NCBI GenBank assembly: GCA_964621755.1
Contig: CAZUPI010000004.1
Location: 10,821 to 74,820 of the forward strand
Direction of reading: 5' to 3'
DNA from: an uncultured Ruminococcus sp.
GTDB taxonomy: Bacteria; Bacillota; Clostridia; Oscillospirales; CAG-272
Length of the DNA: 64,000 bases
Shown here: positions 1 to 64,000 of the stretch, in pieces
How positions within the stretch are numbered: position 1 is the first letter of the stretch
How the letters are laid out: each line of letters starts with the position of its first letter
Notes under the pieces: generated by a model
The model's input: only the letters and a program-made list of their open reading frames with translations
What the model was told of the DNA's origin: nothing
The model's database searches: none
Made by a program: the position numbers and the translations under genes

Positions 1-2
1 AC

Positions 3-311
3 CGACGCCGTTTTCCAAAGGAACTCTCCGGCGGTCAGCAGCAGCGGGTGGCGATTGCCCGGGCGATGATTAAAAACCCGAAACTTCTGCTCTGCGACGA
101 GCTGACTGGGGCACTTGACACCAAATCCTCTCGCAGTGTGCTGCAATTCGTGGAAAAGATGAACGACCAATTCGGCACGACGGTAGTAATCATTACGCAT
201 AATGAGACCATTGCCGGTATGGCTGACCGGGTGATTCGTCTGAAGGACGGTCAAATCATAGAAAACTGCAAAAACGAGACGAAAATTCCCGCTGCAGAAC
301 TGATTTTGTAA
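3..311 (+). CDS. ABC transporter ATP-binding protein, C-terminal part (5' end lies outside window)
   Basis: Frame is open from the window edge. Translation ...ELSGGQQQRVAIARAMIKNPKLLLCDELTGALD has the ABC signature LSGGQ and Walker B LLLCDE, plus an ITHN H-loop. An FtsX-type permease starts 13 nt downstream. Confidence 0.85.
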   Translation, partial: RRRFPKELSGGQQQRVAIARAMIKNPKLLLCDELTGALDTKSSRSVLQFVEKMNDQFGTTVVIITHNETIAGMADRVIRLKDGQIIENCKNETKIPAAELIL

Positions 312-323
312 GGGGGCGGCGGG

Positions 324-2549
324 ATGAAGTTGAACAAACGGTATGCCCGGAACATTCGGGAAAATCTCTCCTTCTACATATCCGCCACGGTACTCACCGT
401 CGTGACGCTGCTGTTGTACTTTCTCTTCAACATTGCGGGAAATGCGATTTTGGATTTCAGCGAGGAGTTCTTTGCCCGGAACCGACTGGAAGACGCCCAT
501 TTTTCCACCTACCTCCCGATACCTGACGAGGAGATTGCGGCACTGAAAAAAGAATATGCCCTCACGTTAGAGGCCCAGCATTATATCAATATAGAGACGG
601 ACGGTGTGACCGCGCGGGTTTTTGAACGCACAGAAAACGTGGACCTTTATGAGATTACTGTCGGCCGGAATGTGTCCGAGGACGACGAGATTGTCATATC
701 CGAAGGCTATGCGACGGCGAATAACGTCAATATCGGGGATAAGAGGAAGATAGGAGAACAGGAGTACGAAATCGTCGGGTTTATGCAGCGGCCGGACTAT
801 TTGTACATGCTGGAAAATGAGGACGACTCCTATAAGAACATTTCCACTTTTTATCTTTGCTACATGAGCGACGCAGCCTTTGAAAAACTGAATGCTGTCA
901 GCGTACAGTATCTTGTGCGATACGGGGACGATTCGGACGTGACGGGCTTTCGCCGTGCGGTGCATGAGCAGTATTACATGCGTGCATACAGTGCCGCCGG
1001 AGAGAATCCCCGCATTACCATGGTGGATGAGCAGGCGCGGATGTTTCTTGTAATGTCCTATGTGCTGCTGTGCATCCTGCCGCTCATTGCCGTTGCGCTA
1101 ATCAGCATTATTATCAGCCGCAAGGTCAAGAGCGAGCAGCGCATGATTGGCACGCTTTCGGCGATGGGCTACAAAAAAGGACAGCTCATGCGCCACTATG
1201 CGGGATTTGCTGTCCTGCCGGGATTGGTCGGCGGGATTCTCACTGCCGTACTTGCTAAAATTGGCGCCCAGCCGCTCAGCGAAATGGGTTTGGCAGACTA
1301 TGAACCTATGCGGATTGTGGGACATTTGAATGTGACGGAAGCCGTGCTGGGTGTTGTGATCCCTACGGCGATGTATGTACTGGCGGCGCTTTTATCCGTG
1401 CAAAGGCTGCTCAAAAAGGATACCGTCCTGTTGCTGAACGGCAGCGCTGACGGAGATAAAAAGAAGATGAAGCGTCTCTTTGTCGGGAGGAAGATGTCCT
1501 TCCGCGCGAAGCTGGCCTTCCGCTCCCTGCTCGGCAATCCCGCCCGCAGCTTTGTGGTGCTGCTGGGAGTGTTTCTCGGCTGCTTTATCGTGTTGCTGGG
1601 ACAGGCGTTCTTTGACTCCATCAACCATATGAGCAGTACGGCGGCAGAGGCGATTGGCAGCTTTGAACATGAGTACATCATGGGCGAGCTGCTTGACGAT
1701 AATCCCTACGGCGGCGAAACGATGCTTGTGTCCGCCATGGAAAACGAGAACGGAAAATCCATCTCCATTATCGGTACTTCTTCCGACAACCCCTATCTGA
1801 ATTTAAAGGATAAGGAGGGAGAGCCTGTCGCAATCGACGGCGGATATTATATTACCAGTCTTGCGGAGCTTGTTTTCGGTTGGCACGAGGGTGACCGTGT
1901 GACGGTATATAACCCGCTGTCGCTGGAAAGAAGCGAAATTACCATTTCCGGCGTGATTCAAAATAATGTGCAGAAAAGCATTGTTACCTCCAAAGGCTTT
2001 GCCGCGGAGCTGACAGGACTGGATGAAAACCGCTTCAACTGCATCGTCAGCGATAAGGCGCTTGCCATCCCTGAAGCGAAAATTGCGCAGGAGATTAAAT
2101 CCTCCTCCATCAACGACCAGGTAAAGGCCATGACCGAGCAGATGAATTTCCTGTTGTGGATGATTATCGGACTGGGCGTGATTATTTGCATTGCCGCTGT
2201 ATACGTGGCGGTGAATATGATGGTGACCGAGAGCCGTAACAATATTTCTATGCTCAAAGTGCTGGGATATCGGGATGGTCAGATTAATAAAATCGTCCTG
2301 CGTGCGCATCATATTCTACTGCCCATTGGCATTTTGCTGTCTATCCCCGTCACTTACGCGGTGTGCGGCGCATTTTTCAAAATGATGGTGGATTACGGTG
2401 TGATGCTCATTGATTCCTACGTCTCACCGAAAAGCTATGTGATTGCCATTGCTCTGACCGTTCTGTGCTATTTCGGCTCTCTGTGGCTGCTGCGCCGTAA
2501 GGTGAAGCGTGTCGACATGATTGAAAGTTTGAAGGACAATCGGGAATGA
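324..2549 (+). CDS. ABC transporter permease, FtsX/MacB-like with duplicated FtsX-type membrane domains
   Basis: 741-aa ORF directly after the ATPase. It has an N-terminal TM, large extracytoplasmic loops and two clusters of TM helices (around aa 240-330 and 620-740), as in double-FtsX permeases. Confidence 0.8.
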   Translation: MKLNKRYARNIRENLSFYISATVLTVVTLLLYFLFNIAGNAILDFSEEFFARNRLEDAHFSTYLPIPDEEIAALKKEYALTLEAQHYINIETDGVTARVFERTENVDLYEITVGRNVSEDDEIVISEGYATANNVNIGDKRKIGEQEYEIVGFMQRPDYLYMLENEDDSYKNISTFYLCYMSDAAFEKLNAVSVQYLVRYGDDSDVTGFRRAVHEQYYMRAYSAAGENPRITMVDEQARMFLVMSYVLLCILPLIAVALISIIISRKVKSEQRMIGTLSAMGYKKGQLMRHYAGFAVLPGLVGGILTAVLAKIGAQPLSEMGLADYEPMRIVGHLNVTEAVLGVVIPTAMYVLAALLSVQRLLKKDTVLLLNGSADGDKKKMKRLFVGRKMSFRAKLAFRSLLGNPARSFVVLLGVFLGCFIVLLGQAFFDSINHMSSTAAEAIGSFEHEYIMGELLDDNPYGGETMLVSAMENENGKSISIIGTSSDNPYLNLKDKEGEPVAIDGGYYITSLAELVFGWHEGDRVTVYNPLSLERSEITISGVIQNNVQKSIVTSKGFAAELTGLDENRFNCIVSDKALAIPEAKIAQEIKSSSINDQVKAMTEQMNFLLWMIIGLGVIICIAAVYVAVNMMVTESRNNISMLKVLGYRDGQINKIVLRAHHILLPIGILLSIPVTYAVCGAFFKMMVDYGVMLIDSYVSPKSYVIAIALTVLCYFGSLWLLRRKVKRVDMIESLKDNRE

Positions 2550-2631
2550 GGAGAGACGCTGGGGAACTGGCACGGCGCCGGAAAGACAGAATCGATGAAC
2601 GCAAGTTTTAGAAGAAAAAAGGAGATTTCAT

Positions 2632-3276
2632 ATGGAAGGCAATAGAACACAGGAAGAAATTACCCGTATAGGAAATCCGCGAAAGCCGCAGGGAGACGAG
2701 GGGGAGCAAATGCTCCGGCGTATGAATGACAGTCATGCGGCTCTGACGCAGTGGGCGCTGGATTTTTTCCGCTTTCAAGAAAGCGACCAGGTGCTTGATA
2801 TCGGCTGCGGAGGCGGCGCTACACTGGCGCGGATGGCAAAGCACATCGAAACAGGTCACCTGACCGGCGTCGATTATTCCCCAGTTTCCGTTGCCCTGTC
2901 GCGGGAATGGAATGCCGCCGATATTCACGTTGGCAAAATGGAAATTCTGGAGGCCTCGGTGGAAAGTCTGCCGTTTGAACAGGAGCGGTTTGATAAAATT
3001 ATAACGGTTGAGAGCTTCTATTTTTGGCCGAATCCGGCTGAAAATCTGAAAGAAGTCCTGCGCGTATTGAAAAAGGACGGTGTGTTTTTACTCGCAGCGG
3101 ATATCTACCAAAAAGAAGGCCTCAGCAAGGAGACCATGGAAAATATCCAAAAGTATAGTCTGTTCAATCCTACCCAGCAGGAATTTTGCACCCTGTTTGA
3201 ACAGGCGGGCTTTTCACAGATAAAGCCGCATACCCTAAGTGGAACCGACTGGATTTGCGTGGAGGGAACACGATAA
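2632..3276 (+). CDS. class I SAM-dependent methyltransferase
   Basis: AGGAG RBS precedes the ATG. Motif I VLDIGCGGGA and post-I/II spacing (LTGVDYS, ESFYFW) are typical of Methyltransf_11/25-type enzymes. Confidence 0.8.
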   Translation: MEGNRTQEEITRIGNPRKPQGDEGEQMLRRMNDSHAALTQWALDFFRFQESDQVLDIGCGGGATLARMAKHIETGHLTGVDYSPVSVALSREWNAADIHVGKMEILEASVESLPFEQERFDKIITVESFYFWPNPAENLKEVLRVLKKDGVFLLAADIYQKEGLSKETMENIQKYSLFNPTQQEFCTLFEQAGFSQIKPHTLSGTDWICVEGTR

Positions 3277-3365
3277 TACCGCGCCGAAATCCCCTGGACC
3301 CTGCGGATGTGTTCCGGGCAGAAGTGGCGCTTCGCGGACAGATCGAAAGGTTTGTATGAATTCCA

Positions 3366-4082
3366 TCATCGTGCCTCGGCAGCTTCTTCTTCATAGGCAA
3401 TCGCAATGTAGCCGAGCAAGCCGCCCCAGTGATAGAAATTGTTGCTGTTTGGTTTGTCGCAGCCCCAGCCGTCTGTGCCGTTGTAGTTTTCGTGAACGTC
3501 CATGAGCGGTCCATTCCTTCAGCAAGAGCGCACGGGAGCTTTCCGCCAGCAAGCTTCTTTTCCTTTTCCATTCCATCCTCGCACAGCGCTTCGTAGACGG
3601 GGAAATTCATCGCCGCCCAGAGCTCCTCCGGATTGCAGAGATACCGCGCCGACATGGACTCCTTCTGCCGCTCCGTCACATTCTTTGAAAAAGACTGTAA
3701 AGATTGGTCGGGGAAATTCTGTGGCTGAGCTTGCCTGTGGCGGCGTCACGGTTTTCGAAGATTCCGGCGTCCGGATTCCAAAAGGTCTGCATTGCAGCTT
3801 CGGTTTTATCAAGCCGTTCCTGCAGAACGGGAATTGCCTCCGGATGCCCGGCGATTTCCGCAAGCTCCATCAGACAGCGGCAGTCCTTGATGTAAAGCCT
3901 GGTCAGACCAACGTCGGACAGCAGCATACATTAACCAAAGCGCGGCAAAATAGGTATCCCAGCAGAAAGGACATATTCGCCCCATCCATCGCTCCACGAA
4001 CGGCTGACGGGGGAGCAAATGCGGTCGTGCTCCGGCTCGTAGACCGTATCCCACGCAAGACAGCTCTTCATGGCCTGAAATG
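3366..4082 (-). pseudogene. remnant of a six-hairpin (alpha/alpha)6 glycosidase (GH63/MGH1/trehalase-like), N-terminally truncated with multiple frameshifts
   Basis: Homology-like pieces lie in at least four different minus-strand frames. They read ...AWDTVYEPEHDRI.., FCWDTYFAALWLM, LLSDVGLTRLYIKDCRCLMELAEIAGHPEAIPVLQERLDKTEAAMQTFWNPDAGIFENRD..., TERQKESMSARYLCNPEELW, and my own translation of 3503..3366, [45 protein letters not shown]. No intact ORF exists. Confidence 0.55.
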
Positions 4083-5334
4083 TTATATCAGCTCCGCCTG
4101 TATTTCTGCGGCTGTGATTTCTCTGGGGGTCACGCCTTTTTTTACTGCCAGTGCAGCGGCAATTCCGGCGGCTTCCCCGATTCCCACGCAGATTGGCATG
4201 ACGCGGTAGTTGGAATGCGCTATATGCGTTCCGCTGATATTCCGTCCCGACAGCAGCAGTCCTTCCACGCCTTCGGGGAGAAGACAGCCATAAGGAATGG
4301 TGTAGCCCTTGGGCTGCTTCCACTGGTGCTGAATGCCGGTTGCGTCCAGCCCGGCGCCGGTCAGGTTGTGAACGTCAAAATTGAAGTGCGCGCCCCGGAC
4401 AACCCAATCGTCAAAAACGCGTGCGGTGAGAATGTCGTTTTCGTTCAGTGTGTACGCGCCCTTGAAGTGGCGGGTCTCACGAATGCCCATCAGAGAACCT
4501 GCGCTGATGATGTAGCAGTTCCGGAAGCCGGGGACGTATTCCCGGAGATATGCCACAATTGCGGGCATCTGGGAGCGGCATACCAGCTCAGCTCTGGTCA
4601 GGTCTTCCGCAAGTGTACCGTCGATTTCGGTGCAGTTGGTCATATTGCAGGTGACGATCCCCGGCAGGATAGGGGATATGCTTCTTTGCCACAGCCTGCA
4701 GTTCTCCGGCTGGGGTCTCATATGTAGACTCAAACGAGCCGAGGAAGACCGCGTGCTCCGTATCCACGCCGTCTACCTTGAACATTAGGGTTGCAGGCTG
4801 CATTTTTCCATCGCTCTCCCGTCCTTTGTAATACGGGACCCTGGCGAAGGCGGCAACGTCTCCGTCCCCTGTTCCGTCCACGAATATCTTTGCGGTAAAC
4901 ACACGCCGTCCGCTTTTGCTTTCGGTGATGACGCCTGTGATGCGGTTTTTGTCCATCACGACGCCGCAGACGAACGTGTACAGGAGGACGGTCACTCCTG
5001 CGTCCGCCAGCATCGCAAGATAGACGTCCTTGAGGTTTTCCGGATTGATGGTAGGCGTGATCTTCCCCTTTCTTTCGCCCTCATTCCGGTCTGCCATTGC
5101 CTGAAGCAGTTCGGTATAGAATTTGCTGTGTACCGTGCCGGTGAAATGGCTCATAAGACCCGAAGTCGAGATTCCGCCTACGACGTTGCTCCACTCGAGA
5201 AGCAGAACCCTAGCGCCATGCCGTCCGGCTTGAATAGCGGCGGACACGCCGGCGGGTCCGGAACCCGCAACGATAACGTCATACTCTCCCGCAACGGGAA
5301 GGTCTTTTGCCGGTTCATGAATATAGTTTGTCAT
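4083..5334 (-). pseudogene. FAD-dependent oxidoreductase (FAD_oxidored-type) split by one frameshift
   Basis: The N-part ORF 4588..5334 has the dinucleotide fold YDVIVAGSGPAGVSAAIQAG. The C-part ORF 4083..4733 continues the same family in another frame (..GIRETRHFKGAYTLNENDIL.., GRNISGTHIAHSNYRVMPICVGIGEAAG). The frames switch around 4650-4700, near C4/G4 runs at 4659-4662 and 4672-4675. Confidence 0.7.
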
Positions 5335-5355
5335 GTTGTTTCTCCTTGTAAATCA

Positions 5356-5730
5356 TCACGATTTTATATAATCCTCGCATGCTTGGATGTACGCGAGAAC
5401 GTTTTCAAGCGGTACTTCCGGTTCGAGCAGATGGGTCGGGCATACATAAAGTCCGCCGTGGCTTCCGGCAATATCAAGGTTTTTGAATACTTCACGACGT
5501 ACCTCATCCGGCGTACCGAACGGCATGACCGACTGGATCCCAATGGTTCCGTGAAAACTGAGACGGTCGCCGTATTCCTCGTGAATTCGCGCAAAATCCA
5601 TGCACTCCGGCTGTACCGGGTCGAGAACGTCGACTCCCGCTTCAATTAAATTCGGGATCAGTTCCGTTACGTGTCCGCAGGAATGATAGAAAATCACGAT
5701 TTCCGGGTTGATTGCCCCATGCGGCGTCAA
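5356..5730 (-). pseudogene. C-terminal fragment of a uroporphyrinogen-decarboxylase (URO-D/MtaA-like) family protein
   Basis: Translation ..INPEIVIFYHSCGHVTELIPNLIEAGVDVLDPVQPECMDFARIHEEYGDRLSFHGTIGIQSVMPFGTPDEVRREV..GGLYVCPTHLLEPEVPLENVLAYIQACE matches only the C-terminal third of URO-D family proteins. The N-terminal two thirds are absent. The boundary near 5730 is approximate. Confidence 0.6.
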
Positions 5731-6051
5731 GAGACCACATGCTCCGGAAGTCGCCGGCGCGCCTCGGAGCAAATCCGAAGGTACAGATAATCGCACCGGC
5801 CTCGTCGTTGACGGCAAACAGCCGGAGGGCGTTGTAATGCGTCCCCATGTTCGGGAGAAAGTTGTCTTTGTCATGCTGCGAAGTGCGGTGTGCAGCTTTT
5901 CTTTATCATAAATCTCGCCGATGCCGTTGATGTTCGCGTGCCACTGGGCAAGACACTGGTCAAGAGCGGAGCCGTCGCCAATCTGGTATTTGATTTCCCC
6001 GGATTCGTCGTTCCAGTAGCCGAGCGCATCGGGACCGAATGTTATGTATTC
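5731..6051 (-). pseudogene. internal fragment of a GH116 / GBA2-type beta-glucosidase-like protein, frameshifted
   Basis: My translation of the minus strand from 6051 reads EYITFGPDALGYWNDESGEIKYQIGDGSALDQCLAQWHANINGIGEIYDKEKLHTALRSM. It then continues in another frame as ..NMGTHYNALRLFAVNDEAGAIICTFGF. This fits the pattern DQL.GQW.AN..GLG.I.DKEK...AL.S....NF....R..ALNDEAG..ICT typical of GH116 catalytic domains. There is no start and no remainder of the roughly 800-aa protein. Confidence 0.55.
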
Positions 6052-6079
6052 TTATGTTTGAAATTACTTCGGACTTTCT

Positions 6080-8035
6080 TTATTCAAACATCTTCCGACT
6101 GCCGAATGCGTTGTAGATTTCTTCGAACCAGTTGTTGGTTGTTGGGACCGGGCGGACGGGGATGAAATCGTTGACGGCGGTGATTGCTTTGGAGGTGAGA
6201 AGGAGACGGGTGCGCTGGACTTTGGTGCGGTGGATTTGGTCGATTTCGGGCCGGTTTTCGATGAGGTAGGAGCCGCGTGAGGCGCCGCCGTCGTCGATGT
6301 AGGAAAGAATCGCGGACAGAACTGCACAGCGGGTGACGAGAGTGTCGTAGTTTATGGCGAGCTCTATCAGAGCAGCGTGGTCGGCGGCCCGATTTTTTGT
6401 GAAAAAGGACGAGAGTTCCTGCACGGTTTCGGTGTGGAGCGCGCGGACACCGGCGGGGGAGCGGAGAAAAGCCGCGTATTTGTCATGCAGAAGGGCGCTG
6501 TGTGCGCGTTTCGCAAGGACTTGGGTGCGGTCGAGCCTTACGCCGTCCGGGTCAGTCAGAAGATGCGAATATTTTGTGCATTCGGCGATTTGAGCAGTCA
6601 GGGCGTCTGACAGTATTTCGCCGGACTTTATATCAGGTGACATCGCGCATGCGCGTTCCGCCGCGCGGTAGGAGCCGACCTGCGTAGAATTAAGCGCAGA
6701 GCCGCCCGGTCGTTTGACGCCGAATACACCGCCGCACTCGCCGACCGGATAGAAATCACGGAGGGTGGGATTTTCGTACCAGATGTCGTTTTCGAGACCG
6801 CCGTTCATGTGCTGTGCCGCAACATGGATTTCGAGCATATCCCGCTCAAGGTCGACGCCGTGGTCAAGGCATACGCCATATGCGCGCTCGTTGATGGCGC
6901 GGAGACGCTTGATGGGGGTATCCTGCAGTGCGCCGGAGCTGAAGAGATAGTTGTATACTTCATCGCCCAGAGCTTCAGCGGTCATGGGAAGGTGGTCGAG
7001 GGAGGCGGGATTGCGGCGGAAATCCAGAAATACCCGTCTGCCTGCCATCGTTTCGTTGTATACTGCGATGTCGATAAGGGAGGAGCCCTCGCCGGGGGTC
7101 AGTTTTTCGGGATCGAAGGGCCACTGGTAGCCTTTGCGGAACACCGCTTTTATACTGCATAAAGGGGTGAATATATCGTATAAAAATTCACGTTCAGCTC
7201 CGGCGGAATCGATTGATATATAGCGCGGAATCGCCTGCTGAAACGAACCGGACAGGTTCCAGCGGAACGGTACCGAGGCGATGCCGTACTGGGATTCGGT
7301 CAGGTTTACAGCGGACGCACCGGCAAGAAGGGGGGCGCCGAGGGAGCAATTCTGGCTTTCCGGATAGACGGAGCTGTAGTACAGCGCGGAGGGACCGCCG
7401 GTTGCCCAAATTACGGCGCCGGACAGAAAAACTGTGAGCCCGGCGGGATTGTCAGGGGTAATCTCAGATTGAGAGAGGCAGACGACGCCGCGGGCATGAT
7501 TGTCTTCCGTCAGCACGTGGACCGCACGATAGCCGTCGTAAAGGGGGATTTTTGCGGAAAAACACGCCTTTTCGAGGGCTTCTGTCATGTATTTGGAGGT
7601 ATATGGTCCGCAGGAGGTAGCACGTCCGCGCTCGTCATGGTCGGTTTGGTAGCCGGGATATTCGCCGAAGCGGTCGTGGGGAAAGGGAACACCGAGGGCA
7701 ACCAATCCGAAGAAGGCGCGGAGAGAGCCTGCGGCTTCGGTCAGAGCGAGGTCCCCGTGCATGGAGCCCATAGAAAAGTAATCCTTTGCCATTTCCGCTG
7801 CGCTGTCGCTTTTGTAGGCGGACGTGGATTGTTTATAGTAGGTTTGTTTATCCGACCCGGTGTTGCGGGAGGTTCCCATCATTCGCCCTTCGGTGATGAC
7901 GGCTACCTCAGCGCCCAGCCGGTGTGCGGTCAAAGCGGCATTATATGCAGCCGCGCCGCTTCCGATTACGGCAATTTTGCATAAATATACAGAAACGCGA
8001 GTCCCTGCGACGGTGAGATATTTTTGATTTTTCAT
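6080..8035 (-). CDS. FAD-binding protein, fumarate-reductase/succinate-dehydrogenase-flavoprotein-like (FAD_binding_2 type), stand-alone
   Basis: Intact 651-aa ORF. It has an N-terminal Rossmann motif KIAVIGSGAAAYNAALTA, then EGRMMGTSRNTGSDKQ and ..IWATGGPSALY.. blocks typical of this flavoprotein superfamily. No Fe-S or membrane partner is adjacent. Confidence 0.65.
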   Translation of the reverse strand: MKNQKYLTVAGTRVSVYLCKIAVIGSGAAAYNAALTAHRLGAEVAVITEGRMMGTSRNTGSDKQTYYKQSTSAYKSDSAAEMAKDYFSMGSMHGDLALTEAAGSLRAFFGLVALGVPFPHDRFGEYPGYQTDHDERGRATSCGPYTSKYMTEALEKACFSAKIPLYDGYRAVHVLTEDNHARGVVCLSQSEITPDNPAGLTVFLSGAVIWATGGPSALYYSSVYPESQNCSLGAPLLAGASAVNLTESQYGIASVPFRWNLSGSFQQAIPRYISIDSAGAEREFLYDIFTPLCSIKAVFRKGYQWPFDPEKLTPGEGSSLIDIAVYNETMAGRRVFLDFRRNPASLDHLPMTAEALGDEVYNYLFSSGALQDTPIKRLRAINERAYGVCLDHGVDLERDMLEIHVAAQHMNGGLENDIWYENPTLRDFYPVGECGGVFGVKRPGGSALNSTQVGSYRAAERACAMSPDIKSGEILSDALTAQIAECTKYSHLLTDPDGVRLDRTQVLAKRAHSALLHDKYAAFLRSPAGVRALHTETVQELSSFFTKNRAADHAALIELAINYDTLVTRCAVLSAILSYIDDGGASRGSYLIENRPEIDQIHRTKVQRTRLLLTSKAITAVNDFIPVRPVPTTNNWFEEIYNAFGSRKMFE

Positions 8036-8212
8036 ATTTGTTTGATTGATTCTCCTCGTTTCTGCATCGCTTATTTCGGATATCCTGCGATCGTAGTCAT
8101 TATATCATACCGCTCCCAAAATAGCAAGCCGGGACGCGCAGTTTATAAAAAAGCTGATGCGAGCGCCGTGTCGGACTGTGTAAAATTATAGAAAAATTAA
8201 ATTTTAAATATA

Positions 8213-8241
8213 TTGACATAAGTGACGGGATGTTGTATAAT
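8213..8241 (+). promoter_or_regulatory. sigma-A type promoter (TTGACA-17-TATAAT)
   Basis: TTGACA at 8213-8218, an exactly 17-nt spacer, and TATAAT at 8236-8241. It lies about 48 nt upstream of the 8289 start. Confidence 0.6.
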
Positions 8242-8288
8242 TATAGTGTATAAGAAAAATTTGTAATTCCCATATGAAGGAGACGATT

Positions 8289-9617
8289 ATGAAAAACAGT
8301 GTAAGAAGACTTTCCGCTCTTCTCGCAGCGTTGACAATGGGTTCAGCTTTTGCTGTTACGGCTTCTGCGATAGACACAAATTTCATCAAGGTTTCGGGGT
8401 CTGGCACAACGAGCAGTTCAACGGAATACGCGATTTATGAAAACGGCGGTTACTACTTCAAAGGCTACTACTATATCGACGATGACGCGGTTGTATCAGA
8501 GGCCGCAAAAACAGTCGCATCGACTGGCGAAACAACGTATGTCCTCAAGAATGACAATTCTTGGATCAAGACCGGAACGAGCGGCATCCTGCCGTCCACT
8601 TCCACTTCTACCGTTACCAAAAGTCCTTCGACTGTTTTCGTAACAAAGCCGACTGCAACAAAATCGGTTTCCACCTACAAGAACTATTCCGTCATTAGCG
8701 GCGGCAAGTACTACTCTTACATGGACGCGGAGAGTGAACTCAAAAAGTACTTTGAGAATAACACCTATGCGATGTTCCTGTACGAAGGGGACGAGAGATT
8801 CTTCTGCTCCGATGTATACTTTGTAAGCACCGACAACGACGTTGTATATTATGATTACACCGAGGGCAAACTGGTGGCGAATGAAGCCGGTAACGCATAT
8901 GTTTACGTTTATACAAAGGGCGGCATACCGTTCTTCCGTCTAAACGTGTCTGTTATCCGTACCCTGTCCACGACCAGCAAACCGTCCGTAGTACAGCTCA
9001 TCCCCGATCAATGGCACCTCGACGAAGCGGGCGATACTACCGGCTTCACCATCAAGTGTGACCAGAAATATAATGCCAATGACTTCACCCTCTCCGTTGT
9101 ATACGGCAACGACATCGCGTCCATCGTCAATGGTAAGCTCAAGACCACAGGCTGCGGTCCGATCGTCGTTCGTGTAAGCAACAAGAGATACGGCAATGTG
9201 TACGGCGAAGCGCTCATTTATGTGGGCAAGTATGTTTCTTCGATTTATGACGGCTACTATACCACAACCGGCGGCAAGGTCGTAACAAAGTATTGGGACT
9301 ACGACATTTCCGACCTGTGCAATAGCTATATCGCCGGTTGGATTAAGTCCGATGAAGGTACGTTTATCCCGGTGATTAAAAAGAGCGCTGGCACGGTTGT
9401 CAATGCAGACGGCACCACAAAACAGACCACAGTGGTAAGCTATGAAAATGTGAGCGTAGCGGACCTCATTCGTCAGGCATACGGCGATAAAGAGGAGCTC
9501 GCAACCATCATCACAAAATACAATCTCGCAAAGAACGGCAAAACCGTTGTCAATTCCAGTGATGATTTTGACTACGTGAGATTCATCCTTTCGCAGGCAT
9601 ACAGCTTCGGCAAATAA
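8289..9617 (+). CDS. secreted protein of unknown function (signal peptide, Ser/Thr-rich linker)
   Basis: AAGGAG RBS lies 7 nt before the ATG at 8289 (the ORF-track start 8274 lacks an RBS). The signal peptide reads MKNSVRRLSALLAALTMGSAFAVTASA. A PSTSTSTVTKSPSTVFVTKPTATKS linker follows, and the remainder looks beta-rich. A terminator follows the gene. Confidence 0.6.
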   Translation: MKNSVRRLSALLAALTMGSAFAVTASAIDTNFIKVSGSGTTSSSTEYAIYENGGYYFKGYYYIDDDAVVSEAAKTVASTGETTYVLKNDNSWIKTGTSGILPSTSTSTVTKSPSTVFVTKPTATKSVSTYKNYSVISGGKYYSYMDAESELKKYFENNTYAMFLYEGDERFFCSDVYFVSTDNDVVYYDYTEGKLVANEAGNAYVYVYTKGGIPFFRLNVSVIRTLSTTSKPSVVQLIPDQWHLDEAGDTTGFTIKCDQKYNANDFTLSVVYGNDIASIVNGKLKTTGCGPIVVRVSNKRYGNVYGEALIYVGKYVSSIYDGYYTTTGGKVVTKYWDYDISDLCNSYIAGWIKSDEGTFIPVIKKSAGTVVNADGTTKQTTVVSYENVSVADLIRQAYGDKEELATIITKYNLAKNGKTVVNSSDDFDYVRFILSQAYSFGK

Positions 9618-9641
9618 TAAACGGAAGGAATGCAAAAAAAT

Positions 9642-9672
9642 TACCCGGATGTATTTCCGGGTATCTTTTTTG
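9642..9672 (+). terminator. rho-independent terminator
   Basis: Stem TACCCGGA / TCCGGGTA followed by TCTTTTTTGG, 25 nt after the stop at 9617. Confidence 0.7.
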
Positions 9673-9682
9673 GGAGGAAAAA

Positions 9683-10228
9683 ATGGAACTTTGGGATATT
9701 TACGACATTGACCGTGTGAAGACCGGCCGCACCATGGTGCGCGGGGAAACTTATCCGCCGGACGCGTACCATTTGGTGATACATATCTGCCTTTTTCGTT
9801 CAGATGGAAAGATGCTGGTCCAGCACAGACAGCCGTTCAAGTCCGGATGGTCCAATATGTGGGACGTGACGGTCGGCGGATCGGCGGTTGCAGGAGACAA
9901 CAGCCAGACGGCGGCAGAACGTGAGCTTGCGGAGGAAATCGGATACCATTTTGACTTTGCAGAAAAAGGCGTGCGTCCCGCGCTGTCAGTCAATTTCGAC
10001 CATGGTTTCGACGACATTTATATTATCAAGGAGGATGATGTGGACCTGTCAAAGCTGCACCTGCAATATGAGGAAGTCAAAGAGGTAAAATGGGCGAACA
10101 AGGAAGAAATCTTCGCCATGATTGACGCGGGCGAGTTTATCCCGTATCACCGCTCGTTTATCGAGCTGCTGTTCTACCTGAAAGACTGTGCAAGCAGCAC
10201 AGTGGTAACGGATTTTACAAAAGCATAA
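9683..10228 (+). CDS. NUDIX hydrolase
   Basis: GGGAGG RBS. Nudix box GGSAVAGDNSQTAAERELAEEIG matches GX5EX7REUXEEXGU. Confidence 0.85.
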   Translation: MELWDIYDIDRVKTGRTMVRGETYPPDAYHLVIHICLFRSDGKMLVQHRQPFKSGWSNMWDVTVGGSAVAGDNSQTAAERELAEEIGYHFDFAEKGVRPALSVNFDHGFDDIYIIKEDDVDLSKLHLQYEEVKEVKWANKEEIFAMIDAGEFIPYHRSFIELLFYLKDCASSTVVTDFTKA

Positions 10229-10234
10229 GCGGAC

Positions 10235-10732
10235 TCAATCGCGCTTCTTTTGGTCCATCATTTCGCGCATCAGCGCGCGGCAGCCGTCGGGTACCGCGTC
10301 GCCGAGGTCGCAGCCGTATTTCAAAAGGTCGCGGACGTAGGTCGAGCTGATGGCGGCGCATTCGGGCGCTGTGGGGAGAATTATCGTCTCGACTTCTGGA
10401 GCGAAGCGCTTCATGATAAGGGCGATGTTGTATTCGTAGTCAAAGTCAGACGCCGAGCGCGCCCCGCGGACGATGACCTTCGCCCCAACGAAAGCCGCAG
10501 CATCGCGGGTCAGACCGCTGTATACCATAGCATGAACATGAGGCATACCGTCTATCGCCGCCTCAAGAAGCCTCATACGCTCATCCGGAGTGAAAAGCCC
10601 GCTCTTTTTCTCCGTGTTTGCGAGAATCACGACCCAGATTTCGTCGAACATACTTGCACTGCGCTTAATCAAATCGAGATGACCAGATGTAACGGGGTCA
10701 AAACTGCCCGTGATGATTGCCGTTCTGCTCAT
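10235..10732 (-). CDS. coaD: pantetheine-phosphate adenylyltransferase
   Basis: 165 aa. N-terminal AIITGSFDPVTSGHLDLIKRS carries the (T/H)xGH nucleotidyltransferase motif, and length and order (rsmD-coaD) are as in many Firmicutes. Confidence 0.9.
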   Translation of the reverse strand: MSRTAIITGSFDPVTSGHLDLIKRSASMFDEIWVVILANTEKKSGLFTPDERMRLLEAAIDGMPHVHAMVYSGLTRDAAAFVGAKVIVRGARSASDFDYEYNIALIMKRFAPEVETIILPTAPECAAISSTYVRDLLKYGCDLGDAVPDGCRALMREMMDQKKRD

Positions 10733-11355
10733 GATTGTACTGGGGTCAGCAGGGTAATCCTTGTCCTGCCGTAAAGGGTGGATTTCAAAATCTCGTACTT
10801 CGCGGCGAGCTCCTTTTTCCCACCGAAGACATCGCGGAGCACCAGCTCAGCGGACATATCCTCATCCTTGCGCAGGCGCGTGTATTTCACCGGAATATCG
10901 CAGTCCGTCTCGCAAATGATATATGCGCCGTCCGCATAAAGCCCCGCCTTATGCAGCGCTTCAAGAGATGCAGGCAGAAGTCCGGAATTGTACGGCGGGT
11001 CAAGAAAAACAATATCGTATTTTTCTCGTCCGGCGGCGCCGCGGATGAACGACGAATAGTCGGCCGCGGAAATCCGGCACTTTTCAAAAAGATGGGTCTT
11101 CTTAGCGTTCTCCATGATAATGTCAACAGCGTCGCGCGATTGGTCAATAATCGTTGCACGAGCGGCACCGCGCGACAGAGCCTCAATCGCAAGCTGCCCG
11201 CTTCCGCCGAATAAATCCAGCACCGCGCGCCCTTCAATATCAAACTGTATCATCGAAAACAGCGCTTCCTTTACGCGGTCCGTCGTCGGCCGGGTCGTCT
11301 CGCCTTCAAGAGACGCCAGCTTCGTACCACGCGCACTTCCTGTTATTACTCTCAT
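10729..11355 (-). CDS. rsmD: 16S rRNA (guanine966-N2)-methyltransferase RsmD
   Basis: Starts MRVITGSARGTKL..TRPTTDRVKEALF, then DLFGGSGQLAIEALSRGA and VFLDPPY motifs. It overlaps coaD by 4 nt (ATGA). The start is moved to ATG 11355 because the upstream extension of the ORF track crosses a repeat hairpin. Confidence 0.85.
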   Translation of the reverse strand: MRVITGSARGTKLASLEGETTRPTTDRVKEALFSMIQFDIEGRAVLDLFGGSGQLAIEALSRGAARATIIDQSRDAVDIIMENAKKTHLFEKCRISAADYSSFIRGAAGREKYDIVFLDPPYNSGLLPASLEALHKAGLYADGAYIICETDCDIPVKYTRLRKDEDMSAELVLRDVFGGKKELAAKYEILKSTLYGRTRITLLTPVQS

Positions 11356-11389
11356 AAAAATACCTCTTGGTTGGAATTTTGTTATGTTA

Positions 11390-11502
11390 GGAGGGATTTT
11401 TGAAAAAATCCCTCCCAAAAACCTTTTTCACAAAAAGGGTTGGAGGTCCTCAGAAACCTTTCCTCAAAAGGTCCCTGAGCGGGGGAGAGACCCGCGGGTC
11501 TC
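11390..11502. repeat. cluster of palindromic intergenic hairpins (family member R1 plus neighbours)
   Basis: GGAGGGATTTTT-GA-AAAAATCCCTCC at 11390-11415. AACCTTTTTCACAAAAAGGGTT at 11420-11441. CTCAG..CTGAG imperfect hairpin around 11450-11479. Perfect 16-nt palindrome GAGACCCGCGGGTCTC at 11487-11502. All lie between the uvrC stop and the rsmD start. Confidence 0.7.
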
Positions 11503-11525
11503 GGGGCAGCGCCCATCCCCCTATA

Positions 11526-13409
11526 TCAAATATTTCCTTCATGAAAATGCCGATACACCGCTTCGGCATCTTTTTGCGAGATGCCTTTTACTTCGGCGAG
11601 GGATTCGGGAGAAGCGGTTTTGAGGGCGGCGAAGGATTTAAAATGGCTGGTGAGGGCTTTGGCCTTGGCGGGACCGATACCCGGGATTTTTTCGAGGGAG
11701 GAGGTCCTCATTGTTTTGCGTTTGGCGTTTGTCATATGGCCAATCGTGTAGCGGTGGACTTCCTCTTGAATTCCGTAAATCAGGCGGAAGACGTCCGCTT
11801 GACGGGCGATGTTTACTTCGCCGGCGTCGTCGGTCAGGGTGCGGGTTTTGTGGTGCTCGTCCTTTACCATGCCGAAAACGGGGATTTCAAATCCCGTCTC
11901 CTGCATCAGCTCGCGTATCACGGATACATGGCCCTTACCGCCGTCCAGAAGTATCAGGTCCGGGCACGCTTCCATGGAGTCCCCCTCCACGCCAATGTGG
12001 GTCAGCCGACGTGAGATTGCCTCCCGCATTGCTGCGTAGTCGTCCTGCGTCACTTTCGATTTGATTCCAAACGTCCGATATTCGCTCTTTTTCATCCGCC
12101 CGTCGATTGCCACGACCATTCCGGCTGTGATGTGCTCGTCGCCGAGGTTCGATATGTCGTATGCCTCGATTCGCTCCGGCACCACTTCAAGTTGAAGAAG
12201 AGACGCCAAAGATACCAGCGTTCGCTCATCATTCTTGTCCCGCTTGGCGGCGTTTTCCGAGTGCTTTTCCGCGTCCGTGACCGTCATGTCGCACAGATAT
12301 TTGGACGCGCCTTTTTTCGGAGTCCGCAGAGTGACACGGTGCTCCGCCCGCTCGGATAAATAATCAGACAAAAGTAGGCGGTCGTGCTCCGGAAGCTCGA
12401 ACGACAGCAGAATCTCCGGCGGAATGAACTCGCGCGACTGGTACAGGGACAGGATGAAGGCGGACAGCGGGGAATCCTCGTCGTCCGCTTCCGATACGCC
12501 CGCAATCTCGTCGCTGCCAAAAAGAAAATGCTCGCTGTCGGCAATGTAGCCGCTGCGGATGTAAAATACTGTTGCGCAGTCGCGGAATTTCACGTTTTCA
12601 CCCTCGAAGGACGTCAGGTGCAGCCCAATGACGTCGCACTCAACGTCGGGCGAGCCAACCGCTTTTTGTCTCTCGCCAAGTTTTCGCATAGCTTCGATGG
12701 CGTCACGGCAGCGCGCGGCCTCTTCAAATTCGAGCTCTTCCGCGGCACGGTTCATCTTCTCGGTCAGCTGTGCAATCACGTCGCGCGTGCCGCCGCGGAG
12801 AATGTCCGACGCACGGTCGATGGCCTCTCGGTAGCGTTCATTTTCCACCCGTCCTGTGCAGACGCCCATGCACCGCCCGATTTGATAGTATACGCACGGA
12901 CGTCCGGCTCCGATGTCCTGGGGAAACCGCTTTTTGCAGGTCGGAATGCCAAGGGTTCGCTCAAGCTGTGCGATGACGCCGTACACGGTCTGCGTTGAGG
13001 AGTACGGCCCGAAGTAGAGAGAACCGTCGGGAATGCGCTTGCGGGACATGGAGATTCTCGGCCACTGCGACTTTACGTCAATGCGGATGTACGGATAGGA
13101 TTTCGCGTCCTTAAGACGGATGTTGTATTTCGGGTTGTACTGCTTGATAAGGGAGTTCTCAAGGGCCAGCGCTTCCATCTCCGTGGTGCAGGTGATGAAG
13201 CGGAAATCGTGCACGGACGCCGCCATCTTTGTGGTTTTTGTGTCGTGTGCGCCGTGGAAATACTGCGATACGCGGTCTCGGAGCGAACGTGACTTTCCAA
13301 CGTAAATGACGTGCCCCGCCTCGTTCTGCATGATGTACACCCCAGGAACCCGCGGAAGCGCAGCCGACTTTTCCCGTAAATATTCGATGTTCTTTGATAA
13401 TTCTGGCAT
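11526..13409 (-). CDS. uvrC: excinuclease ABC subunit C
   Basis: 627 aa. It has the GIY-YIG N-terminus (PGVYIMQNEAGHVIYVGKS..L..R), a UVR domain, an endonuclease V-like region and a C-terminal (HhH)2 (LEKIPGIGPAKAKAL). Confidence 0.95.
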   Translation of the reverse strand: MPELSKNIEYLREKSAALPRVPGVYIMQNEAGHVIYVGKSRSLRDRVSQYFHGAHDTKTTKMAASVHDFRFITCTTEMEALALENSLIKQYNPKYNIRLKDAKSYPYIRIDVKSQWPRISMSRKRIPDGSLYFGPYSSTQTVYGVIAQLERTLGIPTCKKRFPQDIGAGRPCVYYQIGRCMGVCTGRVENERYREAIDRASDILRGGTRDVIAQLTEKMNRAAEELEFEEAARCRDAIEAMRKLGERQKAVGSPDVECDVIGLHLTSFEGENVKFRDCATVFYIRSGYIADSEHFLFGSDEIAGVSEADDEDSPLSAFILSLYQSREFIPPEILLSFELPEHDRLLLSDYLSERAEHRVTLRTPKKGASKYLCDMTVTDAEKHSENAAKRDKNDERTLVSLASLLQLEVVPERIEAYDISNLGDEHITAGMVVAIDGRMKKSEYRTFGIKSKVTQDDYAAMREAISRRLTHIGVEGDSMEACPDLILLDGGKGHVSVIRELMQETGFEIPVFGMVKDEHHKTRTLTDDAGEVNIARQADVFRLIYGIQEEVHRYTIGHMTNAKRKTMRTSSLEKIPGIGPAKAKALTSHFKSFAALKTASPESLAEVKGISQKDAEAVYRHFHEGNI

Positions 13410-13541
13410 AATAAAGTAAAGTTTTTGAAAAGAGTGGAATTCGGTTCTGGGTGATGAAACTCACGCACATAACAAATTGAGCGAGGGTGTATGATCCACC
13501 ATCGCTCAGGGTTAGTATAGTTTTACTGGAAATAGGCAGAA

Positions 13542-13805
13542 TTATTCAGTGAAGCCGGTGTCAATGAGGGCTGCGAGACCTTCAAGCGCTTCGGATTCAT
13601 CGTTCCCGTCAGCAATGAGGGTGATGGTCATGCCCTTGACAATACCGAGGGAAAGTACGCCGAGAAGGCTCTTTGCGTTTATTCTGCGGTCATCCTTTTC
13701 AACCCAAATCGAGCTCTTATAAGAATTTGCCTTCTGGATGAAGAATGTAGCCGGTCTTGCGTGCAGACCTACATTATTCTTTATTGTTACATCGCGTGAA
13801 ATCAT
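13542..13805 (-). CDS. ptsH: HPr family phosphocarrier protein
   Basis: GGGAG RBS lies 9 nt before ATG 13805 (the ORF-track start 13820 is a TTG inside the RBS). His15 motif GLHARPA and Ser46 region INAKSLLGVLSLG are present. No other PTS gene is in the window. Confidence 0.85.
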   Translation of the reverse strand: MISRDVTIKNNVGLHARPATFFIQKANSYKSSIWVEKDDRRINAKSLLGVLSLGIVKGMTITLIADGNDESEALEGLAALIDTGFTE

Positions 13806-14086
13806 ATTATTATCTCCCAAATTTTTATATAATTAATTTAATCAGGTAATATGAGGCAAATCCCCACGTCGCGGATGCATATTCATGCTTCTCAATCGTC
13901 ATGGAAGCCATTTTACGAAACAGAAAAATAGCTACACCTCTGAATCTACTTATATTATAACAAATTCTTACGTTTAAATCAATAGTTTTGGATTATTTTT
14001 TAATCGGCATTATCCACAACTTGGTGACAAAAATTGAGCCGATTTTTGAGAAAAATTTTCCTGTGTAAAATTTCTGCGCAGTTTCC

Positions 14087-17000
14087 TCAGTCTTTTTTCA
14101 CGGAGATTGTTACTTTTTCGCCGTTTACGTCCCATTCCTTGGTATATCCCTCGATGGGTTCGAAGGTCAGCGTATCGCAGAGAACGGTCCCTTTCAGCTC
14201 GTCAGAATCGGCACGGAGGATTTCCTCAACCTTTGCGCTGCCGGTCACTGATACGGTGATATGATCGGTTACGACAAAGTCAGCTTCCTTGCGCATGGTC
14301 TGGATTTTGGAGATAACTTCGCGCACGAAGCCTTCACTTATCAGCTCGGGGGTGAGGTTGGTATCAAGGGCGACTGCGACGCCGCCTGCAGCAAGGCTGA
14401 AGTAGCCGGGCTTCTGCTTGACGTCGATGAGAAGGTCGTCACGGGTCAGTTCAACCGGTGTACCGTCGAATTCGAGGCGGAGCATGCCGGTGGATTCGAG
14501 CTCAGACATGGCCTTATTGCCGTCGAATGCTTCATCCTGGAGGGTCGTTCTGATTTTGCCGAGGAGCTTGCCGTACTTCGGTCCGACCGTTTTGAGGTTC
14601 GGCTTGAAGGAGTACGAAGACAGGGCGGACACGTCGGCGGTGAAGCGGACTTCCTTAACGTTCAGCTCGTCGCGGATGACGTCGGAGTAGATTTCGCCGA
14701 GCGCTTTGCCGTTTTCGTCCGCTTTGACGTACATAGCGGACAGCGGCTGACGGTTTTTGATATTCGCACCGTTTCTTGCTGCGCGTCCGAGAACGACGAC
14801 GTCGACGACGGCTTTCATATCGGCTTCGAGCGCCTTGTCAATCATGGATTCGTCCGCGGCGGGATAGGAGCAGAGGTGGACGGATTCCGGCGCATTCTTG
14901 TCGACGGAGCATACGAGGTTGCGGTAGATATCGTCCGCCATGAACGGAATCATCGGAGCGGCCGCTTTTACAATGGTGACGAGCGCGGTGTAAAGGGTCA
15001 TATAAGCGGCGATCTTGTCGTCGGTCATGTCGGTGCCCCAATAGCGTTCGCGGGAGCGGCGGACATACCAGTTCGACAGTTCGTCGACAAATTCGGACAG
15101 CGCCTTCGCGGATTCGGGGATGCGGTAGCCTGCGAGGTGGGCGTCGACGGTCTGGACGGTGGTGTTCAGCACCGAGAGGATATACTTATCCATGACGCTG
15201 AGCTTGCAGTCGGCGAGGGAATATTTGGTCGGGTCAAATGAATCGATATCGGCATAGAGAACGTAGAAGGCGTAGGTATTCCAAAGGGTGCCGAGGAATT
15301 TGCGCTGTCCTTCGGTGACGGCCTTGCCGCTGAATCGGGACGGCAGCCACGGTGCGCTGTTGGTATAGAAATACCATCTGATAGCGTCCGCGCCGTAGGT
15401 GTTCAAGGCATCGAACGGATCAACCGCGTTTCCTTTGGATTTGGACATCTTTTGACCGTTTTCATCCTGCACGTGACCGAGCACGATGACGTTTTTATAC
15501 GGTGCGCAGTCGAACAGGAGGGTGGAGATTGCCATAAGGGAATAGAACCAGCCACGGGTCTGGTCGACCGCCTCGCTGATGAAGTCTGCGGGGAACTGCG
15601 CTTTGAAAAGATCTTCGTTTTCGAAGGGGTAATGGTGCTGTGCGAAGGGCATGGAGCCGGAGTCGAACCAGCAGTCGATGACTTCCGGTACGCGGTGCAT
15701 CTCGCCGCCGCACTTCGGGCACTTTATCGTGACTGCGTCGATATAGGGGCGGTGAAGCTCGATATCGTCGGGGCAGTTATCGGACATTTCCTTCAGCTCC
15801 GCGATGCTTCCGACAGGATGGCGGTGTCCGCAGGAGCATTCCCAAATGTTGAGCGGGGTGCCCCAATAGCGGTTACGGGAGACAGCCCAATCCTGAACGT
15901 TCTCCAGCCAGTCGCCGAAGCGTCCTTTGCCGATGGATTCGGGAATCCAGTTTACGGTATTGTTATTCTTAATAAGGTTGTCGCGGACCTTGGTCATTTC
16001 GATGTACCACGATTCGCGTGCGTAGTAGATCAGAGGAGTGTCGCATCTCCAGCAGTGGGGATATTCATGCTCAAACTTCGGCGCGTCGAACAGTTTGCCC
16101 TGCGCGCGGAGGTCGTCGAGGATGATCGGGTCGGCTTTCTTGACGAAGATGCCTTCGTACGGGGTATCGGCGGTCAGATTGCCCTTTGCGTCGACGAATT
16201 GAACAAACGGGAAGCCGTATTTTTTGCAGACGCGCGCGTCGTCTTCACCGAATGCGGGCGCCATGTGAACGATACCGGTACCGTCGCTCATGGTGACGTA
16301 GTTGTCGCAGGTGACGTAGTGCGCCTTTTTGTTCTGCTTTGCGGCGGCGATTCCGGCGCATTCGAACAGCGGCTCATATTCGCGGTATTCGAGGTCGCGG
16401 CCCGTATATTCCTCGACAATAGTATATGCGGGGGCGTCATCGGTCTTGAGTTTTCCGAGAACGGCGTCGAGAAGGGCTTTTGCCATGTAGTAGGTATAGC
16501 CGTCTGCGGCGTTGACCTTGCAGTAGGTTTCGTCGGGATTGACGCAGAGCGCAAGGTTGGAGGGAAGGGTCCACGGTGTGGTTGTCCACGCGAGGAAGTA
16601 GGCGTCCTCACCTTTTGCTTTGAAGCGGACGACAGCGGAGCGCTCTTTTACGGTTTTATATCCCTGTGCGACCTCCTGAGCGGAGAGGGGGGTACCGCAG
16701 CGCGGGCAGTAGGGAACGATTTTGAATCCCTTATACAGAAGGCCCTTATTCCAGATTTCCTTGAGCGCCCACCATTCGGACTCGATGAAGTTATTGTCAT
16801 AGGTTACATAGGGGTGATCCATATCGGCCCAGAAGCCGACGGCGCCGGAGAAATCCTCCCACATCCCCTTGTATTTCCAGACGGATTTTTTGCACTCGTT
16901 GATGAACGGTTCGAGACCGTACTGTTCGATTTGGTCCTTGCCATCGAGGCCGAGCTTTTTCTCGACTTCGATTTCGACGGGGAGACCGTGGGTATCCCAG

Positions 17001-17251
17001 CCGGCTTTACGCGGAACGTCGCAGCCCTTCATCCAGTGGTAGCGCGGAATCATATCTTTAATGACACGGGTGAGAACGTGACCGATATGCGGCTTACCGT
17101 TTGCGGTCGGGGGGCCGTCGTAGAAGGTGTAACCCGGCCGTCCTTCGCTTAGCTCGAGCTGTTTTTCGAAGATTTTGTTCTCGTTCCAGAACTTCAATAC
17201 TTCGCGTTCGCGCTCAACAAAATTTAAGTTAGTTTGAACTTTATTGTACAT
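14087..17251 (-). CDS. ileS: isoleucine--tRNA ligase (type 2)
   Basis: 1054 aa. HIGH motif PTANGKPHIGHVLTR, KMSKS motif KMSKSKGN, and a zinc-type CPKCGGEM insertion. It is preceded by an Ile T-box leader. Confidence 0.97.
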   Translation of the reverse strand: MYNKVQTNLNFVEREREVLKFWNENKIFEKQLELSEGRPGYTFYDGPPTANGKPHIGHVLTRVIKDMIPRYHWMKGCDVPRKAGWDTHGLPVEIEVEKKLGLDGKDQIEQYGLEPFINECKKSVWKYKGMWEDFSGAVGFWADMDHPYVTYDNNFIESEWWALKEIWNKGLLYKGFKIVPYCPRCGTPLSAQEVAQGYKTVKERSAVVRFKAKGEDAYFLAWTTTPWTLPSNLALCVNPDETYCKVNAADGYTYYMAKALLDAVLGKLKTDDAPAYTIVEEYTGRDLEYREYEPLFECAGIAAAKQNKKAHYVTCDNYVTMSDGTGIVHMAPAFGEDDARVCKKYGFPFVQFVDAKGNLTADTPYEGIFVKKADPIILDDLRAQGKLFDAPKFEHEYPHCWRCDTPLIYYARESWYIEMTKVRDNLIKNNNTVNWIPESIGKGRFGDWLENVQDWAVSRNRYWGTPLNIWECSCGHRHPVGSIAELKEMSDNCPDDIELHRPYIDAVTIKCPKCGGEMHRVPEVIDCWFDSGSMPFAQHHYPFENEDLFKAQFPADFISEAVDQTRGWFYSLMAISTLLFDCAPYKNVIVLGHVQDENGQKMSKSKGNAVDPFDALNTYGADAIRWYFYTNSAPWLPSRFSGKAVTEGQRKFLGTLWNTYAFYVLYADIDSFDPTKYSLADCKLSVMDKYILSVLNTTVQTVDAHLAGYRIPESAKALSEFVDELSNWYVRRSRERYWGTDMTDDKIAAYMTLYTALVTIVKAAAPMIPFMADDIYRNLVCSVDKNAPESVHLCSYPAADESMIDKALEADMKAVVDVVVLGRAARNGANIKNRQPLSAMYVKADENGKALGEIYSDVIRDELNVKEVRFTADVSALSSYSFKPNLKTVGPKYGKLLGKIRTTLQDEAFDGNKAMSELESTGMLRLEFDGTPVELTRDDLLIDVKQKPGYFSLAAGGVAVALDTNLTPELISEGFVREVISKIQTMRKEADFVVTDHITVSVTGSAKVEEILRADSDELKGTVLCDTLTFEPIEGYTKEWDVNGEKVTISVKKD

Positions 17252-17262
17252 AAAAAATTTGT

Positions 17263-17289
17263 TTTTCGGGGAAATGATTTTCCCGAAAA
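17263..17289. repeat. palindromic hairpin (family member R2) between the T-box terminator and the ileS start
   Basis: TTTCGGGGAAA-TGA-TTTTCCCGAAA, an imperfect palindrome. The flanking CCCCTTTCCAAAAA half-site resembles the family core. Confidence 0.5.
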
Positions 17290-17320
17290 CCCCTTTCCAA
17301 AAACATTATGCAGCGTAAAA

Positions 17321-17547
17321 CAAAAAATCCCGGACTTTGTCCGGGACAGAAAAATTCTGCTATACCACTCGCACACATGATACGTCTCCGCAATAACGGT
17401 CGGAATCCGGTATCGGCTACTTCCGGCGTCTGCCGATTTCACCATACGGCTCGGGAATGATTTTCCGCGGGGCATCGTACCGGCTCTCACCAAATCCGGC
17501 TCTCTTGGACTAAAACCTTACGCGTACTCTTTTCCGTCTTTGCCTTT
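17321..17547 (-). promoter_or_regulatory. T-box riboswitch leader, isoleucine-specific (controls ileS)
   Basis: Read on the minus strand: Stem I distal elements AGAGAG..TTTGGTGAGAG. A putative specifier GGAAA-ATC-A (ATC = complement of 17459-17461). T-box-like GCGAGTGGTATAGCAG (17357-17372 region). Terminator GTCCCGGACAAAGTCCGGGATTTTTTG (17348-17321). Confidence 0.75.
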
Positions 17548-17554
17548 GGACTAT

Positions 17555-17583
17555 ATTATATAATATATTGTGCGGTTTGTCAA
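17555..17583 (-). promoter_or_regulatory. sigma-A type promoter for the T-box/ileS transcript
   Basis: Minus strand reads TTGACA (17583-17578), a 17-nt spacer, then TATAAT (17560-17555). Confidence 0.6.
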
Positions 17584-17629
17584 GTGAAAATATTTAAAAA
17601 CCTCGAATCTTTGGACACAGGCGGGAAAG

Positions 17630-17965
17630 TCAGTCCACCACATAGACCGCAAAAGGAGTATTTATCTGTGCAGGATCGGTTTCCATGATCTCTCCGTCAA
17701 AGACGACGCGGATTTCGTCCCCGACCGTTACCTCCGGGAAACCGTCGGCAGCTATCGTTTCGCGGCTGATGAATACCTGACCTCCTACCGACATGCCGGA
17801 TTGACCTTTGTCGGTGCATTCCGCAAGGATGCTGCTGTCGCAAACTTCGAGAACCTTTGCGTTGAAGTAGTCCTGTCCGTTTTCGTCGACCTCGTCTTTT
17901 GCGCAGCAGACGAGAAGCAGCGCAATGACAATCAGTGTGAGCATTAAAGTGAAGATTCTTTTCAT
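17630..17965 (-). CDS. small lipoprotein of unknown function
   Basis: AAGGAGAT RBS before ATG 17965. The signal/lipobox reads MKRIFTLMLTLIVIALLLVCCAKDE. The mature part is about 90 aa and beta-rich. The upstream part of the ORF-track ORF is rejected. Confidence 0.65.
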   Translation of the reverse strand: MKRIFTLMLTLIVIALLLVCCAKDEVDENGQDYFNAKVLEVCDSSILAECTDKGQSGMSVGGQVFISRETIAADGFPEVTVGDEIRVVFDGEIMETDPAQINTPFAVYVVD

Positions 17966-18057
17966 ATGAGATCTCCTTCCGAAAATTATGTTATTTAATA
18001 GACGTTTCCCGTATAGCAAAAGTTCCCCCGCAATAAAATAAATTTTCACCTGATTTA

Positions 18058-18086
18058 TTGACATATCACGGGGAAACTGCTATACT
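18058..18086 (+). promoter_or_regulatory. sigma-A type promoter with extended -10 (TTGACA-17-TGC-TATACT)
   Basis: TTGACA at 18058-18063, a 17-nt spacer ending in TGC, and TATACT at 18081-18086. This gives a leader of about 170 nt before the 18265 start. Confidence 0.5.
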
Positions 18087-18264
18087 TAAAACACATTTAA
18101 AAAGTTTTAGAAAAACGGATCAACCCCGTGACCGAGCGTCCAAATGCCAGCCACCCACAAAGATCCAAGTTCTTTGCGCGGCTTTCTTTCAGGAAAGCGC
18201 GTTCCCTTTTCCATACAATTTGTAAAAACAAAATTCCTATATAACACCAAGGGAGGAAACCAAA

Positions 18265-19248
18265 ATGTTAAAAGTAGCAATGCTCTCGAAGTGGCATGTT
18301 CATGCCGGCGGTTACGCCAACTTCATCAAAAATTGCGGAAAGTGCGAAATTGTAGCCGTATGGGACGATAATACCGCACGCGGCGAGAGCTGGGCGAAGG
18401 AGCTCGGATGCGAATTCATCCCCTGCCTCGATACGCTCCTCGCGAGAGACGATATCCAAGCGGTTATCTGCGACGCACCGACGACAGCGCATCACGATAT
18501 CCTCGTGAAGGCCGCAAGGGCGGGAAAGCACATCTTCACCGAAAAGGCGCTCTGCCCGACAGTTGCCGAATGTCTCGACGTGAAGAAGGCCATTGAGGAA
18601 GCCGGCGTCACCTTCGTTATCAGCTATCCGCAGAGAGGCAGACCGTGCGTACAGTTCGCAAAGCGCATGATAGATGAGGGCGCGTTTGGAGATGTGACCC
18701 TCGTTCGTACCCGTGACGCGCACTCCGGCGTATCCGGAAACTGGCTCCCGGATTATTGGTTCGAAAAGAAGGACGCTGCCGGCGGTGCGATGATGGACCT
18801 CGGCTGCCATCCGATGTATCTGCTCGCTTACTTCCTCGGCAAGCCGAGGAGAGTGACCGGTATGTTCACCTCGCCTTACGGTAAGCCGGTTGACGAGAAC
18901 GCGGTTGCGATCGCAGAGTTCGCGGGCGGCGCGCTCGGCGTAGCAGAAACTGGATTCGACTCTCACAACTCGCCGCAGACCATCGAAATCTACGGCACAA
19001 AAGGCTCGATGATTGCGCACGGGGAGGATGTGCAGTTCTCCAGCCAGAAGCTCGGCGGCATCGTCGGCGGATTCATCAGGCCTGACCTCCCGCACCCGAA
19101 AAAGTCTCCGCTGGAGCAGTTTGTTGATGCGGTTTCCGAAGGCAAAGGCTCACCGGAAGGGCTCGGCATAGACGACGCAATCGCCCTCACAGAGCTTCTC
19201 GAAAACGCTTACAAGGGCGACGAGAGCAATACGATTGTGAAAATATAA
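18265..19248 (+). CDS. Gfo/Idh/MocA family oxidoreductase
   Basis: GGGAGG RBS. 327 aa. The N-terminal NAD-binding fold (MLKVAMLSKWHVHAGGYA) and the EKA...-containing region (HIFTEKALCP) are typical of this family. Confidence 0.8.
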   Translation: MLKVAMLSKWHVHAGGYANFIKNCGKCEIVAVWDDNTARGESWAKELGCEFIPCLDTLLARDDIQAVICDAPTTAHHDILVKAARAGKHIFTEKALCPTVAECLDVKKAIEEAGVTFVISYPQRGRPCVQFAKRMIDEGAFGDVTLVRTRDAHSGVSGNWLPDYWFEKKDAAGGAMMDLGCHPMYLLAYFLGKPRRVTGMFTSPYGKPVDENAVAIAEFAGGALGVAETGFDSHNSPQTIEIYGTKGSMIAHGEDVQFSSQKLGGIVGGFIRPDLPHPKKSPLEQFVDAVSEGKGSPEGLGIDDAIALTELLENAYKGDESNTIVKI

Positions 19249-19262
19249 ATGGGGACGCGAAT

Positions 19263-19291
19263 GGGGGAACCTTTTTGGAAAAGGTTCCCCC
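19263..19291. repeat. palindromic hairpin (family member R3)
   Basis: GGGGGAACCTTTT-TGG-AAAAGGTTCCCCC, a perfect 13-bp stem, 15 nt after the stop at 19248. Confidence 0.75.
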
Positions 19292-19318
19292 AACCCTTTT
19301 CAGACAGGAGGATGGGCG

Positions 19319-19828
19319 ATGATTTTAGAAAAGCTGCTTATGCCCGATGAGATGTACGATACGTTTATGCTGGTGACGCCGGAGCATCTTCTGGCCCTCG
19401 GAAAGCGGTTTATCCTTTGCGATATCGACAACACGCTAGCGACCTATGACGACCCGGCGCCGCCGGATACTGTGGTGCAGTGGTGCGAGAATATGAACCG
19501 GAAGGGGATAACGGTGGCGTTCGTATCGAATAATAACGAGGCTCGGGTGGCGTTGTTCAATCGGAACTTTGGCTATGTGGCGTATGCGAAGGCGCACAAG
19601 CCTTGTACCGGAAAGCTGAAGCGAGCCATGCGTGAGCTCGGCGCGGACAAAGAGACTGCGGTCCTTCTCGGGGACCAGCTGCTGACCGACGCTGCCGCGG
19701 CAAATTCCGCTGGGCTGTACTGTATCATCGTTCCGCCGATAAAGGATAAGACGAGCTTGTTTTTCCGCTTCAAGCGGTGGATTGAAAAGCCATATGTGAA
19801 AAAATTCAAGCAGAAAAAACAAAGGTGA
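19319..19828 (+). CDS. YqeG-family HAD-IIIA phosphatase
   Basis: AGGAGG RBS at 8-nt spacing. HAD motif I CDIDNTL, FVSNN and GDQLLTD motifs, and the 169-aa size match YqeG-type phosphatases. Confidence 0.8.
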   Translation: MILEKLLMPDEMYDTFMLVTPEHLLALGKRFILCDIDNTLATYDDPAPPDTVVQWCENMNRKGITVAFVSNNNEARVALFNRNFGYVAYAKAHKPCTGKLKRAMRELGADKETAVLLGDQLLTDAAAANSAGLYCIIVPPIKDKTSLFFRFKRWIEKPYVKKFKQKKQR

Positions 19829-19858
19829 GGTATTTTGCGGCAATACCTCACCTTTTTT
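19824..19858 (+). terminator. rho-independent terminator overlapping the yqeG-like stop
   Basis: GGTGAGGTATT-TTGCGGC-AATACCTCACC followed by TTTTTT. Confidence 0.8.
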
Positions 19859-19897
19859 ATAAAAAAGTTTTGAAGGGGGTAACGCATCCCCATTCCC

Positions 19898-20974
19898 TCA
19901 TATCTCAATCAATTCCTTCGGGCAGTTTGTCAAGTTTCTCTTGCCGCCTGGGGTGATGAGCACCATGTCTTCGATGCGGCAGCCGTATTTGCCTTCGATG
20001 TAGATACCGGGCTCGACTGTGACGATTTGACCAACCTTCAGCGTGGTATCTCCCATGCCGCCGGACAGACCGGGCTGCTCGTGAATCTCAAGACCGACTC
20101 CGTGACCGAGAGAGTGACCGAAGCATCCCTGATATCCCGCGCCGTCGATGATGTCGCGCGCGACTTTATCCATATCGGCGTTTTTTACACCCTCTGTGAT
20201 GGCGTCGATTGCCGCCAGCTGTGCGGACAGAACGGTGTTGTACAGCTTCTTCATGTCGGCGTCAGCTTTGCCGATGACGATGGTTCTCGTCATATCGGAG
20301 TGATATCCGTTTATCATAGCGCCGTAGTCCATGGTGAGGAAGCCCCTTTCCAGCTTCACCGGACGCGGAACGCCGTGGGGTCTCGAGGAAGCGGAGCCGG
20401 ATACGCAAATCGTGTCAAACGACGGCTTTTCACTGCCGTTCTTCTTCATGTAATATTCCAGCTCGGCTGCAACCTCTGTTTCGGTCATATCGTAGGCGAC
20501 CGTTTTGACGATGTGCTCGAACGCTCCTTCTGCGATGCGCTGTGCGGCCACGATATTCTCTACCTCGTCGTCGGTCTTATAGGAGCGGATATCGGTGAAA
20601 ATACCGCCGATCGGGCAGAATTCCACGCCCATACCGTCCAGCGACTTCTGGATTCGGTTCAGCTCGGCGCAGGTCATGCGGCGGTCTTCGTAGCCAATTG
20701 TTTTTACGCCGCAGTCGCGCACGATTTCGTTCAGCGTCGGCTTGCCGGGCAGGCATACTTCAAAGGATTTGGAGGATTCTGCTTTTGCTGCCTCGATATA
20801 GCGGAAATCGGCGAAAACATACGCCTTTTCCCCCGTGATGACAAGATAGCCGTCCGGATTGTCAAATGCAGACATATAGAGGTGGTTTTCAGCGGAGTTT
20901 ACGTATATCGCGTCAAGACCCATCTCGGACATCTTTTCGCGCAGCGCGGCGAGTCGGGCATCCATTACATTCAT
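19898..20974 (-). CDS. M24 family Xaa-Pro aminopeptidase/dipeptidase
   Basis: 358 aa. It has a creatinase-like N-domain and the pita-bread metal ligand blocks DYGAMINGYHSDMTRT, GHSLGHGVGLEIHE and VTVEPGIY..G.YGCRIED. Confidence 0.85.
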   Translation of the reverse strand: MNVMDARLAALREKMSEMGLDAIYVNSAENHLYMSAFDNPDGYLVITGEKAYVFADFRYIEAAKAESSKSFEVCLPGKPTLNEIVRDCGVKTIGYEDRRMTCAELNRIQKSLDGMGVEFCPIGGIFTDIRSYKTDDEVENIVAAQRIAEGAFEHIVKTVAYDMTETEVAAELEYYMKKNGSEKPSFDTICVSGSASSRPHGVPRPVKLERGFLTMDYGAMINGYHSDMTRTIVIGKADADMKKLYNTVLSAQLAAIDAITEGVKNADMDKVARDIIDGAGYQGCFGHSLGHGVGLEIHEQPGLSGGMGDTTLKVGQIVTVEPGIYIEGKYGCRIEDMVLITPGGKRNLTNCPKELIEI

Positions 20975-21010
20975 AACAGTACTTCCTTATGTATAAAAAT
21001 AATTTCCGGT

Positions 21011-21042
21011 AAATTGAAAGACGGCGAACCTTTCAGTTCGCC
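21011..21042 (-). terminator. putative terminator after tRNA-Val
   Basis: Minus strand reads GGCGAAC-TGAAAG-GTTCGCC followed by GTCTTTCAATTT. The U-tract is modest. Confidence 0.45.
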
Positions 21043-21046
21043 TTCA

Positions 21047-21120
21047 TGGAAACATTGGGGCTCGAACCCAAGACCTCTCGGATGTGAACCGAACGCTCTG
21101 ACCAGCTGAGCTATGCTTCC
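21047..21120 (-). tRNA. tRNA-Val (anticodon CAC)
   Basis: Hand-folded as GGAAGCA TA GCTC AGCTGGTC AGAGC G TTCGG TTCACAT CCGAG AGGTC TTGGG TTCGAGC CCCAA TGTTTCC A. The cloverleaf is intact, the T-loop is GTTCGAG, and no CCA is encoded. Confidence 0.9.
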
Positions 21121-21130
21121 GTCTCCGTAT

Positions 21131-21159
21131 ATTATACCACGAATTTGTCTGTTTGTCTA
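21131..21159 (-). promoter_or_regulatory. sigma-A type promoter for tRNA-Val (TAGACA-17-TGG-TATAAT)
   Basis: Minus strand reads TAGACA (21159-21154), a 17-nt spacer ending in TGG, then TATAAT (21136-21131). The predicted start is only a few nt before the mature tRNA 5' end. Confidence 0.55.
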
Positions 21160-21252
21160 TATCAAATTGAGGAAATTCAAGAAATTTTTTTGCCGATACC
21201 GGATAAATTGTAAAAAGTCAATTAAGATTCGGATAATTCTCCGAAGAACCTC

Positions 21253-21280
21253 TTGTTTTCAGCGGATATCGTTGTATAAT
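21253..21280 (+). promoter_or_regulatory. candidate promoter for the sortase gene (TTGTTT-16-TATAAT)
   Basis: TTGTTT at 21253-21258, a 16-nt spacer, and TATAAT at 21275-21280. The -35 is weaker. Confidence 0.4.
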
Positions 21281-21407
21281 AATATTAAAACGCGAGTTTG
21301 ACACGGCTGAGCGATTAGGGTCCGGACTGACAGAGGAAACTTATGCGGTCCCCTAATCGCTTGCTGTATTGTTTCTCATACATTTCTCCCCTCGGATGGA
21401 GGCATTC

Positions 21408-22493
21408 ATGAATTTTTTGAAAAAAATAAAATTGACGCTTGGCAAGAGAACGGGCGGCGAGGATGATATGGATGGCGAGCTGTTCTTTGATAGCGACCTA
21501 TCTGACGTTCAGAACGGCACATTCCTGAACTCCCTTGACGAGCTGTCAGAAGGAGATATTGAGCTCAATGAAACTGCGGCGCGCACCGCAAAGCTTTCCG
21601 TGCTTGAGATTGTCCGACGCGTGATGTCTTGTTTCTTTCTCGTTGCGTTTATCGTAGGCTGCATCATGCTGGTGCAGAACCTTGCGGCAAGGCGGAAGGG
21701 AGCGGAAATTTACGCACAGCTCGAGCAGGAGTTTTTCTCCACCGGATTCAGCCTCGATTTATCGAACGCCTTCCGTCCCGACGAGGGAGAGGTGAAGTAT
21801 CTCGCCGAGGATAAGGAATCCCCGACCCTTGCGGATATGACCTCCACCCTGAACGACATTGAGTCCTCTTCCGAAACGGATTTCATCCTCCCCGAACAGA
21901 AGGAGTACAACGAGGATCTTGAAAAAATGCGCGCCGGACTCGCGTCTCTGGCGCAGATCAACCCCGATGTGTACGGCTGGATCAGCATAGAAGGAACCGA
22001 AATCAACTATCCGCTCGTGCAGGGAACCGACAACGACTACTACCTCGACCACGCATATACAGGAGATTATCTTCCGGTAGGCTCCATTTTTGTGGATTAC
22101 CGCTGCAACGAGTCCATCACCAAAAACTACAACACTGTCATCTACGGACACAATATCACCTCCGGCTCCATGTTCCACGACGTCTCCAAGTTCTTCCGCG
22201 ACAGCTATTTTGAGAATACCTACATATACATATATACTATGGATGGCATATATGTATATGAGCCGTTCGCCATCTACGAGACCCGATACGACTACAACTA
22301 CTTCAAAACCAGCTTTACCTCAGCGGACGACTTTATCCAGTTCGCAGAGGAGGTGCGCGACAACTCGTCTAAACAAAAGGATGTCTCCTTCACGGGGAAT
22401 GACCGCATTATCACCTTGTCCACTTGTACCAACGGCGCGTATTATGCGCGCTATGCCCTCCACGCAAAATTGATTAAGACGATTGTAGATTGA
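21408..22493 (+). CDS. srtB: class B sortase with N-terminal cytoplasmic extension and TM anchor
   Basis: GGAGG RBS lies 5 nt before ATG 21408. TM segment VMSCFFLVAFIVGCIMLV. Sortase blocks INPDVYGWISIEGTEINYPLVQGTDNDYYL, IYGHN and the catalytic TLSTCT. Confidence 0.8.
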   Translation: MNFLKKIKLTLGKRTGGEDDMDGELFFDSDLSDVQNGTFLNSLDELSEGDIELNETAARTAKLSVLEIVRRVMSCFFLVAFIVGCIMLVQNLAARRKGAEIYAQLEQEFFSTGFSLDLSNAFRPDEGEVKYLAEDKESPTLADMTSTLNDIESSSETDFILPEQKEYNEDLEKMRAGLASLAQINPDVYGWISIEGTEINYPLVQGTDNDYYLDHAYTGDYLPVGSIFVDYRCNESITKNYNTVIYGHNITSGSMFHDVSKFFRDSYFENTYIYIYTMDGIYVYEPFAIYETRYDYNYFKTSFTSADDFIQFAEEVRDNSSKQKDVSFTGNDRIITLSTCTNGAYYARYALHAKLIKTIVD

Positions 22494-22514
22494 TTTATCA
22501 CAAGGACAAACAAC

Positions 22515-23414
22515 ATGACCGATATTTTAAAAATACTTACCTGTCCGGTATGCGCCGCCGACCTGTCACGGGTCGGCGGAAGTCTCAGATGCAATGCCGG
22601 ACATTCCTTTGACATTGCGAGAGCCGGATATGTGAATCTGCTCCCTCCCGGGAAAGAAAAAAACGCGCACACAGGTGACGAGCGCGAGATGGTCCGGGCG
22701 AGAGAGGAGTTTCTCTCACACGGGCACTATGGAAAAATCACGGATACCGCAGCAGAGCTGATAGCCGCGCACGTACGCGCGCCTCATGGCGCCGTCTTCT
22801 GCGATATGGGATGCGGCGAAGGCTATCACACCTGCCGGCTGACGGGACGGCTCGCCGATATCACGGGAGAGCCGGTCCTGTCGCTAGGGTTTGACGCTTC
22901 GAAATACGCGGCGGAACGGGCGGCAAAGCTGGCAGTCCGCACAGGTCTGATGCCGAGGGAGGGCGTAGGCGCTCCCTTCGTCGGGGACGCGGCAGCGTAT
23001 TTTATGCCGGCGAACATTTTTCACCTTCCGGTTGCCGGAGATTCTATCGACGCGGCGGTCAGTATGTTTGCCCCCATTGCGGGAGCTGAAGCCGCGCGTA
23101 TCCTCACAAAGGACGGCATTCTTGTCGTGGTATCGTCCGGAGCGGAGCATCTCATAGAAATGCGGCGGCTGATATACGACGAGGTGCGCATATCAGAGGA
23201 GTTTCCCGTGCCGCCGGACGGATTTTCAGACGTTGGCAGGCATCATCTCAAGTACAGCATCACATTGGACAGTACGGCGTCGCTGCTGTCCCTGTTCGCC
23301 ATGACGCCGTTTTATTACAAGACCACAGAGGCGGGGCGAAACCGGCTTCTCGCACATGAGATGCCGTTCTCCCTGACCGTTGACGTGAACTATTCGATTT
23401 TTAAGGTCGTGTAA
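22515..23414 (+). CDS. rlmA: 23S rRNA (guanine745-N1)-methyltransferase RlmA-like
   Basis: N-terminal zinc ribbon LTCPVCAADLSRVGGSLRCNAGHSFDIARAGYVNLLP is followed by the SAM motif DMGCGEGYH. Confidence 0.8.
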   Translation: MTDILKILTCPVCAADLSRVGGSLRCNAGHSFDIARAGYVNLLPPGKEKNAHTGDEREMVRAREEFLSHGHYGKITDTAAELIAAHVRAPHGAVFCDMGCGEGYHTCRLTGRLADITGEPVLSLGFDASKYAAERAAKLAVRTGLMPREGVGAPFVGDAAAYFMPANIFHLPVAGDSIDAAVSMFAPIAGAEAARILTKDGILVVVSSGAEHLIEMRRLIYDEVRISEEFPVPPDGFSDVGRHHLKYSITLDSTASLLSLFAMTPFYYKTTEAGRNRLLAHEMPFSLTVDVNYSIFKVV

Positions 23415-23417
23415 GCC

Positions 23418-24134
23418 ATGTATCTATCGGTAATCATTCCCATGTATAACGAGCGCTCTGTTGCGGAATCCTGCGTCCGCGCCCTGTCGGCGGAGCTGGA
23501 AGAATCCGGCGAGCGGTACGAAATCCTCTTTTCAGATGACGGCTCTACAGATGGCTGCGGCGATATCGTGAAAAATACGGCGCATGAGCTTGACCTGTCG
23601 CACGGGGAAGTGCGTGTTGTGCGGTCAGAGGAAAACCGCGGCAAAGGACATGCGGTCAAGCTGGGCGTTGCTTCGTCGAGAGGGGACGTCGTGGTATTCA
23701 CCGACTGCGACCTGGCGTACGGTACGCATGCGATTCGCGGGATGGCGGAGCAGATGCAGGCAGACCCCGCAGATTTGCTCATCGGCTCCCGTGCAATCGC
23801 AAAGGACGGCTACGCCGGCTACACCTTCGCCAGAAAGCTTGCGTCAAAAGCTTATCTGAAATTCCTCGCGCTATCGGCAGGCTTTCGCTGCACCGACTCC
23901 CAGTGCGGAATCAAGATGTTTCGCGGCGACGCGGCACGCCTGCTCTTCTCCCAGACCGAGACAGACGGCTGGTCTTTCGACTTTGAGGTCCTCCTTCGCG
24001 CTGAAAAACAGGGCTTTCGCATCAAAGAGTACCCCGTCGCCGTCCTTAACCACCGGGACTCCAAAATCCACCTCTTCCGCGACAGCCTCCGTATGCTGCG
24101 TGACATAAGACGGATAAAGGGCAGGGTGAAGTGA
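23418..24134 (+). CDS. family 2 glycosyltransferase (dolichyl-phosphate hexosyltransferase-like)
   Basis: LSVIIPMYNE start, a DDGSTDG motif, GKGHAV and a TDCDL (DxD-like) motif. 238 aa with no TM segment. Confidence 0.8.
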   Translation: MYLSVIIPMYNERSVAESCVRALSAELEESGERYEILFSDDGSTDGCGDIVKNTAHELDLSHGEVRVVRSEENRGKGHAVKLGVASSRGDVVVFTDCDLAYGTHAIRGMAEQMQADPADLLIGSRAIAKDGYAGYTFARKLASKAYLKFLALSAGFRCTDSQCGIKMFRGDAARLLFSQTETDGWSFDFEVLLRAEKQGFRIKEYPVAVLNHRDSKIHLFRDSLRMLRDIRRIKGRVK

Positions 24135-24180
24135 TGGGGCGTTCTCGTGGGAAACTTTTTTGAAGGGGGCAACCCTTGCG

Positions 24181-25023
24181 TTAAGCGTAAAAATTATGTT
24201 CGCCTATTGTCATGATGAACTGACGGTTTTGGGGTATCCACAGGCTTACAGCGATAGCTTCGTTGAGAAAGTAGAGAATGTCGGTGCTGAGAACCGCATC
24301 TTCTAAGCAGAGCTTGGCGGCGAGGATGGACTCTTCGTTCGGCTCCTGCTGAATCGCGCCGTTGACTGTGGGGGTGAACTGAACCCCGTTATCGTTGTCG
24401 AATATGACATCGTAGATGGTGTCGGGGAATTCATCGGAGCTTACGCGGTTTAGGATGACGTTCCCGACTGCCAGTTTGCCGAGGAGCGGTTCCCCTTGCG
24501 CTTCCGCGTGAATGATTCTTGCTAACCAGTAGACTTCGTCCTCATCGTAGTACTCCTCGCCGGGGACAGCCGCGCTCCGCAACCGTGTCAGGTATGTTGT
24601 GTTGTCCTCGTATTCATATGTGACGTCAAAACCGAACGCTTTTGCCGCTTTTTGCAGCGGGACGAACATGATGTCATTTTCGGTGAATACGCCGTACTGA
24701 CACCATATCATACGCCCGTTCGCTTCGATGTAGAAGGCGTCCTCCAGCGCGCTAAGCTCTAGGGAATCTGTCCGAACGTGGGCGGTATTCTCCGCTTCGT
24801 CCCACCATACCACCGAGTTGTCTGCCATGCACGCAAATTCCCGCAGCGATACGTATGCGGTATCCTTCACGGAAAGAACCGTGCCGTCATATGGGAATCC
24901 ATCTACTACAATGTAGAAGTCCGCGGGCTCGGTCTCGTAGATACATTCGGCGGAAACCGGCGCGGCAAGTGTGAGTGCTACAGCAAGTGCTGCGATAAGT
25001 AAAAGCTTTTCTGTAAATTTCAT
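24181..25023 (-). CDS. SleB-like cell-wall hydrolase with N-terminal copper-amine-oxidase-like (stalk) domain
   Basis: Signal peptide MKFTEKLLLIAALAVALTLAAPVSA. The Hydrolase_2 block reads LARIIHAEAQGEPLLGKLAVGNVILNRVSSDEFPDTIYDVIF..GVQFTP. Confidence 0.8.
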   Translation of the reverse strand: MKFTEKLLLIAALAVALTLAAPVSAECIYETEPADFYIVVDGFPYDGTVLSVKDTAYVSLREFACMADNSVVWWDEAENTAHVRTDSLELSALEDAFYIEANGRMIWCQYGVFTENDIMFVPLQKAAKAFGFDVTYEYEDNTTYLTRLRSAAVPGEEYYDEDEVYWLARIIHAEAQGEPLLGKLAVGNVILNRVSSDEFPDTIYDVIFDNDNGVQFTPTVNGAIQQEPNEESILAAKLCLEDAVLSTDILYFLNEAIAVSLWIPQNRQFIMTIGEHNFYA

Positions 25024-25331
25024 AAATCCTCCGGGTTAAAAAAATCTATAAATTGATGAACCAGACTCTTATTGACAATACAGCAGGCCGCTCCTTCGAC
25101 CATCAGTCGGTTCGATTATATCATATTATCACCAAAATATTAACAGGAAAATAATTCCATGCTAATTTTGGAAAAAATTTCCTTATTTCCTGTAAGGGAC
25201 AATTTTGGATTGAAAAAACGGGAGGATATTATTTTTTACATTATTATATGGATTTTTTGCGCACAATGTAATATAATATTACAGGAAACCCGCGAAACCG
25301 ATATATTTTCCTTGTATGGAGAAAACTACTA

Positions 25332-26840
25332 ATGAAATTCAAGCATATTCCGCCGTTTGCCGCGCTCGTTTTTGCGACGATACTTACGTTTCAGGCGACA
25401 TCGTGCGGTTTTATTATAGTCAATGACATGGCAGCACAGAGTGCCAGTGAGACCGACGCCGCTTCCGAAACCGAGGGAGACGCTGCCGAACCGTTCACCG
25501 GGACGGCATACACGAAGTACGCGGGGGAAGATATGTATACGCAGTCGCGCCGATACTTGGCGGAGCTGCCGGAGCGTGACTATGATGGGGCGGTATTTTT
25601 CATTACCACCCCATCGAAGGACTATATTTCCCCCGACAACACGGATACGACGGTGAATAAACTTGTGGTCGAACGGAACGCCGATGTAGAGGAGCAGTTT
25701 GACGTGACCATTATCACCTCTGTTGTGGAGGCGTCGACTATGCTGTCCGAGCTGACGCAGTGCATCGCGGCGGGCTCGTACTACAGCGATCTTTTGATGA
25801 TACCGGTGTACATGGTTGGGCAGTTCCGCAGCGCCGAGACCCTGATCAACATGCGCACTCTGCCGTTTTTCGATATCGAGCAGCCGTATTTCAATGCTGA
25901 ATCGTCCGACATGACCTCGGGCGGCTACTCGACGTATGGTGTGGCAGGGGACGCGTCGATTGCGCCGTCGTCGTTTTCCGCGGTGTTCATGAACAAGACG
26001 ATACTGGAAGAAGCCGGTGTGGACACGCCGACGATTTATAAGTCGGTGATAGAGGGAACGTGGACATGGGACGACCTACTCGGCTGCGCGGAGGCGGTCA
26101 AGACGATAAACGGCAGCCGTGGGGCAGCGGGGCTGAACGAATACTACACCATCACCGCGCAGAACACGGCTGACAGGCTGCCGGACCTTGTATTCAAATC
26201 GGGCGGCAACAACTACATCCTGGCGGGAAAGCGCACCGTCCCGGCTATCGGGTACTCGGTGAAGTCGTCGCAGGCGACGATGAACGTCCTTGCCTCGATT
26301 TACAACGACAGTCACGCCATAACGGACTCGTCAGCGGGCGCGATAAACTGCTTCTCGGCAGGAGAGTCCGCATTCTTGGTGGATTACCTGTACGTTATGT
26401 CGTGGATGATCAACGCGTCAGCGGACTGGGGCGTTCTTCCGCTGCCGAAGGGTGACGAAAACGACGAGTATCGCACGTTGATATCAAACACAGAGCTGAT
26501 TTTTGCGGTGCCGAAAAATCATACGAACGGTGAGTTCCCGGCAATTATCCTATCTGCGCTGAACGCAGCGTCATACGGCTACATCTATGATGAATACGTC
26601 GACTACCACATGATTCACGTACTTCGCGACAACGATTCCGTCAACATGCTGGACTTGATTCTCGATACAGCATCGTTCGACTTCGCCCTCGCCTTTGGAA
26701 ATGCGTACCCAACCATAGCCGCAGCTACCTACCGCCTCATCCGCGACTGCGCCGCTACAAATAACCTCGCTGATTATTTCACCGACCGGAAGACAACGGC
26801 AACTGAGACGCTGAAAGAATATTTCCCGCTGAAGCCTTAA
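25332..26840 (+). CDS. extracellular solute-binding-protein-like lipoprotein (about 500 aa), orphan
   Basis: Lipobox LTFQATSCG. Overall architecture and blocks (DYDG.., ..ERN..V...F.V.I) are shared with the 35011..36483 paralogue. No permease or ATPase gene is adjacent. Confidence 0.65.
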   Translation: MKFKHIPPFAALVFATILTFQATSCGFIIVNDMAAQSASETDAASETEGDAAEPFTGTAYTKYAGEDMYTQSRRYLAELPERDYDGAVFFITTPSKDYISPDNTDTTVNKLVVERNADVEEQFDVTIITSVVEASTMLSELTQCIAAGSYYSDLLMIPVYMVGQFRSAETLINMRTLPFFDIEQPYFNAESSDMTSGGYSTYGVAGDASIAPSSFSAVFMNKTILEEAGVDTPTIYKSVIEGTWTWDDLLGCAEAVKTINGSRGAAGLNEYYTITAQNTADRLPDLVFKSGGNNYILAGKRTVPAIGYSVKSSQATMNVLASIYNDSHAITDSSAGAINCFSAGESAFLVDYLYVMSWMINASADWGVLPLPKGDENDEYRTLISNTELIFAVPKNHTNGEFPAIILSALNAASYGYIYDEYVDYHMIHVLRDNDSVNMLDLILDTASFDFALAFGNAYPTIAAATYRLIRDCAATNNLADYFTDRKTTATETLKEYFPLKP

Positions 26841-26850
26841 AGAAAAGGAA

Positions 26851-26892
26851 GGCGTTAGGGGAACACTTTTTCAAAAGTGTCCCCCTAACGCC
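26851..26892. repeat. palindromic hairpin (family member R4)
   Basis: GGCGTTAGGGGAACACTTTT-TC-AAAAGTGTCCCCCTAACGCC, a 20-bp stem with one mismatch, 11 nt after the stop at 26840. Confidence 0.8.
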
Positions 26893-26915
26893 TCCACATT
26901 TCGCAGAAAAACATC

Positions 26916-26944
26916 TTGTTAAATCTATTGTTTCGTGATATAAT
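26916..26944 (+). promoter_or_regulatory. sigma-A type promoter for the cytochrome-c cluster (TTGTTA-17-TGA-TATAAT)
   Basis: TTGTTA at 26916-26921, a 17-nt spacer ending in TGA (extended -10), and TATAAT at 26939-26944. It lies about 58 nt upstream of ATG 27002. Confidence 0.55.
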
Positions 26945-27001
26945 GAAAATAAGAATGTATTGTAAAAAGACCAATGGCTAAATTGGAAAAGGTGGAAGCG
27001 C

Positions 27002-27691
27002 ATGAAAAAACGAAAAATTCAGCTCTATGATGCGGTGTGCGCGGCTCTTCTTCTGATAACGTTGTTTTTCCTTGTACTCACCGTGAAGTTTTCCACAGGA
27101 AGTTCGGTCAACTTTAACGGTGCGGTCACGACGGCTGTGCTGGCATTTGGCGGCGTTCTCGCGTTCGGTTCGCTGTTTGCGCGGCGGCTGTCCGGCGGTG
27201 CGGTGAAGAAGACCGGATTTTATCTTGCTCATGCGGGGGTTGTTTTGATTCTTGTGGGATTTGCACTGTTCCAGCTATTCGGAGATACAGTGACTGCGGC
27301 AGTTCCGGTGGGCGGCGACACTTTTTATTCGCAAATCCAGCGGGAATCGGGGGAGATGTGCGACCTTGGCTTCAACTTCCGTGTGGACGATTTTGAAATC
27401 GAGACTTATGAGGATGGTTCGGACAAGCAGTATTATGCGGGTCTGGCCTTTGCGGATGAAGTTACGCTGCGGGTAGACACGTCTGAGTTGTCGGTGAATC
27501 ACACGGTACGCCGCGGCGGGTGGAAAATCTACCTTATGAATTATAGCAGCGGGTACGTAAGTCTGATGTTCCGCCGCGACCCGGGCGAGTATGTTGTGAA
27601 GGCGGGGATTGCAGCGCTGATTGCGGGATGCGTTCTCTCCCTCATCGCCGGAAACGGGGTGCGCAAGAAGGAGGAGAACGCCGATGCGTGA
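27002..27691 (+). CDS. miniature ResB/CcsB-like cytochrome c biogenesis protein
   Basis: 229 aa. TM helices flank a short extracytoplasmic loop. Blocks resembling the ResB family: GFYLAHAGVVLILVGFAL (conserved His in a TM), FNFRVDDFEIETYEDGSDKQYYAGLAF, LSVNHTVRRGGWKIYLMNYS and MFRRDPGEYVVKAGIAALIAG. The stop overlaps the next start (ATGCGTGA). Confidence 0.65.
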   Translation: MKKRKIQLYDAVCAALLLITLFFLVLTVKFSTGSSVNFNGAVTTAVLAFGGVLAFGSLFARRLSGGAVKKTGFYLAHAGVVLILVGFALFQLFGDTVTAAVPVGGDTFYSQIQRESGEMCDLGFNFRVDDFEIETYEDGSDKQYYAGLAFADEVTLRVDTSELSVNHTVRRGGWKIYLMNYSSGYVSLMFRRDPGEYVVKAGIAALIAGCVLSLIAGNGVRKKEENADA

Positions 27692-28457
27692 CGTTATTTT
27701 GCGCGGAATTATTCTTTTGGCCACTCTTTTGTACGGCGGGGCGCTTGTGCTGTATCTGCGGCGGAAGGCCAAAGTCGGCGGTATCGTCTGGATTTTGGCG
27801 GAGGCTTTGTCGGTCGTCCTTGTGGTGAACAATTTTGTGGTCAACGGATACGTGCCGTTTGTGAGCATGTATCAGCTTTTGACCTTTGCGGCGGCGCTTT
27901 TTGGTGTGGTGTATTGTTATATTGCGCGTCTGCGGAATGGAAAATGGGCGGCGCCCTACTTTATCGGGTGTTCGCTCGTGGCGTCGCTTGGGCTGTGCTT
28001 TATGGACATTCACGCGGTATGGCATTTTCCGCCGGCGCTTCGGTCGGTATGGTTCGTTCCCCACATTCTGGCGTACGTGATATCTTACATCATGGCGGCA
28101 GCGGCGTTTGCCATGACGGTCACGAAATTTTTCGCAAAAGGCGAACGAAGAAAACAGCTCGACGGCGGAATTTACGACTGCGTATGCGTACTGTTCCCGT
28201 TCATGTCGATGGGGATGCTGTTCGGCGCGGTATGGGCGAACGAGGTCTGGGGTGCATTCTGGAGCTGGGACATCAAGGAATGCTGGTCCCTTGTGACATG
28301 GCTGACCTTTATGACATGGCTCCACGTCCGCCGCAGTCCCAGATTCTCGAGATTCAAGGACGTCCTCCTCGTCGCCGGATTTGCATTCGTGATTGTGACA
28401 TTCTTTTTTGTGAATCTCATGAATGCGGCGGGGGGATCTATGCATGCGTATAACTGA
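27684..28457 (+). CDS. ccsA: CcsA/ResC-like cytochrome c assembly (haem-handling) protein
   Basis: AGGAGGAG RBS lies 8 nt before ATG 27684. It is polytopic. The WWD haem-handling motif reads WGAFWSWDIKECWSLVTWL, with flanking conserved His in VPHILAYV and WLHVRR. Confidence 0.8.
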   Translation: MRDVILRGIILLATLLYGGALVLYLRRKAKVGGIVWILAEALSVVLVVNNFVVNGYVPFVSMYQLLTFAAALFGVVYCYIARLRNGKWAAPYFIGCSLVASLGLCFMDIHAVWHFPPALRSVWFVPHILAYVISYIMAAAAFAMTVTKFFAKGERRKQLDGGIYDCVCVLFPFMSMGMLFGAVWANEVWGAFWSWDIKECWSLVTWLTFMTWLHVRRSPRFSRFKDVLLVAGFAFVIVTFFFVNLMNAAGGSMHAYN

Positions 28458-28597
28458 GATTTTGGGGAGTGGATGGCGCTGACATTTGGTTTGGGCTCAC
28501 TCTTCAGCCATATGAAATTATGTTCCACCCCATATAAAAGTTTTTAGAGGGGTATAACTTAACGTCTTCCCCAAAATACAACCATCAGGAGAACATT

Positions 28598-30733
28598 ATG
28601 AAATCAAAATGGAAGTTGTTGTTGGCGGCTTTGCTGTTGCCTGTGCTTGCGGCATGCGGCACAGTTGAGCGGTCGGACAACGTTGCGCCTACGCTGGAGG
28701 AGCGGATTGATGCGGAAGAATATATTTCGCCATCGTCCGTTTTTGTGGCGGAGGACGGATTTATTTATGCTGCGGATGAGACTGGCGGGCGGGTATTGAA
28801 GCTGAATCCGGACGGCAGTATTGCGGCGCAGGCTGTGCTTGAAGGCGGCGCGCACTGTATCAGGGTATACGGTGATTCGGTTTACGTCGCGCGGGGAGAG
28901 CTTGACGGGACGTTGGCGGTACTCGATGAAGATTTGCGGTTAACCGGAGAATACATAGTTGGACACACGCCGACGGATATCGAGTTTTCGGAAAGCAGAA
29001 TTTATGTTACGAACCGGTTTTCGAATACGGTTTCGGTAATTGATACGGAGTCGGGAGACATTAGAGAAATCCCTGTTGGGCGGGAGCCCATGGCGGCGGC
29101 GATTGCGAACAACAAGCTGTATGTTGCGTGCCATCTGCCCGATGATGCTGCAAACGCGGATGTTGTCAGTGCGTCGGTTTATGTTATCGATATGGCGACG
29201 GAGGCGGTGCGCACGATTGAGCTTGTCAACGGGACGGGCGGCGTGAAGGATATCGAGGCTGCGCCTGACGGAACAAGACTCTTTGTGTCCGCCGTGATTG
29301 CGCGGTATCAATATCCTACGACCCAGCTTGACGGTGCGTGGATCAACTCGAACGGATTTGCCATCATTGATGCGGAGACTGACGAGTATGTGAACACGAT
29401 TCTTCTCGATGATGTGACGCTCGGGGCGGCGTCCCCGTGGGGCATTGCTTTCGGAGGGGGAAATGTGTACTTTGCGGCGTCGGGGACAAGTGAAATCATC
29501 AGCTTTCCGCTCGACCGGCTGGATTCGCTGCTTGGCTCTGCGGCCTACCGCGGACGGGAGCTTGCGGACGAAATCGGCATTTTGAACAGCATCCGCACCC
29601 GGACCGAGATGCCGGGCGAGGGGGTACGGGATATCATGTATGCGGAGGGCAAGCTCTACTGCACGGAGTACTTCACCGGTGACCTTGCGGTGCTTGATAC
29701 TTCCGATATGACCATTGCCACCTTATCCCTTGGAGAGCAGCCGGAAGCAGATATTGTGCGCCTTGGTGAGACGTTGTGGTATGACGCGACGAAATGCTAT
29801 CAGCAATGGGAGGCTTGTGCGTCCTGCCATCCCGACGGACGTGTGGACGGCTTCAACTGGGACAACCTGAACGATGGCCTCGGTAATCCGAAATCTGCGA
29901 CCTCCATGATGTATACGCACCGCTGTCCGCCGGTTATGACGACGGGCATTCGCGCCAACGCGGAAACTGCGGTCCGTGCCGGCATGAAGTATATTCAGTT
30001 CAACACCATTGACGAGGAGTCCAACTGTGCGATTGATGAATATTTGAAATCCCTTCTTCCGGTCGACTCACCAGCGCTGAACCTCGATGGGACCCTCAGC
30101 GAGGCGGCAGCGGAAGGAAAACTGCTGTTCACGGAATATGGCTGTGTGACTTGTCATCCCGCACCCTTGTACACGGACCTTGAGTATCACACCTCTCCGA
30201 TTCTGGGGGAGGATGGCGGATGGGAAAACCGCGATTTTGTAACGCCGACCCTCGTCGAAGTTTGGAGAAGCGCGCCGTACATGTACAACGGCTCGGCTCT
30301 TACTCTTGAGGATGCGGTGAGACATTTTGTCCCCGAAGGAACTTCGGAGGAGAAGATTGAGAAGCTGGCCGAGTTCGTCCGTTCTATCGGCAGTTCCGGT
30401 GAGATTTACGGGGTCGAGCAGCTTTATTCCGTAGGCGCGGACGGAGGCGAAGTGCAGGGAAGACCTGTGGAATATACGCGTATCAGCGGATTTACCGTTC
30501 GCTGTCAGAGTGAGGATGCGCCCGCGTGCAAAGCAATTCTGACGCTGACGGGAGATGACGGGCAAGTTTCCTATGAGACCAATATCGGAACTGTGCCGTA
30601 CAATACGGCGGTGCGTGTGACCGTTGACGTGGACTTGTATGCACAGCCTGGCGGCGAGGTCCGCCTTGCGCTGGTCGACAAAAAGGGCAATCCGCTGGCG
30701 TCCGAGTACGTTCTGACAGTCAAGGAAAGCTGA
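28598..30733 (+). CDS. lipoprotein: YVTN-type beta-propeller fused to di-haem cytochrome c peroxidase (CCP/MauG)-like domain
   Basis: AGGAGA RBS. Lipobox LLPVLAACG. Propeller repeats include IYVTNRFSNTVSVIDTESG, KLYVACH and RLFVSAV. Two haem-c motifs are present, CASCH and CVTCH. The CCP-like block reads FVTPTLVEVWRSAPYMYNGSALTLEDAVRHF. Confidence 0.75.
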   Translation: MKSKWKLLLAALLLPVLAACGTVERSDNVAPTLEERIDAEEYISPSSVFVAEDGFIYAADETGGRVLKLNPDGSIAAQAVLEGGAHCIRVYGDSVYVARGELDGTLAVLDEDLRLTGEYIVGHTPTDIEFSESRIYVTNRFSNTVSVIDTESGDIREIPVGREPMAAAIANNKLYVACHLPDDAANADVVSASVYVIDMATEAVRTIELVNGTGGVKDIEAAPDGTRLFVSAVIARYQYPTTQLDGAWINSNGFAIIDAETDEYVNTILLDDVTLGAASPWGIAFGGGNVYFAASGTSEIISFPLDRLDSLLGSAAYRGRELADEIGILNSIRTRTEMPGEGVRDIMYAEGKLYCTEYFTGDLAVLDTSDMTIATLSLGEQPEADIVRLGETLWYDATKCYQQWEACASCHPDGRVDGFNWDNLNDGLGNPKSATSMMYTHRCPPVMTTGIRANAETAVRAGMKYIQFNTIDEESNCAIDEYLKSLLPVDSPALNLDGTLSEAAAEGKLLFTEYGCVTCHPAPLYTDLEYHTSPILGEDGGWENRDFVTPTLVEVWRSAPYMYNGSALTLEDAVRHFVPEGTSEEKIEKLAEFVRSIGSSGEIYGVEQLYSVGADGGEVQGRPVEYTRISGFTVRCQSEDAPACKAILTLTGDDGQVSYETNIGTVPYNTAVRVTVDVDLYAQPGGEVRLALVDKKGNPLASEYVLTVKES

Positions 30734-30749
30734 GGAGGGATTCTATATT

Positions 30750-33700
30750 ATGAAGAAAACGATTCAAATTCTGTCCCTTATCCTAACGCTTGCGATGCTC
30801 TGCAGCGCGGTGGTGATTTTTGCGGCAGGTGACAAGCTGTCCTTCTCTTTGTCGAGCGAAGCGGTGCTGGTGAACACCTATGAAGCCGGCGAGAATGCCG
30901 ATGTGATTGGCAGGCTGTATGAGGAAACGCCGTATTATATTGTGGTTCGGCACCGGCAGCTCGGCGCGTCGCATTACGCTTATACAGAAGCGCTCGCGGA
31001 AGACCTCGGTCAGGACAACGCGGACCCGGAGGGCGGGGAAGCGGTCTTCAATCCCGGATCGGAGCTTGTGCTTGTGACAATTGTGAAGGACGGCGACACG
31101 TACTCCACTTATGAAGACGTGCTTCTGTCCTCGAAAAAAGGCGTCATCCGCGACCCGGATGTGTCTGCGGACGGGACCAAAGTCCTGTTTTCGTGGAAGC
31201 AGCAGAGCACGGACGACTATCATCTCTACGAAATGACCCTTCAGAACCGGGAAATCAGGCAGCTCACTTTCGGCTCCGGCGTCGCCGATACCGAAGGAAA
31301 ATACCTGTCGGACGGCTCGATTATTTTCAGCTCCTCAAGGGATATCCAGACTGTGGACTGCTGGATAACTCCCGTATCGAACCTATATAAGTGCAGTGCA
31401 GACGGAACGGATATCATCCGGCTCGGCTACGACCAGGTCCACACCTCTTACCCGACCGTGACCTCGGACGGGCGAATCATCTACACCAGATGGGACTACA
31501 ACGACCGCACGCAGATGTGGATTCAGTCGGTATTCCAGATGTTCGAGGACGGCACCAACCAGACCGAGCTGTATGGCAACAATTCGGATTTCCCGACGTC
31601 TCTTCTGCACACGCGCGAGGTGCCGGGGCATCCGGGACTGTATCTTTCTATCGCCTCCGGACATCACGTTTATCAACACGGCAAACTGGTGCTGATAGAC
31701 ACGTCGGTCGACAGAAACAGCAGCGACGCGGTGGAATTTGTTTTCAGCGACGGCACCCGGAAGGAAAATAGCGTCGACACCTTCGGGCAGTCCGGCAGGC
31801 AGTACAAATACCCTTACGCGTTTTCGGACGACTTGTTCCTCTACTCGGCAGTGGACAATTACACCGGTGTGAGTGCGGAATTTTCCATTTATGCTTATGA
31901 CAGAACGACTGATACGGAGGTTGAGCTGGTGACGGGCACAAAGGGAATCGGCGCATCGCAGATTGTTCCGGTCTACACCCGCGACCTGTTCACCCGCCCC
32001 AGCATGGTCAACTATGCTTCGGAAACCGGAACGTTCTACGTATCAAACGTGTATGAAGGGGAGGCAATGGAGGGCGTTGAAGTCGGCTCCGTGCAGTATT
32101 TGCGGGTTGTTGAGCTGGAATTCCGCTCCTCCGCAATAGGGGCTACGGTCGCAGTTGGCTCGGGCTCCGCTGACCCGTTTTCCCCTATTGCAACGGGAAA
32201 TGGCTCGTGGGACGTCAAAACCGTGCTTGGCGTGGCGCCGGTTGAGGAAGACGGGAGCGCGCTGTTCAAAGCGCCCGCGAATACGCCGCTGTTCTTCCAG
32301 CTGCTCGACGAAAACGGATGCGTCGTTCAAACCATGCGTTCTTGGACGACTCTCATGCCAAACGAGACCTTCTCCTGTGTGGGCTGCCATGAGGATAAAA
32401 ACATCGCTCCCACGGTCAGCGGGACGGTCACCATGGCTATGAAAAAGGGTGTGGTTGAAATCGAACCGGACCTGTGGATGACCGACGAAACGTATGACCC
32501 GTATACGGACGCGGTGGGCTTCTCGTTCCTTGAGGAAGTGCAGCCGATACTGGATAAGAACTGCATCGTCTGCCACTCCGACACCGACGAAGCCTACTCC
32601 CTGATAAGCGCACGCGCGGCAGCAGGATACGACACCACCCCCGCGGACGTTATTCTGGCCGAGGATGCAGTATGGCACTACACGACCACAGCACCAGCCG
32701 CCGACTGGCTGACCGACTTTACACCGGACTCTGCCTCACACGCGCCCTTTGCCGACGGCGAGACCGAGCCATACGAACACAATACCGTGTGGACCTCCGG
32801 GGAGCTTTGGGCGCGGACGACCTTCACCGGTACTGTTTACGACCTCAACAACTCCTCTCTGGCGTTCACGGGACAGCTTTGCGGCAAGGCGGAAATCTAC
32901 CTCAACGGCGCCCTTGTGGCGGAGGTTGAAAACAAGACGTCCGACGTCGTGAGTATTCCGGTGACTGGAGACATGCGAGAGGCATTCCTGTTTGGGGAAA
33001 ATACACTTGCGGTACACGTGACCGACGGCAAGTATTTTACCCTAGGTCTGACCTCTTTGGCGAGTGCAACAGGAGATCAGAAGTACTTTATCAGGCAGTA
33101 CGCATTGTGGGAATATATCAGAGCGAAGGATTTGTCCTATGCTCCCGACGGCTGGATCACGCTTGAAGATGATTCGACCAAATGGCAGACCGGACAGACC
33201 CCGTTCGGAGACCGCACCATTGACGGTATCGGCTATAAAACCGCATGGTCAGGGGCTGCCAACGCAATTTTCATCAGGCGCACGTTTACGGTAGACGATA
33301 TTGAAAAGTTCAAAAACTCGTCTCTTTGGACCAAAATCACGTATGACGACGGCATCAAGCTCTACATCAACGGCAAGCTGCTGTACGAAGACACGGGCTG
33401 GGTCGACAATTACGTCGAGATTGAGCTGTGTAAGGATGCGGCGGAATACCTCGTCGAGGGAGAGAACATCATTGCGATATCCCTCTGCAATACGGCGGGC
33501 GGACGACAGATAGACCTGTCCCTGTACGCATACGAAAGGGAACCGAATCAGGAGGAGGTCGAACCCCTTGACTCGTCCCGCGAATCGGCATTCTCGCTGG
33601 AAAACATCAACGTGGTCGGCTCGCGGCAGAAGAAATACTGGCCCCTGTCCTATCTTGTTCTCACCGGCTCTTATCCCAGCAGTACAAACTGGCTTGCGTC

Positions 33701-34826
33701 ACCGAACGGAGATTATGTGAATTTCCTGTCGTCGATGAGCGGCGCGGAAATCGTCGAGCCGTACTCCTTCGGTTCGTCAAAGAGCAGACTGATTGAGCTT
33801 TTGCGCAGCGGTCACGGAGACCTCACCGAAGAGGAAATCCGCACCATCGCATGTTGGATCGACCTTGTTGTCCCGGCGTACGGCGCATACGACGAGAACG
33901 TGACGTGGAGCGCCAACGACCAGCGCGAATTCGATGAAAAATCGAACAAGCGCGAATATTACGATAACCTGAATAAAGCGGTTATAGACGAAAAAGCAGG
34001 CGTGTATAACAGCGTCGGCGATGTGACGATTGAATTTTTGCGGACAAACGGTACTGTGGCGGCGACGGCGTCCGGTCAGGGCTTTGCGATACTGAACATC
34101 GACGGCACATACGTAGCAAAGGAGAGTGTGAGAATCACGCTTCCGGAGGGTGAAAAATACGTCGCGGTATGCTTGTCGTCCAAGCTGGGCGAGAGCATTG
34201 TATACTGTCCGGATGGGGTATTTGAATACAAATTCCCCACGCAGATGGGAAATATTTATCCGACCGCGCTGGATGATTCGAAGGATACCGTCTACATTGC
34301 CAACGTGATAAGCGCACGGATTCCGACGAAAGACGAGCTGACAGCGTCCCGCAACCTGGCAGAGAACGTGTACGACCTGAAGGATAACGCATCATCTTAT
34401 CCTCACGCGTCGACAAACAGCGTAGCAGACAGCGGCGCGGCGTACTACGAGGCGAGATGCGCCATCGACAGCTTCACAGCGAATACCGGGCATGGCACAT
34501 ATCCCGTTCAGTCATGGGGACCGGAAAAGGACACAATGGCAGACAACTGCCTTACCGTTGACTTTGGCCGGACGGTCAAGCTGGATGCGCTCGAAATCAT
34601 CATTCGCTGCGACTTCCCGCATGACACATGGTTCACTGGCGCCGACGTCACCTTCTCGGACGGGACAACGGAGCACATTGATCTATACAAAACGGAGTCC
34701 GCAATGGTCTTTAACCTGGGCGGCCGCGAAACCACGTCCATCAGGCTCTCCGGCTTCACCACCGCCGGTGATGCTTGGGCGGCAATCACCGAAATCCGTG
34801 CGATTGGGTCTGATATTGTAGAATAA
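30750..34826 (+). CDS. giant secreted multidomain protein: TolB/PD40-like propeller + di-haem (2x CxxCH) hydrazine-synthase-alpha-like region + tandem jelly-roll modules + discoidin (F5/8 type C)-like C-terminus
   Basis: 1358 aa with signal peptide MKKTIQILSLILTLAMLCSAVVIFAAG. PD40-like blocks: DPDVSADGTKVLFSW, YLSDGSIIFSSSR and TSDGRIIYTRWDYNDR. Haem motifs: MRSWTTLMPNETFSCVGCHEDKN and LDKNCIVCHSD. Two similar modules start at WHYTTTAP.. and WEYIRAKD... The C-terminal block reads NCLTVDFGRTVKLDALEIIIRCDF..ITEIRAIG. Confidence 0.7.
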   Translation: MKKTIQILSLILTLAMLCSAVVIFAAGDKLSFSLSSEAVLVNTYEAGENADVIGRLYEETPYYIVVRHRQLGASHYAYTEALAEDLGQDNADPEGGEAVFNPGSELVLVTIVKDGDTYSTYEDVLLSSKKGVIRDPDVSADGTKVLFSWKQQSTDDYHLYEMTLQNREIRQLTFGSGVADTEGKYLSDGSIIFSSSRDIQTVDCWITPVSNLYKCSADGTDIIRLGYDQVHTSYPTVTSDGRIIYTRWDYNDRTQMWIQSVFQMFEDGTNQTELYGNNSDFPTSLLHTREVPGHPGLYLSIASGHHVYQHGKLVLIDTSVDRNSSDAVEFVFSDGTRKENSVDTFGQSGRQYKYPYAFSDDLFLYSAVDNYTGVSAEFSIYAYDRTTDTEVELVTGTKGIGASQIVPVYTRDLFTRPSMVNYASETGTFYVSNVYEGEAMEGVEVGSVQYLRVVELEFRSSAIGATVAVGSGSADPFSPIATGNGSWDVKTVLGVAPVEEDGSALFKAPANTPLFFQLLDENGCVVQTMRSWTTLMPNETFSCVGCHEDKNIAPTVSGTVTMAMKKGVVEIEPDLWMTDETYDPYTDAVGFSFLEEVQPILDKNCIVCHSDTDEAYSLISARAAAGYDTTPADVILAEDAVWHYTTTAPAADWLTDFTPDSASHAPFADGETEPYEHNTVWTSGELWARTTFTGTVYDLNNSSLAFTGQLCGKAEIYLNGALVAEVENKTSDVVSIPVTGDMREAFLFGENTLAVHVTDGKYFTLGLTSLASATGDQKYFIRQYALWEYIRAKDLSYAPDGWITLEDDSTKWQTGQTPFGDRTIDGIGYKTAWSGAANAIFIRRTFTVDDIEKFKNSSLWTKITYDDGIKLYINGKLLYEDTGWVDNYVEIELCKDAAEYLVEGENIIAISLCNTAGGRQIDLSLYAYEREPNQEEVEPLDSSRESAFSLENINVVGSRQKKYWPLSYLVLTGSYPSSTNWLASPNGDYVNFLSSMSGAEIVEPYSFGSSKSRLIELLRSGHGDLTEEEIRTIACWIDLVVPAYGAYDENVTWSANDQREFDEKSNKREYYDNLNKAVIDEKAGVYNSVGDVTIEFLRTNGTVAATASGQGFAILNIDGTYVAKESVRITLPEGEKYVAVCLSSKLGESIVYCPDGVFEYKFPTQMGNIYPTALDDSKDTVYIANVISARIPTKDELTASRNLAENVYDLKDNASSYPHASTNSVADSGAAYYEARCAIDSFTANTGHGTYPVQSWGPEKDTMADNCLTVDFGRTVKLDALEIIIRCDFPHDTWFTGADVTFSDGTTEHIDLYKTESAMVFNLGGRETTSIRLSGFTTAGDAWAAITEIRAIGSDIVE

Positions 34827-34830
34827 TAAT

Positions 34831-34864
34831 ATAGGGGGAAACTTTTCGGAAAGTTTCCCCCTAT
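34831..34864. repeat. palindromic hairpin (family member R5)
   Basis: ATAGGGGGAAACTTT-TCGG-AAAGTTTCCCCCTAT, a perfect 15-bp stem, 5 nt after the stop at 34826. Confidence 0.8.
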
Positions 34865-34891
34865 ATTTTATTTTATTCATGTGAGTTGGCC

Positions 34892-34922
34892 GGGGAGATG
34901 CTTTTTGAAAAAAGCACCTCCC
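34892..34922. repeat. palindromic hairpin (family member R6)
   Basis: GGGGAGATGCTTTTTGAAAAAAGCACCTCCC. It is near-identical to R7 at 37844 and lies between two convergent genes. Confidence 0.7.
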
Positions 34923-35010
34923 GGACCCTTCCGCAAAAACTTTTAAACAAAGTACCCTGATTAAAATTTTAAAAAAGGGTTCGGGTAGAACATATCCCCT
35001 TCAAAAATGA

Positions 35011-36483
35011 TTATCCACCAATTCCCAGTGCTTCGATGGCCTTTTCAATTGTTTTTGAGAAGGAGCGCTCGTATCTGGCAGCGGCGGAGGCGTACTGGCC
35101 GTCTTTTAAGCCGGCGTTATATGCTACGATTGGGGAGCTTACGTTGAAGGCGTAGCTGAGGTCGTAGGCGCGTTTTGTAATGAGGTCTTTGAGGAGCGCG
35201 GCGCTTTCACGGTCGCGGGTACCTTTACCGATTACCGCTTTTTCGATGTAGACGTCGAGCACGTTGTCGTATGTGTCGGCTGCAAGAGCTTCGATGATGG
35301 TCGCCAGACGTTCATCGTTGTCGCAGTCAGAGGGGATGATGATGGTAAACGGATTCTGGATGTATACCATGCCGTCGGTGTTCTCGGCGAGTGACGGGTA
35401 TGCGATGATGCCGTAGTCATCCTCTTTGTCACGAAGGTTACGGAAGTCGCCCATCAGACGGCTGTAGAACAAAACGCTTCCTTCTTTGAAGAGGTTTCTG
35501 GTTTCATCATTTCGTCCGACCAGCGAGTAGTTTGTGTTATTGATGATTTTGTTCATCCAGTCGCCGACCGCCATGACGTTTTCGTCGGTAATATTCAAGA
35601 CATAGGTATTTGCAGACTCATCAAAGACTATCAGACGCAGGTTTGACGAGTACAGGCTCGGCAGGTATTCAAAATCACGGCCCGCCCAGCCGAAAATGTC
35701 GTGGGCTTCGTCCATCTTGCCGTCGCCGTTCTGGTCAACCGCAACTTGAGTCATCATGTTGTACATGGCGTCAAGCGTCCACTTTCCGGCGGTATACAGC
35801 TCGTACGGTGTGTCCGCAATGTTGTTGTCCTCAAGTAAGTCAGCGTTGTAGAAAAGGAGAGCCATTGATTCGTAGTGGTCGAAGCTGATGTCACAGTGTC
35901 CGTAATAGAGCTTGCCGTTGATGGTCAGAGTTTCCTGGGAACCCTTATCCCAATAGGGTTTTGTCAGATCAATCACCGGCATGTCAGAGATTGCCTTCAC
36001 GTAGTTCTGGGATATCAAATCCATACATTCCTGAAGGAGTGCGTAGCCAAATCCGACGTCCCCGGTTCCTGCTGTTACAGAATTTTTGATGAGGCTGACT
36101 GCACCGGTGGTGTTTTCTTCAATTACAACATTGAACTTGTCCATTACACGGACATTTCGGTCATAAATGGCGTCATTGAACGCGTCCCCTGTCAGCTCTT
36201 CCGTTGTGAAAGCGCTGAAATACTCCTCGCTGAGTCCGTTGTTTGCGATGTGCAGCGTCCAGCCGTCGTAGTCGACTGCGGCAATTTCATCTGCATAGTG
36301 GGTTTGACCGTCATCTTCCTCTGCAATTTGGGTCTCGGTGGATGCCGTATCATCGGCAGTGACGGTTGTCGGAACGCTCGTTTTATCTTCAGCGCTGTTT
36401 TCTGTGGAGTCTGAGCATGATGCCGTCATGAGCATGAGCAGAAGCGCTATAAAGATCGCTGTTCCCTTTTTGAAGCTATTCAT
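35011..36483 (-). CDS. extracellular solute-binding-protein-like lipoprotein (about 490 aa), orphan paralogue
   Basis: AGGAGAG RBS before ATG 36483. Lipobox LMLMTASCS. Distant paralogue of 25332..26840 (shared blocks DYDGW, IYDRNVRVMDKFNVVI, PYWDK). No transporter genes are adjacent. Confidence 0.65.
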   Translation of the reverse strand: MNSFKKGTAIFIALLLMLMTASCSDSTENSAEDKTSVPTTVTADDTASTETQIAEEDDGQTHYADEIAAVDYDGWTLHIANNGLSEEYFSAFTTEELTGDAFNDAIYDRNVRVMDKFNVVIEENTTGAVSLIKNSVTAGTGDVGFGYALLQECMDLISQNYVKAISDMPVIDLTKPYWDKGSQETLTINGKLYYGHCDISFDHYESMALLFYNADLLEDNNIADTPYELYTAGKWTLDAMYNMMTQVAVDQNGDGKMDEAHDIFGWAGRDFEYLPSLYSSNLRLIVFDESANTYVLNITDENVMAVGDWMNKIINNTNYSLVGRNDETRNLFKEGSVLFYSRLMGDFRNLRDKEDDYGIIAYPSLAENTDGMVYIQNPFTIIIPSDCDNDERLATIIEALAADTYDNVLDVYIEKAVIGKGTRDRESAALLKDLITKRAYDLSYAFNVSSPIVAYNAGLKDGQYASAAARYERSFSKTIEKAIEALGIGG

Positions 36484-36633
36484 TTTTCTCTCCTGTGTTT
36501 GACCTTTGTTGAAAGATGTCCTAAGTATACCATAATTCCGGAAAATATGCAATATTTTTTTAGAAATGCGACCAATTTACGCGTAAAATTTAAGTAAAGC
36601 TTAAGAAAAACGTACCTTATTTAAAAAAAATTC

Positions 36634-36662
36634 TTGACAAAAGAGGACGACTATGCTATAAA
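36634..36662 (+). promoter_or_regulatory. sigma-A type promoter with extended -10 (TTGACA-17-TGC-TATAAA)
   Basis: TTGACA at 36634-36639, a 17-nt spacer ending in TGC, and TATAAA at 36657-36662. The ORF-track start 36634 is this -35 box. Confidence 0.6.
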
Positions 36663-36720
36663 GGCTCAAAACACCGCACATTCTCTTATATTTATTTTAA
36701 TCCATAAAAGGAGGAGTAAA

Positions 36721-37719
36721 ATGAAAAAGACAATATCCATTGTCATGGCAATGCTTCTTGCAGCGGTGACCGCAGTGTCCGCAGGTGCTGCAACATTTAC
36801 CGACTTTGACTCATATGAAAAGTTTGAAGAAGGTGGAAACCCTGTCTACGCCTTCGAGGACCCCGCAGACTACTGGGACGGCGAATGGAGTGGCGGTGGT
36901 GACAATGGCGACGAGCAGACCACAGAAAACCGGGACGGCGTTGGTTTTATGGGTTCAAAGGGTCTGGTAGTATCTTCGTCCGGGACCGCAAACGTAGGTC
37001 TTTATCTGTTCGCAACAGCTGACAATAAGATCCCGACCGACTATACCGGCGCCGCATACCTGCGCGTATGGTGCGATTTTACAAATATTGAATTTAGAAA
37101 AGCTAATTTCGGTGTGACCGACAGTACATACTCTCTGTTTTCAACCGACGAAGTTGATGGGGCATGGGAGTGCAAATTCTTCTACTCAGAAGATGGCGTC
37201 AACTGGAGCGAGTATCTGCACGGCAGTGACGGATGTTTCGGCGACGCACAGGATTCGGCAATCGCAGGCTTAAAGGGATGGTTCGCATTCCCGGTTGCTG
37301 ACTTCACCATTCGCAGCAATGCAAACTGGGAAGCATACGATGAGCTCACACCGGCTAATATAGCAGATGTAAGCGGCGTATACCTGTTCTGGGACTACTC
37401 TGACAACGGTGATTATGCAGGTCAGACATTCGTGCTGGACAATGTTGAATTTGTTGCGGATTACAAGGTATTCGATTACGCAATAACAGACACGGCGGAA
37501 GAAGCAGCTCCTGCAGAAGAAGCGGCTCCCGTTGAGGAAACTCCTGCAGAAGAGGCGGCTCCTGTTGAAGAAGTGGTAGCTCCTGTAGAGGAAGTTGCAG
37601 CTCCCGTTGAGGAAGTAGTAGTTGCAACAGCGCCGCAGACCTTTGACCTCGGCGTTATCGCAGCAATTTCCGCAGTCGTTTCGGCAGCTGGATTTGCAGT
37701 AAGCAAGAAGAGAAAATAA
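36721..37719 (+). CDS. cell-surface protein: signal peptide, jelly-roll/CBM-like domain, acidic Pro-rich repeat linker, C-terminal hydrophobic anchor with KKRK tail
   Basis: AGGAGG RBS before ATG 36721. Signal peptide MKKTISIVMAMLLAAVTAVSAGA. Linker EEAAPAEEAAPVEETPAEEAAPVEEVVAPVEEVAAPVEEVV. The C-terminus reads TAPQTFDLGVIAAISAVVSAAGFAVSKKRK. Confidence 0.7.
   Translation: MKKTISIVMAMLLAAVTAVSAGAATFTDFDSYEKFEEGGNPVYAFEDPADYWDGEWSGGGDNGDEQTTENRDGVGFMGSKGLVVSSSGTANVGLYLFATADNKIPTDYTGAAYLRVWCDFTNIEFRKANFGVTDSTYSLFSTDEVDGAWECKFFYSEDGVNWSEYLHGSDGCFGDAQDSAIAGLKGWFAFPVADFTIRSNANWEAYDELTPANIADVSGVYLFWDYSDNGDYAGQTFVLDNVEFVADYKVFDYAITDTAEEAAPAEEAAPVEETPAEEAAPVEEVVAPVEEVAAPVEEVVVATAPQTFDLGVIAAISAVVSAAGFAVSKKRK
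37498..37626 (+). repeat. imperfect tandem repeat (15-21-nt units, GAAGAAGCGGCTCCYGTT-like) encoding the (E-E-A/V-A-P-V/A)n linker
   Basis: Seven consecutive related units are visible in the DNA: GAAGAAGCAGCTCCTGCA, GAAGAAGCGGCTCCCGTT, GAGGAAACTCCTGCA, GAAGAGGCGGCTCCTGTT, GAAGAAGTGGTAGCTCCTGTA, GAGGAAGTTGCAGCTCCCGTT, GAGGAAGTAGTAGTT. Confidence 0.8.
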
Positions 37720-37843
37720 AAAAACAAAACACAATGTGTGACTCTGCCGCAGCTTTTTTATCCCTCGTATTCCGCGCCCTAGGTGAGATGGCGGCGGTCT
37801 GCTTAAATATAGCCCAAAATTTATCTTAACGTGAATTGGAGAT

Positions 37844-37875
37844 GGGGAGATGCTGTTTGAGAAAAGCATCTCCCC
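37844..37875. repeat. palindromic hairpin (family member R7)
   Basis: GGGGAGATGCTGTTTGAGAAAAGCATCTCCCC, with an 11-bp perfect outer stem. Confidence 0.75.
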
Positions 37876-37915
37876 GAGCTATTTTATAAACTCAACCCTC
37901 CGCGATGGCGGGGGG

Positions 37916-37944
37916 TTGACAAATCCGTAAGACTGTGGTATAAT
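37916..37944 (+). promoter_or_regulatory. consensus sigma-A promoter with extended -10 (TTGACA-17-TGG-TATAAT) in front of the lysis-type cassette
   Basis: TTGACA at 37916-37921, a 17-nt spacer ending in TGG, and TATAAT at 37939-37944. Confidence 0.65.
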
Positions 37945-38019
37945 GCACCCGATATTTCGTGAACAGATGGGCTTATTAATCATTTGTGGAGAGTTGAATC
38001 AAAAGAGAGGGGGCACCGG

Positions 38020-38217
38020 ATGAGTTACATAACAGAAATCATCATCGCGCTGCTGGCGCTCATTGGGACGATAATCGGAAGCTTTTCCGGCTTCCGGCTG
38101 ACCGCATACCGGGTCGAGCAGCTGGAGAAAAAGGTCGAGATGCACAACAATTTTGCGGCGAAAATCCCGCTCATTGAGGCGCGTGTCGAAAGGCTTGAGA
38201 AAAAGAAGGAGGAATGA
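38020..38217 (+). CDS. small N-terminally anchored coiled-coil membrane protein (BhlA/UviB- or XhlA-like holin accessory type)
   Basis: 65 aa. One TM (MSYITEIIIALLALIGTIIGSFSGF) is followed by a charged helix RVEQLEKKVEMHNNFAAKIPLIEARVERLEKKKEE. The stop lies 1 nt before the next start. Family assignment rests on architecture only. Confidence 0.5.
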   Translation: MSYITEIIIALLALIGTIIGSFSGFRLTAYRVEQLEKKVEMHNNFAAKIPLIEARVERLEKKKEE

Positions 38218-38218
38218 C

Positions 38219-38779
38219 GTGCTGCCGTATCAAGGGGGGACTGTGATGGTGACGAGCCCGTTCGGTTGGCGGACGCTGAACGGAGAGCGGGAATATCACA
38301 AGGGGATTGACCTTGTGGGGACGAACAAGAACATCGTTGCGGTGGAGGGCGGTGTGGTCGGCGTATCGACGATATTCGAACAGGCGACTGACACCACGCT
38401 GACATGGCAATGGGGGAATTACGTCCGCATTGACACAGACAGTGGGCTCAAAATGTACTACTGCCATATGTCGAAGCGCATTGCGGTTGTGGGACAGCGT
38501 GTAAAAGCGGGGGACATCCTCGGCGTGGAGGGGAACACCGGCTACAGCTTGGGTTCGCACTGCCACTTTGAGGTGCGGAATAATGCCGGAGTGTCCCTTG
38601 ACCCGTCTCCTTATTTGGGAATTCCGAACGCAGTGGGAAGTTATCCAGTACAAGTGACGCCGGACTATGCGGCGCTGGTATGCGGGAAATGCGGTCTGGA
38701 GGAGCAGACGAAGGCGTACTTGAATGAGTACACGTATGCGTCCGACTTATGGAGGAAGTTATGGGAAGCAATGCAGTGA
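38219..38779 (+). CDS. M23 family metallopeptidase (candidate endolysin/peptidoglycan endopeptidase)
   Basis: AAGGAGG RBS lies 6 nt before GTG 38219. HxxxD motif EYHKGIDLVG and HxH motif GYSLGSHCHFEVR. No signal peptide and no wall-binding domain. Confidence 0.8.
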   Translation: MLPYQGGTVMVTSPFGWRTLNGEREYHKGIDLVGTNKNIVAVEGGVVGVSTIFEQATDTTLTWQWGNYVRIDTDSGLKMYYCHMSKRIAVVGQRVKAGDILGVEGNTGYSLGSHCHFEVRNNAGVSLDPSPYLGIPNAVGSYPVQVTPDYAALVCGKCGLEEQTKAYLNEYTYASDLWRKLWEAMQ

Positions 38780-38807
38780 AAGAGAACGAAGTTGAGGAGG
38801 ATTTATT

Positions 38808-39044
38808 ATGAAAATCGATTGGAAGCAGAAGCTAATGAGCCGCAAGCTGTGGGCTGCGGTGGTGGGAATCATTGTAGGACTTGCGGCGGCGTTCGGGATT
38901 CAGGAGAATGATTACGCGCAGGTCGCCGGGGTTGTGACGTCGGTGATGTCAGTCCTCGGGTACATCTTCGGCGAGGCGGCCGTGGACAAGGCAAGGCTCG
39001 AAAGCGGAAGCAGCGACTCAAGCACAAATCAGACTGAAGGGTAA
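38808..39044 (+). CDS. phage-type holin-like protein (two TM helices, charged/polar tail)
   Basis: GAGGAGG RBS. 78 aa. The sequence SRKLWAAVVGIIVGLAAAFGI ... VAGVVTSVMSVLGYIFGEAAV is followed by a hydrophilic tail. It sits directly after the peptidase. Confidence 0.6.
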   Translation: MKIDWKQKLMSRKLWAAVVGIIVGLAAAFGIQENDYAQVAGVVTSVMSVLGYIFGEAAVDKARLESGSSDSSTNQTEG

Positions 39045-39050
39045 ACAAAA

Positions 39051-39093
39051 CCGCCCGTTTGACCCTTTCGTCAGGCGGGCGGGAGATTTTTGT
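39051..39093 (+). terminator. rho-independent terminator after the holin-like gene
   Basis: CCGCCCG..TGAC-CCTTTC-GTCA..CGGGCGG followed by GAGATTTTTGTT. Confidence 0.6.
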
Positions 39094-39108
39094 TCACGAA
39101 AAAGATTT

Positions 39109-39147
39109 GGGGAAACTGGGATTTGCTTTGTAAATCCCAGTTTCCCC
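39109..39147. repeat. palindromic hairpin (family-like, R8)
   Basis: GGGGAAACTGGGATTT-GCTTTGT-AAATCCCAGTTTCCCC, a perfect 16-bp stem, 17 nt from the tRNA-Leu 3' end. Confidence 0.8.
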
Positions 39148-39163
39148 AAATTCACAATTATTC

Positions 39164-39247
39164 TGCCGGTAGCGGGGGTCGAACCCGCACGCTGTTGCCA
39201 GCAGCGGATTTTGAGTCCGCCTCGTCTGCCAATTCCAACATACCGGC
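39164..39247 (-). tRNA. tRNA-Leu (anticodon CAA)
   Basis: Minus strand reads GCCGGTATGTTGGAATTGGCAGACGAGGCGGACTCAAAATCCGCTGCTGGCAACAGCGTGCGGGTTCGACCCCCGCTACCGGCA. It has a long variable arm, anticodon loop CTCAAAA and acceptor GCCGGTA/TACCGGC. Confidence 0.9.
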
Positions 39248-39259
39248 TCATGCCACGTT

Positions 39260-39288
39260 ATTATATCATATTGACTGCCAAATTGCAA
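39260..39288 (-). promoter_or_regulatory. sigma-A type promoter for tRNA-Leu (TTGCAA-17-TGA-TATAAT)
   Basis: Minus strand reads TTGCAA (39288-39283), a 17-nt spacer ending in TGA, then TATAAT (39265-39260). Confidence 0.55.
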
Positions 39289-39335
39289 TAGCCTGCAAAA
39301 AAAATTCGTGCAAACATCGCATAATTTTTCATGAG

Positions 39336-39360
39336 CCCCCTCCAAACGCTTTGGAGGGGG
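39336..39360. repeat. palindromic hairpin (R9) after the carD-like gene
   Basis: CCCCCTCCAAA-CGC-TTTGGAGGGGG, a perfect 11-bp stem, 30 nt from the stop at 39390. Confidence 0.75.
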
Positions 39361-39389
39361 ATTGAAACAGTCCTCATATCGGCAAGCAG

Positions 39390-39899
39390 CTACTGCGCTA
39401 ATTTTCCCAACTCTCCCGCTATGTAGCCGTCCACTTCGTCTACCTTGATTCCAAGAACATATGCGATTTCTTCATGAAGCATCCGCTCTGCATCGTTGAA
39501 TAGCTTTTCATCCGTTATGTGGAGTCTTTTCTTCTTCTGACGCAGCGCCTCACGGCGGTTGTGCAGGGTCTTCAAAACCGATGCCATCTTCTCAGGCTCC
39601 CCATTTTGCAGAATTTCATTGTACGCGCTGCGGCGGCGGTTGTCATCTTCAATCCATTCCGATTCCGTCTCCGGGAAGGAGCGAATCAACATGGACACTT
39701 CTTCGCCCGTCATTACCGGACGCATCCTGCCGCACAGAGTGCTGTTGTCCAACGGTACGAAAATGGTCGATGAGCTGTCGTAAACCGGATTCAGAATATA
39801 GTAGTCGCTCGGGTCAGAGTTGAAGCTGTGCCTTTCGATTGCGGAAATGCGGCACACGCCATTGGTCCCATACAATACGGTATCGTTCACTTTATACAT
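39390..39899 (-). CDS. CarD/CdnL-family transcriptional regulator-like protein
   Basis: Start moved to ATG 39899. The N-terminal Tudor-like CarD_CdnL_TRCF block reads MYKVNDTVLYGTNGVCRISAIE...YYILNPVYD..STIFVPLDN. The C-terminal region is helical. Confidence 0.7.
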   Translation of the reverse strand: MYKVNDTVLYGTNGVCRISAIERHSFNSDPSDYYILNPVYDSSSTIFVPLDNSTLCGRMRPVMTGEEVSMLIRSFPETESEWIEDDNRRRSAYNEILQNGEPEKMASVLKTLHNRREALRQKKKRLHITDEKLFNDAERMLHEEIAYVLGIKVDEVDGYIAGELGKLAQ

Positions 39900-40148
39900 A
39901 ATATAATCCCCATGTTCCGGAAAACCGGAACTCATACACGGGAGAAACTTGTATAGTACTCCCGATTTTACCTTTCTTTTTCTTACATTATTATAATACC
40001 ACAAACCGACCATAAAAATCAAATGGTAATGTTTAACAAAATTTTGACGAATAACAGGGGATGCCTACAAGTGAATTTGTATAAAATGACGTAAGTTCTC
40101 AGGGAAAACGTAAAAGTTTTCCTGAACCCCATCAAAAAACGTTGGACT

Positions 40149-40184
40149 AAAAAAAGAAAACCGCCTGAGCGATTGCCCAGACGG
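40149..40184 (-). terminator. rho-independent terminator after tRNA-Gln
   Basis: Minus strand reads CCGTCTG-GGCAATCGCT-CAGGCGG followed by TTTTCTTTTTTT. Confidence 0.65.
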
Positions 40185-40196
40185 GATATCTTTTTA

Positions 40197-40267
40197 CAGC
40201 GGTACAGGGATTCGAACCCCGACATACAGAGTCAGAGTCTGCTGTGCTACCTTTACACAATACCGCT
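40197..40267 (-). tRNA. tRNA-Gln (anticodon CTG)
   Basis: Hand-folded as AGCGGTA TT GTGT AAAGGTA GCAC A GCAGA CTCTGAC TCTGT ATGT CGGGG TTCGAAT CCCTG TACCGCT G. 71 nt, with a few G-U pairs. Confidence 0.8.
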
Positions 40268-40315
40268 ATCTCCAAGAGGGGACTGCTTGTACAGCCGTTC
40301 TCGTTGACGATCATT

Positions 40316-40344
40316 ATTATACCACTGCCGTCCTCATTTGTCAA
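40316..40344 (-). promoter_or_regulatory. consensus sigma-A promoter for tRNA-Gln (TTGACA-17-TGG-TATAAT)
   Basis: Minus strand reads TTGACA (40344-40339), a 17-nt spacer ending in TGG, then TATAAT (40321-40316). Confidence 0.6.
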
Positions 40345-40430
40345 TACTTTTTTTGAAAAAATTCAAAAAATCGGCCGGTTTCTCAAAGCGGCAATCCCAC
40401 CCTATATGAAAAGTTTTTAGGAGGTTTTAG

Positions 40431-40453
40431 GGGGGATTTTTGAAAAATCCCCC
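40431..40453. repeat. palindromic hairpin (family member R10) after ftsH
   Basis: GGGGGATTTTT-G-AAAAATCCCCC, perfect, 12 nt from the ftsH stop. It is flanked by the AAAAGTTTTTAGGAGG half-site at 40409-40425. Confidence 0.8.
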
Positions 40454-40464
40454 TCACGGTTCTC

Positions 40465-42495
40465 TTATTTGTGTTCCTCATCCTTCGGCGGGAACTGGTC
40501 ACGGTGCTTTTCGTGTGCTTCGGCACGGGCGCGCTCTTCTTCGCGCTGCTTTTCAAGCTCCGCAATGTGGCGTGCATGCGCTTCGTTTTCCTCACGGCTG
40601 CGGCGGCGCTTTTCAGCTACCATTTCCTCCAGGTCCTCAATGGTCACGTCAGGCTCGTTCATGGCGCGCACGAACTGCTCTTCTTCCATGATTTCGTTCT
40701 TCATCAGGTACGACGCTACAAAGTGCAGACGGTCGAGGTTCGTCTCAAGAATCGCCTTCGCGTCGGCGTATGCCTTCATGACAATATCCTTGACCTCGCT
40801 GTCGATGATGGAAGCGGTCTCCTCCGAGTAGTTCTTCGTCTGGTTGAAGTCGCGTCCGAGGAAGATCTCGTCGCTCGACGACTCGCTGCCATACAGAATC
40901 GGCCCCAGCTTCTCCGACATACCGTATTTTGTCACCATCTGCCGCGCAATACTGGACGCGCGCTGGATGTCGTTTGATGCACCTGTTGAGATGTCCCCCA
41001 GAATGATCTGCTCGGACACACGACCGCCGAGAAGGGTCACGATCTCATTTTCCATCATGCCGCGGGACATATAGGATTTATCCTCCTTCGGGAACGAGAG
41101 GGTGTAACCGCCCGCACGTCCGCTGGGGATAATCGAGATCTGATGCACCGGCTCGTCTGGCTGACGAACCCACGTTGTGATGGCATGACCTGCCTCGTGG
41201 TATGCGGTCAGCTTCTTTTCCGCCTCGCTGATAACGCGCGACTTCTTCGCCGGTCCCACGATAACCTTAATCATCGCTTCCTCAAGGTCGGTCATGCCGA
41301 TGAGATGCTTGCCTTTGCGTGCTGCGAGAAGAGCTGCCTCATTCAGAAGGTTGGCAAGCTCAGCGCCTGTGAAGCCGACCGTCGTCTTTGCAATTACGGA
41401 GAGGTCAACGTCTGCTTCAAAGGGCTTGTTTTTGGAGTGAACCTTCAGAATATCTTCACGCCCCTTTACGTCAGGCGCGTTCATGGTGATTTGACGGTCG
41501 AAACGTCCCGGACGGAGAAGAGCAGGGTCGAGAATGTCGGGGCGGTTGGTAGCCGCCATGACAATAACGCCCTCGCTGGAGCCGAAACCGTCCATTTCTA
41601 CGAGAATCTGGTTCAGCGTCTGCTCGCGTTCGTCGTGACCGCCGCCCAGTCCTGCTCCGCGGTGACGGCCCACTGCGTCGATTTCATCGATGAAAATGAT
41701 AGCGGCGGGATTTTTCTTCGCGGTATCGAACAGGTCGCGCACACGGGATGCGCCGACGCCGACGTACATTTCGACAAAGTCGGAACCGGAAATGGAGTAG
41801 AACGGAACCCCGGCCTCTCCGGCTACCGCCTTTGCGATAAGGGTCTTACCGGTACCGGGAGGTCCCACCAGCAGAACGCCGTGTGGAATCTTCGCGCCAA
41901 GCTTGGTGAAGTATTCGGGATTGCGCAGGAATTCGACGATTTCCTCCAGCTCCGCCTTTTCTTCATCCGCGCCGGCGACATCTTTAAAGTAAACTTTCGC
42001 TTTGTCGGCGGTGATGAGCTTTGCTTTCGCACGGCCCACCGAATTGATTTTGGAACCCTTGCCGCCTGTGGCCTGGTTCATTACGAACATCCACATAGCA
42101 ATAAGGAGAACGATGACAATGACATAGGGAATGAGGGAAACCCACCACGGGATGTTGTACGGCGGCGGATAGTCGTATGCCGTGATAATGCCCGCTTCGT
42201 GCTGCTCCTCAATGAGCGCGCCGAGGTCATTGATAAACAGGCTGATATCGCGCAGCTGATATGTGACAAAGGCTTCGCCCTCCGTCCCATCCGTGAGAGT
42301 CGCCCGAACAACCATCGTCAGATTATTGTCTTCATCGACCTCGAATTCCTTGACCCGTTCGTTTTTGAAAAGGTCGACAACTTCGCTGTAGATGAGTTTG
42401 TCTTCCGGAATCGAGCTCCAAAGGGAAGCTGTGGCGATAAGAATAATCCCGACAAGAACAATGTAAAATATAGCTATTTTAAAGCCGTTCTTCAT
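40465..42495 (-). CDS. ftsH: ATP-dependent zinc metalloprotease FtsH
   Basis: 676 aa. Two N-terminal TM segments, Walker A GPPGTGKT, Walker [12 protein letters not shown] region and zinc motif HEAGHA. Confidence 0.97.
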
Positions 42496-42529
42496 TATCC
42501 GGTCCTTTCTTGAGTGAATGATTTATATA

Positions 42530-42585
42530 GGGGCTTTGCCCCAAATCCCGATGGAGAGGTTTCAGCATTGCGGAAAACTTTCCGC
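42530..42585. repeat. pair of short palindromic hairpins after hpt (R11)
   Basis: GGGGC-TTT-GCCCC at 42530-42542 and GCGGAAA-AC-TTTCCGC at 42570-42585, followed by the CCAAAAATCTTTTCAAA half-site. Confidence 0.6.
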
Positions 42586-42639
42586 ACTTCCAAAAATCTT
42601 TTCAAACGGGTGCAATTTCTCGCTGGATGAAAGTGCCTG

Positions 42640-43221
42640 TCATCCCTTTTTCTCGTAGACCTCCGGCTTCAGAACCCCGACAAAGGGAAGCGCACGGTAT
42701 TTTTCCGCAAAGTCTAGCCCATAGCCCACTACGAATTCGTCTGGAATGACGCAGCCCACGTAATCGGGCGTGAAGTCCCGGAGTTCGGGATCACGGCGTT
42801 CGGGCTTGTCAAGAAGGGTGCAGGTCTTTACCGAATGCGCACCGTTCAGCTTGAGGTAATCGACAAGATAGGAGAGCGTGTGCCCGCTGTCGATGATGTC
42901 TTCCACGATGACAATGTCGCATTCAGACAGGTCGCTGCGGTGAAGGTCGAGCAGGATGTTGATTTTCCCGGTCGATATGGTGCCGCCTACGTAGGAAGAC
43001 ACCTTCATAAAGTCGATCTCGACCGGAAGGGTTACCTTTTTCATCAGGTCTCCCATGAAGACGACGCTTCCTTTGAGGATGCAGAGCAAGAGCAGACGTG
43101 TGTCGGAATTCTGGTAATCTCGGTCGATTTCTGACGCGATTCTGGTGGTAATAGCATCAATTTCTTCCTGTGATACAAGAATTTTCTCAATATCCTTGCT
43201 CAGTGCGGATGTGTATGGCAT
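42640..43221 (-). CDS. hpt: hypoxanthine phosphoribosyltransferase
   Basis: GGAGG RBS before ATG 43221. PRPP-binding motif IVIVEDIIDSGHTLS. The conserved tilS-hpt-ftsH order is present. Confidence 0.9.
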   Translation of the reverse strand: MPYTSALSKDIEKILVSQEEIDAITTRIASEIDRDYQNSDTRLLLLCILKGSVVFMGDLMKKVTLPVEIDFMKVSSYVGGTISTGKINILLDLHRSDLSECDIVIVEDIIDSGHTLSYLVDYLKLNGAHSVKTCTLLDKPERRDPELRDFTPDYVGCVIPDEFVVGYGLDFAEKYRALPFVGVLKPEVYEKKG

Positions 43222-43274
43222 GAAAATTTCCTCCAATGTTAAGCTGGTATTGTATGGATATATAGAAGATTGGA

Positions 43275-44699
43275 CTACATTTTGAAGTAACACGTGATGT
43301 ACAGGCGGGGACCCGTATCCTTTTTGATGGGAGACACCCCGTCCTTGGGCGGAAATCCCGGAATCCAGATGATTTCTTCCCCGTCGCACAGCAGGGGAAG
43401 GCTGGATTTTTCATCCGCGGTCAGCTTTTTGTCGATGAATAGCTTTTTCACCTTCCGTTTCATGCCGCCGTAGAGATATACATCGCCTGGACGCCTGTAT
43501 CGAATCTGCAATGTATTTATTATTTTATCAAAACAGAAAGTCTTGCATATAAAGAATTTGTAAATATTTTCATTTATTTGCGAGGTTGTTTCCTGTTCAC
43601 TGTGTGAAAATTTGATGATATACCGCTGATTCTCAAAAATATCACCGTCCGCGGGATAGGAGAACGCGGGCCTTCCGTCGTCGACCGTCTCGTCGTGCGG
43701 CAGGTCTTCGCCATCTGCGAACCGGACCGTATGCCGGTCCATAGCAAAGGTTATCTTGCCCGGCAGAGAGCGCGTGGTTTGGGACGCGTCGGAGGTGACC
43801 GCCCGGAGAATTTCGCGGATATGCACTTCTTCTATTGAGGCGCTGCCGTCCTTGGCATGGAGCGCGTTGTCATACAGGAGACGCGCCACGCGGGAGCCAA
43901 TCGCCGGAGAAAGCCCCGCGAGAACTTTGCGTGACAGCGACGTTTCCTCGCCCTGCACATAGCGCCCGGCTTCCCCTGCAAGGTATTCGTCGTCCTGACG
44001 GAGCAGCGTGGTCAGACGGAGGGCGGAGCGCTGCGGACTCTCGCAGATTTTTTCCATCTGCGGGACGATGTTGTGCCGGATGAAGTTCCGTGTATAATCG
44101 GTATCCGCATTGGTTGCATCGGTTACGTACGACACATGGTTTTCTGTGCACCATTGGCGTATTGTACTGCCGCTGTCGCAGAGGAGGGGACGCACATAGC
44201 GGCCGTCGCGTATGGGGTCGATGCCGGACAGACCGTGGGTCCCGCTTCCGCGGAGAAGATGAAAAATCACGGTCTCAAGATTGTCGTCGGCATTGTGAGC
44301 GGTTGCCACAACCGCTAAGTCAGGATTTCCGGTGAGCTCCTTTGAAACTTTGTCAAAAAACGAGTACCGGACGAGGCGCGCCGTTTCCTCAAGCCCGCGT
44401 CCCGACTCCCGCGAGAGCTTTGGAACGTCCTCGCGCAGCACAAAAATAGGAATCCCCAGCTCTTCGCAGGTCTCGCGGCAGAAGGCTTCATCGCGCATGG
44501 CGTCCTCGCCGCGTATCATATGATTCACATGCGCCGCCGCAAGGGATACGCCGTGTGCCGCGCACCACTGCTTCAAAAAGCGGAGCAGGCAGGAGGAATC
44601 CGCGCCGCCGGAGTACGCCGCAATGACAAATCCGGCCCGCAGCATGGGCTTATCGAGATGAAAGCGGGAGATTGTGTCGTCAAAATTCAGGCTGCTCAT
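43275..44699 (-). CDS. tilS: tRNA(Ile)-lysidine synthase
   Basis: PP-loop motif AAYSGGADSSCLL plus a C-terminal TilS substrate-binding region. The start is uncertain: ATG 44699 is chosen, with in-frame ATGs also at 44747 and 44759. Confidence 0.85.
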   Translation of the reverse strand: MSSLNFDDTISRFHLDKPMLRAGFVIAAYSGGADSSCLLRFLKQWCAAHGVSLAAAHVNHMIRGEDAMRDEAFCRETCEELGIPIFVLREDVPKLSRESGRGLEETARLVRYSFFDKVSKELTGNPDLAVVATAHNADDNLETVIFHLLRGSGTHGLSGIDPIRDGRYVRPLLCDSGSTIRQWCTENHVSYVTDATNADTDYTRNFIRHNIVPQMEKICESPQRSALRLTTLLRQDDEYLAGEAGRYVQGEETSLSRKVLAGLSPAIGSRVARLLYDNALHAKDGSASIEEVHIREILRAVTSDASQTTRSLPGKITFAMDRHTVRFADGEDLPHDETVDDGRPAFSYPADGDIFENQRYIIKFSHSEQETTSQINENIYKFFICKTFCFDKIINTLQIRYRRPGDVYLYGGMKRKVKKLFIDKKLTADEKSSLPLLCDGEEIIWIPGFPPKDGVSPIKKDTGPRLYITCYFKM

Positions 44700-44748
44700 C
44701 AAAAGGTTACACTCCCCCAATCGATAGTTTTGGCAAGTTTCGTTCATA

Positions 44749-44985
44749 TCATACAGCATCTGCGGCAGCTTTAAAGGAAAGAATGCCGCACGCCAGATAG
44801 AAGAGAATCCCCGCAAAGATGTATTCTGCCATTTCAGGAAAACTATGGTACAGCCGCATAGCGGACGCAGGGTTCTCCGCCATGTGCAGGACGGCGCGAA
44901 GCAGGTACACGCATCCGCAGAACATCAGCAGCATCAGCACGCGCGTCAGATTATAGAAAATAAATTCGTATGATTTTCTTGACAT
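44749..44985 (-). CDS. small membrane protein of unknown function
   Basis: 78 aa from ATG 44985 (AAGGCGGAA upstream). Two predicted TM helices (VLMLLMFCGCVYLL, YIFAGILFYLACGILSF). No recognisable family. Confidence 0.4.
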   Translation of the reverse strand: MSRKSYEFIFYNLTRVLMLLMFCGCVYLLRAVLHMAENPASAMRLYHSFPEMAEYIFAGILFYLACGILSFKAAADAV

Positions 44986-45168
44986 CGGTTCCGCCTTATT
45001 TATCAAACATTCTACAATAATTATACAATAACCGCATACACGGGTCAACCGGTAATGTAAGGCAGGAACAGCTTTCTATATTATACTACACTCGCGCTAT
45101 ATTTTGCAAGCATTCGAAGAAAAAAATACCAAGTGAAAAGAATCTGTATATACTTTTGCAAATAACGC

Positions 45169-45197
45169 TTGACAAAGAAGGGATATTAAGGTAAAAT
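45169..45197 (+). promoter_or_regulatory. sigma-A type promoter (TTGACA-17-TAAAAT)
   Basis: TTGACA at 45169-45174, a 17-nt spacer, and TAAAAT at 45192-45197. Confidence 0.55.
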
Positions 45198-45275
45198 GGA
45201 CACAACCTATCAGAACATTTTGTCCGTTGACACTCAGAACAGCGGATTTACAATAGAAAGGCAGGTACATACGTA

Positions 45276-46076
45276 ATGAAATTTTCTGCAGCAGGCGGAT
45301 GGTGGGGGCGAGACTGGTATGAAACCGTCGAGCTCGGCGCGAGATACGGCTTTAAGGGCGTGGAACAGCTCAGCTGGCTCGGACTTGACTTCGACCGCGC
45401 GAGAAAAACACTCGAAGAAAACGGTGTAACGTCTACCGCTATCGTAATTCAGTCCGAAAATCCGGAAAATGGCAAGCTTACCGCCTGGGGACATGGCATG
45501 ACATGGGAGGATTCCCGTCAGGCGTTCATCGACTCCTTCAAGGAATCTGTGAAGGCGGCTCATGCGATGAACGTTCCGAATATCATCGCTACCACTGGAA
45601 ACGAGAGATTTGACGTTACACGCGAAGAACAGTTCGATATCTGTGTGGGTACGCTGAAGGAGCTTTCCAAGATTGCCGAAGCGGAAGGCATCATGATTAT
45701 TCTGGAACCTCTGAACGTTCTCGTAAACCACATGGGTTACTTCCTCGTCACAACGGAAGAAGCGGTCCGTATGATTAAAGCGGTTGACAGCCCGAACTGC
45801 AAGATTCTGTTCGATATCTACCATCAGCAGGTCTCTGAAGGAAACGTCATTCGCAACATCACAAACAACATTGACTTGATTGGCCACTTCCATATCGCGG
45901 ATAACCCGGGAAGACAGCAGCCCGGCACCGGCGAACTCAACTATACAAAGATCTTCGAAGCGATCCAGAAGACCGGCTACGACAGATGGCTTGCTTTCGA
46001 ATGCGGCCGTACGGTGGAGGTTCCTGACCTCGTTCGTGACATGCACGTCCTAATAGACCCGTTCTCCGATAAATAA
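45276..46076 (+). CDS. xylose-isomerase-like TIM-barrel protein (hydroxypyruvate isomerase family)
   Basis: 266 aa. Blocks GFKGVE, ILEPLN, GHFHIADNPGR..PGTGELNY and GYDRWLAFE are typical of Hyi/OtnI-like AP_endonuc_2 proteins. The antisense 270-aa ORF is rejected. Confidence 0.75.
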   Translation: MKFSAAGGWWGRDWYETVELGARYGFKGVEQLSWLGLDFDRARKTLEENGVTSTAIVIQSENPENGKLTAWGHGMTWEDSRQAFIDSFKESVKAAHAMNVPNIIATTGNERFDVTREEQFDICVGTLKELSKIAEAEGIMIILEPLNVLVNHMGYFLVTTEEAVRMIKAVDSPNCKILFDIYHQQVSEGNVIRNITNNIDLIGHFHIADNPGRQQPGTGELNYTKIFEAIQKTGYDRWLAFECGRTVEVPDLVRDMHVLIDPFSDK

Positions 46077-46109
46077 AAGCGCTGCATCATCAACTGAATG
46101 TCTATAACA

Positions 46110-46146
46110 ATAACCGGACGCAAGCCCGGTTATGTGTTTTCTTTAA
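46110..46146 (+). terminator. rho-independent terminator
   Basis: ATAACCGG-ACGCAAGC-CCGGTTAT followed by GTGTTTTCTTT. Confidence 0.55.
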
Positions 46147-46227
46147 GACATTGTTTATATTTTATAAATATAAAATTCCATACTGGTTAATTTATTTGGA
46201 GCCCATATATAAATATACATATAAGTA

Positions 46228-48009
46228 ATGAAGAAAATTATTATCATGATTTCAGGACTGGCCGCGGCTTTCCTGCTGGCGGTGTCGGTATCCGCAAATA
46301 CCTATACAGTATCGCCGTACCGCGATACGATCAAAAATTACGATGGCGCTTTTTCCAAAATATATGAGGCCATGACCTCCTTGTCCGAGTTTGTCGACCT
46401 TTCCATGTACAAAATCAGCACGTCGGATATCATACAAATATACAGCGACGTGATCATGTCAAGCCCGGAACTGTTTTACGCGGATAACCGCATCGCGTAT
46501 TTCTATGACCAGCAGGGCAAGGTCACCAAGGTGGAATTTATGTATACGATGTCACAGGAGGAGATAACGGCGGCGTCCGAGACGTACCAGCGGGAGATCG
46601 ACTACATTGTATCGCTGGTGGAACCGACGCTGTCCGAGGCGGAAAAGGCGCTGTTTGTGCACGACTATCTGATAGCCTCTTACTCCTATGACACCGAAGA
46701 AACCAGCTTTGACGCGCTGTCCTTCTTCACAGGCCGCAGCGGCGTTTGTCAGGCGTACTCTCTCGCGTACATGGCGGTGCTTCGGGAACTCGGCATCGAT
46801 GTAGTCATGGTCACAAGCGATGAGATGAATCACGCGTGGAATCTGGTCGAGATCGACGGTCAATGGTACCACGTGGATCTTTCCTTCGACGACCCGTCGC
46901 CGGACAGGCTGGGGCGGGTGCTTCACGAGAATTTTCTGCTCGATGACGACGGAATCAAACAGACTGCCACGCCGCACTACGGTTGGGGAAGCTCTGTGCG
47001 GTGCGGATCCTCGACCTTCCAGAACCGGATTTGGCACGGCGTGACCTCACGGATGATATACCTCGGAGGGCAGTGGTATTACATAGACCCGCAGAGCCTG
47101 TCTCTGGCAGTATCGCAGTTTGACGGCGCGATGCGATCCGATGCGTACCGCTTCCGCGAGAGGTGGTCGACCGTGTACTCGGAAAACGCATACTATGTCG
47201 GCGTATTTTCCGGATTGTCGGAATGCTTGGGCTATTTGTTTGTCAATACTCCTTATGATATCATCATTTACAGCCCGGATAACGGCAGAGCGAACGTGTA
47301 TCTGGAGGGAAACGGAGAGCGGATATTCGGCTCGTCGATTTACAAATACACACTCGAATACTACCTGTCAGAGGTGCCGGATGGAGACACGGGAGTGATC
47401 GAGACGTTCGAAATCACCGGCTTTTCCGAGGAGGACTTCGGAGAACCTCTGCCATTTGACGACGTACTGCGGCTGGACTCGTATTATGCGGCGGTGAAGT
47501 TCGTGTATAGCCGAGGCTTGTTCCAGGGCGTATCGTCGACCAAGTTCGCGCCGGACGCGTATCTGACTCGCGCGATGTTTGTGACGGTGCTCGGCCGCCT
47601 TTGCAATGTGGATGTTTCCCTATATACAAACGTGATGTTTGACGACGTGCAGGATGGGCAGTGGTACAGCCCCTATGTACAGTGGGCGGCGGACGCGGGC
47701 ATCGTCAACGGAATCGGCGGGAACTTGTTCGACCCGATGGGGGAAATCACGCACGAGCAGATGTACAAAATTATCGCGCTGTGCGGAGAATATTTGAATG
47801 CCGGCGTTATGGATACGGAGAACGTGCTGGTGCTGTACGAGGACCGTGAGAAAATTTCCGACTGGGCATTTGACAGTATCGCATACTGCAAGGTCAATTC
47901 TCTGATTGGTGATAAGTTCTCTCAGAAAGTCTATCCCGCGGCGAAGGCAACCCGTGCTGAAACCGCCGATATTATCAGCCGTTTCGCAATCCTGTGCGGA
48001 CAGGCGTAA
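46228..48009 (+). CDS. secreted transglutaminase-like cysteine-protease-fold protein with C-terminal SLH domains
   Basis: Signal peptide. The transglutaminase core reads SGVCQAYSLAYMAVLRELG...NHAWNLVEIDGQWYHVDLSFDD (Cys-His-Asp). Three SLH-like repeats follow (FDDV..YYAAVKFVYSRGLFQG, FDDVQDGQWYSPYVQWAADAGIVNG, ..DWAFDSIAYCKVNSLI). Confidence 0.75.
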   Translation: MKKIIIMISGLAAAFLLAVSVSANTYTVSPYRDTIKNYDGAFSKIYEAMTSLSEFVDLSMYKISTSDIIQIYSDVIMSSPELFYADNRIAYFYDQQGKVTKVEFMYTMSQEEITAASETYQREIDYIVSLVEPTLSEAEKALFVHDYLIASYSYDTEETSFDALSFFTGRSGVCQAYSLAYMAVLRELGIDVVMVTSDEMNHAWNLVEIDGQWYHVDLSFDDPSPDRLGRVLHENFLLDDDGIKQTATPHYGWGSSVRCGSSTFQNRIWHGVTSRMIYLGGQWYYIDPQSLSLAVSQFDGAMRSDAYRFRERWSTVYSENAYYVGVFSGLSECLGYLFVNTPYDIIIYSPDNGRANVYLEGNGERIFGSSIYKYTLEYYLSEVPDGDTGVIETFEITGFSEEDFGEPLPFDDVLRLDSYYAAVKFVYSRGLFQGVSSTKFAPDAYLTRAMFVTVLGRLCNVDVSLYTNVMFDDVQDGQWYSPYVQWAADAGIVNGIGGNLFDPMGEITHEQMYKIIALCGEYLNAGVMDTENVLVLYEDREKISDWAFDSIAYCKVNSLIGDKFSQKVYPAAKATRAETADIISRFAILCGQA

Positions 48010-48047
48010 GGAACCGTAAAAAGTGATAAATTTACAGAGGTAAGGCA

Positions 48048-49307
48048 TTGAAGCTTGTTAAAAAAATATCGATTTTTATATCATTTTTGCTAATGCTTCA
48101 GGTGATGACGGCATGTGCCGCGCCGGAAGCAGACGTGCCATCTGATGAGAGCGATACCGCGTCTGCGGAGGCGGACTCATCCAGAAGCAACCATGAGATT
48201 CTCAGCGATTATGAAAAGATTGAAATTTCCGGAGAACACGACGTGCGAATCCTGTTTGTCAACGCGGGGCGTGCGGATTCCATCATCATCGAGGCGGACG
48301 GGCTGTATTACGTGATTGATACGGGGGAGGTCACCTCGGTACCGAAAATCAACGCCGCGCTGGAGTATATGGATGTGGACAAAATCGAGGCGGTATTTCT
48401 GACGCATTCCGACGACGACCATGTCAGCGGTCTCTCAACGCTGTCAGAACTGTGGGATATCGGCGCGTGCTACACGGCGGCTATCGCAATTGAGATGACG
48501 AAAATCCAGAATATCATAGCGCGGTCCTCCCTAGAGCAGACCATGCTGGAACCGGGTTCCGTTGTCGAGGTGTCGGAGGGGTTGTATTTTGAAGTGCTCG
48601 GTCCGATAGAGTACAATCCCCTTGAAGACAACGACAACTCGTTGGTGCTTCGCATGACGGTAAACGGTGTGACGATACTCTTTGCCGGAGATATGCAGTA
48701 TGACGAAGAAAAAACGCTGATGCGCGCCGGATACGACCTGCGGTGCGATATCCTGAAGGTGGGAAATCACGGCAATAAGGATGCGACCTCCGTATCCTTC
48801 CTGGCGGAAACGTCGCCGGATTACGCAATCATCATCACAGACCGCTCGGTCGACAGCGGTACCGCACACAAAAGCGTGCAAAAGGGACTCAAAGATATAG
48901 GCGCAGAAATATACATCACAGACGAATACGACATCGGCCTCCTCGTCAAAATCTCACACAGCGGAAAAATCAGTTTCGACAATGCCAAAGTCAAGGACGA
49001 GGGAAGCGACGTGGCCTTTGTCTCAATATCCAAAACCGACCAGGCAGCTGTCATCAAAAATTACGGTGATACAGAAGTCGACCTGTCGCGCTGGTTCCTG
49101 ATATCCGAGCGCGGCGGCGAAATATTCATATTCCCCGACGGCGCGGTCATCGCCCCCGGCGCGGAAATCACAGTCGCCTGCACCAGCTACAGAAGTACCA
49201 AAGACTATATATGGAGCGGTGCGAGTGTCTGGAACAAAAGCAAAGACGACCTCGGAATTCTGGTGAATCGCTGTGGGAATATTGTTGATGAGATGGAGAG
49301 TGAGTGA
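48048..49307 (+). CDS. lipoprotein with ComEC-C-terminal-like MBL-fold hydrolase domain and lamin-tail (LTD)-like C-terminal domain
   Basis: TTG start with GAGG 8 nt upstream. Lipobox LQVMTACA. MBL blocks VNAGRADSIIIE, FLTHSDDDHVSG and KVGNHGNKD. The C-terminal part reads VIKNYGDTEVDLSRWFLISERGGEIFIFPDGAVIAPGAEITV. Confidence 0.65.
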   Translation: MKLVKKISIFISFLLMLQVMTACAAPEADVPSDESDTASAEADSSRSNHEILSDYEKIEISGEHDVRILFVNAGRADSIIIEADGLYYVIDTGEVTSVPKINAALEYMDVDKIEAVFLTHSDDDHVSGLSTLSELWDIGACYTAAIAIEMTKIQNIIARSSLEQTMLEPGSVVEVSEGLYFEVLGPIEYNPLEDNDNSLVLRMTVNGVTILFAGDMQYDEEKTLMRAGYDLRCDILKVGNHGNKDATSVSFLAETSPDYAIIITDRSVDSGTAHKSVQKGLKDIGAEIYITDEYDIGLLVKISHSGKISFDNAKVKDEGSDVAFVSISKTDQAAVIKNYGDTEVDLSRWFLISERGGEIFIFPDGAVIAPGAEITVACTSYRSTKDYIWSGASVWNKSKDDLGILVNRCGNIVDEMESE

Positions 49308-49320
49308 TTGGGGGATGCAG

Positions 49321-49348
49321 TGGGGGTACTTTTTCAAAAGTACCCCCA
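49321..49348. repeat. palindromic hairpin (family member R12)
   Basis: TGGGGGTACTTTT-TC-AAAAGTACCCCCA, a perfect 13-bp stem, between convergent stops at 49307 and 49359. Confidence 0.8.
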
Positions 49349-49358
49349 ACGTTTTCCC

Positions 49359-50267
49359 CTATGCCCCCACCATCACCTCATAAATCACATCCGCAATCAA
49401 AGCATGACCGATTTTGTTGGGATGGGGGTCAATGGCGGACAGGTCGAAGGTATCGCCGGAGTCTACGGGGGAGGCATTAATCAGGCGTGCGGCTTTGCCG
49501 TCGAAAGCGGTGTATACGTCAGCGATTTGATAGCCGCATTCATCGGACAGCGAGCGGATGATGTCGTCCATTTGGGAGACGCAGGTGTCGGATAGGGCAG
49601 CGAAGTCAATTGTCATGAGTCCGCCCCAATCGAGCGTGATTTTGACTGCGCCGTAGGGATTGTAGCATGTCATGAAAAGGATTTCGCAGTCCTCGTTGTA
49701 GGAGCGGATTTTGTCTATCAGTATTGGAATGTCGGTTTGCAGGTCATCCAGTCCTGCGACGATGCTTTCGTTGAATTCTTTGAATTTTGCTGTGATGTCG
49801 TCGCTGGTGAAGGAGGTGGACGGATTGGTCTTGAAGTCGTTGTAGTCTCGGATGAAAGAGGTCGCGCTGTATAAAATGTTGTTCGCGCCTATGCTTATGG
49901 AAACATAGTCTGCGGCGGCGAGCTTTTCGGCAATTTGTTCGTTTGCGTCGATATAGGAAATCAAACCGCCGCTCTTTTGCCCGTCTACGCCGAAGTTGCA
50001 CGCCTCACAGAGGATGCCGTCACTTTCGAATTTGTCCGCGATGACCGCTGTGTAGGCTTCAGCGCTCATATTTTCAAGCCCGTATCCGTGTGCGATCGAG
50101 TCGCCAAGAGAAACGTATACAACGCTCTCTGACTCTGAATCGATGTCCGCCGGAATTTCGGTCTCTTCTGCAATCTCCGGTTCTGCTTCGGGCGTATCGT
50201 CTTCGGCACATCCGCTTGCCGCCAAAAGAGTGCAGGCCAGAAGAAGGCATCCGATTATTCTATTCAT
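49359..50267 (-). CDS. SGNH/GDSL-family hydrolase lipoprotein
   Basis: Start moved to ATG 50267. Lipobox LLAASGCA. Block I YVSLGDSIAHGYG, and block V DPHPNKIGH near the C-terminus. Confidence 0.75.
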   Translation of the reverse strand: MNRIIGCLLLACTLLAASGCAEDDTPEAEPEIAEETEIPADIDSESESVVYVSLGDSIAHGYGLENMSAEAYTAVIADKFESDGILCEACNFGVDGQKSGGLISYIDANEQIAEKLAAADYVSISIGANNILYSATSFIRDYNDFKTNPSTSFTSDDITAKFKEFNESIVAGLDDLQTDIPILIDKIRSYNEDCEILFMTCYNPYGAVKITLDWGGLMTIDFAALSDTCVSQMDDIIRSLSDECGYQIADVYTAFDGKAARLINASPVDSGDTFDLSAIDPHPNKIGHALIADVIYEVMVGA

Positions 50268-50287
50268 TTTTATCTTCACGACACACC

Positions 50288-52180
50288 TCATTCTTCGATT
50301 ATAAAATATACGTGGTACGGCTCGCCATGGATTTCGTACAGCGGACGGAACGAGAATCCACCGACGCGCAGTGTGATTCTTCCATCCGTTTCGGCTGCCG
50401 TTACGGCTGCCGGAATGGCGGGAAGGCGCAGATATTCATTCTCTTTGCCGCACGCCGCCATGACAAACGGGCCGTATAGAACCGCTGCCACTTTCATGAC
50501 CGGCGTTTTGTCAAGGGATTCTGCGGTCGCATCAGGCTTTTGGTCGCCGTGATAGTGTGTATTTTTATTCACCATATACGCGTCATATTCGCTGAGCAGG
50601 TCAGGCAGATGTTCAAGACGCGCCGCGTAGGTGAACCTGACGTCAATGACTAAGGACGCGCCGCCCTTGCATTGAACGATCGCATAGCGCCCGCAGGCGT
50701 CCGGGACCGTCCCATCCGTTTGAAAGGGATTTCCCTCCTGCCATGCCGGAATCCGCAGCTTTACTGTCAGGTCCCGTGCACTTGTAATTTCAATCTTTCC
50801 ATAGGGCGCAGGGAATTTCATGTCCATCTTTACGGAGATTCCCTCCATGCGCAAGGTCGAGGGGATGTATTGGTTCACATAAACGGCGTCACCGTCAAGG
50901 AAGTAGATGCAGTCCCCATATTTCACATGGTTTTCCATTCCCGTTCCGTGACAGCAGGTAAAGCTGTGGTAGTCGTCCGTATAGTTCTTTTCCACTCCCG
51001 GACCAATCGGCAGCATATAGGTGACCCCGTTTGTCATATTCTCTGTGACTGCCGGATTCCGCGACGCCAGAATGTGATTTATCAGCCCGCGCTCGATATA
51101 ATCCATATATTCCGCGGTATTCGGCGCATAGGAATACAATTCTCTTGCAATTTTTATCATATTATAAGTCGCGCAGGTCTCGCAGTTGGTGTCCCCTTTG
51201 ATGAAATGCGCCTGCATGTCCGGTTCACGGAAACATTCGCCCTGACCGACTCCGCCGATTGCATACATATGATGCGCGGTCACGATATCAAAGAAGTTTT
51301 TTGCTGCGCGAAGGTAGGACTCCTCCCCGGAGGCGCGATATTCAAGCAGCGCACCCATGATTTGCGGAATATGCTGATTGGCGTGAAGATTTTTTATCGT
51401 ATCGACGCCGTCGGCCAGTCCAGGGAAAATATTTGCGTTGTCAAACATCGCCGCCCCTTCGAGAAACGTCCTGTCTCCCGTAAGAAGCGCAAGTCTCGCA
51501 AGGGATTCGTTCATGCCGCCATATTCTCCGGCGATATACATCTTCCACATCTTCGCACGATGCTCCGCTGTAAGCGGGGACAAACGACCGCATACCCAGC
51601 GTCCGATTCCGATGGCTGCGTCCAGCGCGGGCTCGCTTCCTGCCCGTTCATACGCCTCGATAAACCCAGCAAGCAACTTATGCAGCGTGTAATACGGCGC
51701 CCAGATTTTCGCATACGGTGTGAACTGCTCGAGCAGCGCAAACTGGTCGGGGGAGTACGCGGACAGAAATCCTTCGCCCCACGTGTCCGGATTCCGGCTC
51801 CATTTGGATTGACCGCAGTCGTCGGGGGTGCATGCGGTCACAAAATCCTGCGGCGCACCGTGGGATTTCAGCTGTAATTTCCGCAGTTCTCCTACCATAT
51901 AGTCGAGCTTGTCCTTGTAGATTTTGCCGTTTGTCGCACTGTATGCCAATGACAGCGCGGAAATGAAGTGCCCGGTGGAATGGCCGCGCAGCAGTCCGTC
52001 CGGGGAATCCCATCCGTAAATGGGCTCGCAGTCGGGCGTTTCGCCGAAGGCACGGCGGAAGTTGTACAGCATACGGTCACAATCCAGTGACGCTAAATAT
52101 TTGAGGTCCCCCGCAAAATTTGTGGAGAACGCGTTATCACCTTCGATGGTGACGGCGGAAAGGGGAGGATAATATTTCAT
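50288..52180 (-). CDS. GH127-like (DUF1680, beta-L-arabinofuranosidase family) glycoside hydrolase
   Basis: 630 aa with no signal peptide. The N-terminal blocks (..YLASLDCDRMLYNFRRAFG.., LRGHSTGHFISALSLAY) and the Cys-rich region HSFTCCHGTGMEN resemble the HypBA1 family. Confidence 0.7.
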   Translation of the reverse strand: MKYYPPLSAVTIEGDNAFSTNFAGDLKYLASLDCDRMLYNFRRAFGETPDCEPIYGWDSPDGLLRGHSTGHFISALSLAYSATNGKIYKDKLDYMVGELRKLQLKSHGAPQDFVTACTPDDCGQSKWSRNPDTWGEGFLSAYSPDQFALLEQFTPYAKIWAPYYTLHKLLAGFIEAYERAGSEPALDAAIGIGRWVCGRLSPLTAEHRAKMWKMYIAGEYGGMNESLARLALLTGDRTFLEGAAMFDNANIFPGLADGVDTIKNLHANQHIPQIMGALLEYRASGEESYLRAAKNFFDIVTAHHMYAIGGVGQGECFREPDMQAHFIKGDTNCETCATYNMIKIARELYSYAPNTAEYMDYIERGLINHILASRNPAVTENMTNGVTYMLPIGPGVEKNYTDDYHSFTCCHGTGMENHVKYGDCIYFLDGDAVYVNQYIPSTLRMEGISVKMDMKFPAPYGKIEITSARDLTVKLRIPAWQEGNPFQTDGTVPDACGRYAIVQCKGGASLVIDVRFTYAARLEHLPDLLSEYDAYMVNKNTHYHGDQKPDATAESLDKTPVMKVAAVLYGPFVMAACGKENEYLRLPAIPAAVTAAETDGRITLRVGGFSFRPLYEIHGEPYHVYFIIEE

Positions 52181-52279
52181 TGCACGCTCCTTTCAGATTA
52201 CAATCTTGAATAGAAAAATTATACCATAAGTCAGGGAGATTGTAAAGAGAGGGCTTGACAGGGAAACGTGCGAATGATA

Positions 52280-52308
52280 TTGACTTTATTTCCCGCGTGT
52301 GATAAAAT
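52280..52308 (+). promoter_or_regulatory. sigma-A type promoter with extended -10 (TTGACT-17-TGA-TAAAAT)
   Basis: TTGACT at 52280-52285, a 17-nt spacer ending in TGA, and TAAAAT at 52303-52308. Confidence 0.55.
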
Positions 52309-52407
52309 GAGACACAAGAAACCGCAGATTCTGCGGAAATTGCAAGTTCTGAATTCAAAGTAAGGAGGGTATCTGTTCTGAAAACTTCTGATAAAAAGGG
52401 GACGTTT

Positions 52408-53946
52408 TTGCAGGGAGCGTTCATCCTCACGATTTCTACCGCGTTCGTGAAGCTGGCCGGACTCCTGTTCACCATCCCGATTGCCAATATGCTGCACGGC
52501 GACGGTATGGGTTATTTTTATGCCGCGTACGATATTTATAATATGCTTGCCGTCCTCGCCTCCGCCGGACTTCCGGTGGCCGTGTCGAGAATGGTCAGTG
52601 AAACACTCGTCTCCGGCAATACCGCCGAAGCGGACCGCATCTATAAAGTCTCCGTCCGGATTTTCACCATCATTGGCGCAGTCATCGCCGCCGTCATGTT
52701 CTTCGGCGCGGACCTCCTCGCCGCACTTATCAAAAATCCGAACGCCGGTATGTCCATCCGCGCTCTGTCCGTCACCGCGTTCTGCGCATTCGTGATGTCC
52801 GCCCTCCGCGGCTACTTCCAGGGACATTCCATTATGAAGTATACCGCCGTGTCGCAGGTCATCGAGGCGTTTGCCAAGCTCGTCCTCGGCTGCCTGCTCG
52901 CTTATGTGCTTCTTAAAACCGAATATGAATATATAGGCGGCTCTGCAGGCGCGATTCTCGGCGTGTCCATCGGCGCAGCGCTGGCGGTCTTATACCTGCT
53001 GTTCAATAAGAAACGTATGGACAAGGCCCAAACTCTCTGCGATATGCCCGTGCGTGCCGATAAGGTCATTATCAAGGAACTGTTCAAAATCGCGATTCCC
53101 GTATCCCTCGGCGCATCGGTCATGAGCCTTGTTAACCTCATCGATACGACCGTCATCATGCGCATTCTGCAGGACGGGCTCGGCTATTCTTACGAGCGCG
53201 CAAACTGGCTGTACGGCGTCTTCGGCAACGCAAAAAAGATATTCAATTTTCCCTCTGCGTTTATTGTGCCGTTTTCCGTGAGCATTCTCCCCGTTCTGAC
53301 CGCCGCGTATACCGTGCGCGATAAAGAAGGTGTGCGCAGCAATATGGTGACCTGCTTCAAATACGCCCTCCTGCTCGCTCTTCCGGCAGGGATTGGCATC
53401 TCAGTTCTCTCCGCGCCGATTATGCACATCATCTACTTCAATACGCCCGAGGAGGCGACCGCCGGAACCCCCCTTCTCGCGGTCTACGGTATCGCAGTCA
53501 TCCTGTACGCAGTCGTATCCATCAGCGGCGCTATTCTGCAAGCCTTTGGACACGTGAATCTGCCGCTTATCAGCCTCACAGTCGGCGGGGTCGTAAAATG
53601 TGTGCTCAACGCGGTACTCGTCGGCTTTGCATCTATTAATATCATGGGTGCACCGATTGCAACCTGCGTTTGTTACGTCGTCATGATTGTCATGAACCTC
53701 GTCTTCCTGCGCCCGTACCTGACAGGCTGCACTGCAATTATCGGCAACACGCTGAAAACAGCGGCTGCTTCCCTCATTATGGGCGCCTTTGCTTATTTTG
53801 CATATTCTATCCTTTCCAACCTTCTCGGCATCCGAATCGGCGGCCTTATCGCCATCTGCTGCTCCGTCTTTGTCTACGCCGCCATGATTCTCGTCTTCCG
53901 CGTCGTCACTTTCCGCGAATTGAAATCCATGCTTTCCCGAGGTTGA
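52408..53946 (+). CDS. MOP-superfamily flippase (SpoVB/MurJ-like polysaccharide biosynthesis protein)
   Basis: Polytopic protein of 512 aa or more. The N-terminus (LQGAFILTISTAFVKLAGLLFTIPIANML) is typical of SpoVB-type proteins. The TTG 52408 start has no RBS. An in-frame CTG at 52378 sits 8 nt after AAGGAGGG, so the true start may be 52378. Confidence 0.75.
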   Translation: MQGAFILTISTAFVKLAGLLFTIPIANMLHGDGMGYFYAAYDIYNMLAVLASAGLPVAVSRMVSETLVSGNTAEADRIYKVSVRIFTIIGAVIAAVMFFGADLLAALIKNPNAGMSIRALSVTAFCAFVMSALRGYFQGHSIMKYTAVSQVIEAFAKLVLGCLLAYVLLKTEYEYIGGSAGAILGVSIGAALAVLYLLFNKKRMDKAQTLCDMPVRADKVIIKELFKIAIPVSLGASVMSLVNLIDTTVIMRILQDGLGYSYERANWLYGVFGNAKKIFNFPSAFIVPFSVSILPVLTAAYTVRDKEGVRSNMVTCFKYALLLALPAGIGISVLSAPIMHIIYFNTPEEATAGTPLLAVYGIAVILYAVVSISGAILQAFGHVNLPLISLTVGGVVKCVLNAVLVGFASINIMGAPIATCVCYVVMIVMNLVFLRPYLTGCTAIIGNTLKTAAASLIMGAFAYFAYSILSNLLGIRIGGLIAICCSVFVYAAMILVFRVVTFRELKSMLSRG

Positions 53947-53955
53947 AAAGCCCCC

Positions 53956-54014
53956 TGCCCAAAAGTTTTTGAGGTGGGATTGGAGGGGAACTTTTTGAAG
54001 AAAAGTTCCTTCCC
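53956..54014. repeat. repeat block: 23-nt arm TGCCCAAAAGTTTTTGAGGTGGG plus imperfect family hairpin R13
   Basis: The arm at 53956-53978 recurs inverted at 55844-55867. Hairpin GGAGGGGAACTTTTTGAAGAAAAGTTCCTTCCC lies at 53982-54014. Confidence 0.7.
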
Positions 54015-54050
54015 AACTATCTTGACTTGATAAAATATTGGAGGTAATAT

Positions 54051-55826
54051 ATGAAAACACGTAATGAAATTCCCGCCGAGCTTAAGTGGGATTTTTCGCA
54101 TATCTATAGAACGGCCGAGGACTGGGAGAAAGCCTATGCGGCGTGCGAGGAGATGATTCCGGATGTGGCGTCCGTAAAAGGAACTCTCGCAAAATCAGCG
54201 GAGACGCTGTTTGATGCCTATGAAAAGCTGTATGCGTTCTCGGAAAAATTTGAGCATGTCGCTTGCTACGCGTTTCTCGCAAAATCCGCTGACGGCTCGG
54301 ATACCGACGCGCAGGTCATGACCGACCGCGTGCAGATGCTGGGTGTGAAGTTCAGCGCGGCTGTGGCGTTCTTCGAGCCGGAGCTGATGGACATTCCCGA
54401 GGAGACGCTCACGGAATATTTGCAGTATGAGCCCCTCAAAAAGTATGCGCATATTATCGAGGACGCGACCCGTCTGCGCAGCCATACGCTCGACGAAAAG
54501 AGCGAGGAGCTCCTCGCCAAAGTATCGAAAATCACCGGAATCCCGAGTGACACTTATGATATGTTCACCAATGTGGAAATGGAGCTTCCAAGCATCACCG
54601 ACGAAAACGGAGAGGAAGCGCCGCTGACCTCCGGTACCTTCGGCATGTTCCGCGAATCAAAGGACAGACGGGTCCGCGAAGCTGCGTTTGAGGGCATGTT
54701 CGGCACGTATGGGAAGTATATCAACACATTCGCATGCCTCTACGGCGGAAGCGTGAAGAAGGACAACATGGCCGCCGATATCCGCGGGTATTCGTCCGCT
54801 CGCGCTGCCTCTCTCGCCGGGAGCAATGTGCCCGAGAAGGTTTACGACTCCCTCGTGGAAGCTGTGCACGACGCCATTCCGTCCATGAGCAAGTATCTGA
54901 ACCTGCGTAAGAAGGCGCTCGGACTCGAAACGCTCGATGTGTTTGACCTGTATACCCCCATGGTCGCGGATGTCGACTATCCGATGCCTTATGAAAACGC
55001 CTGCGAACTCGTGAAAAAGGCAGTCGCACCGCTGGGCGAAAAGTACGTGGAGGTGATTGACCGCGCGTACCGCGAAAACTGGATTGACGTTTATGAGACG
55101 CCCGGTAAGGATTCCGGCGCGTTCTCAATGGGCGTGTACGGCGTTCACCCGTATGTCATGCTCAACTATACCGATACGCTCGACGACGCGTTTACGCTTG
55201 CCCATGAGCTGGGACATGCCATGCACTCGTATCTCTCCTCCGGCGCGCGCGACTACGCCAACCATGATTACCACCTCGTCGTAGCTGAGGTCGCCTCAAC
55301 CTGCAATGAGGTCCTGCTGACAAAGTATCTCCTGTCCACCGAGACAGACCCCCGCCGCCGCGCTTATATTCTCAATCACTTCCTGGAGGGATTCCGCACC
55401 ACAGTCTTCCGCCAGACGCTGTTTGCCGAGTTCGAACAGCGCACCCATGAGCTGGAGGCCTCCGGTACCCCGCTTACGTCAAGCTGCCTGTCCGAGCTGT
55501 ACGGCGGTCTTGTAAAGCAGTACTATCCCGACGCAGAGTTCCGTGATGTAGTAAAATATGAGTGGGCCTATATCCCGCATTTCTACCGCGCATTCTATGT
55601 ATACCAGTATGCAACCGGATTCTCAGCCGCTGTGGCCATCGCGTCGAATATCCTTGAAACGGGCGACCCGTCAAGATATCTTGAATTTCTCTCGACCGGC
55701 GGCTCCGATTACCCAATCAACGAGCTGAAAATCGCGGGCGTCGACCTTACGTCCCCTGAGGTTGTCAAAAATGCCATGAAAGTCTTCGAGGAAACCATCG
55801 ATGAACTGGCGGAAATATTAAAATAA
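54051..55826 (+). CDS. pepF: oligoendopeptidase F (M3B)
   Basis: GGAGG RBS. 591 aa. Zinc motif HELGHAMH, and the N-terminal LKWDFSHIY is typical of PepF. Confidence 0.9.
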   Translation: MKTRNEIPAELKWDFSHIYRTAEDWEKAYAACEEMIPDVASVKGTLAKSAETLFDAYEKLYAFSEKFEHVACYAFLAKSADGSDTDAQVMTDRVQMLGVKFSAAVAFFEPELMDIPEETLTEYLQYEPLKKYAHIIEDATRLRSHTLDEKSEELLAKVSKITGIPSDTYDMFTNVEMELPSITDENGEEAPLTSGTFGMFRESKDRRVREAAFEGMFGTYGKYINTFACLYGGSVKKDNMAADIRGYSSARAASLAGSNVPEKVYDSLVEAVHDAIPSMSKYLNLRKKALGLETLDVFDLYTPMVADVDYPMPYENACELVKKAVAPLGEKYVEVIDRAYRENWIDVYETPGKDSGAFSMGVYGVHPYVMLNYTDTLDDAFTLAHELGHAMHSYLSSGARDYANHDYHLVVAEVASTCNEVLLTKYLLSTETDPRRRAYILNHFLEGFRTTVFRQTLFAEFEQRTHELEASGTPLTSSCLSELYGGLVKQYYPDAEFRDVVKYEWAYIPHFYRAFYVYQYATGFSAAVAIASNILETGDPSRYLEFLSTGGSDYPINELKIAGVDLTSPEVVKNAMKVFEETIDELAEILK

Positions 55827-55843
55827 CGCGAGTTTCTCCCAGG

Positions 55844-55867
55844 CCCCACTTCAAAAACTTTTGGGCA
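55844..55867. repeat. inverted copy of the 23-nt arm seen at 53956
   Basis: CCCCACTTCAAAAACTTTTGGGCA is the reverse complement of TGCCCAAAAGTTTTTGAAGTGGGG. It matches the left arm at 22 of 23 positions. Confidence 0.7.
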
Positions 55868-55893
55868 AATCAATATAGATGGAGAAAAATACC

Positions 55894-56610
55894 ATGAAAA
55901 TTACATTCATCGGCACAAGCCACGGTGTGCCTGAGCCGGAGCGCAGATGCAGCAGTGCCATGCTCGAGATTGCCGGCCTCTATTATTTCATCGATATGGG
56001 TACGCAGGCGATTGAGGATCTGCGCCACCGCGGTATCGCAATCGATGATGTGCGGGGGATTTTCATCACCCACTGTCACGGCGACCATACAAACGGCCTG
56101 ATTTCGTTTGTCGACCTCATCAACTGGTACTTCAAGACTGCTGACCCGACCGTCCTTCTGCCCGAGCAGGAAGCCATTGACGCCATGTGCGCGTGGATTG
56201 AAGCAAACGGCACAAAGCTGCGGAATATCCGCTTTGGCGTGGTGCAGGAAGGAGTCGCCTATGATGACGGATTCCTCAAAGTGACCGCAATTCGTACCCA
56301 GCATTGCCGCACCTCGTATGCGTATCTCATCGAAGCGGAAGGGAAAAAGGTCCTTTTCACCGGCGATCTGAAACATCCGACGGTGGACTTCCCGAAAGCG
56401 GCGTTTGAAGAGGAGCTTGACCTTCTCGTCTGTGAATCCGCACACTTTACACCGGCTGCCACCGAAGCTGTGCTTGAGAATGTCAAAGTCAAATGCGTGA
56501 TTCACAATCATATCTCGCCGGTGTGGAACGCCGACCTGCATCAAATGGCAAAAAATAAACATCCATACGAATACCGCCAAGCGTTCGATGGGCTGGAAAT
56601 CACTCTCTAA
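55894..56610 (+). CDS. MBL-fold metallo-hydrolase (RNase Z-like small form)
   Basis: GGAGAA lies 8 nt before ATG 55894. Starts MKITFIGTSHG, then the HCHGDH motif and a C-terminal His. The long antisense ORF 55870..57564 is rejected. Confidence 0.75.
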   Translation: MKITFIGTSHGVPEPERRCSSAMLEIAGLYYFIDMGTQAIEDLRHRGIAIDDVRGIFITHCHGDHTNGLISFVDLINWYFKTADPTVLLPEQEAIDAMCAWIEANGTKLRNIRFGVVQEGVAYDDGFLKVTAIRTQHCRTSYAYLIEAEGKKVLFTGDLKHPTVDFPKAAFEEELDLLVCESAHFTPAATEAVLENVKVKCVIHNHISPVWNADLHQMAKNKHPYEYRQAFDGLEITL

Positions 56611-56625
56611 TGGAGAAACAAAAGA

Positions 56626-57732
56626 ATGGAAGAAAACAGCGTTTTGCGTTATGACCCGTCCGTATTTGTCGTAGGGCATGACTATCAGATTATTTTCCTT
56701 ACCACCACAATGGGATTGGGGTGGATTGAAATTGACGGTGAGCGGTTTACCGATGAGGAATGCGGACTTCTCATGTACGATACCGTACATAAAATTCCGG
56801 TTCCAGGTGAGAAGCTGAACAAGGCCGGACACTATACCGTTGTGTTTGTCGAATATGCGGATAAGAAGCCGTACTTCCCGGAAGGAATCGAAAAGGTTCG
56901 CAAGACCTACAATTTCTATCCGCTGCAGGGCGAAAATTTCCGACTGTTCCAGTTTGCCGATACGCACGCGCGCACGGTGACGCCGGTTGAGACATACCGC
57001 GCGGTCGGGGATTGCGATATCATTCTCCTGAACGGCGATATCAACGAGTGGAGCGACAAGGTCGAGCATTTCTATACCTCGTTTGAATTGTCCGCGAACA
57101 CTGCACACGGCGAGCGTCCGGTGATCTATTCGCGCGGCAACCACGATACGAGAGGGCATGCAGCCCAGCTTCTGCCGAACTATATCCCGACCGCATTCCG
57201 TGACGGCAGACGTGAAACGTTCTATTCCTTCCGGCAAGATTCGCTGTGGGGACTCGTCCTCGACTGCGGCGAAGACAAGTACGACCAGAATGTCGAGTAT
57301 GGCGGAACGGTACTGTTTGAAAACTTCCGCAAACGCGAAACGGCATATCTGGAGTCGCTGATTGCCAATAAGGAAAATGAATATGCTGCAGAGGGCGTAA
57401 AATATAAAATCGCGTTCTGCCACGTGCCGATTACGGAGAAATTCGAGTACCCGTTCGACGTTGCGTCCGATATCTACGAATATTGGATAAAGCTGCTTGA
57501 CGAGATGGGAATCGACCTCCTCTTGTGCGGACACATGCACCGTGCGTACCTGATCCCTCCGCATACCGAAGGAAAAGGCAACGCGGACTTCATGACTGCG
57601 GTACTGTCGATTCCCGCAAAGAAGCGTGAGGACGGCAGCGAGTACTACGTCGGCGGTATCCTCTCAGCAAAAGAGGGAACTCTTGTCGTGAACACCGCGC
57701 CATATGGTGAAAATCTTACTCTTGAAGTATAA
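56626..57732 (+). CDS. metallophosphoesterase
   Basis: GGAGAA RBS. Calcineurin-like blocks FADTHA, LNGDI, RGNHD and CGHMH. Confidence 0.75.
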   Translation: MEENSVLRYDPSVFVVGHDYQIIFLTTTMGLGWIEIDGERFTDEECGLLMYDTVHKIPVPGEKLNKAGHYTVVFVEYADKKPYFPEGIEKVRKTYNFYPLQGENFRLFQFADTHARTVTPVETYRAVGDCDIILLNGDINEWSDKVEHFYTSFELSANTAHGERPVIYSRGNHDTRGHAAQLLPNYIPTAFRDGRRETFYSFRQDSLWGLVLDCGEDKYDQNVEYGGTVLFENFRKRETAYLESLIANKENEYAAEGVKYKIAFCHVPITEKFEYPFDVASDIYEYWIKLLDEMGIDLLLCGHMHRAYLIPPHTEGKGNADFMTAVLSIPAKKREDGSEYYVGGILSAKEGTLVVNTAPYGENLTLEV

Positions 57733-57743
57733 CAAAGTTGGAC

Positions 57744-57775
57744 GGGGAGGGGCTTTTTGAAAAAAGCGCCTCCCC
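57744..57775. repeat. palindromic hairpin (family member R14)
   Basis: GGGGAGGGGCTTTTTGAAAAAAGCGCCTCCCC, an imperfect stem, 12 nt after the stop at 57732. Confidence 0.7.
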
Positions 57776-57868
57776 TTAAAATGCGTGGGAAAAGTTGCTT
57801 CATCTCTCCCCCGCCATCCAGCCTATTTTTATACAACCCTACAAACTTTCTTTAATTTATCGATTTAC

Positions 57869-57897
57869 TTGACTAAAGCGCTAAAGCGTGATATAAT
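57869..57897 (+). promoter_or_regulatory. sigma-A type promoter of the his operon (TTGACT-17-TGA-TATAAT)
   Basis: TTGACT at 57869-57874, a 17-nt spacer ending in TGA, and TATAAT at 57892-57897. Confidence 0.6.
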
Positions 57898-57925
57898 AAA
57901 TAAAATAGTTTTTTGGAAAGGGTTC

Positions 57926-57950
57926 GGGGACCCCTTTTTCCTGAAAAAGG
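57926..57950. repeat. two small overlapping palindromes in the his leader (R15)
   Basis: GGGG-A-CCCC at 57926-57934 overlaps CCTTTTTC-CT-GAAAAAGG at 57933-57950. Confidence 0.5.
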
Positions 57951-57975
57951 CTTTCCCGAGAGATATTCTTATAAA

Positions 57976-59079
57976 ATGACCAACAACATCCTCAGCAAAG
58001 AAGAAAAAGCGATATTTGACCTGCGCGAGCTCTATGAGACGTACGGGTACAAAAAATACAAAATGTCCAAGTTCGAGGAGTATGACCTCTACGCGGAAAA
58101 CCGCAGCTTCCTCGCCGAAGGGAACATCATCACCTTCAACGACACCCACGGCAAGCTCCTCGCCCTCAAACCCGACGTCACTTTGTCGATTGTGAAAAAT
58201 GCCGCGCCGGGCGAGCGTATCAAGGAATACTATAACGAAAACGTATACCGCGCCATCGACGGGGAGTACCGCGAAATCATGCAGGTCGGGCTCGAGTGCA
58301 TAGGGGAATCGGACCTGTACTCCACCTGCGAGGTGATTATGCTCGCGAAAAAAAGCCTCAAGCACATCTCGCCGCACTATATTCTCGACCTCTCAAATGC
58401 CGCATTTGTCGGCGGACTTTTTGAGAACCGCGATATCCCATATGACGTGCGGGAAAAGCTGCTTACCTGCGTATCCGGCAAAAATCCGCATGACCTCATG
58501 CGAATCTGCCGCGACAACGGCGTGGATGACGACACTTGTGCAAAGCTCACCAAGATTTCCGAGACGTACGGCAAAGTAGAATACGTCATCGCAGAGCTGC
58601 GCCCGCTTGCCGAAAATCAAACGATGACCGCCGCCCTCGACGATTTGGAAGCTATCTATAATTTTATGAACGCGGTGGGCGAAAGCGACGGCCTGCGTCT
58701 GGACTTCTCCCTCATCAATGACATGAGCTACTACGATGGTATCATCTTCCGCGGCTACATCGACGGCGTACCACGCGGGATTCTGTCAGGCGGCAGATAC
58801 GATAAGCTGCTCTCGAAAATGGGAAAGCATACCGGTGCGGTCGGCTTTGCGATTTACATGAATACGCTCGATTTGTATTTTGAGGATAAGGCCGAATACG
58901 ACGTGGATATCCTCATCACCTACGACGACGGCGCAGACCTTGCCGCTCTGACGCGGACCGTGAAAATGCTGACCGGCGGCGGACGGAGCGTCAGAGTGCA
59001 GAAAAACGGAGACGGCGCCGTAAAATGCCGCGAACATTTCAGATACGGAGACGGGGGACTTGAAATTGCAGAGACTTAA
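57976..59079 (+). CDS. hisZ: ATP phosphoribosyltransferase regulatory subunit
   Basis: HisRS-like paralogue lacking an anticodon-binding domain (LRELYETYGYKKYKMSKFEEYDLY..., ALKPDVTLSI). It lies directly upstream of a short-form hisG. Start moved to ATG 57976. Confidence 0.85.
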   Translation: MTNNILSKEEKAIFDLRELYETYGYKKYKMSKFEEYDLYAENRSFLAEGNIITFNDTHGKLLALKPDVTLSIVKNAAPGERIKEYYNENVYRAIDGEYREIMQVGLECIGESDLYSTCEVIMLAKKSLKHISPHYILDLSNAAFVGGLFENRDIPYDVREKLLTCVSGKNPHDLMRICRDNGVDDDTCAKLTKISETYGKVEYVIAELRPLAENQTMTAALDDLEAIYNFMNAVGESDGLRLDFSLINDMSYYDGIIFRGYIDGVPRGILSGGRYDKLLSKMGKHTGAVGFAIYMNTLDLYFEDKAEYDVDILITYDDGADLAALTRTVKMLTGGGRSVRVQKNGDGAVKCREHFRYGDGGLEIAET

Positions 59080-59701
59080 CATTGCTTTGCCGAAGGGAAG
59101 ACTCGGCGAAAAGGCATATCATATGCTGGAGGGGCTCGGCTACGGCTGCCCCAGTATGACCGACGGCACGAGAAAATTGATTTTTGAGGACGATGCGGGC
59201 ATCACCCGTTATTTCTGGGTCAAACCGTCCGATGTGGATATCTACGTGGAACGGGGCGCTGCCGATATCGGCGTCGTCGGACGCGATATCCTGCTCGAGC
59301 ATACGCCGGATGTGTATGAGCTCCTCGACGTGGGGTTCGGAAAATGCAGAATGTGCGTGGCCGGCGTCGTCGGATGTGACGCAAATCCCAACCGTACTCT
59401 CCGCGTCGCAACGAAATTCCCGAACATCGCAAGGGCGTATTACGCTGCGAAAAGCCGGGAAATCGAAATCATCAAGCTGAGCGGTTCGATTGAGCTTGCG
59501 CCGATTCTCGGACTGTCGGACGTCATCGTCGACATCGTAGAAACCGGCTCGACCCTCAGGGAAAACAATCTTGAGGTGAAGGATACCATATGCGATATCA
59601 GCGCGAGACTGATTGTGAATAAGGCGGCGTACCGCTTCAAAAACGAAGAGGTGCGCGGACTTATCGAAAAAATAAACGCTTTATCGAGGACAGAAAAATG
59701 A
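59060..59701 (+). CDS. hisG: ATP phosphoribosyltransferase, short form
   Basis: Blocks LNIALPKGRL, DIGVVGRDIL and TGSTLREN. The TTG start overlaps the end of hisZ by 20 nt (alternative TTG at 59066). Confidence 0.9.
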   Translation: MKLQRLNIALPKGRLGEKAYHMLEGLGYGCPSMTDGTRKLIFEDDAGITRYFWVKPSDVDIYVERGAADIGVVGRDILLEHTPDVYELLDVGFGKCRMCVAGVVGCDANPNRTLRVATKFPNIARAYYAAKSREIEIIKLSGSIELAPILGLSDVIVDIVETGSTLRENNLEVKDTICDISARLIVNKAAYRFKNEEVRGLIEKINALSRTEK

Positions 59702-60972
59702 TTAAAACTTACAATATAAAAGATATCCCGGTTCAGGAAATCCTGCGCCGTGAAGAAAATACAGTCGACGTGTCAGGCATCGTTGCGGAGGTCATCGAAA
59801 ACGTCCGTAAAAACGGAGACGCAGCATTGGCGGAGTACACCGAAAAATTTGATAAGGTCAAGCTGGACTCCCTCATCGTAAGCAGCGCGGAAATCGAAGA
59901 AGCTGTAGCCTCCCTCGACGAGGCGTTTCTGAATATCCTCCGGGATGCAGCGGCAAATATTGAGAAATTTCACAAATGTCAGCTCAGACAGGGCTTTGCC
60001 CTCACCGACAAGCCGGGCGTTATTCTCGGACAGCGCATCACCCCGATTGAAAAGGTCGGCGTGTACGTTCCGGGCGGAAGCGCACCCCTGCCGTCATCGG
60101 TGCTCATGAATGTGATTCCGGCCAAAATCGCAGGCGTTCCGTTTATCGCGATGGCTACCCCGCCGGGACGGGACGGAAAAATCAATCCGGCAATCCTCGC
60201 GGCGGCAAAGGTCGCGGGCGTGGACGTTATCTACAAAATGGGCGGCTCCCAGGCGATTGCGGCGTTTGCCTACGGCACGGAGACCGTAACCGCTGTCCAC
60301 AAAATCGTCGGACCGGGCAATGCGTTTGTGGCAGAGGCAAAGCGTCAAGTGTTCGGAAAAGTCGGAATCGATATGATTGCCGGTCCGAGCGAAATCATCG
60401 TCCTCGCCGACGGCTCCTGCGACCCGGTAATCGTGGCTGCCGATATGCTGTCACAGGCGGAGCATGACCGTCTTGCCTCCGCGATTCTCGTCACAGATTC
60501 AGCAGAACTCGCCGCCGCCGTCTCGGATGAGTTGGAAGTACAGCTCAAAAAGCTGGAGCGTGAGGAAATCGCCCGCGCTTCCATTGACACGTATGGGAAA
60601 ATCATCCTGACCGATACGTTCATGTCGGCTGTCGACATGGTGAACGAGATCGCACCTGAGCACCTAGAGCTGATGTGCGATGACCCGTTTGCGGTACTGC
60701 CCGAAATCAAGAACGCAGGCTCCATTTTCCTCGGGAAGAACTGCCCCGAGCCCCTGGGCGATTATTTTGCAGGCACAAACCACGTCCTGCCCACCTCAGG
60801 GACCGCGAAGTTCTCAAGCCCCCTGTCAGTCGACGATTTTATCAAGAAATCCTCCTACATTTATTATACAAAATCCGCGCTGGAAGCCGAAGCATGGCGG
60901 GTGAACGAATTTGCAAAGCGTGAAGGACTCACCGCTCACGCGAGAAGCGCAGTCGTGAGATTCGACAAATAA
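59698..60972 (+). CDS. hisD: histidinol dehydrogenase
   Basis: 424 aa. Blocks GPGNAFVAEAKR, IAGPSE and AEHD. The ATG overlaps the hisG stop (ATGA). Confidence 0.95.
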   Translation: MIKTYNIKDIPVQEILRREENTVDVSGIVAEVIENVRKNGDAALAEYTEKFDKVKLDSLIVSSAEIEEAVASLDEAFLNILRDAAANIEKFHKCQLRQGFALTDKPGVILGQRITPIEKVGVYVPGGSAPLPSSVLMNVIPAKIAGVPFIAMATPPGRDGKINPAILAAAKVAGVDVIYKMGGSQAIAAFAYGTETVTAVHKIVGPGNAFVAEAKRQVFGKVGIDMIAGPSEIIVLADGSCDPVIVAADMLSQAEHDRLASAILVTDSAELAAAVSDELEVQLKKLEREEIARASIDTYGKIILTDTFMSAVDMVNEIAPEHLELMCDDPFAVLPEIKNAGSIFLGKNCPEPLGDYFAGTNHVLPTSGTAKFSSPLSVDDFIKKSSYIYYTKSALEAEAWRVNEFAKREGLTAHARSAVVRFDK

Positions 60973-60984
60973 CCGGAGCCGAAC

Positions 60985-62046
60985 ATGAGCAGATTTTTAG
61001 ATTCAAAATTCGTGCCGCTGGAGGCGTATGTCCCGGGGGAACAGCCGCGCGATAAAAAATATATCAAGCTGAACACCAACGAATCTCCGTTCCCGCCGTG
61101 CCCCGCCGTCATAGGTGCGATAAACGGCGACGCGGCAGCGGATTTACGTCTATACTCCGATCCAACGTCAAACGAAGTGAAGCGCGCCATTGCGGCGTTC
61201 TACAAAACGACCCCAGACCGCGTGTTCGTGTCGAACGGCTCTGACGAGTCGCTGAATTTCCTGTTTATGGCGTTTTCCGAGCATGGCGCGGCGTTTGCAG
61301 ATATTACATACGGATTTTATCAGGTGTTCGCCGACCTGTACGGCAAAAAAACAACTATCGTCCCGCTCGAGCCGGACTTCGCACTCGATCCGGAAAAACT
61401 GCGCGCGACAACAGAAACCCTCTTTATCGCCAATCCCAACGCGCCAACCGGCATTTACCTGTTGCCGGACGTCATAGAAAGCATCGTTTGCGCCAATCCC
61501 GACCGCCTCGTCGTGGTAGATGAAGCCTATATCGACTTCGGCGGGAAATCGGTCGTGCCGCTGACAGAGAAATATCAAAATCTCGCAGTCGTCCAGACCT
61601 ATTCAAAATCCAGACAGCTCGCGGGCGCGAGACTCGGCTTCACCATCGCATGTCCCGAAATCATCGCGGGACTTGAGAAAATCAAATATTCCACAAATCC
61701 ATATAACGTCAACCGCCTCACGCAGCTCTGCGGCGTACTCGCCATGGAGGACCGAAACTACTTCGATAAAACAAGGGACATGATTATCGAAAACCGCGAG
61801 TATACCAAATCCGAGCTGAAAAAACGCGGCTTCAAGATGACCGATTCTATGACAAACTTCCTTTTCGCCGCGCCTGACGGAATGTCCGGCGGGGACTATT
61901 ATGAAGCGCTCCGCACCCACGGCATTCTCGTGCGCCACTTTAATGGCGTGCGGACGGCGGATTACGTCCGTATCACCATAGGCTCGCGCGCGGAAATGGA
62001 TGCCCTTCTCACCGCGACCGACGAAATCTTAACAAACGCGAGGTAA
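60985..62046 (+). CDS. hisC: histidinol-phosphate aminotransferase
   Basis: 353 aa. NTNESPFPP block and the PLP-lysine block YSKSRQLAGARLG. Confidence 0.9.
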   Translation: MSRFLDSKFVPLEAYVPGEQPRDKKYIKLNTNESPFPPCPAVIGAINGDAAADLRLYSDPTSNEVKRAIAAFYKTTPDRVFVSNGSDESLNFLFMAFSEHGAAFADITYGFYQVFADLYGKKTTIVPLEPDFALDPEKLRATTETLFIANPNAPTGIYLLPDVIESIVCANPDRLVVVDEAYIDFGGKSVVPLTEKYQNLAVVQTYSKSRQLAGARLGFTIACPEIIAGLEKIKYSTNPYNVNRLTQLCGVLAMEDRNYFDKTRDMIIENREYTKSELKKRGFKMTDSMTNFLFAAPDGMSGGDYYEALRTHGILVRHFNGVRTADYVRITIGSRAEMDALLTATDEILTNAR

Positions 62047-62049
62047 ACC

Positions 62050-62640
62050 ATGGCACGCATTGCTGAAATCACCAGAAATACTGCGGAAACCCAGATATCC
62101 CTGACGTTGAACCTCGACGGCGTAGGGAAATCGGACATCAAAACCGGGTGCGGCTTTCTCGACCATATGCTGACCCTGTTCGCGAAGCACGGCAGATTCG
62201 ACCTCACCGTATCCTGCGCCGGCGATACCTACGTTGACTATCACCACACTGTGGAAGATATTGGAATTGCGCTCGGGGAGGCTTTCGGGAAAGCGGTCGG
62301 AGACAAACGCGGCATCACGCGTTACGCCGACATCATTTTGCCGATGGACGAGTCACTGATTTTGTCGGCAGTCGACGTGTCAGGCCGCGCACACCTCACC
62401 TACGATGTCGTGGTACCGACAGAAAAGGTAGGCGACTTTGATACCGAGCTTGCAAAGGAATTCTGGCTGGGCTTCATCCGCTCCTCCAACATCACGCTTC
62501 ACATCCGCAAACTGTCCGGCGAAAATTCGCACCACATTCTCGAAGGCACCTTTAAAGCTGTTTCCCGCGTCCTCTCCAAAGCTGTCGCCATCGAGGAAAA
62601 GTACGCCGACGAAATTCCCTCGACAAAGGGAATCCTGTAG
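62050..62640 (+). CDS. hisB: imidazoleglycerol-phosphate dehydratase
   Basis: 196 aa. Blocks RNTAETQI, GFLDHML, D.HHTVEDIGIALG and NSHHILE. Confidence 0.95.
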   Translation: MARIAEITRNTAETQISLTLNLDGVGKSDIKTGCGFLDHMLTLFAKHGRFDLTVSCAGDTYVDYHHTVEDIGIALGEAFGKAVGDKRGITRYADIILPMDESLILSAVDVSGRAHLTYDVVVPTEKVGDFDTELAKEFWLGFIRSSNITLHIRKLSGENSHHILEGTFKAVSRVLSKAVAIEEKYADEIPSTKGIL

Positions 62641-62685
62641 GGGAGGACAATAAAATAGTCAAGATAACATAGAAAGGGACTATTC

Positions 62686-63303
62686 ATGATTGCTATTGTT
62701 GATTACGGAGTGGGGAATATTTTCTCGCTCTGCTGCTCGTTTGGATATATTGGGGCGGACGCGGAACTGACGGCGGACGCGGAGACGATACGACGGGCGG
62801 ATCGGGTGGTTTTGCCCGGCGTCGGCGCATTCGGAGACGCTGCGCTGAAGCTGCGCGAGTCCGGACTTTGGGATACGGTGGTCGAGGAGAGCGCACGCAA
62901 ACCTTTGCTCGGGATTTGCCTGGGGATGCAGCTTCTGCTTGAGCGCAGTTATGAGTATGGCGAGCACCGCGGACTTGGTCTGGTGAAGGGCGCTGTCGTG
63001 CCGATAGCCGACGTCATTCCGGAAACCTATAAAGTCCCGCATATCGGCTGGAACGCCCTGCATTTCCCGAAGGATAAAGCGAAATCCCCGATTTTCGCCA
63101 ATACAAATGAGGGCGACCACGTATATTTTGTCCATTCGTATTACGCCTCGGACTGCGCGGACAGCGTTATCGCTTCAGCGGAATACGGCGCGGAGCTGAC
63201 CGCAGCGGTCAGTGATAACCGGTACGTCTACGGCGTGCAGTTCCATCCGGAAAAGAGCGGCGAGGTCGGACTTGATATCCTGCGCGCGTTCGCTAAACTT
63301 TGA
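62686..63303 (+). CDS. hisH: imidazole glycerol phosphate synthase, glutaminase subunit
   Basis: Starts MIAIVDYGVGN, then LPGVGAFG, GICLGMQLL (catalytic Cys) and FHPEKS. Confidence 0.95.
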   Translation: MIAIVDYGVGNIFSLCCSFGYIGADAELTADAETIRRADRVVLPGVGAFGDAALKLRESGLWDTVVEESARKPLLGICLGMQLLLERSYEYGEHRGLGLVKGAVVPIADVIPETYKVPHIGWNALHFPKDKAKSPIFANTNEGDHVYFVHSYYASDCADSVIASAEYGAELTAAVSDNRYVYGVQFHPEKSGEVGLDILRAFAKL

Positions 63304-63323
63304 TTTTGGGGGTCAAAACAAAA

Positions 63324-64000
63324 ATGAAAATTTTTCCTGCCATAGATATGTCTGAGGGATGCGCTGTCCGCTTGCTGAAGGGGGATTACCACCAGAAAAC
63401 CATCTACTCAGACGACCCCGTCTCGGTTGCCAAAGGATTCCGGCAAGCCGGCGGGGAAATTCTCCATCTTGTTGACCTCGACGGTGCAAAAGCCGGTTAT
63501 GCCGCAGCTTATGATATCGTGAAGAAAATTGCCGCGGAATCCGGCATGTTTGTCGAAATCGGCGGCGGCATCCGCAATGCGGAGACCATCCATCAATACC
63601 TTTCCGCCGGCGTCGGACGGGTGATTCTCGGGACTGCCGCTCTTCGTGACCGCGCGTTCCTTGAGGAGATGCTCCGCTTATACGGCGAAAAAATCGCGGT
63701 CGGCGTGGATATCAAAAACGGAAACGTCGCGGTGCAGGGGTGGACCGAGGACGACGGCGTCAAATATGCGGATTTTCTCGACTACCTCGACGGAATCGGC
63801 GTGAAGACCGTCATCTGTACCGATGTGTCAAAGGACGGCGCTATGCAAGGGACGAACAGACAGCTCTACCGTGAGCTTGCCGCAAAATATTCCTTCCAAG
63901 TCGTCGCGTCCGGCGGCGTGTCGACCATTGACGACATAAAAGCGCTTGCATCCATGAACCTTTATGGTGCAATCGTCGGAAAGGCGCTGTACACAGGAGC
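63324..64000 (+). CDS. hisA: 1-(5-phosphoribosyl)-5-[(5-phosphoribosylamino)methylideneamino]imidazole-4-carboxamide isomerase (3' end outside window)
   Basis: This ORF is not in the ORF track because no stop lies in the window. My translation from ATG 63324 reads MKIFPAIDMSEGCAVRLLKGDYHQKTIYSDDPVSVAKGFRQAGGEILHLVDLDGAKAG..., typical of HisA. Confidence 0.85.
   Translation, partial: MKIFPAIDMSEGCAVRLLKGDYHQKTIYSDDPVSVAKGFRQAGGEILHLVDLDGAKAGYAAAYDIVKKIAAESGMFVEIGGGIRNAETIHQYLSAGVGRVILGTAALRDRAFLEEMLRLYGEKIAVGVDIKNGNVAVQGWTEDDGVKYADFLDYLDGIGVKTVICTDVSKDGAMQGTNRQLYRELAAKYSFQVVASGGVSTIDDIKALASMNLYGAIVGKALYTG

Follow-up and report, generated by a model that had tools for sequence, protein, structure and literature searches.

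The window (the whole 64-kb stretch of DNA that was analysed) contains a single + strand ORF, 30750..34826, for a 1358-aa exported protein. The gene, termed alpha-like for its resemblance to the alpha subunit of hydrazine synthase (HZS), is the last of a four-gene unit (27002-34826) that also encodes a minimal ResB, CcsA and a 711-aa lipoprotein. A GGAGGG Shine-Dalgarno sequence lies 8 nt 5' of the alpha-like ATG and overlaps the upstream stop codon, and the CcsA ATG at 27684 overlaps the stop codon of the ResB gene. The features of the unit are as follows.

26916..26944, +, promoter-like site 5' of the ResB-like gene (TTGTTA, 17-nt spacer, TATAAT, TG extension)
27002..27691, +, minimal ResB/CcsB-like membrane protein, 229 aa (Pfam ResB, E 1.3e-23)
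27684..28457, +, CcsA-like haem-handling subunit, 257 aa (Pfam Cytochrom_C_asm, E 2.7e-25)
28598..30733, +, 711-aa lipoprotein, YVTN beta-propeller and dihaem CCP/MauG-like domain, homologue of the HZS beta-gamma fusion
30750..30827, +, putative signal peptide or signal anchor, aa 1-26 (MKK, hydrophobic stretch, IFAA, read by eye)
30828..32084, +, N-terminal domain and TolB-like beta-propeller, aa 27-445 (TIGR02800 TolB)
32085..32393, +, HZS_alpha middle domain, aa 446-548 (Pfam PF18582), with haem motif 1 at its C-terminal end
32394..32648, +, linker, then the N-terminal half of the second haem domain carrying haem motif 2 (weakly colinear with 5c2v_A residues 640-665)
32649..33074, +, jelly-roll module 1, aa 634-775, galactose-binding-like, a variable accessory copy (GH2_N2, E 1e-3)
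33075..33539, +, jelly-roll module 2, aa 776-930, galactose-binding-like, found in all Clostridial homologues compared
33540..33929, +, C-terminal half of the second haem domain, aa 931-1060 (motifs RxGHGxLT, with His1022, and CWIDLxVP)
33930..34289, +, long helix and small beta-sandwich, aa 1061-1180 (AlphaFold secondary structure)
34290..34826, +, discoidin/DUF7402-like jelly roll, aa 1181-1358, with the stop codon (Foldseek; sub-threshold in Pfam)
34828..34867, +, terminator-like hairpin closing the unit (18-bp stem followed by TTATTTTATT)

The promoter-like site, a consensus match only, agreed at 10 of 12 positions and was the best such match between 25 and 37 kb; a 20-bp hairpin (26848-26895) lies between it and the upstream solute-binding-protein gene. 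Together with the terminator-like hairpin it brackets the four genes, and these consensus-level matches suggest a single four-gene operon. As for the acquisition from Gram-negative lineages raised at the outset, base composition gave no anomaly. Among the window's retained ORFs of 100 aa or more, CxxCH motifs occurred only in the alpha-like gene and the gene upstream of it, two in each. A preliminary description of the locus had overlooked this operon context, in which a ResB-CcsA pair and a dihaem lipoprotein resembling HZS beta-gamma are present.

The upstream genes

ResB and CcsA together constitute System II cytochrome c maturation. The ResB match spans profile positions 147-266 of 486, and most related loci have a ResB homologue within the cassette. 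CcsA matched TIGR03144 (ccsB) with an E value of 5.8e-37 and 127.8 bits, under the cutoff of 187.6, and its WWD motif, read from the sequence as WGAFWSWDIKE, is intact. The cassette contains no thiol-reducing partner (CcdA or ResA), nor do nearby genes encode a partner that could donate or accept electrons.

The lipoprotein carries a lipobox (LAAC, aa 17-20) and two haem motifs, CASCH (aa 407-411) and CVTCH (aa 516-520), both invariant in 73 homologues. As judged from sequence, it is most similar to the HZS beta-gamma fusion: NCBIfam matches to hydrazine_BC (E 1.6e-19), hydrazine_gamma (E 6.3e-14) and hydrazine_beta (E 1.4e-11), all far under their cutoffs, were accompanied by PDB matches to 5c2v_C (E 1.9e-11) and 5c2v_B (E 3.5e-11). 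The reference throughout was the Kuenenia stuttgartiensis HZS alpha-beta-gamma complex (PDB 5c2v); in Scalindua beta and gamma are fused. The C-terminal half also resembles dihaem CCP and MauG/MbnH proteins, with two CxxCH motifs, a CCP-type motif (FVTPTL...PYMYNGS) around the second haem, and weak matches to CCP_MauG, MauG, MbnH and the peroxidase 3o5c_A. Unlike those proteins, the lipoprotein is fused to a YVTN propeller and has an alpha-like partner, and the position of the CCP/MauG inter-haem Trp is occupied by Thr448, which is not conserved.

Domain organization of the alpha-like protein

Pfam PF18582 (HZS_alpha) matched aa 446-548 with an E value of 2.5e-32 and 111.7 bits, against a cutoff of 26.6. 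A Foldseek search with the AlphaFold model of the N-terminal 614 aa returned 5c2v_A as the best match (E 2e-23, TM (TMq) 0.65), followed by TolB structures (~1e-11, TM 0.37). The family profile gave five colinear matches to 5c2v_A (E 3.9e-13), which itself aligns with aa 484-548. The membership of the HZS_alpha-domain family suggested in the preliminary description was thus borne out, and the likeness reaches beyond the 'middle domain' named there: the entire N-terminal ~630 aa is colinear with HZS alpha and, in the model, folds like it. The TolB/PD40-like propeller also proposed there is supported by the NCBIfam TolB model (E 2e-10, aa 123-256), the Pfam PD40 repeat itself matching weakly (E 0.13). 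Invariant residues of the homologue alignment are most concentrated in this region, TRWDYNDR (aa 246-253) and SGHH (aa 303-306) among them. Both haem c motifs look genuine, as had been supposed; across 120 homologues, with identity down to 42%, CVGCH (aa 543-547, nt 32376-32390) was kept in all 120 and CIVCH (aa 605-609, nt 32562-32576) in 113. His1022, nearly invariant in the homologue alignment, may serve as a haem ligand.

The galactose-binding-like tandem duplication anticipated from the letters was recovered by self-alignment, in which aa ~639-767 aligned to aa ~784-925 with a Smith-Waterman score of 100 compared with 29.5 +/- 4.9 for 500 shuffles (z = 14.3), in agreement with the intervals first proposed (nt 32670-33060 and 33108-33540). 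Modules 1 and 2 weakly matched GH2_N and BetaGal_ABD2 (E 1e-3 to 1e-2), every jelly-roll assignment in the protein being sub-threshold in Pfam, and the profile of module 2 matched the jelly rolls of 7kmm_A and 3w5m_A. Module 1 was missing in ~20 of 67 homologues, while some carried an extra insertion the size of one copy; a Sumerlaeota homologue has a single module at the identical nested position. The modules had been placed downstream of the haem region. In three shorter relatives (P0200, P0205 and P0231), however, the segment equivalent to aa 931-1060 follows directly after CxxCH motif 2 (Smith-Waterman 134-199, z 22-40), so that the second haem domain is split by the modules, both jelly rolls forming a nested insertion inside it.

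The segment aa 1061-1180 gave no family match in the Pfam search and was present in 67 of 67 aligned homologues. The C-terminus was likewise taken for discoidin-like at the outset, and fold comparison agreed: the AlphaFold model is confident (pLDDT 89.3) and its top Foldseek matches were neuropilin b1b2 (discoidin) domains, with jelly rolls of GH35, GH2 and GH78 also among the best, although the Pfam scores for F5_F8_type_C (E 5.9e-4) and DUF7402 (E 6.4e-4) were sub-threshold. Homologues carry precomputed PF00754 or PF24135 assignments. No sugar-binding residues were identified in the jelly-roll modules.

Distribution and relation to known systems

The cassette is conserved in many uncultured gut Clostridia, and related loci come nearly all from gut or rumen Clostridia MAGs. 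The HZS_alpha-domain family, described beforehand as one of Planctomycetes, Verrucomicrobia and Bacteroidetes, is not marginal in Firmicutes, a phylum missed in that list: species-representative genomes contained at least 590 related loci, and the best 80 of these were almost all Clostridial. The beta-gamma-like gene was directly 5' of the alpha-like gene in 70 of 71 loci and CcsA 5' of the beta-gamma-like gene in 52 of 61; in 7 of the 61 loci with enough flanking sequence, ResB/CcsA were absent within reach. The cassette is conserved amid otherwise unrelated flanks, and an AraC-family regulator adjoins it in 29 of 83 loci. Homology, motif conservation and gene linkage are established. Homologues add F5/8C, RicinB, Big_2 and dockerin modules, with type I dockerins in several and none in the alpha-like protein of the window; in distant family members the fusion partners are CBM35, PA14, ConA-like lectin and DUF7402 modules.

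The Clostridial cassette shares with anammox HZS the subunit set and the gene order, beta-gamma then alpha. Common to the alpha proteins are a propeller, a middle domain that bears haem motif 1, and a further small haem domain, and to the beta-gamma proteins a propeller and a CCP-like dihaem domain, with four CxxCH motifs overall. In contrast, sequence identity was only ~16-17%, scores fell far under the equivalog cutoffs, and the Clostridial proteins lack the Tyr591-type proximal ligand and equivalents of gamma His144 and gamma Cys165. The Clostridial alpha-like protein is longer by ~730 residues of jelly-roll/Ig-like modules, of which two interrupt the second haem domain, the operon carries its own ResB-CcsA, and the complex is predicted to reside on the Gram-positive surface (lipoprotein plus secreted subunit) rather than in the anammoxosome.

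Clusters of alpha and beta-gamma genes in other phyla were described in 2025 as clades I-IV, from Planctomycetota, Syntrophobacter, Paludibaculum and Opitutus, and no homologue with a confirmed function was found (Hagglund et al., 2025; PMC12758564). The TM of 0.65 for the window protein is in the range of those non-anammox homologues (0.66-0.67; PMC12758564). Co-localised alpha-like and fused beta-gamma-like genes, a canonical haem 1 motif with no Tyr591 and non-conservation of key HZS residues are common to clades I-IV and the Clostridial form. In clades I-III, however, alpha is 5' of beta-gamma and accompanied by an FG-GAP/CRTAC1 gene, whereas the Clostridial order is beta-gamma then alpha with no FG-GAP gene, and the beta-gamma proteins of clade I have eight extra haems that the Clostridial form lacks. 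The ResB-CcsA genes, the nested and terminal lectin-like modules and the dockerins of homologues further distinguish the Clostridial form from clades I-IV. Clostridia are absent from the text of that paper, a few Oscillospirales matches appearing only in its supplementary hit list (PMC12758564), and we found no discussion of the Clostridial form of the cassette in the literature.

Like the modular CAZymes and cellulosomal proteins of Clostridia, the alpha-like family joins a conserved core to a varying number of jelly rolls (GH2_N-, CBM67- or discoidin-like), with Big_2, RicinB and, in several homologues, type I dockerins, and has frequent AraC-type neighbours. Its core, by contrast, is a haem c protein and does not have the fold of a glycoside hydrolase, lyase or esterase; the window protein has no dockerin and glycan binding is putative.

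Interpretation of the cassette

We favour, with a probability of roughly 55%, a cell-surface redox complex of four c-type haems, HZS-like in build and held on glycan, of which the ORF encodes the large alpha-like subunit. A single transcript (27002-34826) would supply minimal ResB, CcsA, the lipid-anchored beta-gamma-like protein and the secreted alpha-like protein; ResB-CcsA would export haem and, on the outer side of the membrane, link it covalently to the four CxxCH motifs, and the lipoprotein would dock the alpha-like subunit as beta-gamma does alpha in HZS. Both haem attachment and formation of the alpha/beta-gamma complex are strongly indicated. No hydrazine would be made: the gamma-specific residues are missing, and haem 1, predicted to lie where the propeller meets the middle domain, should have ordinary His ligation. 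The dihaem module would most likely react with a small oxidant, for which H2O2 might be suggested from CCP/MauG, and oxidising equivalents or an intermediate would then pass to a site in the alpha subunit; a peroxidase mechanism is only an analogy, since the inter-haem Trp is absent at the aligned position. Counting against this reading are the absence of thiol-reducing and electron-transfer partners, the 7 loci that lack ResB/CcsA and the frequent haem auxotrophy of gut Clostridia, which leaves the haem source of the complex unexplained.

The nested jelly rolls and the discoidin-like module would hold the complex on a glycan, either substrate or working surface. Jelly-roll folds, module numbers and tails (dockerins among them) that vary as in CAZymes, lectin-type fusions in distant members and the AraC-family neighbours (29/83 loci) tentatively point to a glycan target, but jelly-roll-type modules and dockerins can also simply anchor a protein to the cell surface. 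All findings would fit the initial idea of redox action on, or anchoring to, a carbohydrate surface.

The same modules could instead merely retain, on the Gram-positive surface, mucus or fibre, a peroxidase or NO/hydroxylamine reductase that shields a strict anaerobe from oxidants of host or dietary origin. The CCP/MauG-like dihaem domain would suit such detoxification, as would the binding of NO by HZS gamma haem I (PMC12607021); a lipoprotein anchor with a secreted partner needs some means of retention, and many non-cellulolytic proteins use dockerins (PMC9012536). We nevertheless regard it as unlikely, since it leaves unexplained the large, highly conserved propeller site, the jelly roll kept within the second haem domain of every Clostridial member and the repeated CBM35, PA14 and ConA-like fusions in other phyla; moreover, no reductant supply is encoded, and the recurrent neighbours are AraC-type rather than oxidative-stress regulators. 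An extracellular conduit, in which electrons from metabolism run through the four haems from the membrane to external acceptors such as humics, Fe(III) or partner cells, would agree with c-type haems outside a Gram-positive membrane, dedicated maturation genes and surface-attachment modules on homologues. It is improbable given just two haems per protein, an enzyme-type architecture with propeller active sites and no haem wire, and the absence of a membrane quinol- or NADH-linked cytochrome from the cassette and the rest of the window.

Anammox-type N-N bond formation in gut Clostridia is effectively refuted by the residue tests: the HZS-specific residues are absent (no Tyr within 13 residues past CxxCH motif 1, the stretch that in HZS alpha supplies the iron ligand Tyr591; gamma His144 aligned with an unconserved Thr and gamma Cys165 with a gap), and hence the complex is not a hydrazine synthase, in line with NCBIfam equivalog scores of 48.9 against 800 bits (alpha) and 69.5 against 1250 bits (beta-gamma) and with the lack of a hydrazine dehydrogenase candidate, there being no other CxxCH protein in the window. 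A haem-free lectin or adhesin with CxxCH motifs as structural leftovers is equally hard to credit, for although propeller and jelly-roll modules typical of adhesins make up most of the length, the motifs are invariant or nearly so over the 120 homologues, and ResB-CcsA lie in the same predicted operon with the cassette proteins as their only CxxCH clients in the window.

The four-gene unit

Three genes on the same strand lie directly upstream of the alpha-like gene, and the four run in the order ResB, CcsA, beta-gamma-like, alpha-like, with no other gene between a promoter-like site and a terminator-like hairpin. These two bracketing elements are consensus-level matches and support the operon structure at that level; ResB, CcsA, the beta-gamma-like gene and the alpha-like gene were therefore taken as one unit. 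The preliminary description had the protein elements of the locus right and had not seen the operon of which they are part. Window positions of the features are as follows.

26848-26895: near-perfect 20-bp hairpin, 3' of the first flanking solute-binding-protein gene and 5' of the promoter-like site
26916-26944, + strand: promoter-like site 5' of ResB, the best consensus match in the region
27002-27691, + strand: minimal ResB-like protein, 229 aa (Pfam ResB, E 1.3e-23)
27684-28457, + strand: CcsA-like protein (Cytochrom_C_asm, E 2.7e-25; TIGR03144, E 5.8e-37), its ATG overlapping the ResB stop codon
28598-30733, + strand: beta-gamma-like protein, 711 aa: LAAC lipobox, YVTN beta-propeller, CCP/MauG-like domain with two CxxCH motifs
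30750-34826, + strand: alpha-like protein, 1358 aa
34828-34867, + strand: strong terminator-like hairpin 3' of the alpha-like stop codon

The ResB-like protein scored 84 bits against a Pfam cutoff of 24.6, with a match spanning just profile positions 147-266 of 486. The CcsA-like protein reached 89.7 bits for Cytochrom_C_asm (cutoff 29.9) and 127.8 bits for TIGR03144, under the equivalog cutoff of 187.6; its WWD motif, read from the sequence, is intact (WGAFWSWDIKE). Thiol-reducing partners (CcdA/DsbD, ResA) were found neither in the four-gene unit nor in the scanned neighbours. The unit thus combines a full set of homologues of the hydrazine synthase (HZS) subunits with a System II machine dedicated to haem attachment.

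The hairpin at 26848-26895 carries a T-run on the minus strand, though no minus-strand gene terminates there; it probably ends the transcript of the upstream gene or works in both directions.

Fold, haem motifs and modules of the two exported proteins

The reading frame of the alpha-like protein proved to be genuine, with a GGAGGG ribosome-binding site 8 nt 5' of the ATG, and the family memberships proposed for it were borne out by searches. Pfam PF18582 (HZS_alpha) matched aa 446-548 over its full profile (positions 1-98; E 2.5e-32, 111.7 bits against a gathering threshold of 26.6), and the NCBIfam TolB-propeller model matched aa 123-256 (E 2e-10). The solved structures similar in sequence were solely the alpha chain of Kuenenia HZS (5c2v_A, E 3.5e-7) and TolB. 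A profile of 67 homologues gave five colinear HMM matches to 5c2v_A, which span the propeller through haem motif 2 (E 3.9e-13). An AlphaFold model of aa 27-640 (pLDDT 81.7) had 5c2v_A as its top PDB match by far (E 2e-23, TMq 0.65, 691 aligned columns), the runners-up being TolB structures (~1e-11, TM 0.37). By model and profile, the alpha-like protein has the fold order of HZS alpha: propeller, middle haem domain, C-terminal haem domain. Invariant residues are densest in the propeller at aa 200-322 (TRWDYNDR, SGHH, H231, H287) and around haem motif 1, a clustering more suggestive of a catalytic site than of a scaffold.

Both CxxCH motifs noted in the preliminary description are present, CVGCH at aa 543-547 (motif 1) and CIVCH at aa 605-609 (motif 2). 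None of the 120 best homologues (42-78% identity) lacked both: motif 1 was retained in all 120 and motif 2 in 113. CIVCH aligns with residues 645-665 of 5c2v_A and is the counterpart of the CxxCH motif of the second, bis-His haem (alpha-II). The near-invariant His1022 (motif RxGHGxLT) is retained in short relatives too; its conservation makes it a candidate distal ligand of haem 2.

Three HZS models are among the strongest family matches of the beta-gamma-like protein: the beta-gamma fusion (NF052342, E 1.6e-19), gamma alone (6.3e-14) and beta alone (1.4e-11). Leaving aside a generic surface-layer protein of the YVTN type, the solved structures closest to it were the gamma and beta chains of HZS (5c2v_C, 1.9e-11; 5c2v_B, 3.5e-11). 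CCP_MauG scored 25.9 bits against a cutoff of 25.6, yet no single stretch passes. Both CxxCH motifs are invariant among 73 homologues, and the position aligned with the inter-haem Trp of CCP/MauG is Thr. The last ~110 residues (aa ~600-711) are poorly conserved in the same homologues and matched no family; they may form a variable beta-sandwich extension.

A tandem duplication had been proposed for the jelly-roll region of the alpha-like protein, and it was confirmed: aa ~639-767 (module 1) and ~784-925 (module 2) gave a Smith-Waterman (SW) score of 100, against 29.5 +/- 4.9 for shuffled sequences (z = 14). BLASTP of the protein against itself returned the identity match alone, and the repeat was shown by Smith-Waterman and shuffles instead. 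The discoidin-like character claimed for the C-terminus stood by fold and fell short in Pfam, where the last 178 aa scored under threshold for both F5_F8_type_C (20.4 bits against 28.2) and DUF7402 (20.3 bits against 27). Homologues bear precomputed PF00754 or PF24135 domains, and Foldseek with an AlphaFold model of aa 575-1358 (pLDDT 89.3) found neuropilin b1b2 (discoidin) and the jelly rolls of GH35, GH2 and GH78. Because this 784-residue model is multidomain, its matches were generic jelly rolls of low TM, and no specific CBM family could be assigned from them.

The arrangement of the modules was clarified by three short relatives, P0200 (740 aa), P0205 (785 aa) and P0231 (802 aa). Each has a homologue of aa 931-1060 (SW 134-199, z 22-40) 10-20 residues past its second CxxCH, with the shared motifs FSL...SYLxLT...PYxxGSxKSxL...GH...LTxEE...CWIDLxVPxxGxY. 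Since these proteins run from the second CxxCH straight into this segment, the ~296 residues bearing both modules are an insertion within the second haem domain. A Pfam scan of a chimera fusing both halves of that domain returned nothing significant, and the 67-homologue profile did not reach into the C-terminal part of 5c2v_A; it is the short relatives that support the nesting.

Four parts are constant across the 67 homologues: module 2, the latter half of the haem domain, a small beta-sandwich and the discoidin-like end. Module 1 is missing in ~20 of them, some have an additional insertion the size of a further copy, many have another insertion of ~140 aa, and C-terminal tails reach 744 aa. 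Additional precomputed domains across homologues are F5/8C, Big_2, RicinB and dockerin. The Pfam scan found no type I dockerin in the alpha-like protein of the window; PF00404 dockerins occur in homologues P0022, P0029, P0041, P0043, P0044, P0054, P0088 and P0109. In six distant members scanned, the core is fused to ConA-like lectin, DUF1559, DUF7402, PKD, peptidase M23, cadherin-like, CBM35 and PA14 domains. This CAZyme-like modularity (nested jelly rolls and a discoidin-like end, with dockerins, CBM35 and PA14 in relatives) raises the possibility of haem redox chemistry on polysaccharide surfaces in anoxic guts.

Possible activity of the proposed complex

Homology, gene linkage and conservation of all four haem motifs were observed directly; what we say of function beyond homology and linkage, we infer from them. 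There are strong grounds to expect that ResB-CcsA would attach haem to both exported proteins at the outer face of the membrane, that the secreted alpha-like subunit would bind the lipid-anchored beta-gamma-like subunit, as in HZS, and that the resulting complex would be a cell-surface four-haem enzyme. More tentatively, the CCP/MauG-like module might react with a small oxidant, most plausibly H2O2; a second substrate might then be converted at the alpha-like site, and the lectin-type modules might position the complex on a glycan that is either the substrate or the site of action. No electron-transfer partner is encoded, which fits a self-contained reaction of this kind between oxidant and substrate. 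In its fullest form, to which we give a probability of only about 15%, this proposal would make the cassette a source of a haem-c-dependent enzyme that acts oxidatively on glycans or on groups bound to them, is driven by trace H2O2, is dockerin-bound in the cellulosomes of some species, and serves as a functional counterpart of LPMOs in strictly anaerobic gut Firmicutes. If true, it would show what sort of chemistry gave rise to the hydrazine synthase of anammox bacteria.

The main rival is a surface enzyme that detoxifies peroxide or NO, in which the modules would merely anchor the complex. An electron-transfer conduit is poorly supported.

Genuine hydrazine synthesis, the activity of the closest solved relative, is also poorly supported, and was rejected on sub-cutoff scores, missing key residues and the lack of a hydrazine dehydrogenase candidate in the window. 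The HZS alpha equivalog model (NF052339) gave 48.9 bits against a cutoff of 800, in a local match to aa 485-548 only, and the beta-gamma equivalog model gave 69.5 bits against 1250. In HZS alpha, haem alpha-I is ligated by Tyr591, four residues past the CxxCH His, and that His is zinc-bound. No Tyr follows H547 (EDKNIAPTVSGTV) in the alpha-like protein, nor in the family consensus, and published non-anammox homologues are likewise without a Tyr591-type ligand (PMC12758564). In the phmmer alignment of the beta-gamma-like protein, the catalytic gamma His144 aligns with Thr448, and gamma Cys165, which in HZS provides a third covalent link to haem, lies opposite a gap; neither Thr448 nor Cys443, close to it, is conserved among 73 homologues. 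The four CxxCH motifs of the two proteins are the only ones in retained ORFs of at least 100 aa in the 64-kb window, so no octahaem companion of the hydrazine dehydrogenase type was found there. For their own homologues, Hagglund et al. likewise concluded that these are not hydrazine synthases (PMC12758564). A haem-free adhesin is a poorly supported reading of proteins whose haem motifs are conserved.

Distribution, known relatives and neighbouring genes

Scanning one genome per GTDB species returned at least 590 loci with relatives. The best 80 of these are nearly all from Clostridia MAGs, including Oscillospiraceae, Acutalibacteraceae, Lachnospiraceae and Christensenellales, from the rumen, caecum, colon or faeces of ruminants, rabbit, chicken and human. 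Of 71 loci whose upstream sequence was long enough to judge, 70 have the beta-gamma-like gene immediately 5' of the alpha-like gene. For CcsA, 61 loci could be judged in this way; it is encoded upstream in 52 of them, and in 54 if any position in the locus is counted. The cassette is rearranged in L065, L070 and L074, since there the ResB-CcsA pair lies 3' of the alpha-like gene and not 5' of the beta-gamma-like gene; in seven loci (L003, L004, L013, L050, L071, L073 and L084) ResB/CcsA were absent from the locus sequence examined. Flanking genes vary from species to species, an AraC-family regulator being the sole other recurrent neighbour (29 of 83 loci). Among 1.84 billion representative proteins (metagenomic, 50%-identity clusters), relatives of the alpha-like core numbered 1116 at E <= 1e-30 and 3106 at E <= 1e-10. 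Recent horizontal acquisition of the cassette was considered; its GC content (0.53-0.57) is not clearly apart from that of the flanks (0.47-0.55).

The sole non-Clostridial locus in the best 80 is L084, from a Candidatus Sumerlaeota MAG (9536-12640). Its alpha-like protein (1034 aa) has a long N-terminal extension and one nested jelly roll and is missing all C-terminal modules, and there is no beta-gamma-like gene directly upstream.

To our knowledge, c-type cytochromes are usually not expected in fermentative gut Clostridia. Hydrazine synthase, as far as we know, was long regarded as without relatives; these came to light only in 2025, and only among a few Gram-negative anaerobes. Hundreds of uncultured rumen, caecum and human-gut species carry this compact cassette, whose sole apparent purpose is to make two surface c-type cytochromes. 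The large Clostridial clade offers a genetically simple four-gene system for learning the function of HZS-like complexes.

Non-anammox clusters of HZS-like alpha and beta-gamma genes were described in December 2025 from Planctomycetota, Desulfobacterota, Acidobacteriota and Verrucomicrobiota, with a fold similarity to HZS alpha of TM 0.66-0.67 (Hagglund et al., PMC12758564), the range in which the alpha-like protein of the window also lies. Their clades I-IV share with the window cassette the co-localisation of an alpha-like gene and a fused beta-gamma-like gene. In clades I-III, however, alpha lies 5' of beta-gamma and an FG-GAP/CRTAC1 gene is present, whereas in the window beta-gamma lies 5' of alpha and there is no FG-GAP gene. 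Unlike the published clusters, the Clostridial form is without extra haems, has ResB-CcsA within the operon, and bears nested and terminal lectin-like modules on its alpha-like subunit, with dockerins in several homologues. Clostridia are not discussed by Hagglund et al., and a few Oscillospirales proteins appear in their supplementary hit list only (PMC12758564); our literature search found no paper on the Clostridial family. We rate the Clostridial cassette as a new form of an already described, functionally unexplained HZS-like kind.

Family-1-type solute-binding proteins flank the cassette at 25332-26840 (+; 502 aa) and 35011-36552 (-; 513 aa), and neither has genes for an ABC permease or ATPase next to it. 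The one 3' of the cassette is kept in place in L006 and L007, the closest relatives (73-74% identity), and not in more distant loci; because they are conserved in the closest relatives only, the solute-binding proteins were rejected as parts of the system. Two substrate-binding-protein genes also lie downstream of clade III clusters (PMC12758564). ORFs 36634-37719 (+; 361 aa) and 8274-9617 (+; 447 aa) had no Pfam match (E <= 1e-3 / 1e-4); a homologue of the former (66% identity) is also found 3' of the cassette in L006.

In one subclade (L004, L017, L019, L023, L027, L042, L045 and L046), a block of Gfo/Idh/MocA oxidoreductase and AP_endonuc_2 (xylose-isomerase-like TIM-barrel) genes, with an AraC regulator, adjoins the cassette on its 5' side (~0.1-6.5 kb in locus coordinates). 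Gene sets like this typically belong to pathways that oxidise and isomerise sugars. The window has a single Gfo/Idh/MocA gene (18265-19248), ~8 kb 5' of the cassette.

The three tRNA genes in the window, all on the minus strand (Val-CAC 21047-21120, Leu-CAA 39164-39247 and Gln-CTG 40196-40268), do not border the cassette and thus give no hint of an island targeted to a tRNA gene. The remainder of the window is ordinary Firmicute chromosome (sortase, SLH-domain protein, FtsH, TilS, UvrC, IleRS). Its cell-envelope genes encode an SLH-domain transglutaminase-like protein (46228-48009, +), the sortase (21369-22493, +) and a cell-wall hydrolase with a copper-amine-oxidase-N1-like domain (24181-25023, -), which are typical of an S-layer-bearing Firmicute and bear on the retention of surface proteins.

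Follow-up and report, generated by a model that had tools for sequence, protein, structure and literature searches.

PBSX, a defective Bacillus subtilis prophage that is retained by its host and induced via the SOS response, carries the lysis module xhlA-xhlB-xlyA, which encodes a coiled-coil membrane helper (XhlA, proposed to assist or time the holin), a holin and a signal-less endolysin. In E. coli K-12, the lysis cassette of DLP12 survives in a decayed prophage and still affects the host envelope (PMC7918800). Type 10 or lysis-cassette release has been described for Serratia ChiWXYZ, Yersinia entomophaga, the Salmonella chitinase and C. difficile TcdE/TcdL (PMC9527704, PMC10847048, PMC10109510, PMC12485765).

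We analysed a stretch of 64,000 nucleotides (hereafter the window) from an uncultured Ruminococcus sp. and consider it likely that the segment at about 37760-39160 is the lysis module left by a temperate phage of uncultured Clostridia, inserted downstream of tRNA-Leu(CAA), the rest of the phage having been lost; what would remain is a free-standing operon made of a promoter, ORF1, an M23 peptidase gene, a holin gene and a terminator (Table 1). Like the PBSX module, it combines in three genes a small membrane coiled-coil helper, a holin and a signal-less endolysin, but here the helper gene comes first, followed by the lysin gene and then the holin gene; an M23 endopeptidase replaces the amidase; structural genes are absent, and neither Xre nor LexA control is visible. 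The DLP12 cassette, from a Gram-negative host, includes a lysozyme and spanins and is still surrounded by other prophage genes, whereas the window cassette stands alone. With type 10 systems the likeness lies in chromosomal, phage-derived holin and peptidoglycan-hydrolase genes used by the cell without virion genes; in those systems, however, a dedicated cargo and a regulator are adjacent, and neither adjoins the window cassette. The latter is probably a further case of the known phage lysis cassettes, prophage-derived and host-kept, and no new category is opened. It would nevertheless illustrate cleanly, against an empty-site control, how temperate phages in uncultured Clostridia of gut type leave only their lysis genes at a tRNA flank. 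Such leftovers appear to be often kept within one genus (one locus, dN/dS ~0.1, SOS-wired), which is relevant to how gut anaerobes undergo programmed lysis, release DNA and protein and defend themselves against phages. The locus also supplies a family of compact putative M23 endolysins of ~180 aa that lack a binding domain, as well as a still uncharacterised helper, phrog_1863, with a testable role in lysis timing.

Table 1. Features of the cassette and its borders (window positions).
Feature	Position	Strand	Description
REP-like palindromic hairpin	37844..37877	.	left edge of inserted segment; dispersed genome-wide family
sigma-70-type promoter	37916..37944	+	TTGACA-17-TATAAT, extended -10 TG; 12/12 matches
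5' leader	37945..38019	+	~70 nt, between promoter and ORF1
ORF1	38020..38217	+	65 aa from ATG; GAGGGGG Shine-Dalgarno; N-terminal TM and coiled coil; phrog_1863
M23 zinc metallopeptidase gene	38219..38779	+	186 aa, GTG start; endolysin-type; without signal peptide or wall-binding domain
ORF3, predicted holin gene	38808..39044	+	78 aa; two TM helices, charged C-terminal tail
intrinsic terminator of cassette	39051..39082	+	13-pair stem, then T-run
hairpin	39105..39151	-	20-bp perfect, then T-run; likely tRNA-Leu terminator
tRNA-Leu(CAA), host	39164..39247	-	3' flank is the insertion site

The layout given in the original prediction, with three tightly packed genes between a TTGACA-17-TATAAT promoter (extended -10) and a terminator, was verified in both coordinates and motifs. 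Together the genes span 38020-39044 in an operon that faces the 3' end of tRNA-Leu(CAA); all three frames are open and intact, each with a strong Shine-Dalgarno, and the cassette has its own promoter and terminator. The GTG start of the M23 gene (38219) does lie 1 nt after the ORF1 stop, with an AAGGAGG Shine-Dalgarno 7 nt upstream, and homologues of the peptidase begin with MLPY... at the matching position; the ORF3 gene starts 29 nt downstream of the M23 gene. The promoter deserves to be called textbook, as it was (12/12 with TG), but it is not exceptional, as four 12/12 promoters were counted in the 64-kb window, and the tRNA-Gln promoter at 40344 also carries the TG. Equivalent promoters precede the orphan cassettes of the related genomes G010, G009 (G009:C116), G018 and G017/G052, and are absent before the prophage copies. 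The REP-like hairpin is not cassette-specific: other contigs contain at least 15 similar copies, and there is one at 34891-34925 and one in G042.

The M23 peptidase was matched by PF01551 over residues 26-129 (68.2 bits, cut-off 28.7), and its motifs H27-KGI-D31, YCH-M and H-C-H align to HTGLD, YAHL and HLH of the solved enzyme TagE (5j1l), HxxxD, the central His and HxH being all present. No hydrophobic segment was found at its N-terminus. Pfam match, TagE alignment and hydrophobicity thus agree with the earlier description of a 186-aa M23 peptidase with HxxxD and HxH motifs and without signal peptide or wall-binding domain. Signal-less, encoded beside a holin gene and with homologues in the lysis modules of real phages, it is a predicted phage endolysin. 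The exact protein is a singleton, seen in one contig only; its best match among phages, from contigs of uncultured faecal phages, reaches 44% identity, and no close relatives of any of the three cassette proteins were found in isolated phages.

ORF3 is a predicted two-TM holin of PHROG 297: it has two hydrophobic spans, it matches phrog_297 (holin) with E = 3.3e-7 and three further holin PHROGs below E = 0.003, and 28 of its homologues adjoin lysins in the genus. It resembles the phi LC3 / Phage_holin_1 holins (PF04531, TIGR01598) and PHROG 297 in its length of about 80 aa, its N-terminal basic K/R-x-W motif, its two TM helices and its charged tail, but it is only 25% identical to a bona fide PF04531 holin and stays under both curated cut-offs (15.8 bits against 22 for Phage_holin_1, PF04531; 13.1 bits against 39.7 for the phi LC3 holin model, TIGR01598); among 15 family members, 3 reached E <= 0.01. 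The 78-aa two-TM holin-like protein that had been proposed is therefore retained on its phrog_297 match, its spans and its lysin-adjacent homologues, with the Phage_holin_1 cut-off missed. Both small ORFs are conserved beside M23 lysins across the genus. That the small proteins are not true holins, an alternative that had been raised, is unlikely.

ORF1, for which a BhlA/UviB- or XhlA-like architecture had been suggested, has a single, N-terminal hydrophobic span, and the N-anchored coiled coil was recovered as described. The BhlA part of the suggestion did not hold, as the window protein has no match to Holin_BhlA (PF10960) at E <= 1, nor does any of 27 homologues at E <= 0.01; as for XhlA (PF10779), the resemblance is distant only, the Pfam model weakly matching 7 of the 27 homologues (best E = 1.1e-5, alongside generic coiled-coil families) and not the window protein itself. 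In comparison with XhlA of PBSX, ORF1 falls below the XhlA model and its TM helix is N-terminal. The profile of phrog_1863, a phage protein of unknown function, matched ORF1 with E = 1.1e-5 and a prophage homologue lying directly upstream of a lysin gene with E = 1.7e-12. A 68%-identical homologue directly precedes a Phage_holin_1 gene in a gut phage with terminase and portal genes. By these matches, ORF1 is a putative accessory protein of phage lysis modules (phrog_1863), distantly XhlA-like and not BhlA. One ORF1 homologue is named “hemolysin” by one public source.

Homologous ORF1-M23-holin modules are found in true prophages and viral contigs: in the prophage G009:C91 the module comes after the tape-measure and tail genes and before an integrase, another is carried by a contig that also encodes a tyrosine integrase and a CI/Cro switch, and IMG/VR viral contigs contain further ones. 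Their place after tail genes in true prophages and their occurrence in viral contigs make the cassette, by homology, a phage lysis module in origin; orphan copies are intermingled with prophage copies in the M23 tree. The phage-type lysis cassette of the original prediction is upheld by the holin PHROGs, the conserved small ORFs beside M23 lysins and the modules in real prophages. One has to keep in mind that most “orphan” examples were found by lysin search, with a bias toward lysin-containing remnants. Judging from the families of its products, the operon would be transcribed by the host RNA polymerase with the housekeeping sigma factor; the signal-less M23 endopeptidase would build up in the cytoplasm and the two-TM holin in the membrane, which it would open on triggering; the peptidase would then gain the wall and cut peptidoglycan cross-links, resulting in cell lysis, and ORF1, always at the head of the module, would probably assist or time the holin.

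Because G060 and G042 lack the cassette at the matching site, the cassette is an insertion, and the tRNA-Leu 3' flank is a real insertion site, as had been proposed. On the side of the tRNA where the window has its cassette, G060 shows the same order of flanking genes, and only 59 nt separate its anchored-protein gene from the tRNA; the corresponding interval in G042 is 55 nt. The site is also empty in G009, and none of 20 other genomes of the genus has a cassette there. tRNA-Leu(CAA) is syntenic in relatives with CarD-like, tRNA-Gln and ftsH genes. The comparison suggested earlier, a search of relatives for a full prophage at this tRNA, returned something different: in G055 the site is occupied by another orphan lysis module, which encodes an XhlA-like protein, a holin and a GH25-CW_7 lysin and was located via synteny and not via lysin search; G062 has a serine-recombinase element there; in G060 and G042 the site is empty.

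The arrival route of the cassette is not marked by any integrase remnant, and all integrase matches of the genome are on other contigs. No repeat of the tRNA 3' end was found by searching the 22-mer with up to 3 mismatches or by a repeat finder over 30-39.3 kb, as previously stated; a 24-nt, 71% match between 37722 and 39043 was considered as an att repeat, but it is A-rich and was treated as chance. Among the window's ORFs, no phage-like genes were recognised by reading (the flanks were checked); the ORFs read as host genes, in accordance with the reported lack of integrase, capsid, tail or repressor genes nearby, and include uvrC-, ileS-, ftsH- and his-type genes, the immediate neighbours being a sortase-type surface protein, a solute-binding lipoprotein, the tRNA and CarD. 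There is, in short, no recognisable prophage around the cassette. A phage fragment wrongly joined into a host contig might be feared in a metagenome-assembled genome (MAG) of 132 contigs, but such an artefact is most improbable here: the segment measures 1.4 kb and is embedded in an 80-kb contig where the host sequence runs on uninterrupted to either side, its G+C resembles that of the host, and many independent assemblies contain comparable orphan cassettes.

A holin-lysin operon that is expressed constitutively would be expected to do harm. No recognisable operator or adjacent repressor was found at the window's cassette, and no LexA box (GAAC-N4-GTTC) with up to 1 mismatch within 450 nt upstream; a match to GAACAGATGGGC with two mismatches was seen by eye in the leader and is at chance level by hand calculation. 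The idea that the cassette is repressed in trans received no support: neither the promoter nor the leader occurs a second time in the genome, where only the upstream REP-like hairpin is repeated, and no words were found in common between this region and the two S24-type loci of the genome. Since the genome is a MAG, assembly may have missed a resident prophage or repressor. Related orphan cassettes do show switches: a perfect GAAC-N4-GTTC LexA box lies inside the promoter in both copies of the G017/G052 pair and resembles the box upstream of the lexA gene of G000, and G018 keeps a CI-like repressor (HTH_3 and S24) divergent from the cassette.

Why such an operon persists is a distinct question. 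Granted its origin as a phage remnant, we lean towards the view that the host keeps it as a working autolysis/release module rather than as junk, because related orphan cassettes in the genus display vertical inheritance, purifying selection and SOS wiring. For the syntenic orphan pair in the sister species G017 and G052, dN/dS is 0.06 (ORF1) and 0.11 (M23), with dS of 0.6-0.9, similar to flanking host genes, and this supports inheritance of the clade-mate cassette at one locus under purifying selection; between the window and G010, dN/dS is 0.14-0.30. Domestication, one of the explanations first offered, is supported for the clade-mate pair (dN/dS ~0.1); it is no more than probable for the window's copy, whose insertion may be recent given the singleton protein and the empty site in G042, G060 and G009. 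This last point opens the way to a reading that we hold to be unlikely, though deserving attention: the cassette would be the one part that deletion has spared of a prophage acquired after the divergence from G060/G042; it would have no host function, be little expressed or tolerated by chance, and be bound to decay. The site empty in three relatives, the singleton M23 protein and the lack of any regulator or operator would fit, and, strong promoters being common in the genome, the promoter need not signal selection. Against inert decay, frames, ribosome-binding sites, promoter and terminator are all intact although some 40 kb of phage have gone without trace, a lysis-module-only outcome was reached independently at the same site in G055, and the clade-mate orphan pair is under purifying selection.

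Retention as an autolysis/release module also has to be set against a use without killing. Type 10 systems are built from pairs of orphan holin and peptidoglycan hydrolase (PMC9527704, PMC10847048, PMC10109510), and holin-dependent export or wall remodelling, releasing proteins or vesicles or opening the wall locally while sparing most cells, would suit a housekeeping-type promoter and a lysin reduced to its bare catalytic domain without wall-binding module; we nonetheless find this improbable, as no gene for a signal-less cargo adjoins the cassette (signal peptides or lipoboxes mark the neighbouring proteins) and the module content is indistinguishable from that of the modules of true prophages. 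Scarcely more probable is a broader scheme in which the genus would have repeatedly captured lysis modules, in at least 5 lineages, as self-promoted host operons, several of them wired to DNA damage via either a LexA box or a CI-like repressor that was kept, the window copy being switch-less and always transcribed, with ORF1 as an antiholin restraining it until the membrane is de-energised. If true, the window cassette would be a stand-alone suicide module triggered by stress or infection, and not a phage relic.

A few candidate roles for the promoter and its leader were considered and found no support. No phage PR or late promoter was recognised as the source of the promoter: in real phages (L092), 12/12 promoters stand at the CI/Cro switch and none before the lysis module. 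When TTGACAAATC-N8-TGTGNTATAAT was run against viral contigs, over 119 generic matches came up, none of them followed by a similar leader or cassette. Q-type antitermination, for which GATATT in the leader could be a -10-like pause element behind a constitutive promoter, was dropped for want of any terminator before ORF1 in the leader, and a riboswitch or leader structure was dismissed, the leader having no Rfam family match and no significant fold (z = 0.53). By eye, the first ~25 nt of the leader look like those of the L088 and L038 cassettes.

Inserted in the window at the flank of tRNA-Leu(CAA) is a genuine lysis operon of phage descent that is intact and orphan, i.e., has no other phage genes around it, and that is probably still functional. 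The original prediction of a three-gene cassette at 37916-39147 is borne out, as the ORFs, the promoter, and the terminator were all located. All three starts are preceded by a strong Shine-Dalgarno sequence; a longer ORF1 frame opening with a TTG at 37984 lacks a ribosome-binding site. The hairpin between the cassette terminator and the tRNA gene is probably the terminator of tRNA-Leu(CAA); another hairpin at 34828-34867 resembles it. The source genome, G000, is a MAG of 2.63 Mb in 132 contigs (the window being G000:C4:10821-74820). Among characterised systems, the xhlA-xhlB-xlyA module of PBSX comes closest in architecture.

Features of the lysis cassette and of related loci (window positions unless another locus is named)
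Feature	Position	Strand	Details
Cassette promoter	37916-37944	+	TTGACA-17-TATAAT with TG, 12/12 matches
ORF1	from ATG 38020	+	65 aa; Shine-Dalgarno GAGGGGG
M23 gene	GTG 38219 to 38779	+	186 aa; Shine-Dalgarno AAGGAGG
ORF3 (holin)	38808-39044	+	78 aa; Shine-Dalgarno GAGGAGG
Cassette terminator	39051-39082	+	13-pair stem
Second hairpin	39105-39151	-	20-bp perfect; reads as terminator on the minus strand
tRNA-Leu(CAA)	39164-39247	-	
LexA-box promoter	L034 (G017:C164) 10111-10139		matching promoter in L044 (G052:C38)
Hairpin family copies	37844-37877, 34891-34925		also G000 contigs C1, C5, C7, C12, C15, C17, C35, C77, C85

The middle protein is an M23 metallopeptidase (PF01551, 68.2 bits versus a cut-off of 28.7) in which HxxxD, the central His, and HxH line up with their counterparts in TagE, an M23 enzyme of solved structure; its best matches among PHROG phage protein families are annotated “metallo-endopeptidase” and “endolysin”, and neither a hydrophobic N-terminus nor a second domain was found. 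ORF3 matches four holin PHROGs (best phrog_297, E = 3.3e-7), scores below the curated Pfam Phage_holin_1 and TIGR01598 cut-offs, and combines two hydrophobic spans with a charged tail. ORF1, which matches phrog_1863, has a single hydrophobic span at its N-terminus and then a coiled coil. It had been likened to BhlA or XhlA; ORF1 itself has no Pfam match, to either of these or to any other family, and 7 of 27 ORF1-family members weakly match Pfam XhlA, so that it may be distantly XhlA-like. The wider family counts 74 proteins (E <= 1e-3) with a sharply conserved core, GS.SGFRLTAYRVEQLEKKVE.HN; one member, in a Caudoviricetes record, bears the name “hemolysin”, and a homologue with 68% identity is encoded directly 5' of a bona fide Phage_holin_1 gene by a gut phage whose genes include terminase and a P22-type portal.

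That the module is of phage type is confirmed by its holin PHROG and M23 matches and by homologous modules in prophages and viral contigs. We surveyed 53 species genomes of the genus, fetching and mapping all M23 homologue loci, and found a small M23 homologue (E <= 1e-25) in 39 of them. On contig C91 of genome G009, tape-measure and tail proteins are followed by a module made of a phrog_1863 protein, an M23, a TM protein, and a holin, with a large serine integrase 3 kb beyond. The contig of a 65%-identical lysin also encodes a PhageMin_Tail protein, a tyrosine integrase, and a CI (HTH_3 + S24)/Cro switch, and lysins 58-63% identical follow long runs of structural-size genes in two IMG/VR contigs. 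Prophage and orphan copies are interspersed in the M23 tree, where the clade of the window protein (SH-aLRT 93) gathers other orphans, tail-fibre-plus-lysis remnants, and prophage copies. No close relative of the cassette proteins was found among isolated phages in GenBank, and the window cassette itself does not lie in a recognisable prophage. In evolutionary status, it is closest to the lysis cassettes of defective prophages such as DLP12 (PMC7918800) and to holin/hydrolase “type 10” release systems (PMC9527704, PMC10847048, PMC10109510, PMC12485765); no type 10 cargo gene was found next to it.

Among the relatives, G042, G060, and G009 were examined at this site, and all three lack the insertion. 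In G060 (contig C55), the cassette side of the tRNA has the gene set and order of the window, namely a large haem protein, a solute-binding lipoprotein on the opposite strand, and an anchored surface protein, and the interval from the last stop codon to tRNA-Leu(CAA) is 59 nt; it is 55 nt in G042 and 1444 nt in the window. In G009 (C99; L114, oriented 18020-18615), this interval is 592 nt and contains an insert of about 520 nt. The terminator hairpin, CGGAAATGAAAAAAGACAGGCTTTCAAAACCTGTCTTTTTTT, forms a 43-nt direct repeat that brackets it and looks like an att duplication by a lost element; the insert holds a tiny hydrophobic ORF. In the window, searches for an att repeat or a tRNA fragment found none, in agreement with the original prediction, and no cassette genes were found near the tRNA flank (up to 19 kb) in 20 further genomes of the genus. 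In G055 (C80; L040, reverse strand), located via a CarD-like neighbour rather than via the lysin, a different orphan module, syntenic on both sides, occupies the chromosomal site of the window cassette, with genes for a long XhlA-like protein (89 aa), a holin (75 aa), and an endolysin of GH25 + CW_7 type. Another mobile element is found at this flank in G062 (C11; L131, oriented 16820-18619), where a large serine recombinase (Resolvase + Recombinase + Zn_ribbon_recom) adjoins the tRNA; primase- or relaxase-size genes lie upstream of it. Given the empty sites of G060 and G042, the G055 module, and the G062 recombinase, the tRNA-Leu(CAA) flank is a recurrent landing site, and two species have independently been left with the lysis module alone there.

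Whether the window copy is retained or a mere leftover was weighed on indirect evidence, which favours retention since all frames and signals of the cassette are intact and the remainder of a phage is gone; its exact M23 protein is known from one contig. The best evidence comes from clade-mates rather than from the window copy itself: in G017 (C164) and G052 (C38), ORF1, the M23 gene, and a TM protein gene stand at the same place after valS-sbcD-sbcC, with a dS of 0.6-1.1, like that of the flanking genes (0.5-1.15), and dN/dS of 0.06, 0.11, and 0.24, respectively. At tRNA-Gly/Leu(TAG), G002 and G044 have tail-fibre-plus-lysis remnants that behave likewise, and three further groups of M23 loci, with or without holin, keep synteny over 4 to 10 species. 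One has to keep in mind that the lysin was the query for most loci, so that the survey is silent on whether lysis genes outlast other phage genes; the G055 module alone was found without this bias.

Orphan cassettes have their own near-perfect promoter (12/12 with TG in the window, G010, G009:C116, and G018; 11/12 in G017 and G052), and copies inside prophages or phages have no such promoter in front of the module. The window promoter is as perfect as originally predicted, but it is less remarkable than first thought, as it is one of four 12/12 promoters in the window, another of which drives tRNA-Gln, and the motif is generic in viral contigs. The tRNA-Gln(CTG) promoter (40316-40344, minus strand; TTGACAAATGAGGACGGCAGTGGTATAAT), 12/12 with TG, is nearly identical to that of the cassette over its first nine bases. 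The promoter spacers of the G017 and G052 cassettes contain a perfect GAAC-N4-GTTC box (GAACAAATGTTC and GAACAGATGTTC) resembling the box ahead of G000's own lexA, AGAACAAGTGTTTA; boxes of this kind are rare, with 12 found in 625 kb. This pair would imply DNA-damage-induced lysis genes under purifying selection. In G018:C102 (L043, oriented 7006-8916), repressor and lysis genes form a minimal unit: the promoter, which drives XhlA-like, M23, and holin genes, is abutted by the divergent gene for a CI-like repressor of 213 aa (HTH_3 + Peptidase_S24), TATTGA/TCAATA repeats lie in the leader, and no other phage genes are present. From these LexA boxes and this repressor, several orphan modules look SOS-gated. 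The window copy does not: no LexA box, neighbouring regulator, or Rfam element was found at the cassette, nor a second copy of its promoter region in G000, and its 70-nt leader is unstructured. This absence of a visible switch is the one real puzzle; low translation, holin thresholding, ORF1 acting as an antiholin, or an unassembled repressor are candidate explanations for how the operon is tolerated.

Three orphan modules from different genomes are alike beyond the promoter hexamers: L088 (5324-5410, on a contig of GCA_052831985.1), L038 (8165-8250), and the window (37906-37990) share a G-run before the -35 and about the first 25 transcribed bases (TATAAT-rCrCCC-GATATT-..CGAA). In L088, two genes stand between this promoter and the lysis genes and are driven by it, one of 193 aa and one for a fibre-like GDSL-lipase; the likeness points to descent of the modules from one ancestral “fibre plus lysis” transcription unit.

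Other arrangements recur in the genus. The four species of the tRNA-Ala(GGC) group (G065, G046, G049, and G012; L056 9058 and L058 1194) share tRNA-Ala, a small TM protein, and a 400-450-aa M23 protein, each with an 11-12/12 promoter and, in two of the four, a perfect GAAC-N4-GTTC box just 3' of the -10. Ten genomes (L065-L077) share a conserved chromosomal unit in which a divergent zinc-ribbon/TM protein (~193 aa) is encoded together with a TM protein of 100-140 aa, an M23 lysin, and a holin, with partly conserved flanks and, in three, an ATGACA-17/18-TATAAT promoter with TG; this is apparently another host-fixed lysis locus. An M23 lysin (dN/dS 0.15) converges on tRNA-Met(CAT) in four species (L076, L078, L079, and L081, from G021, G056, G020, and G007), preceded in L078 and L081 by a protein of cluster c37, whose L078 member matched Phage_holin_4_1 (TcdE-type holin). 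Finally, palindromic hairpins of ~34 nt, GGGGAGATGCT..TTGA.AAAAGCA.CTCCCC, form a family that is scattered across G000, at 15 sites or more, and is also represented in G042; in appearance they are REP-like elements or shared terminators.
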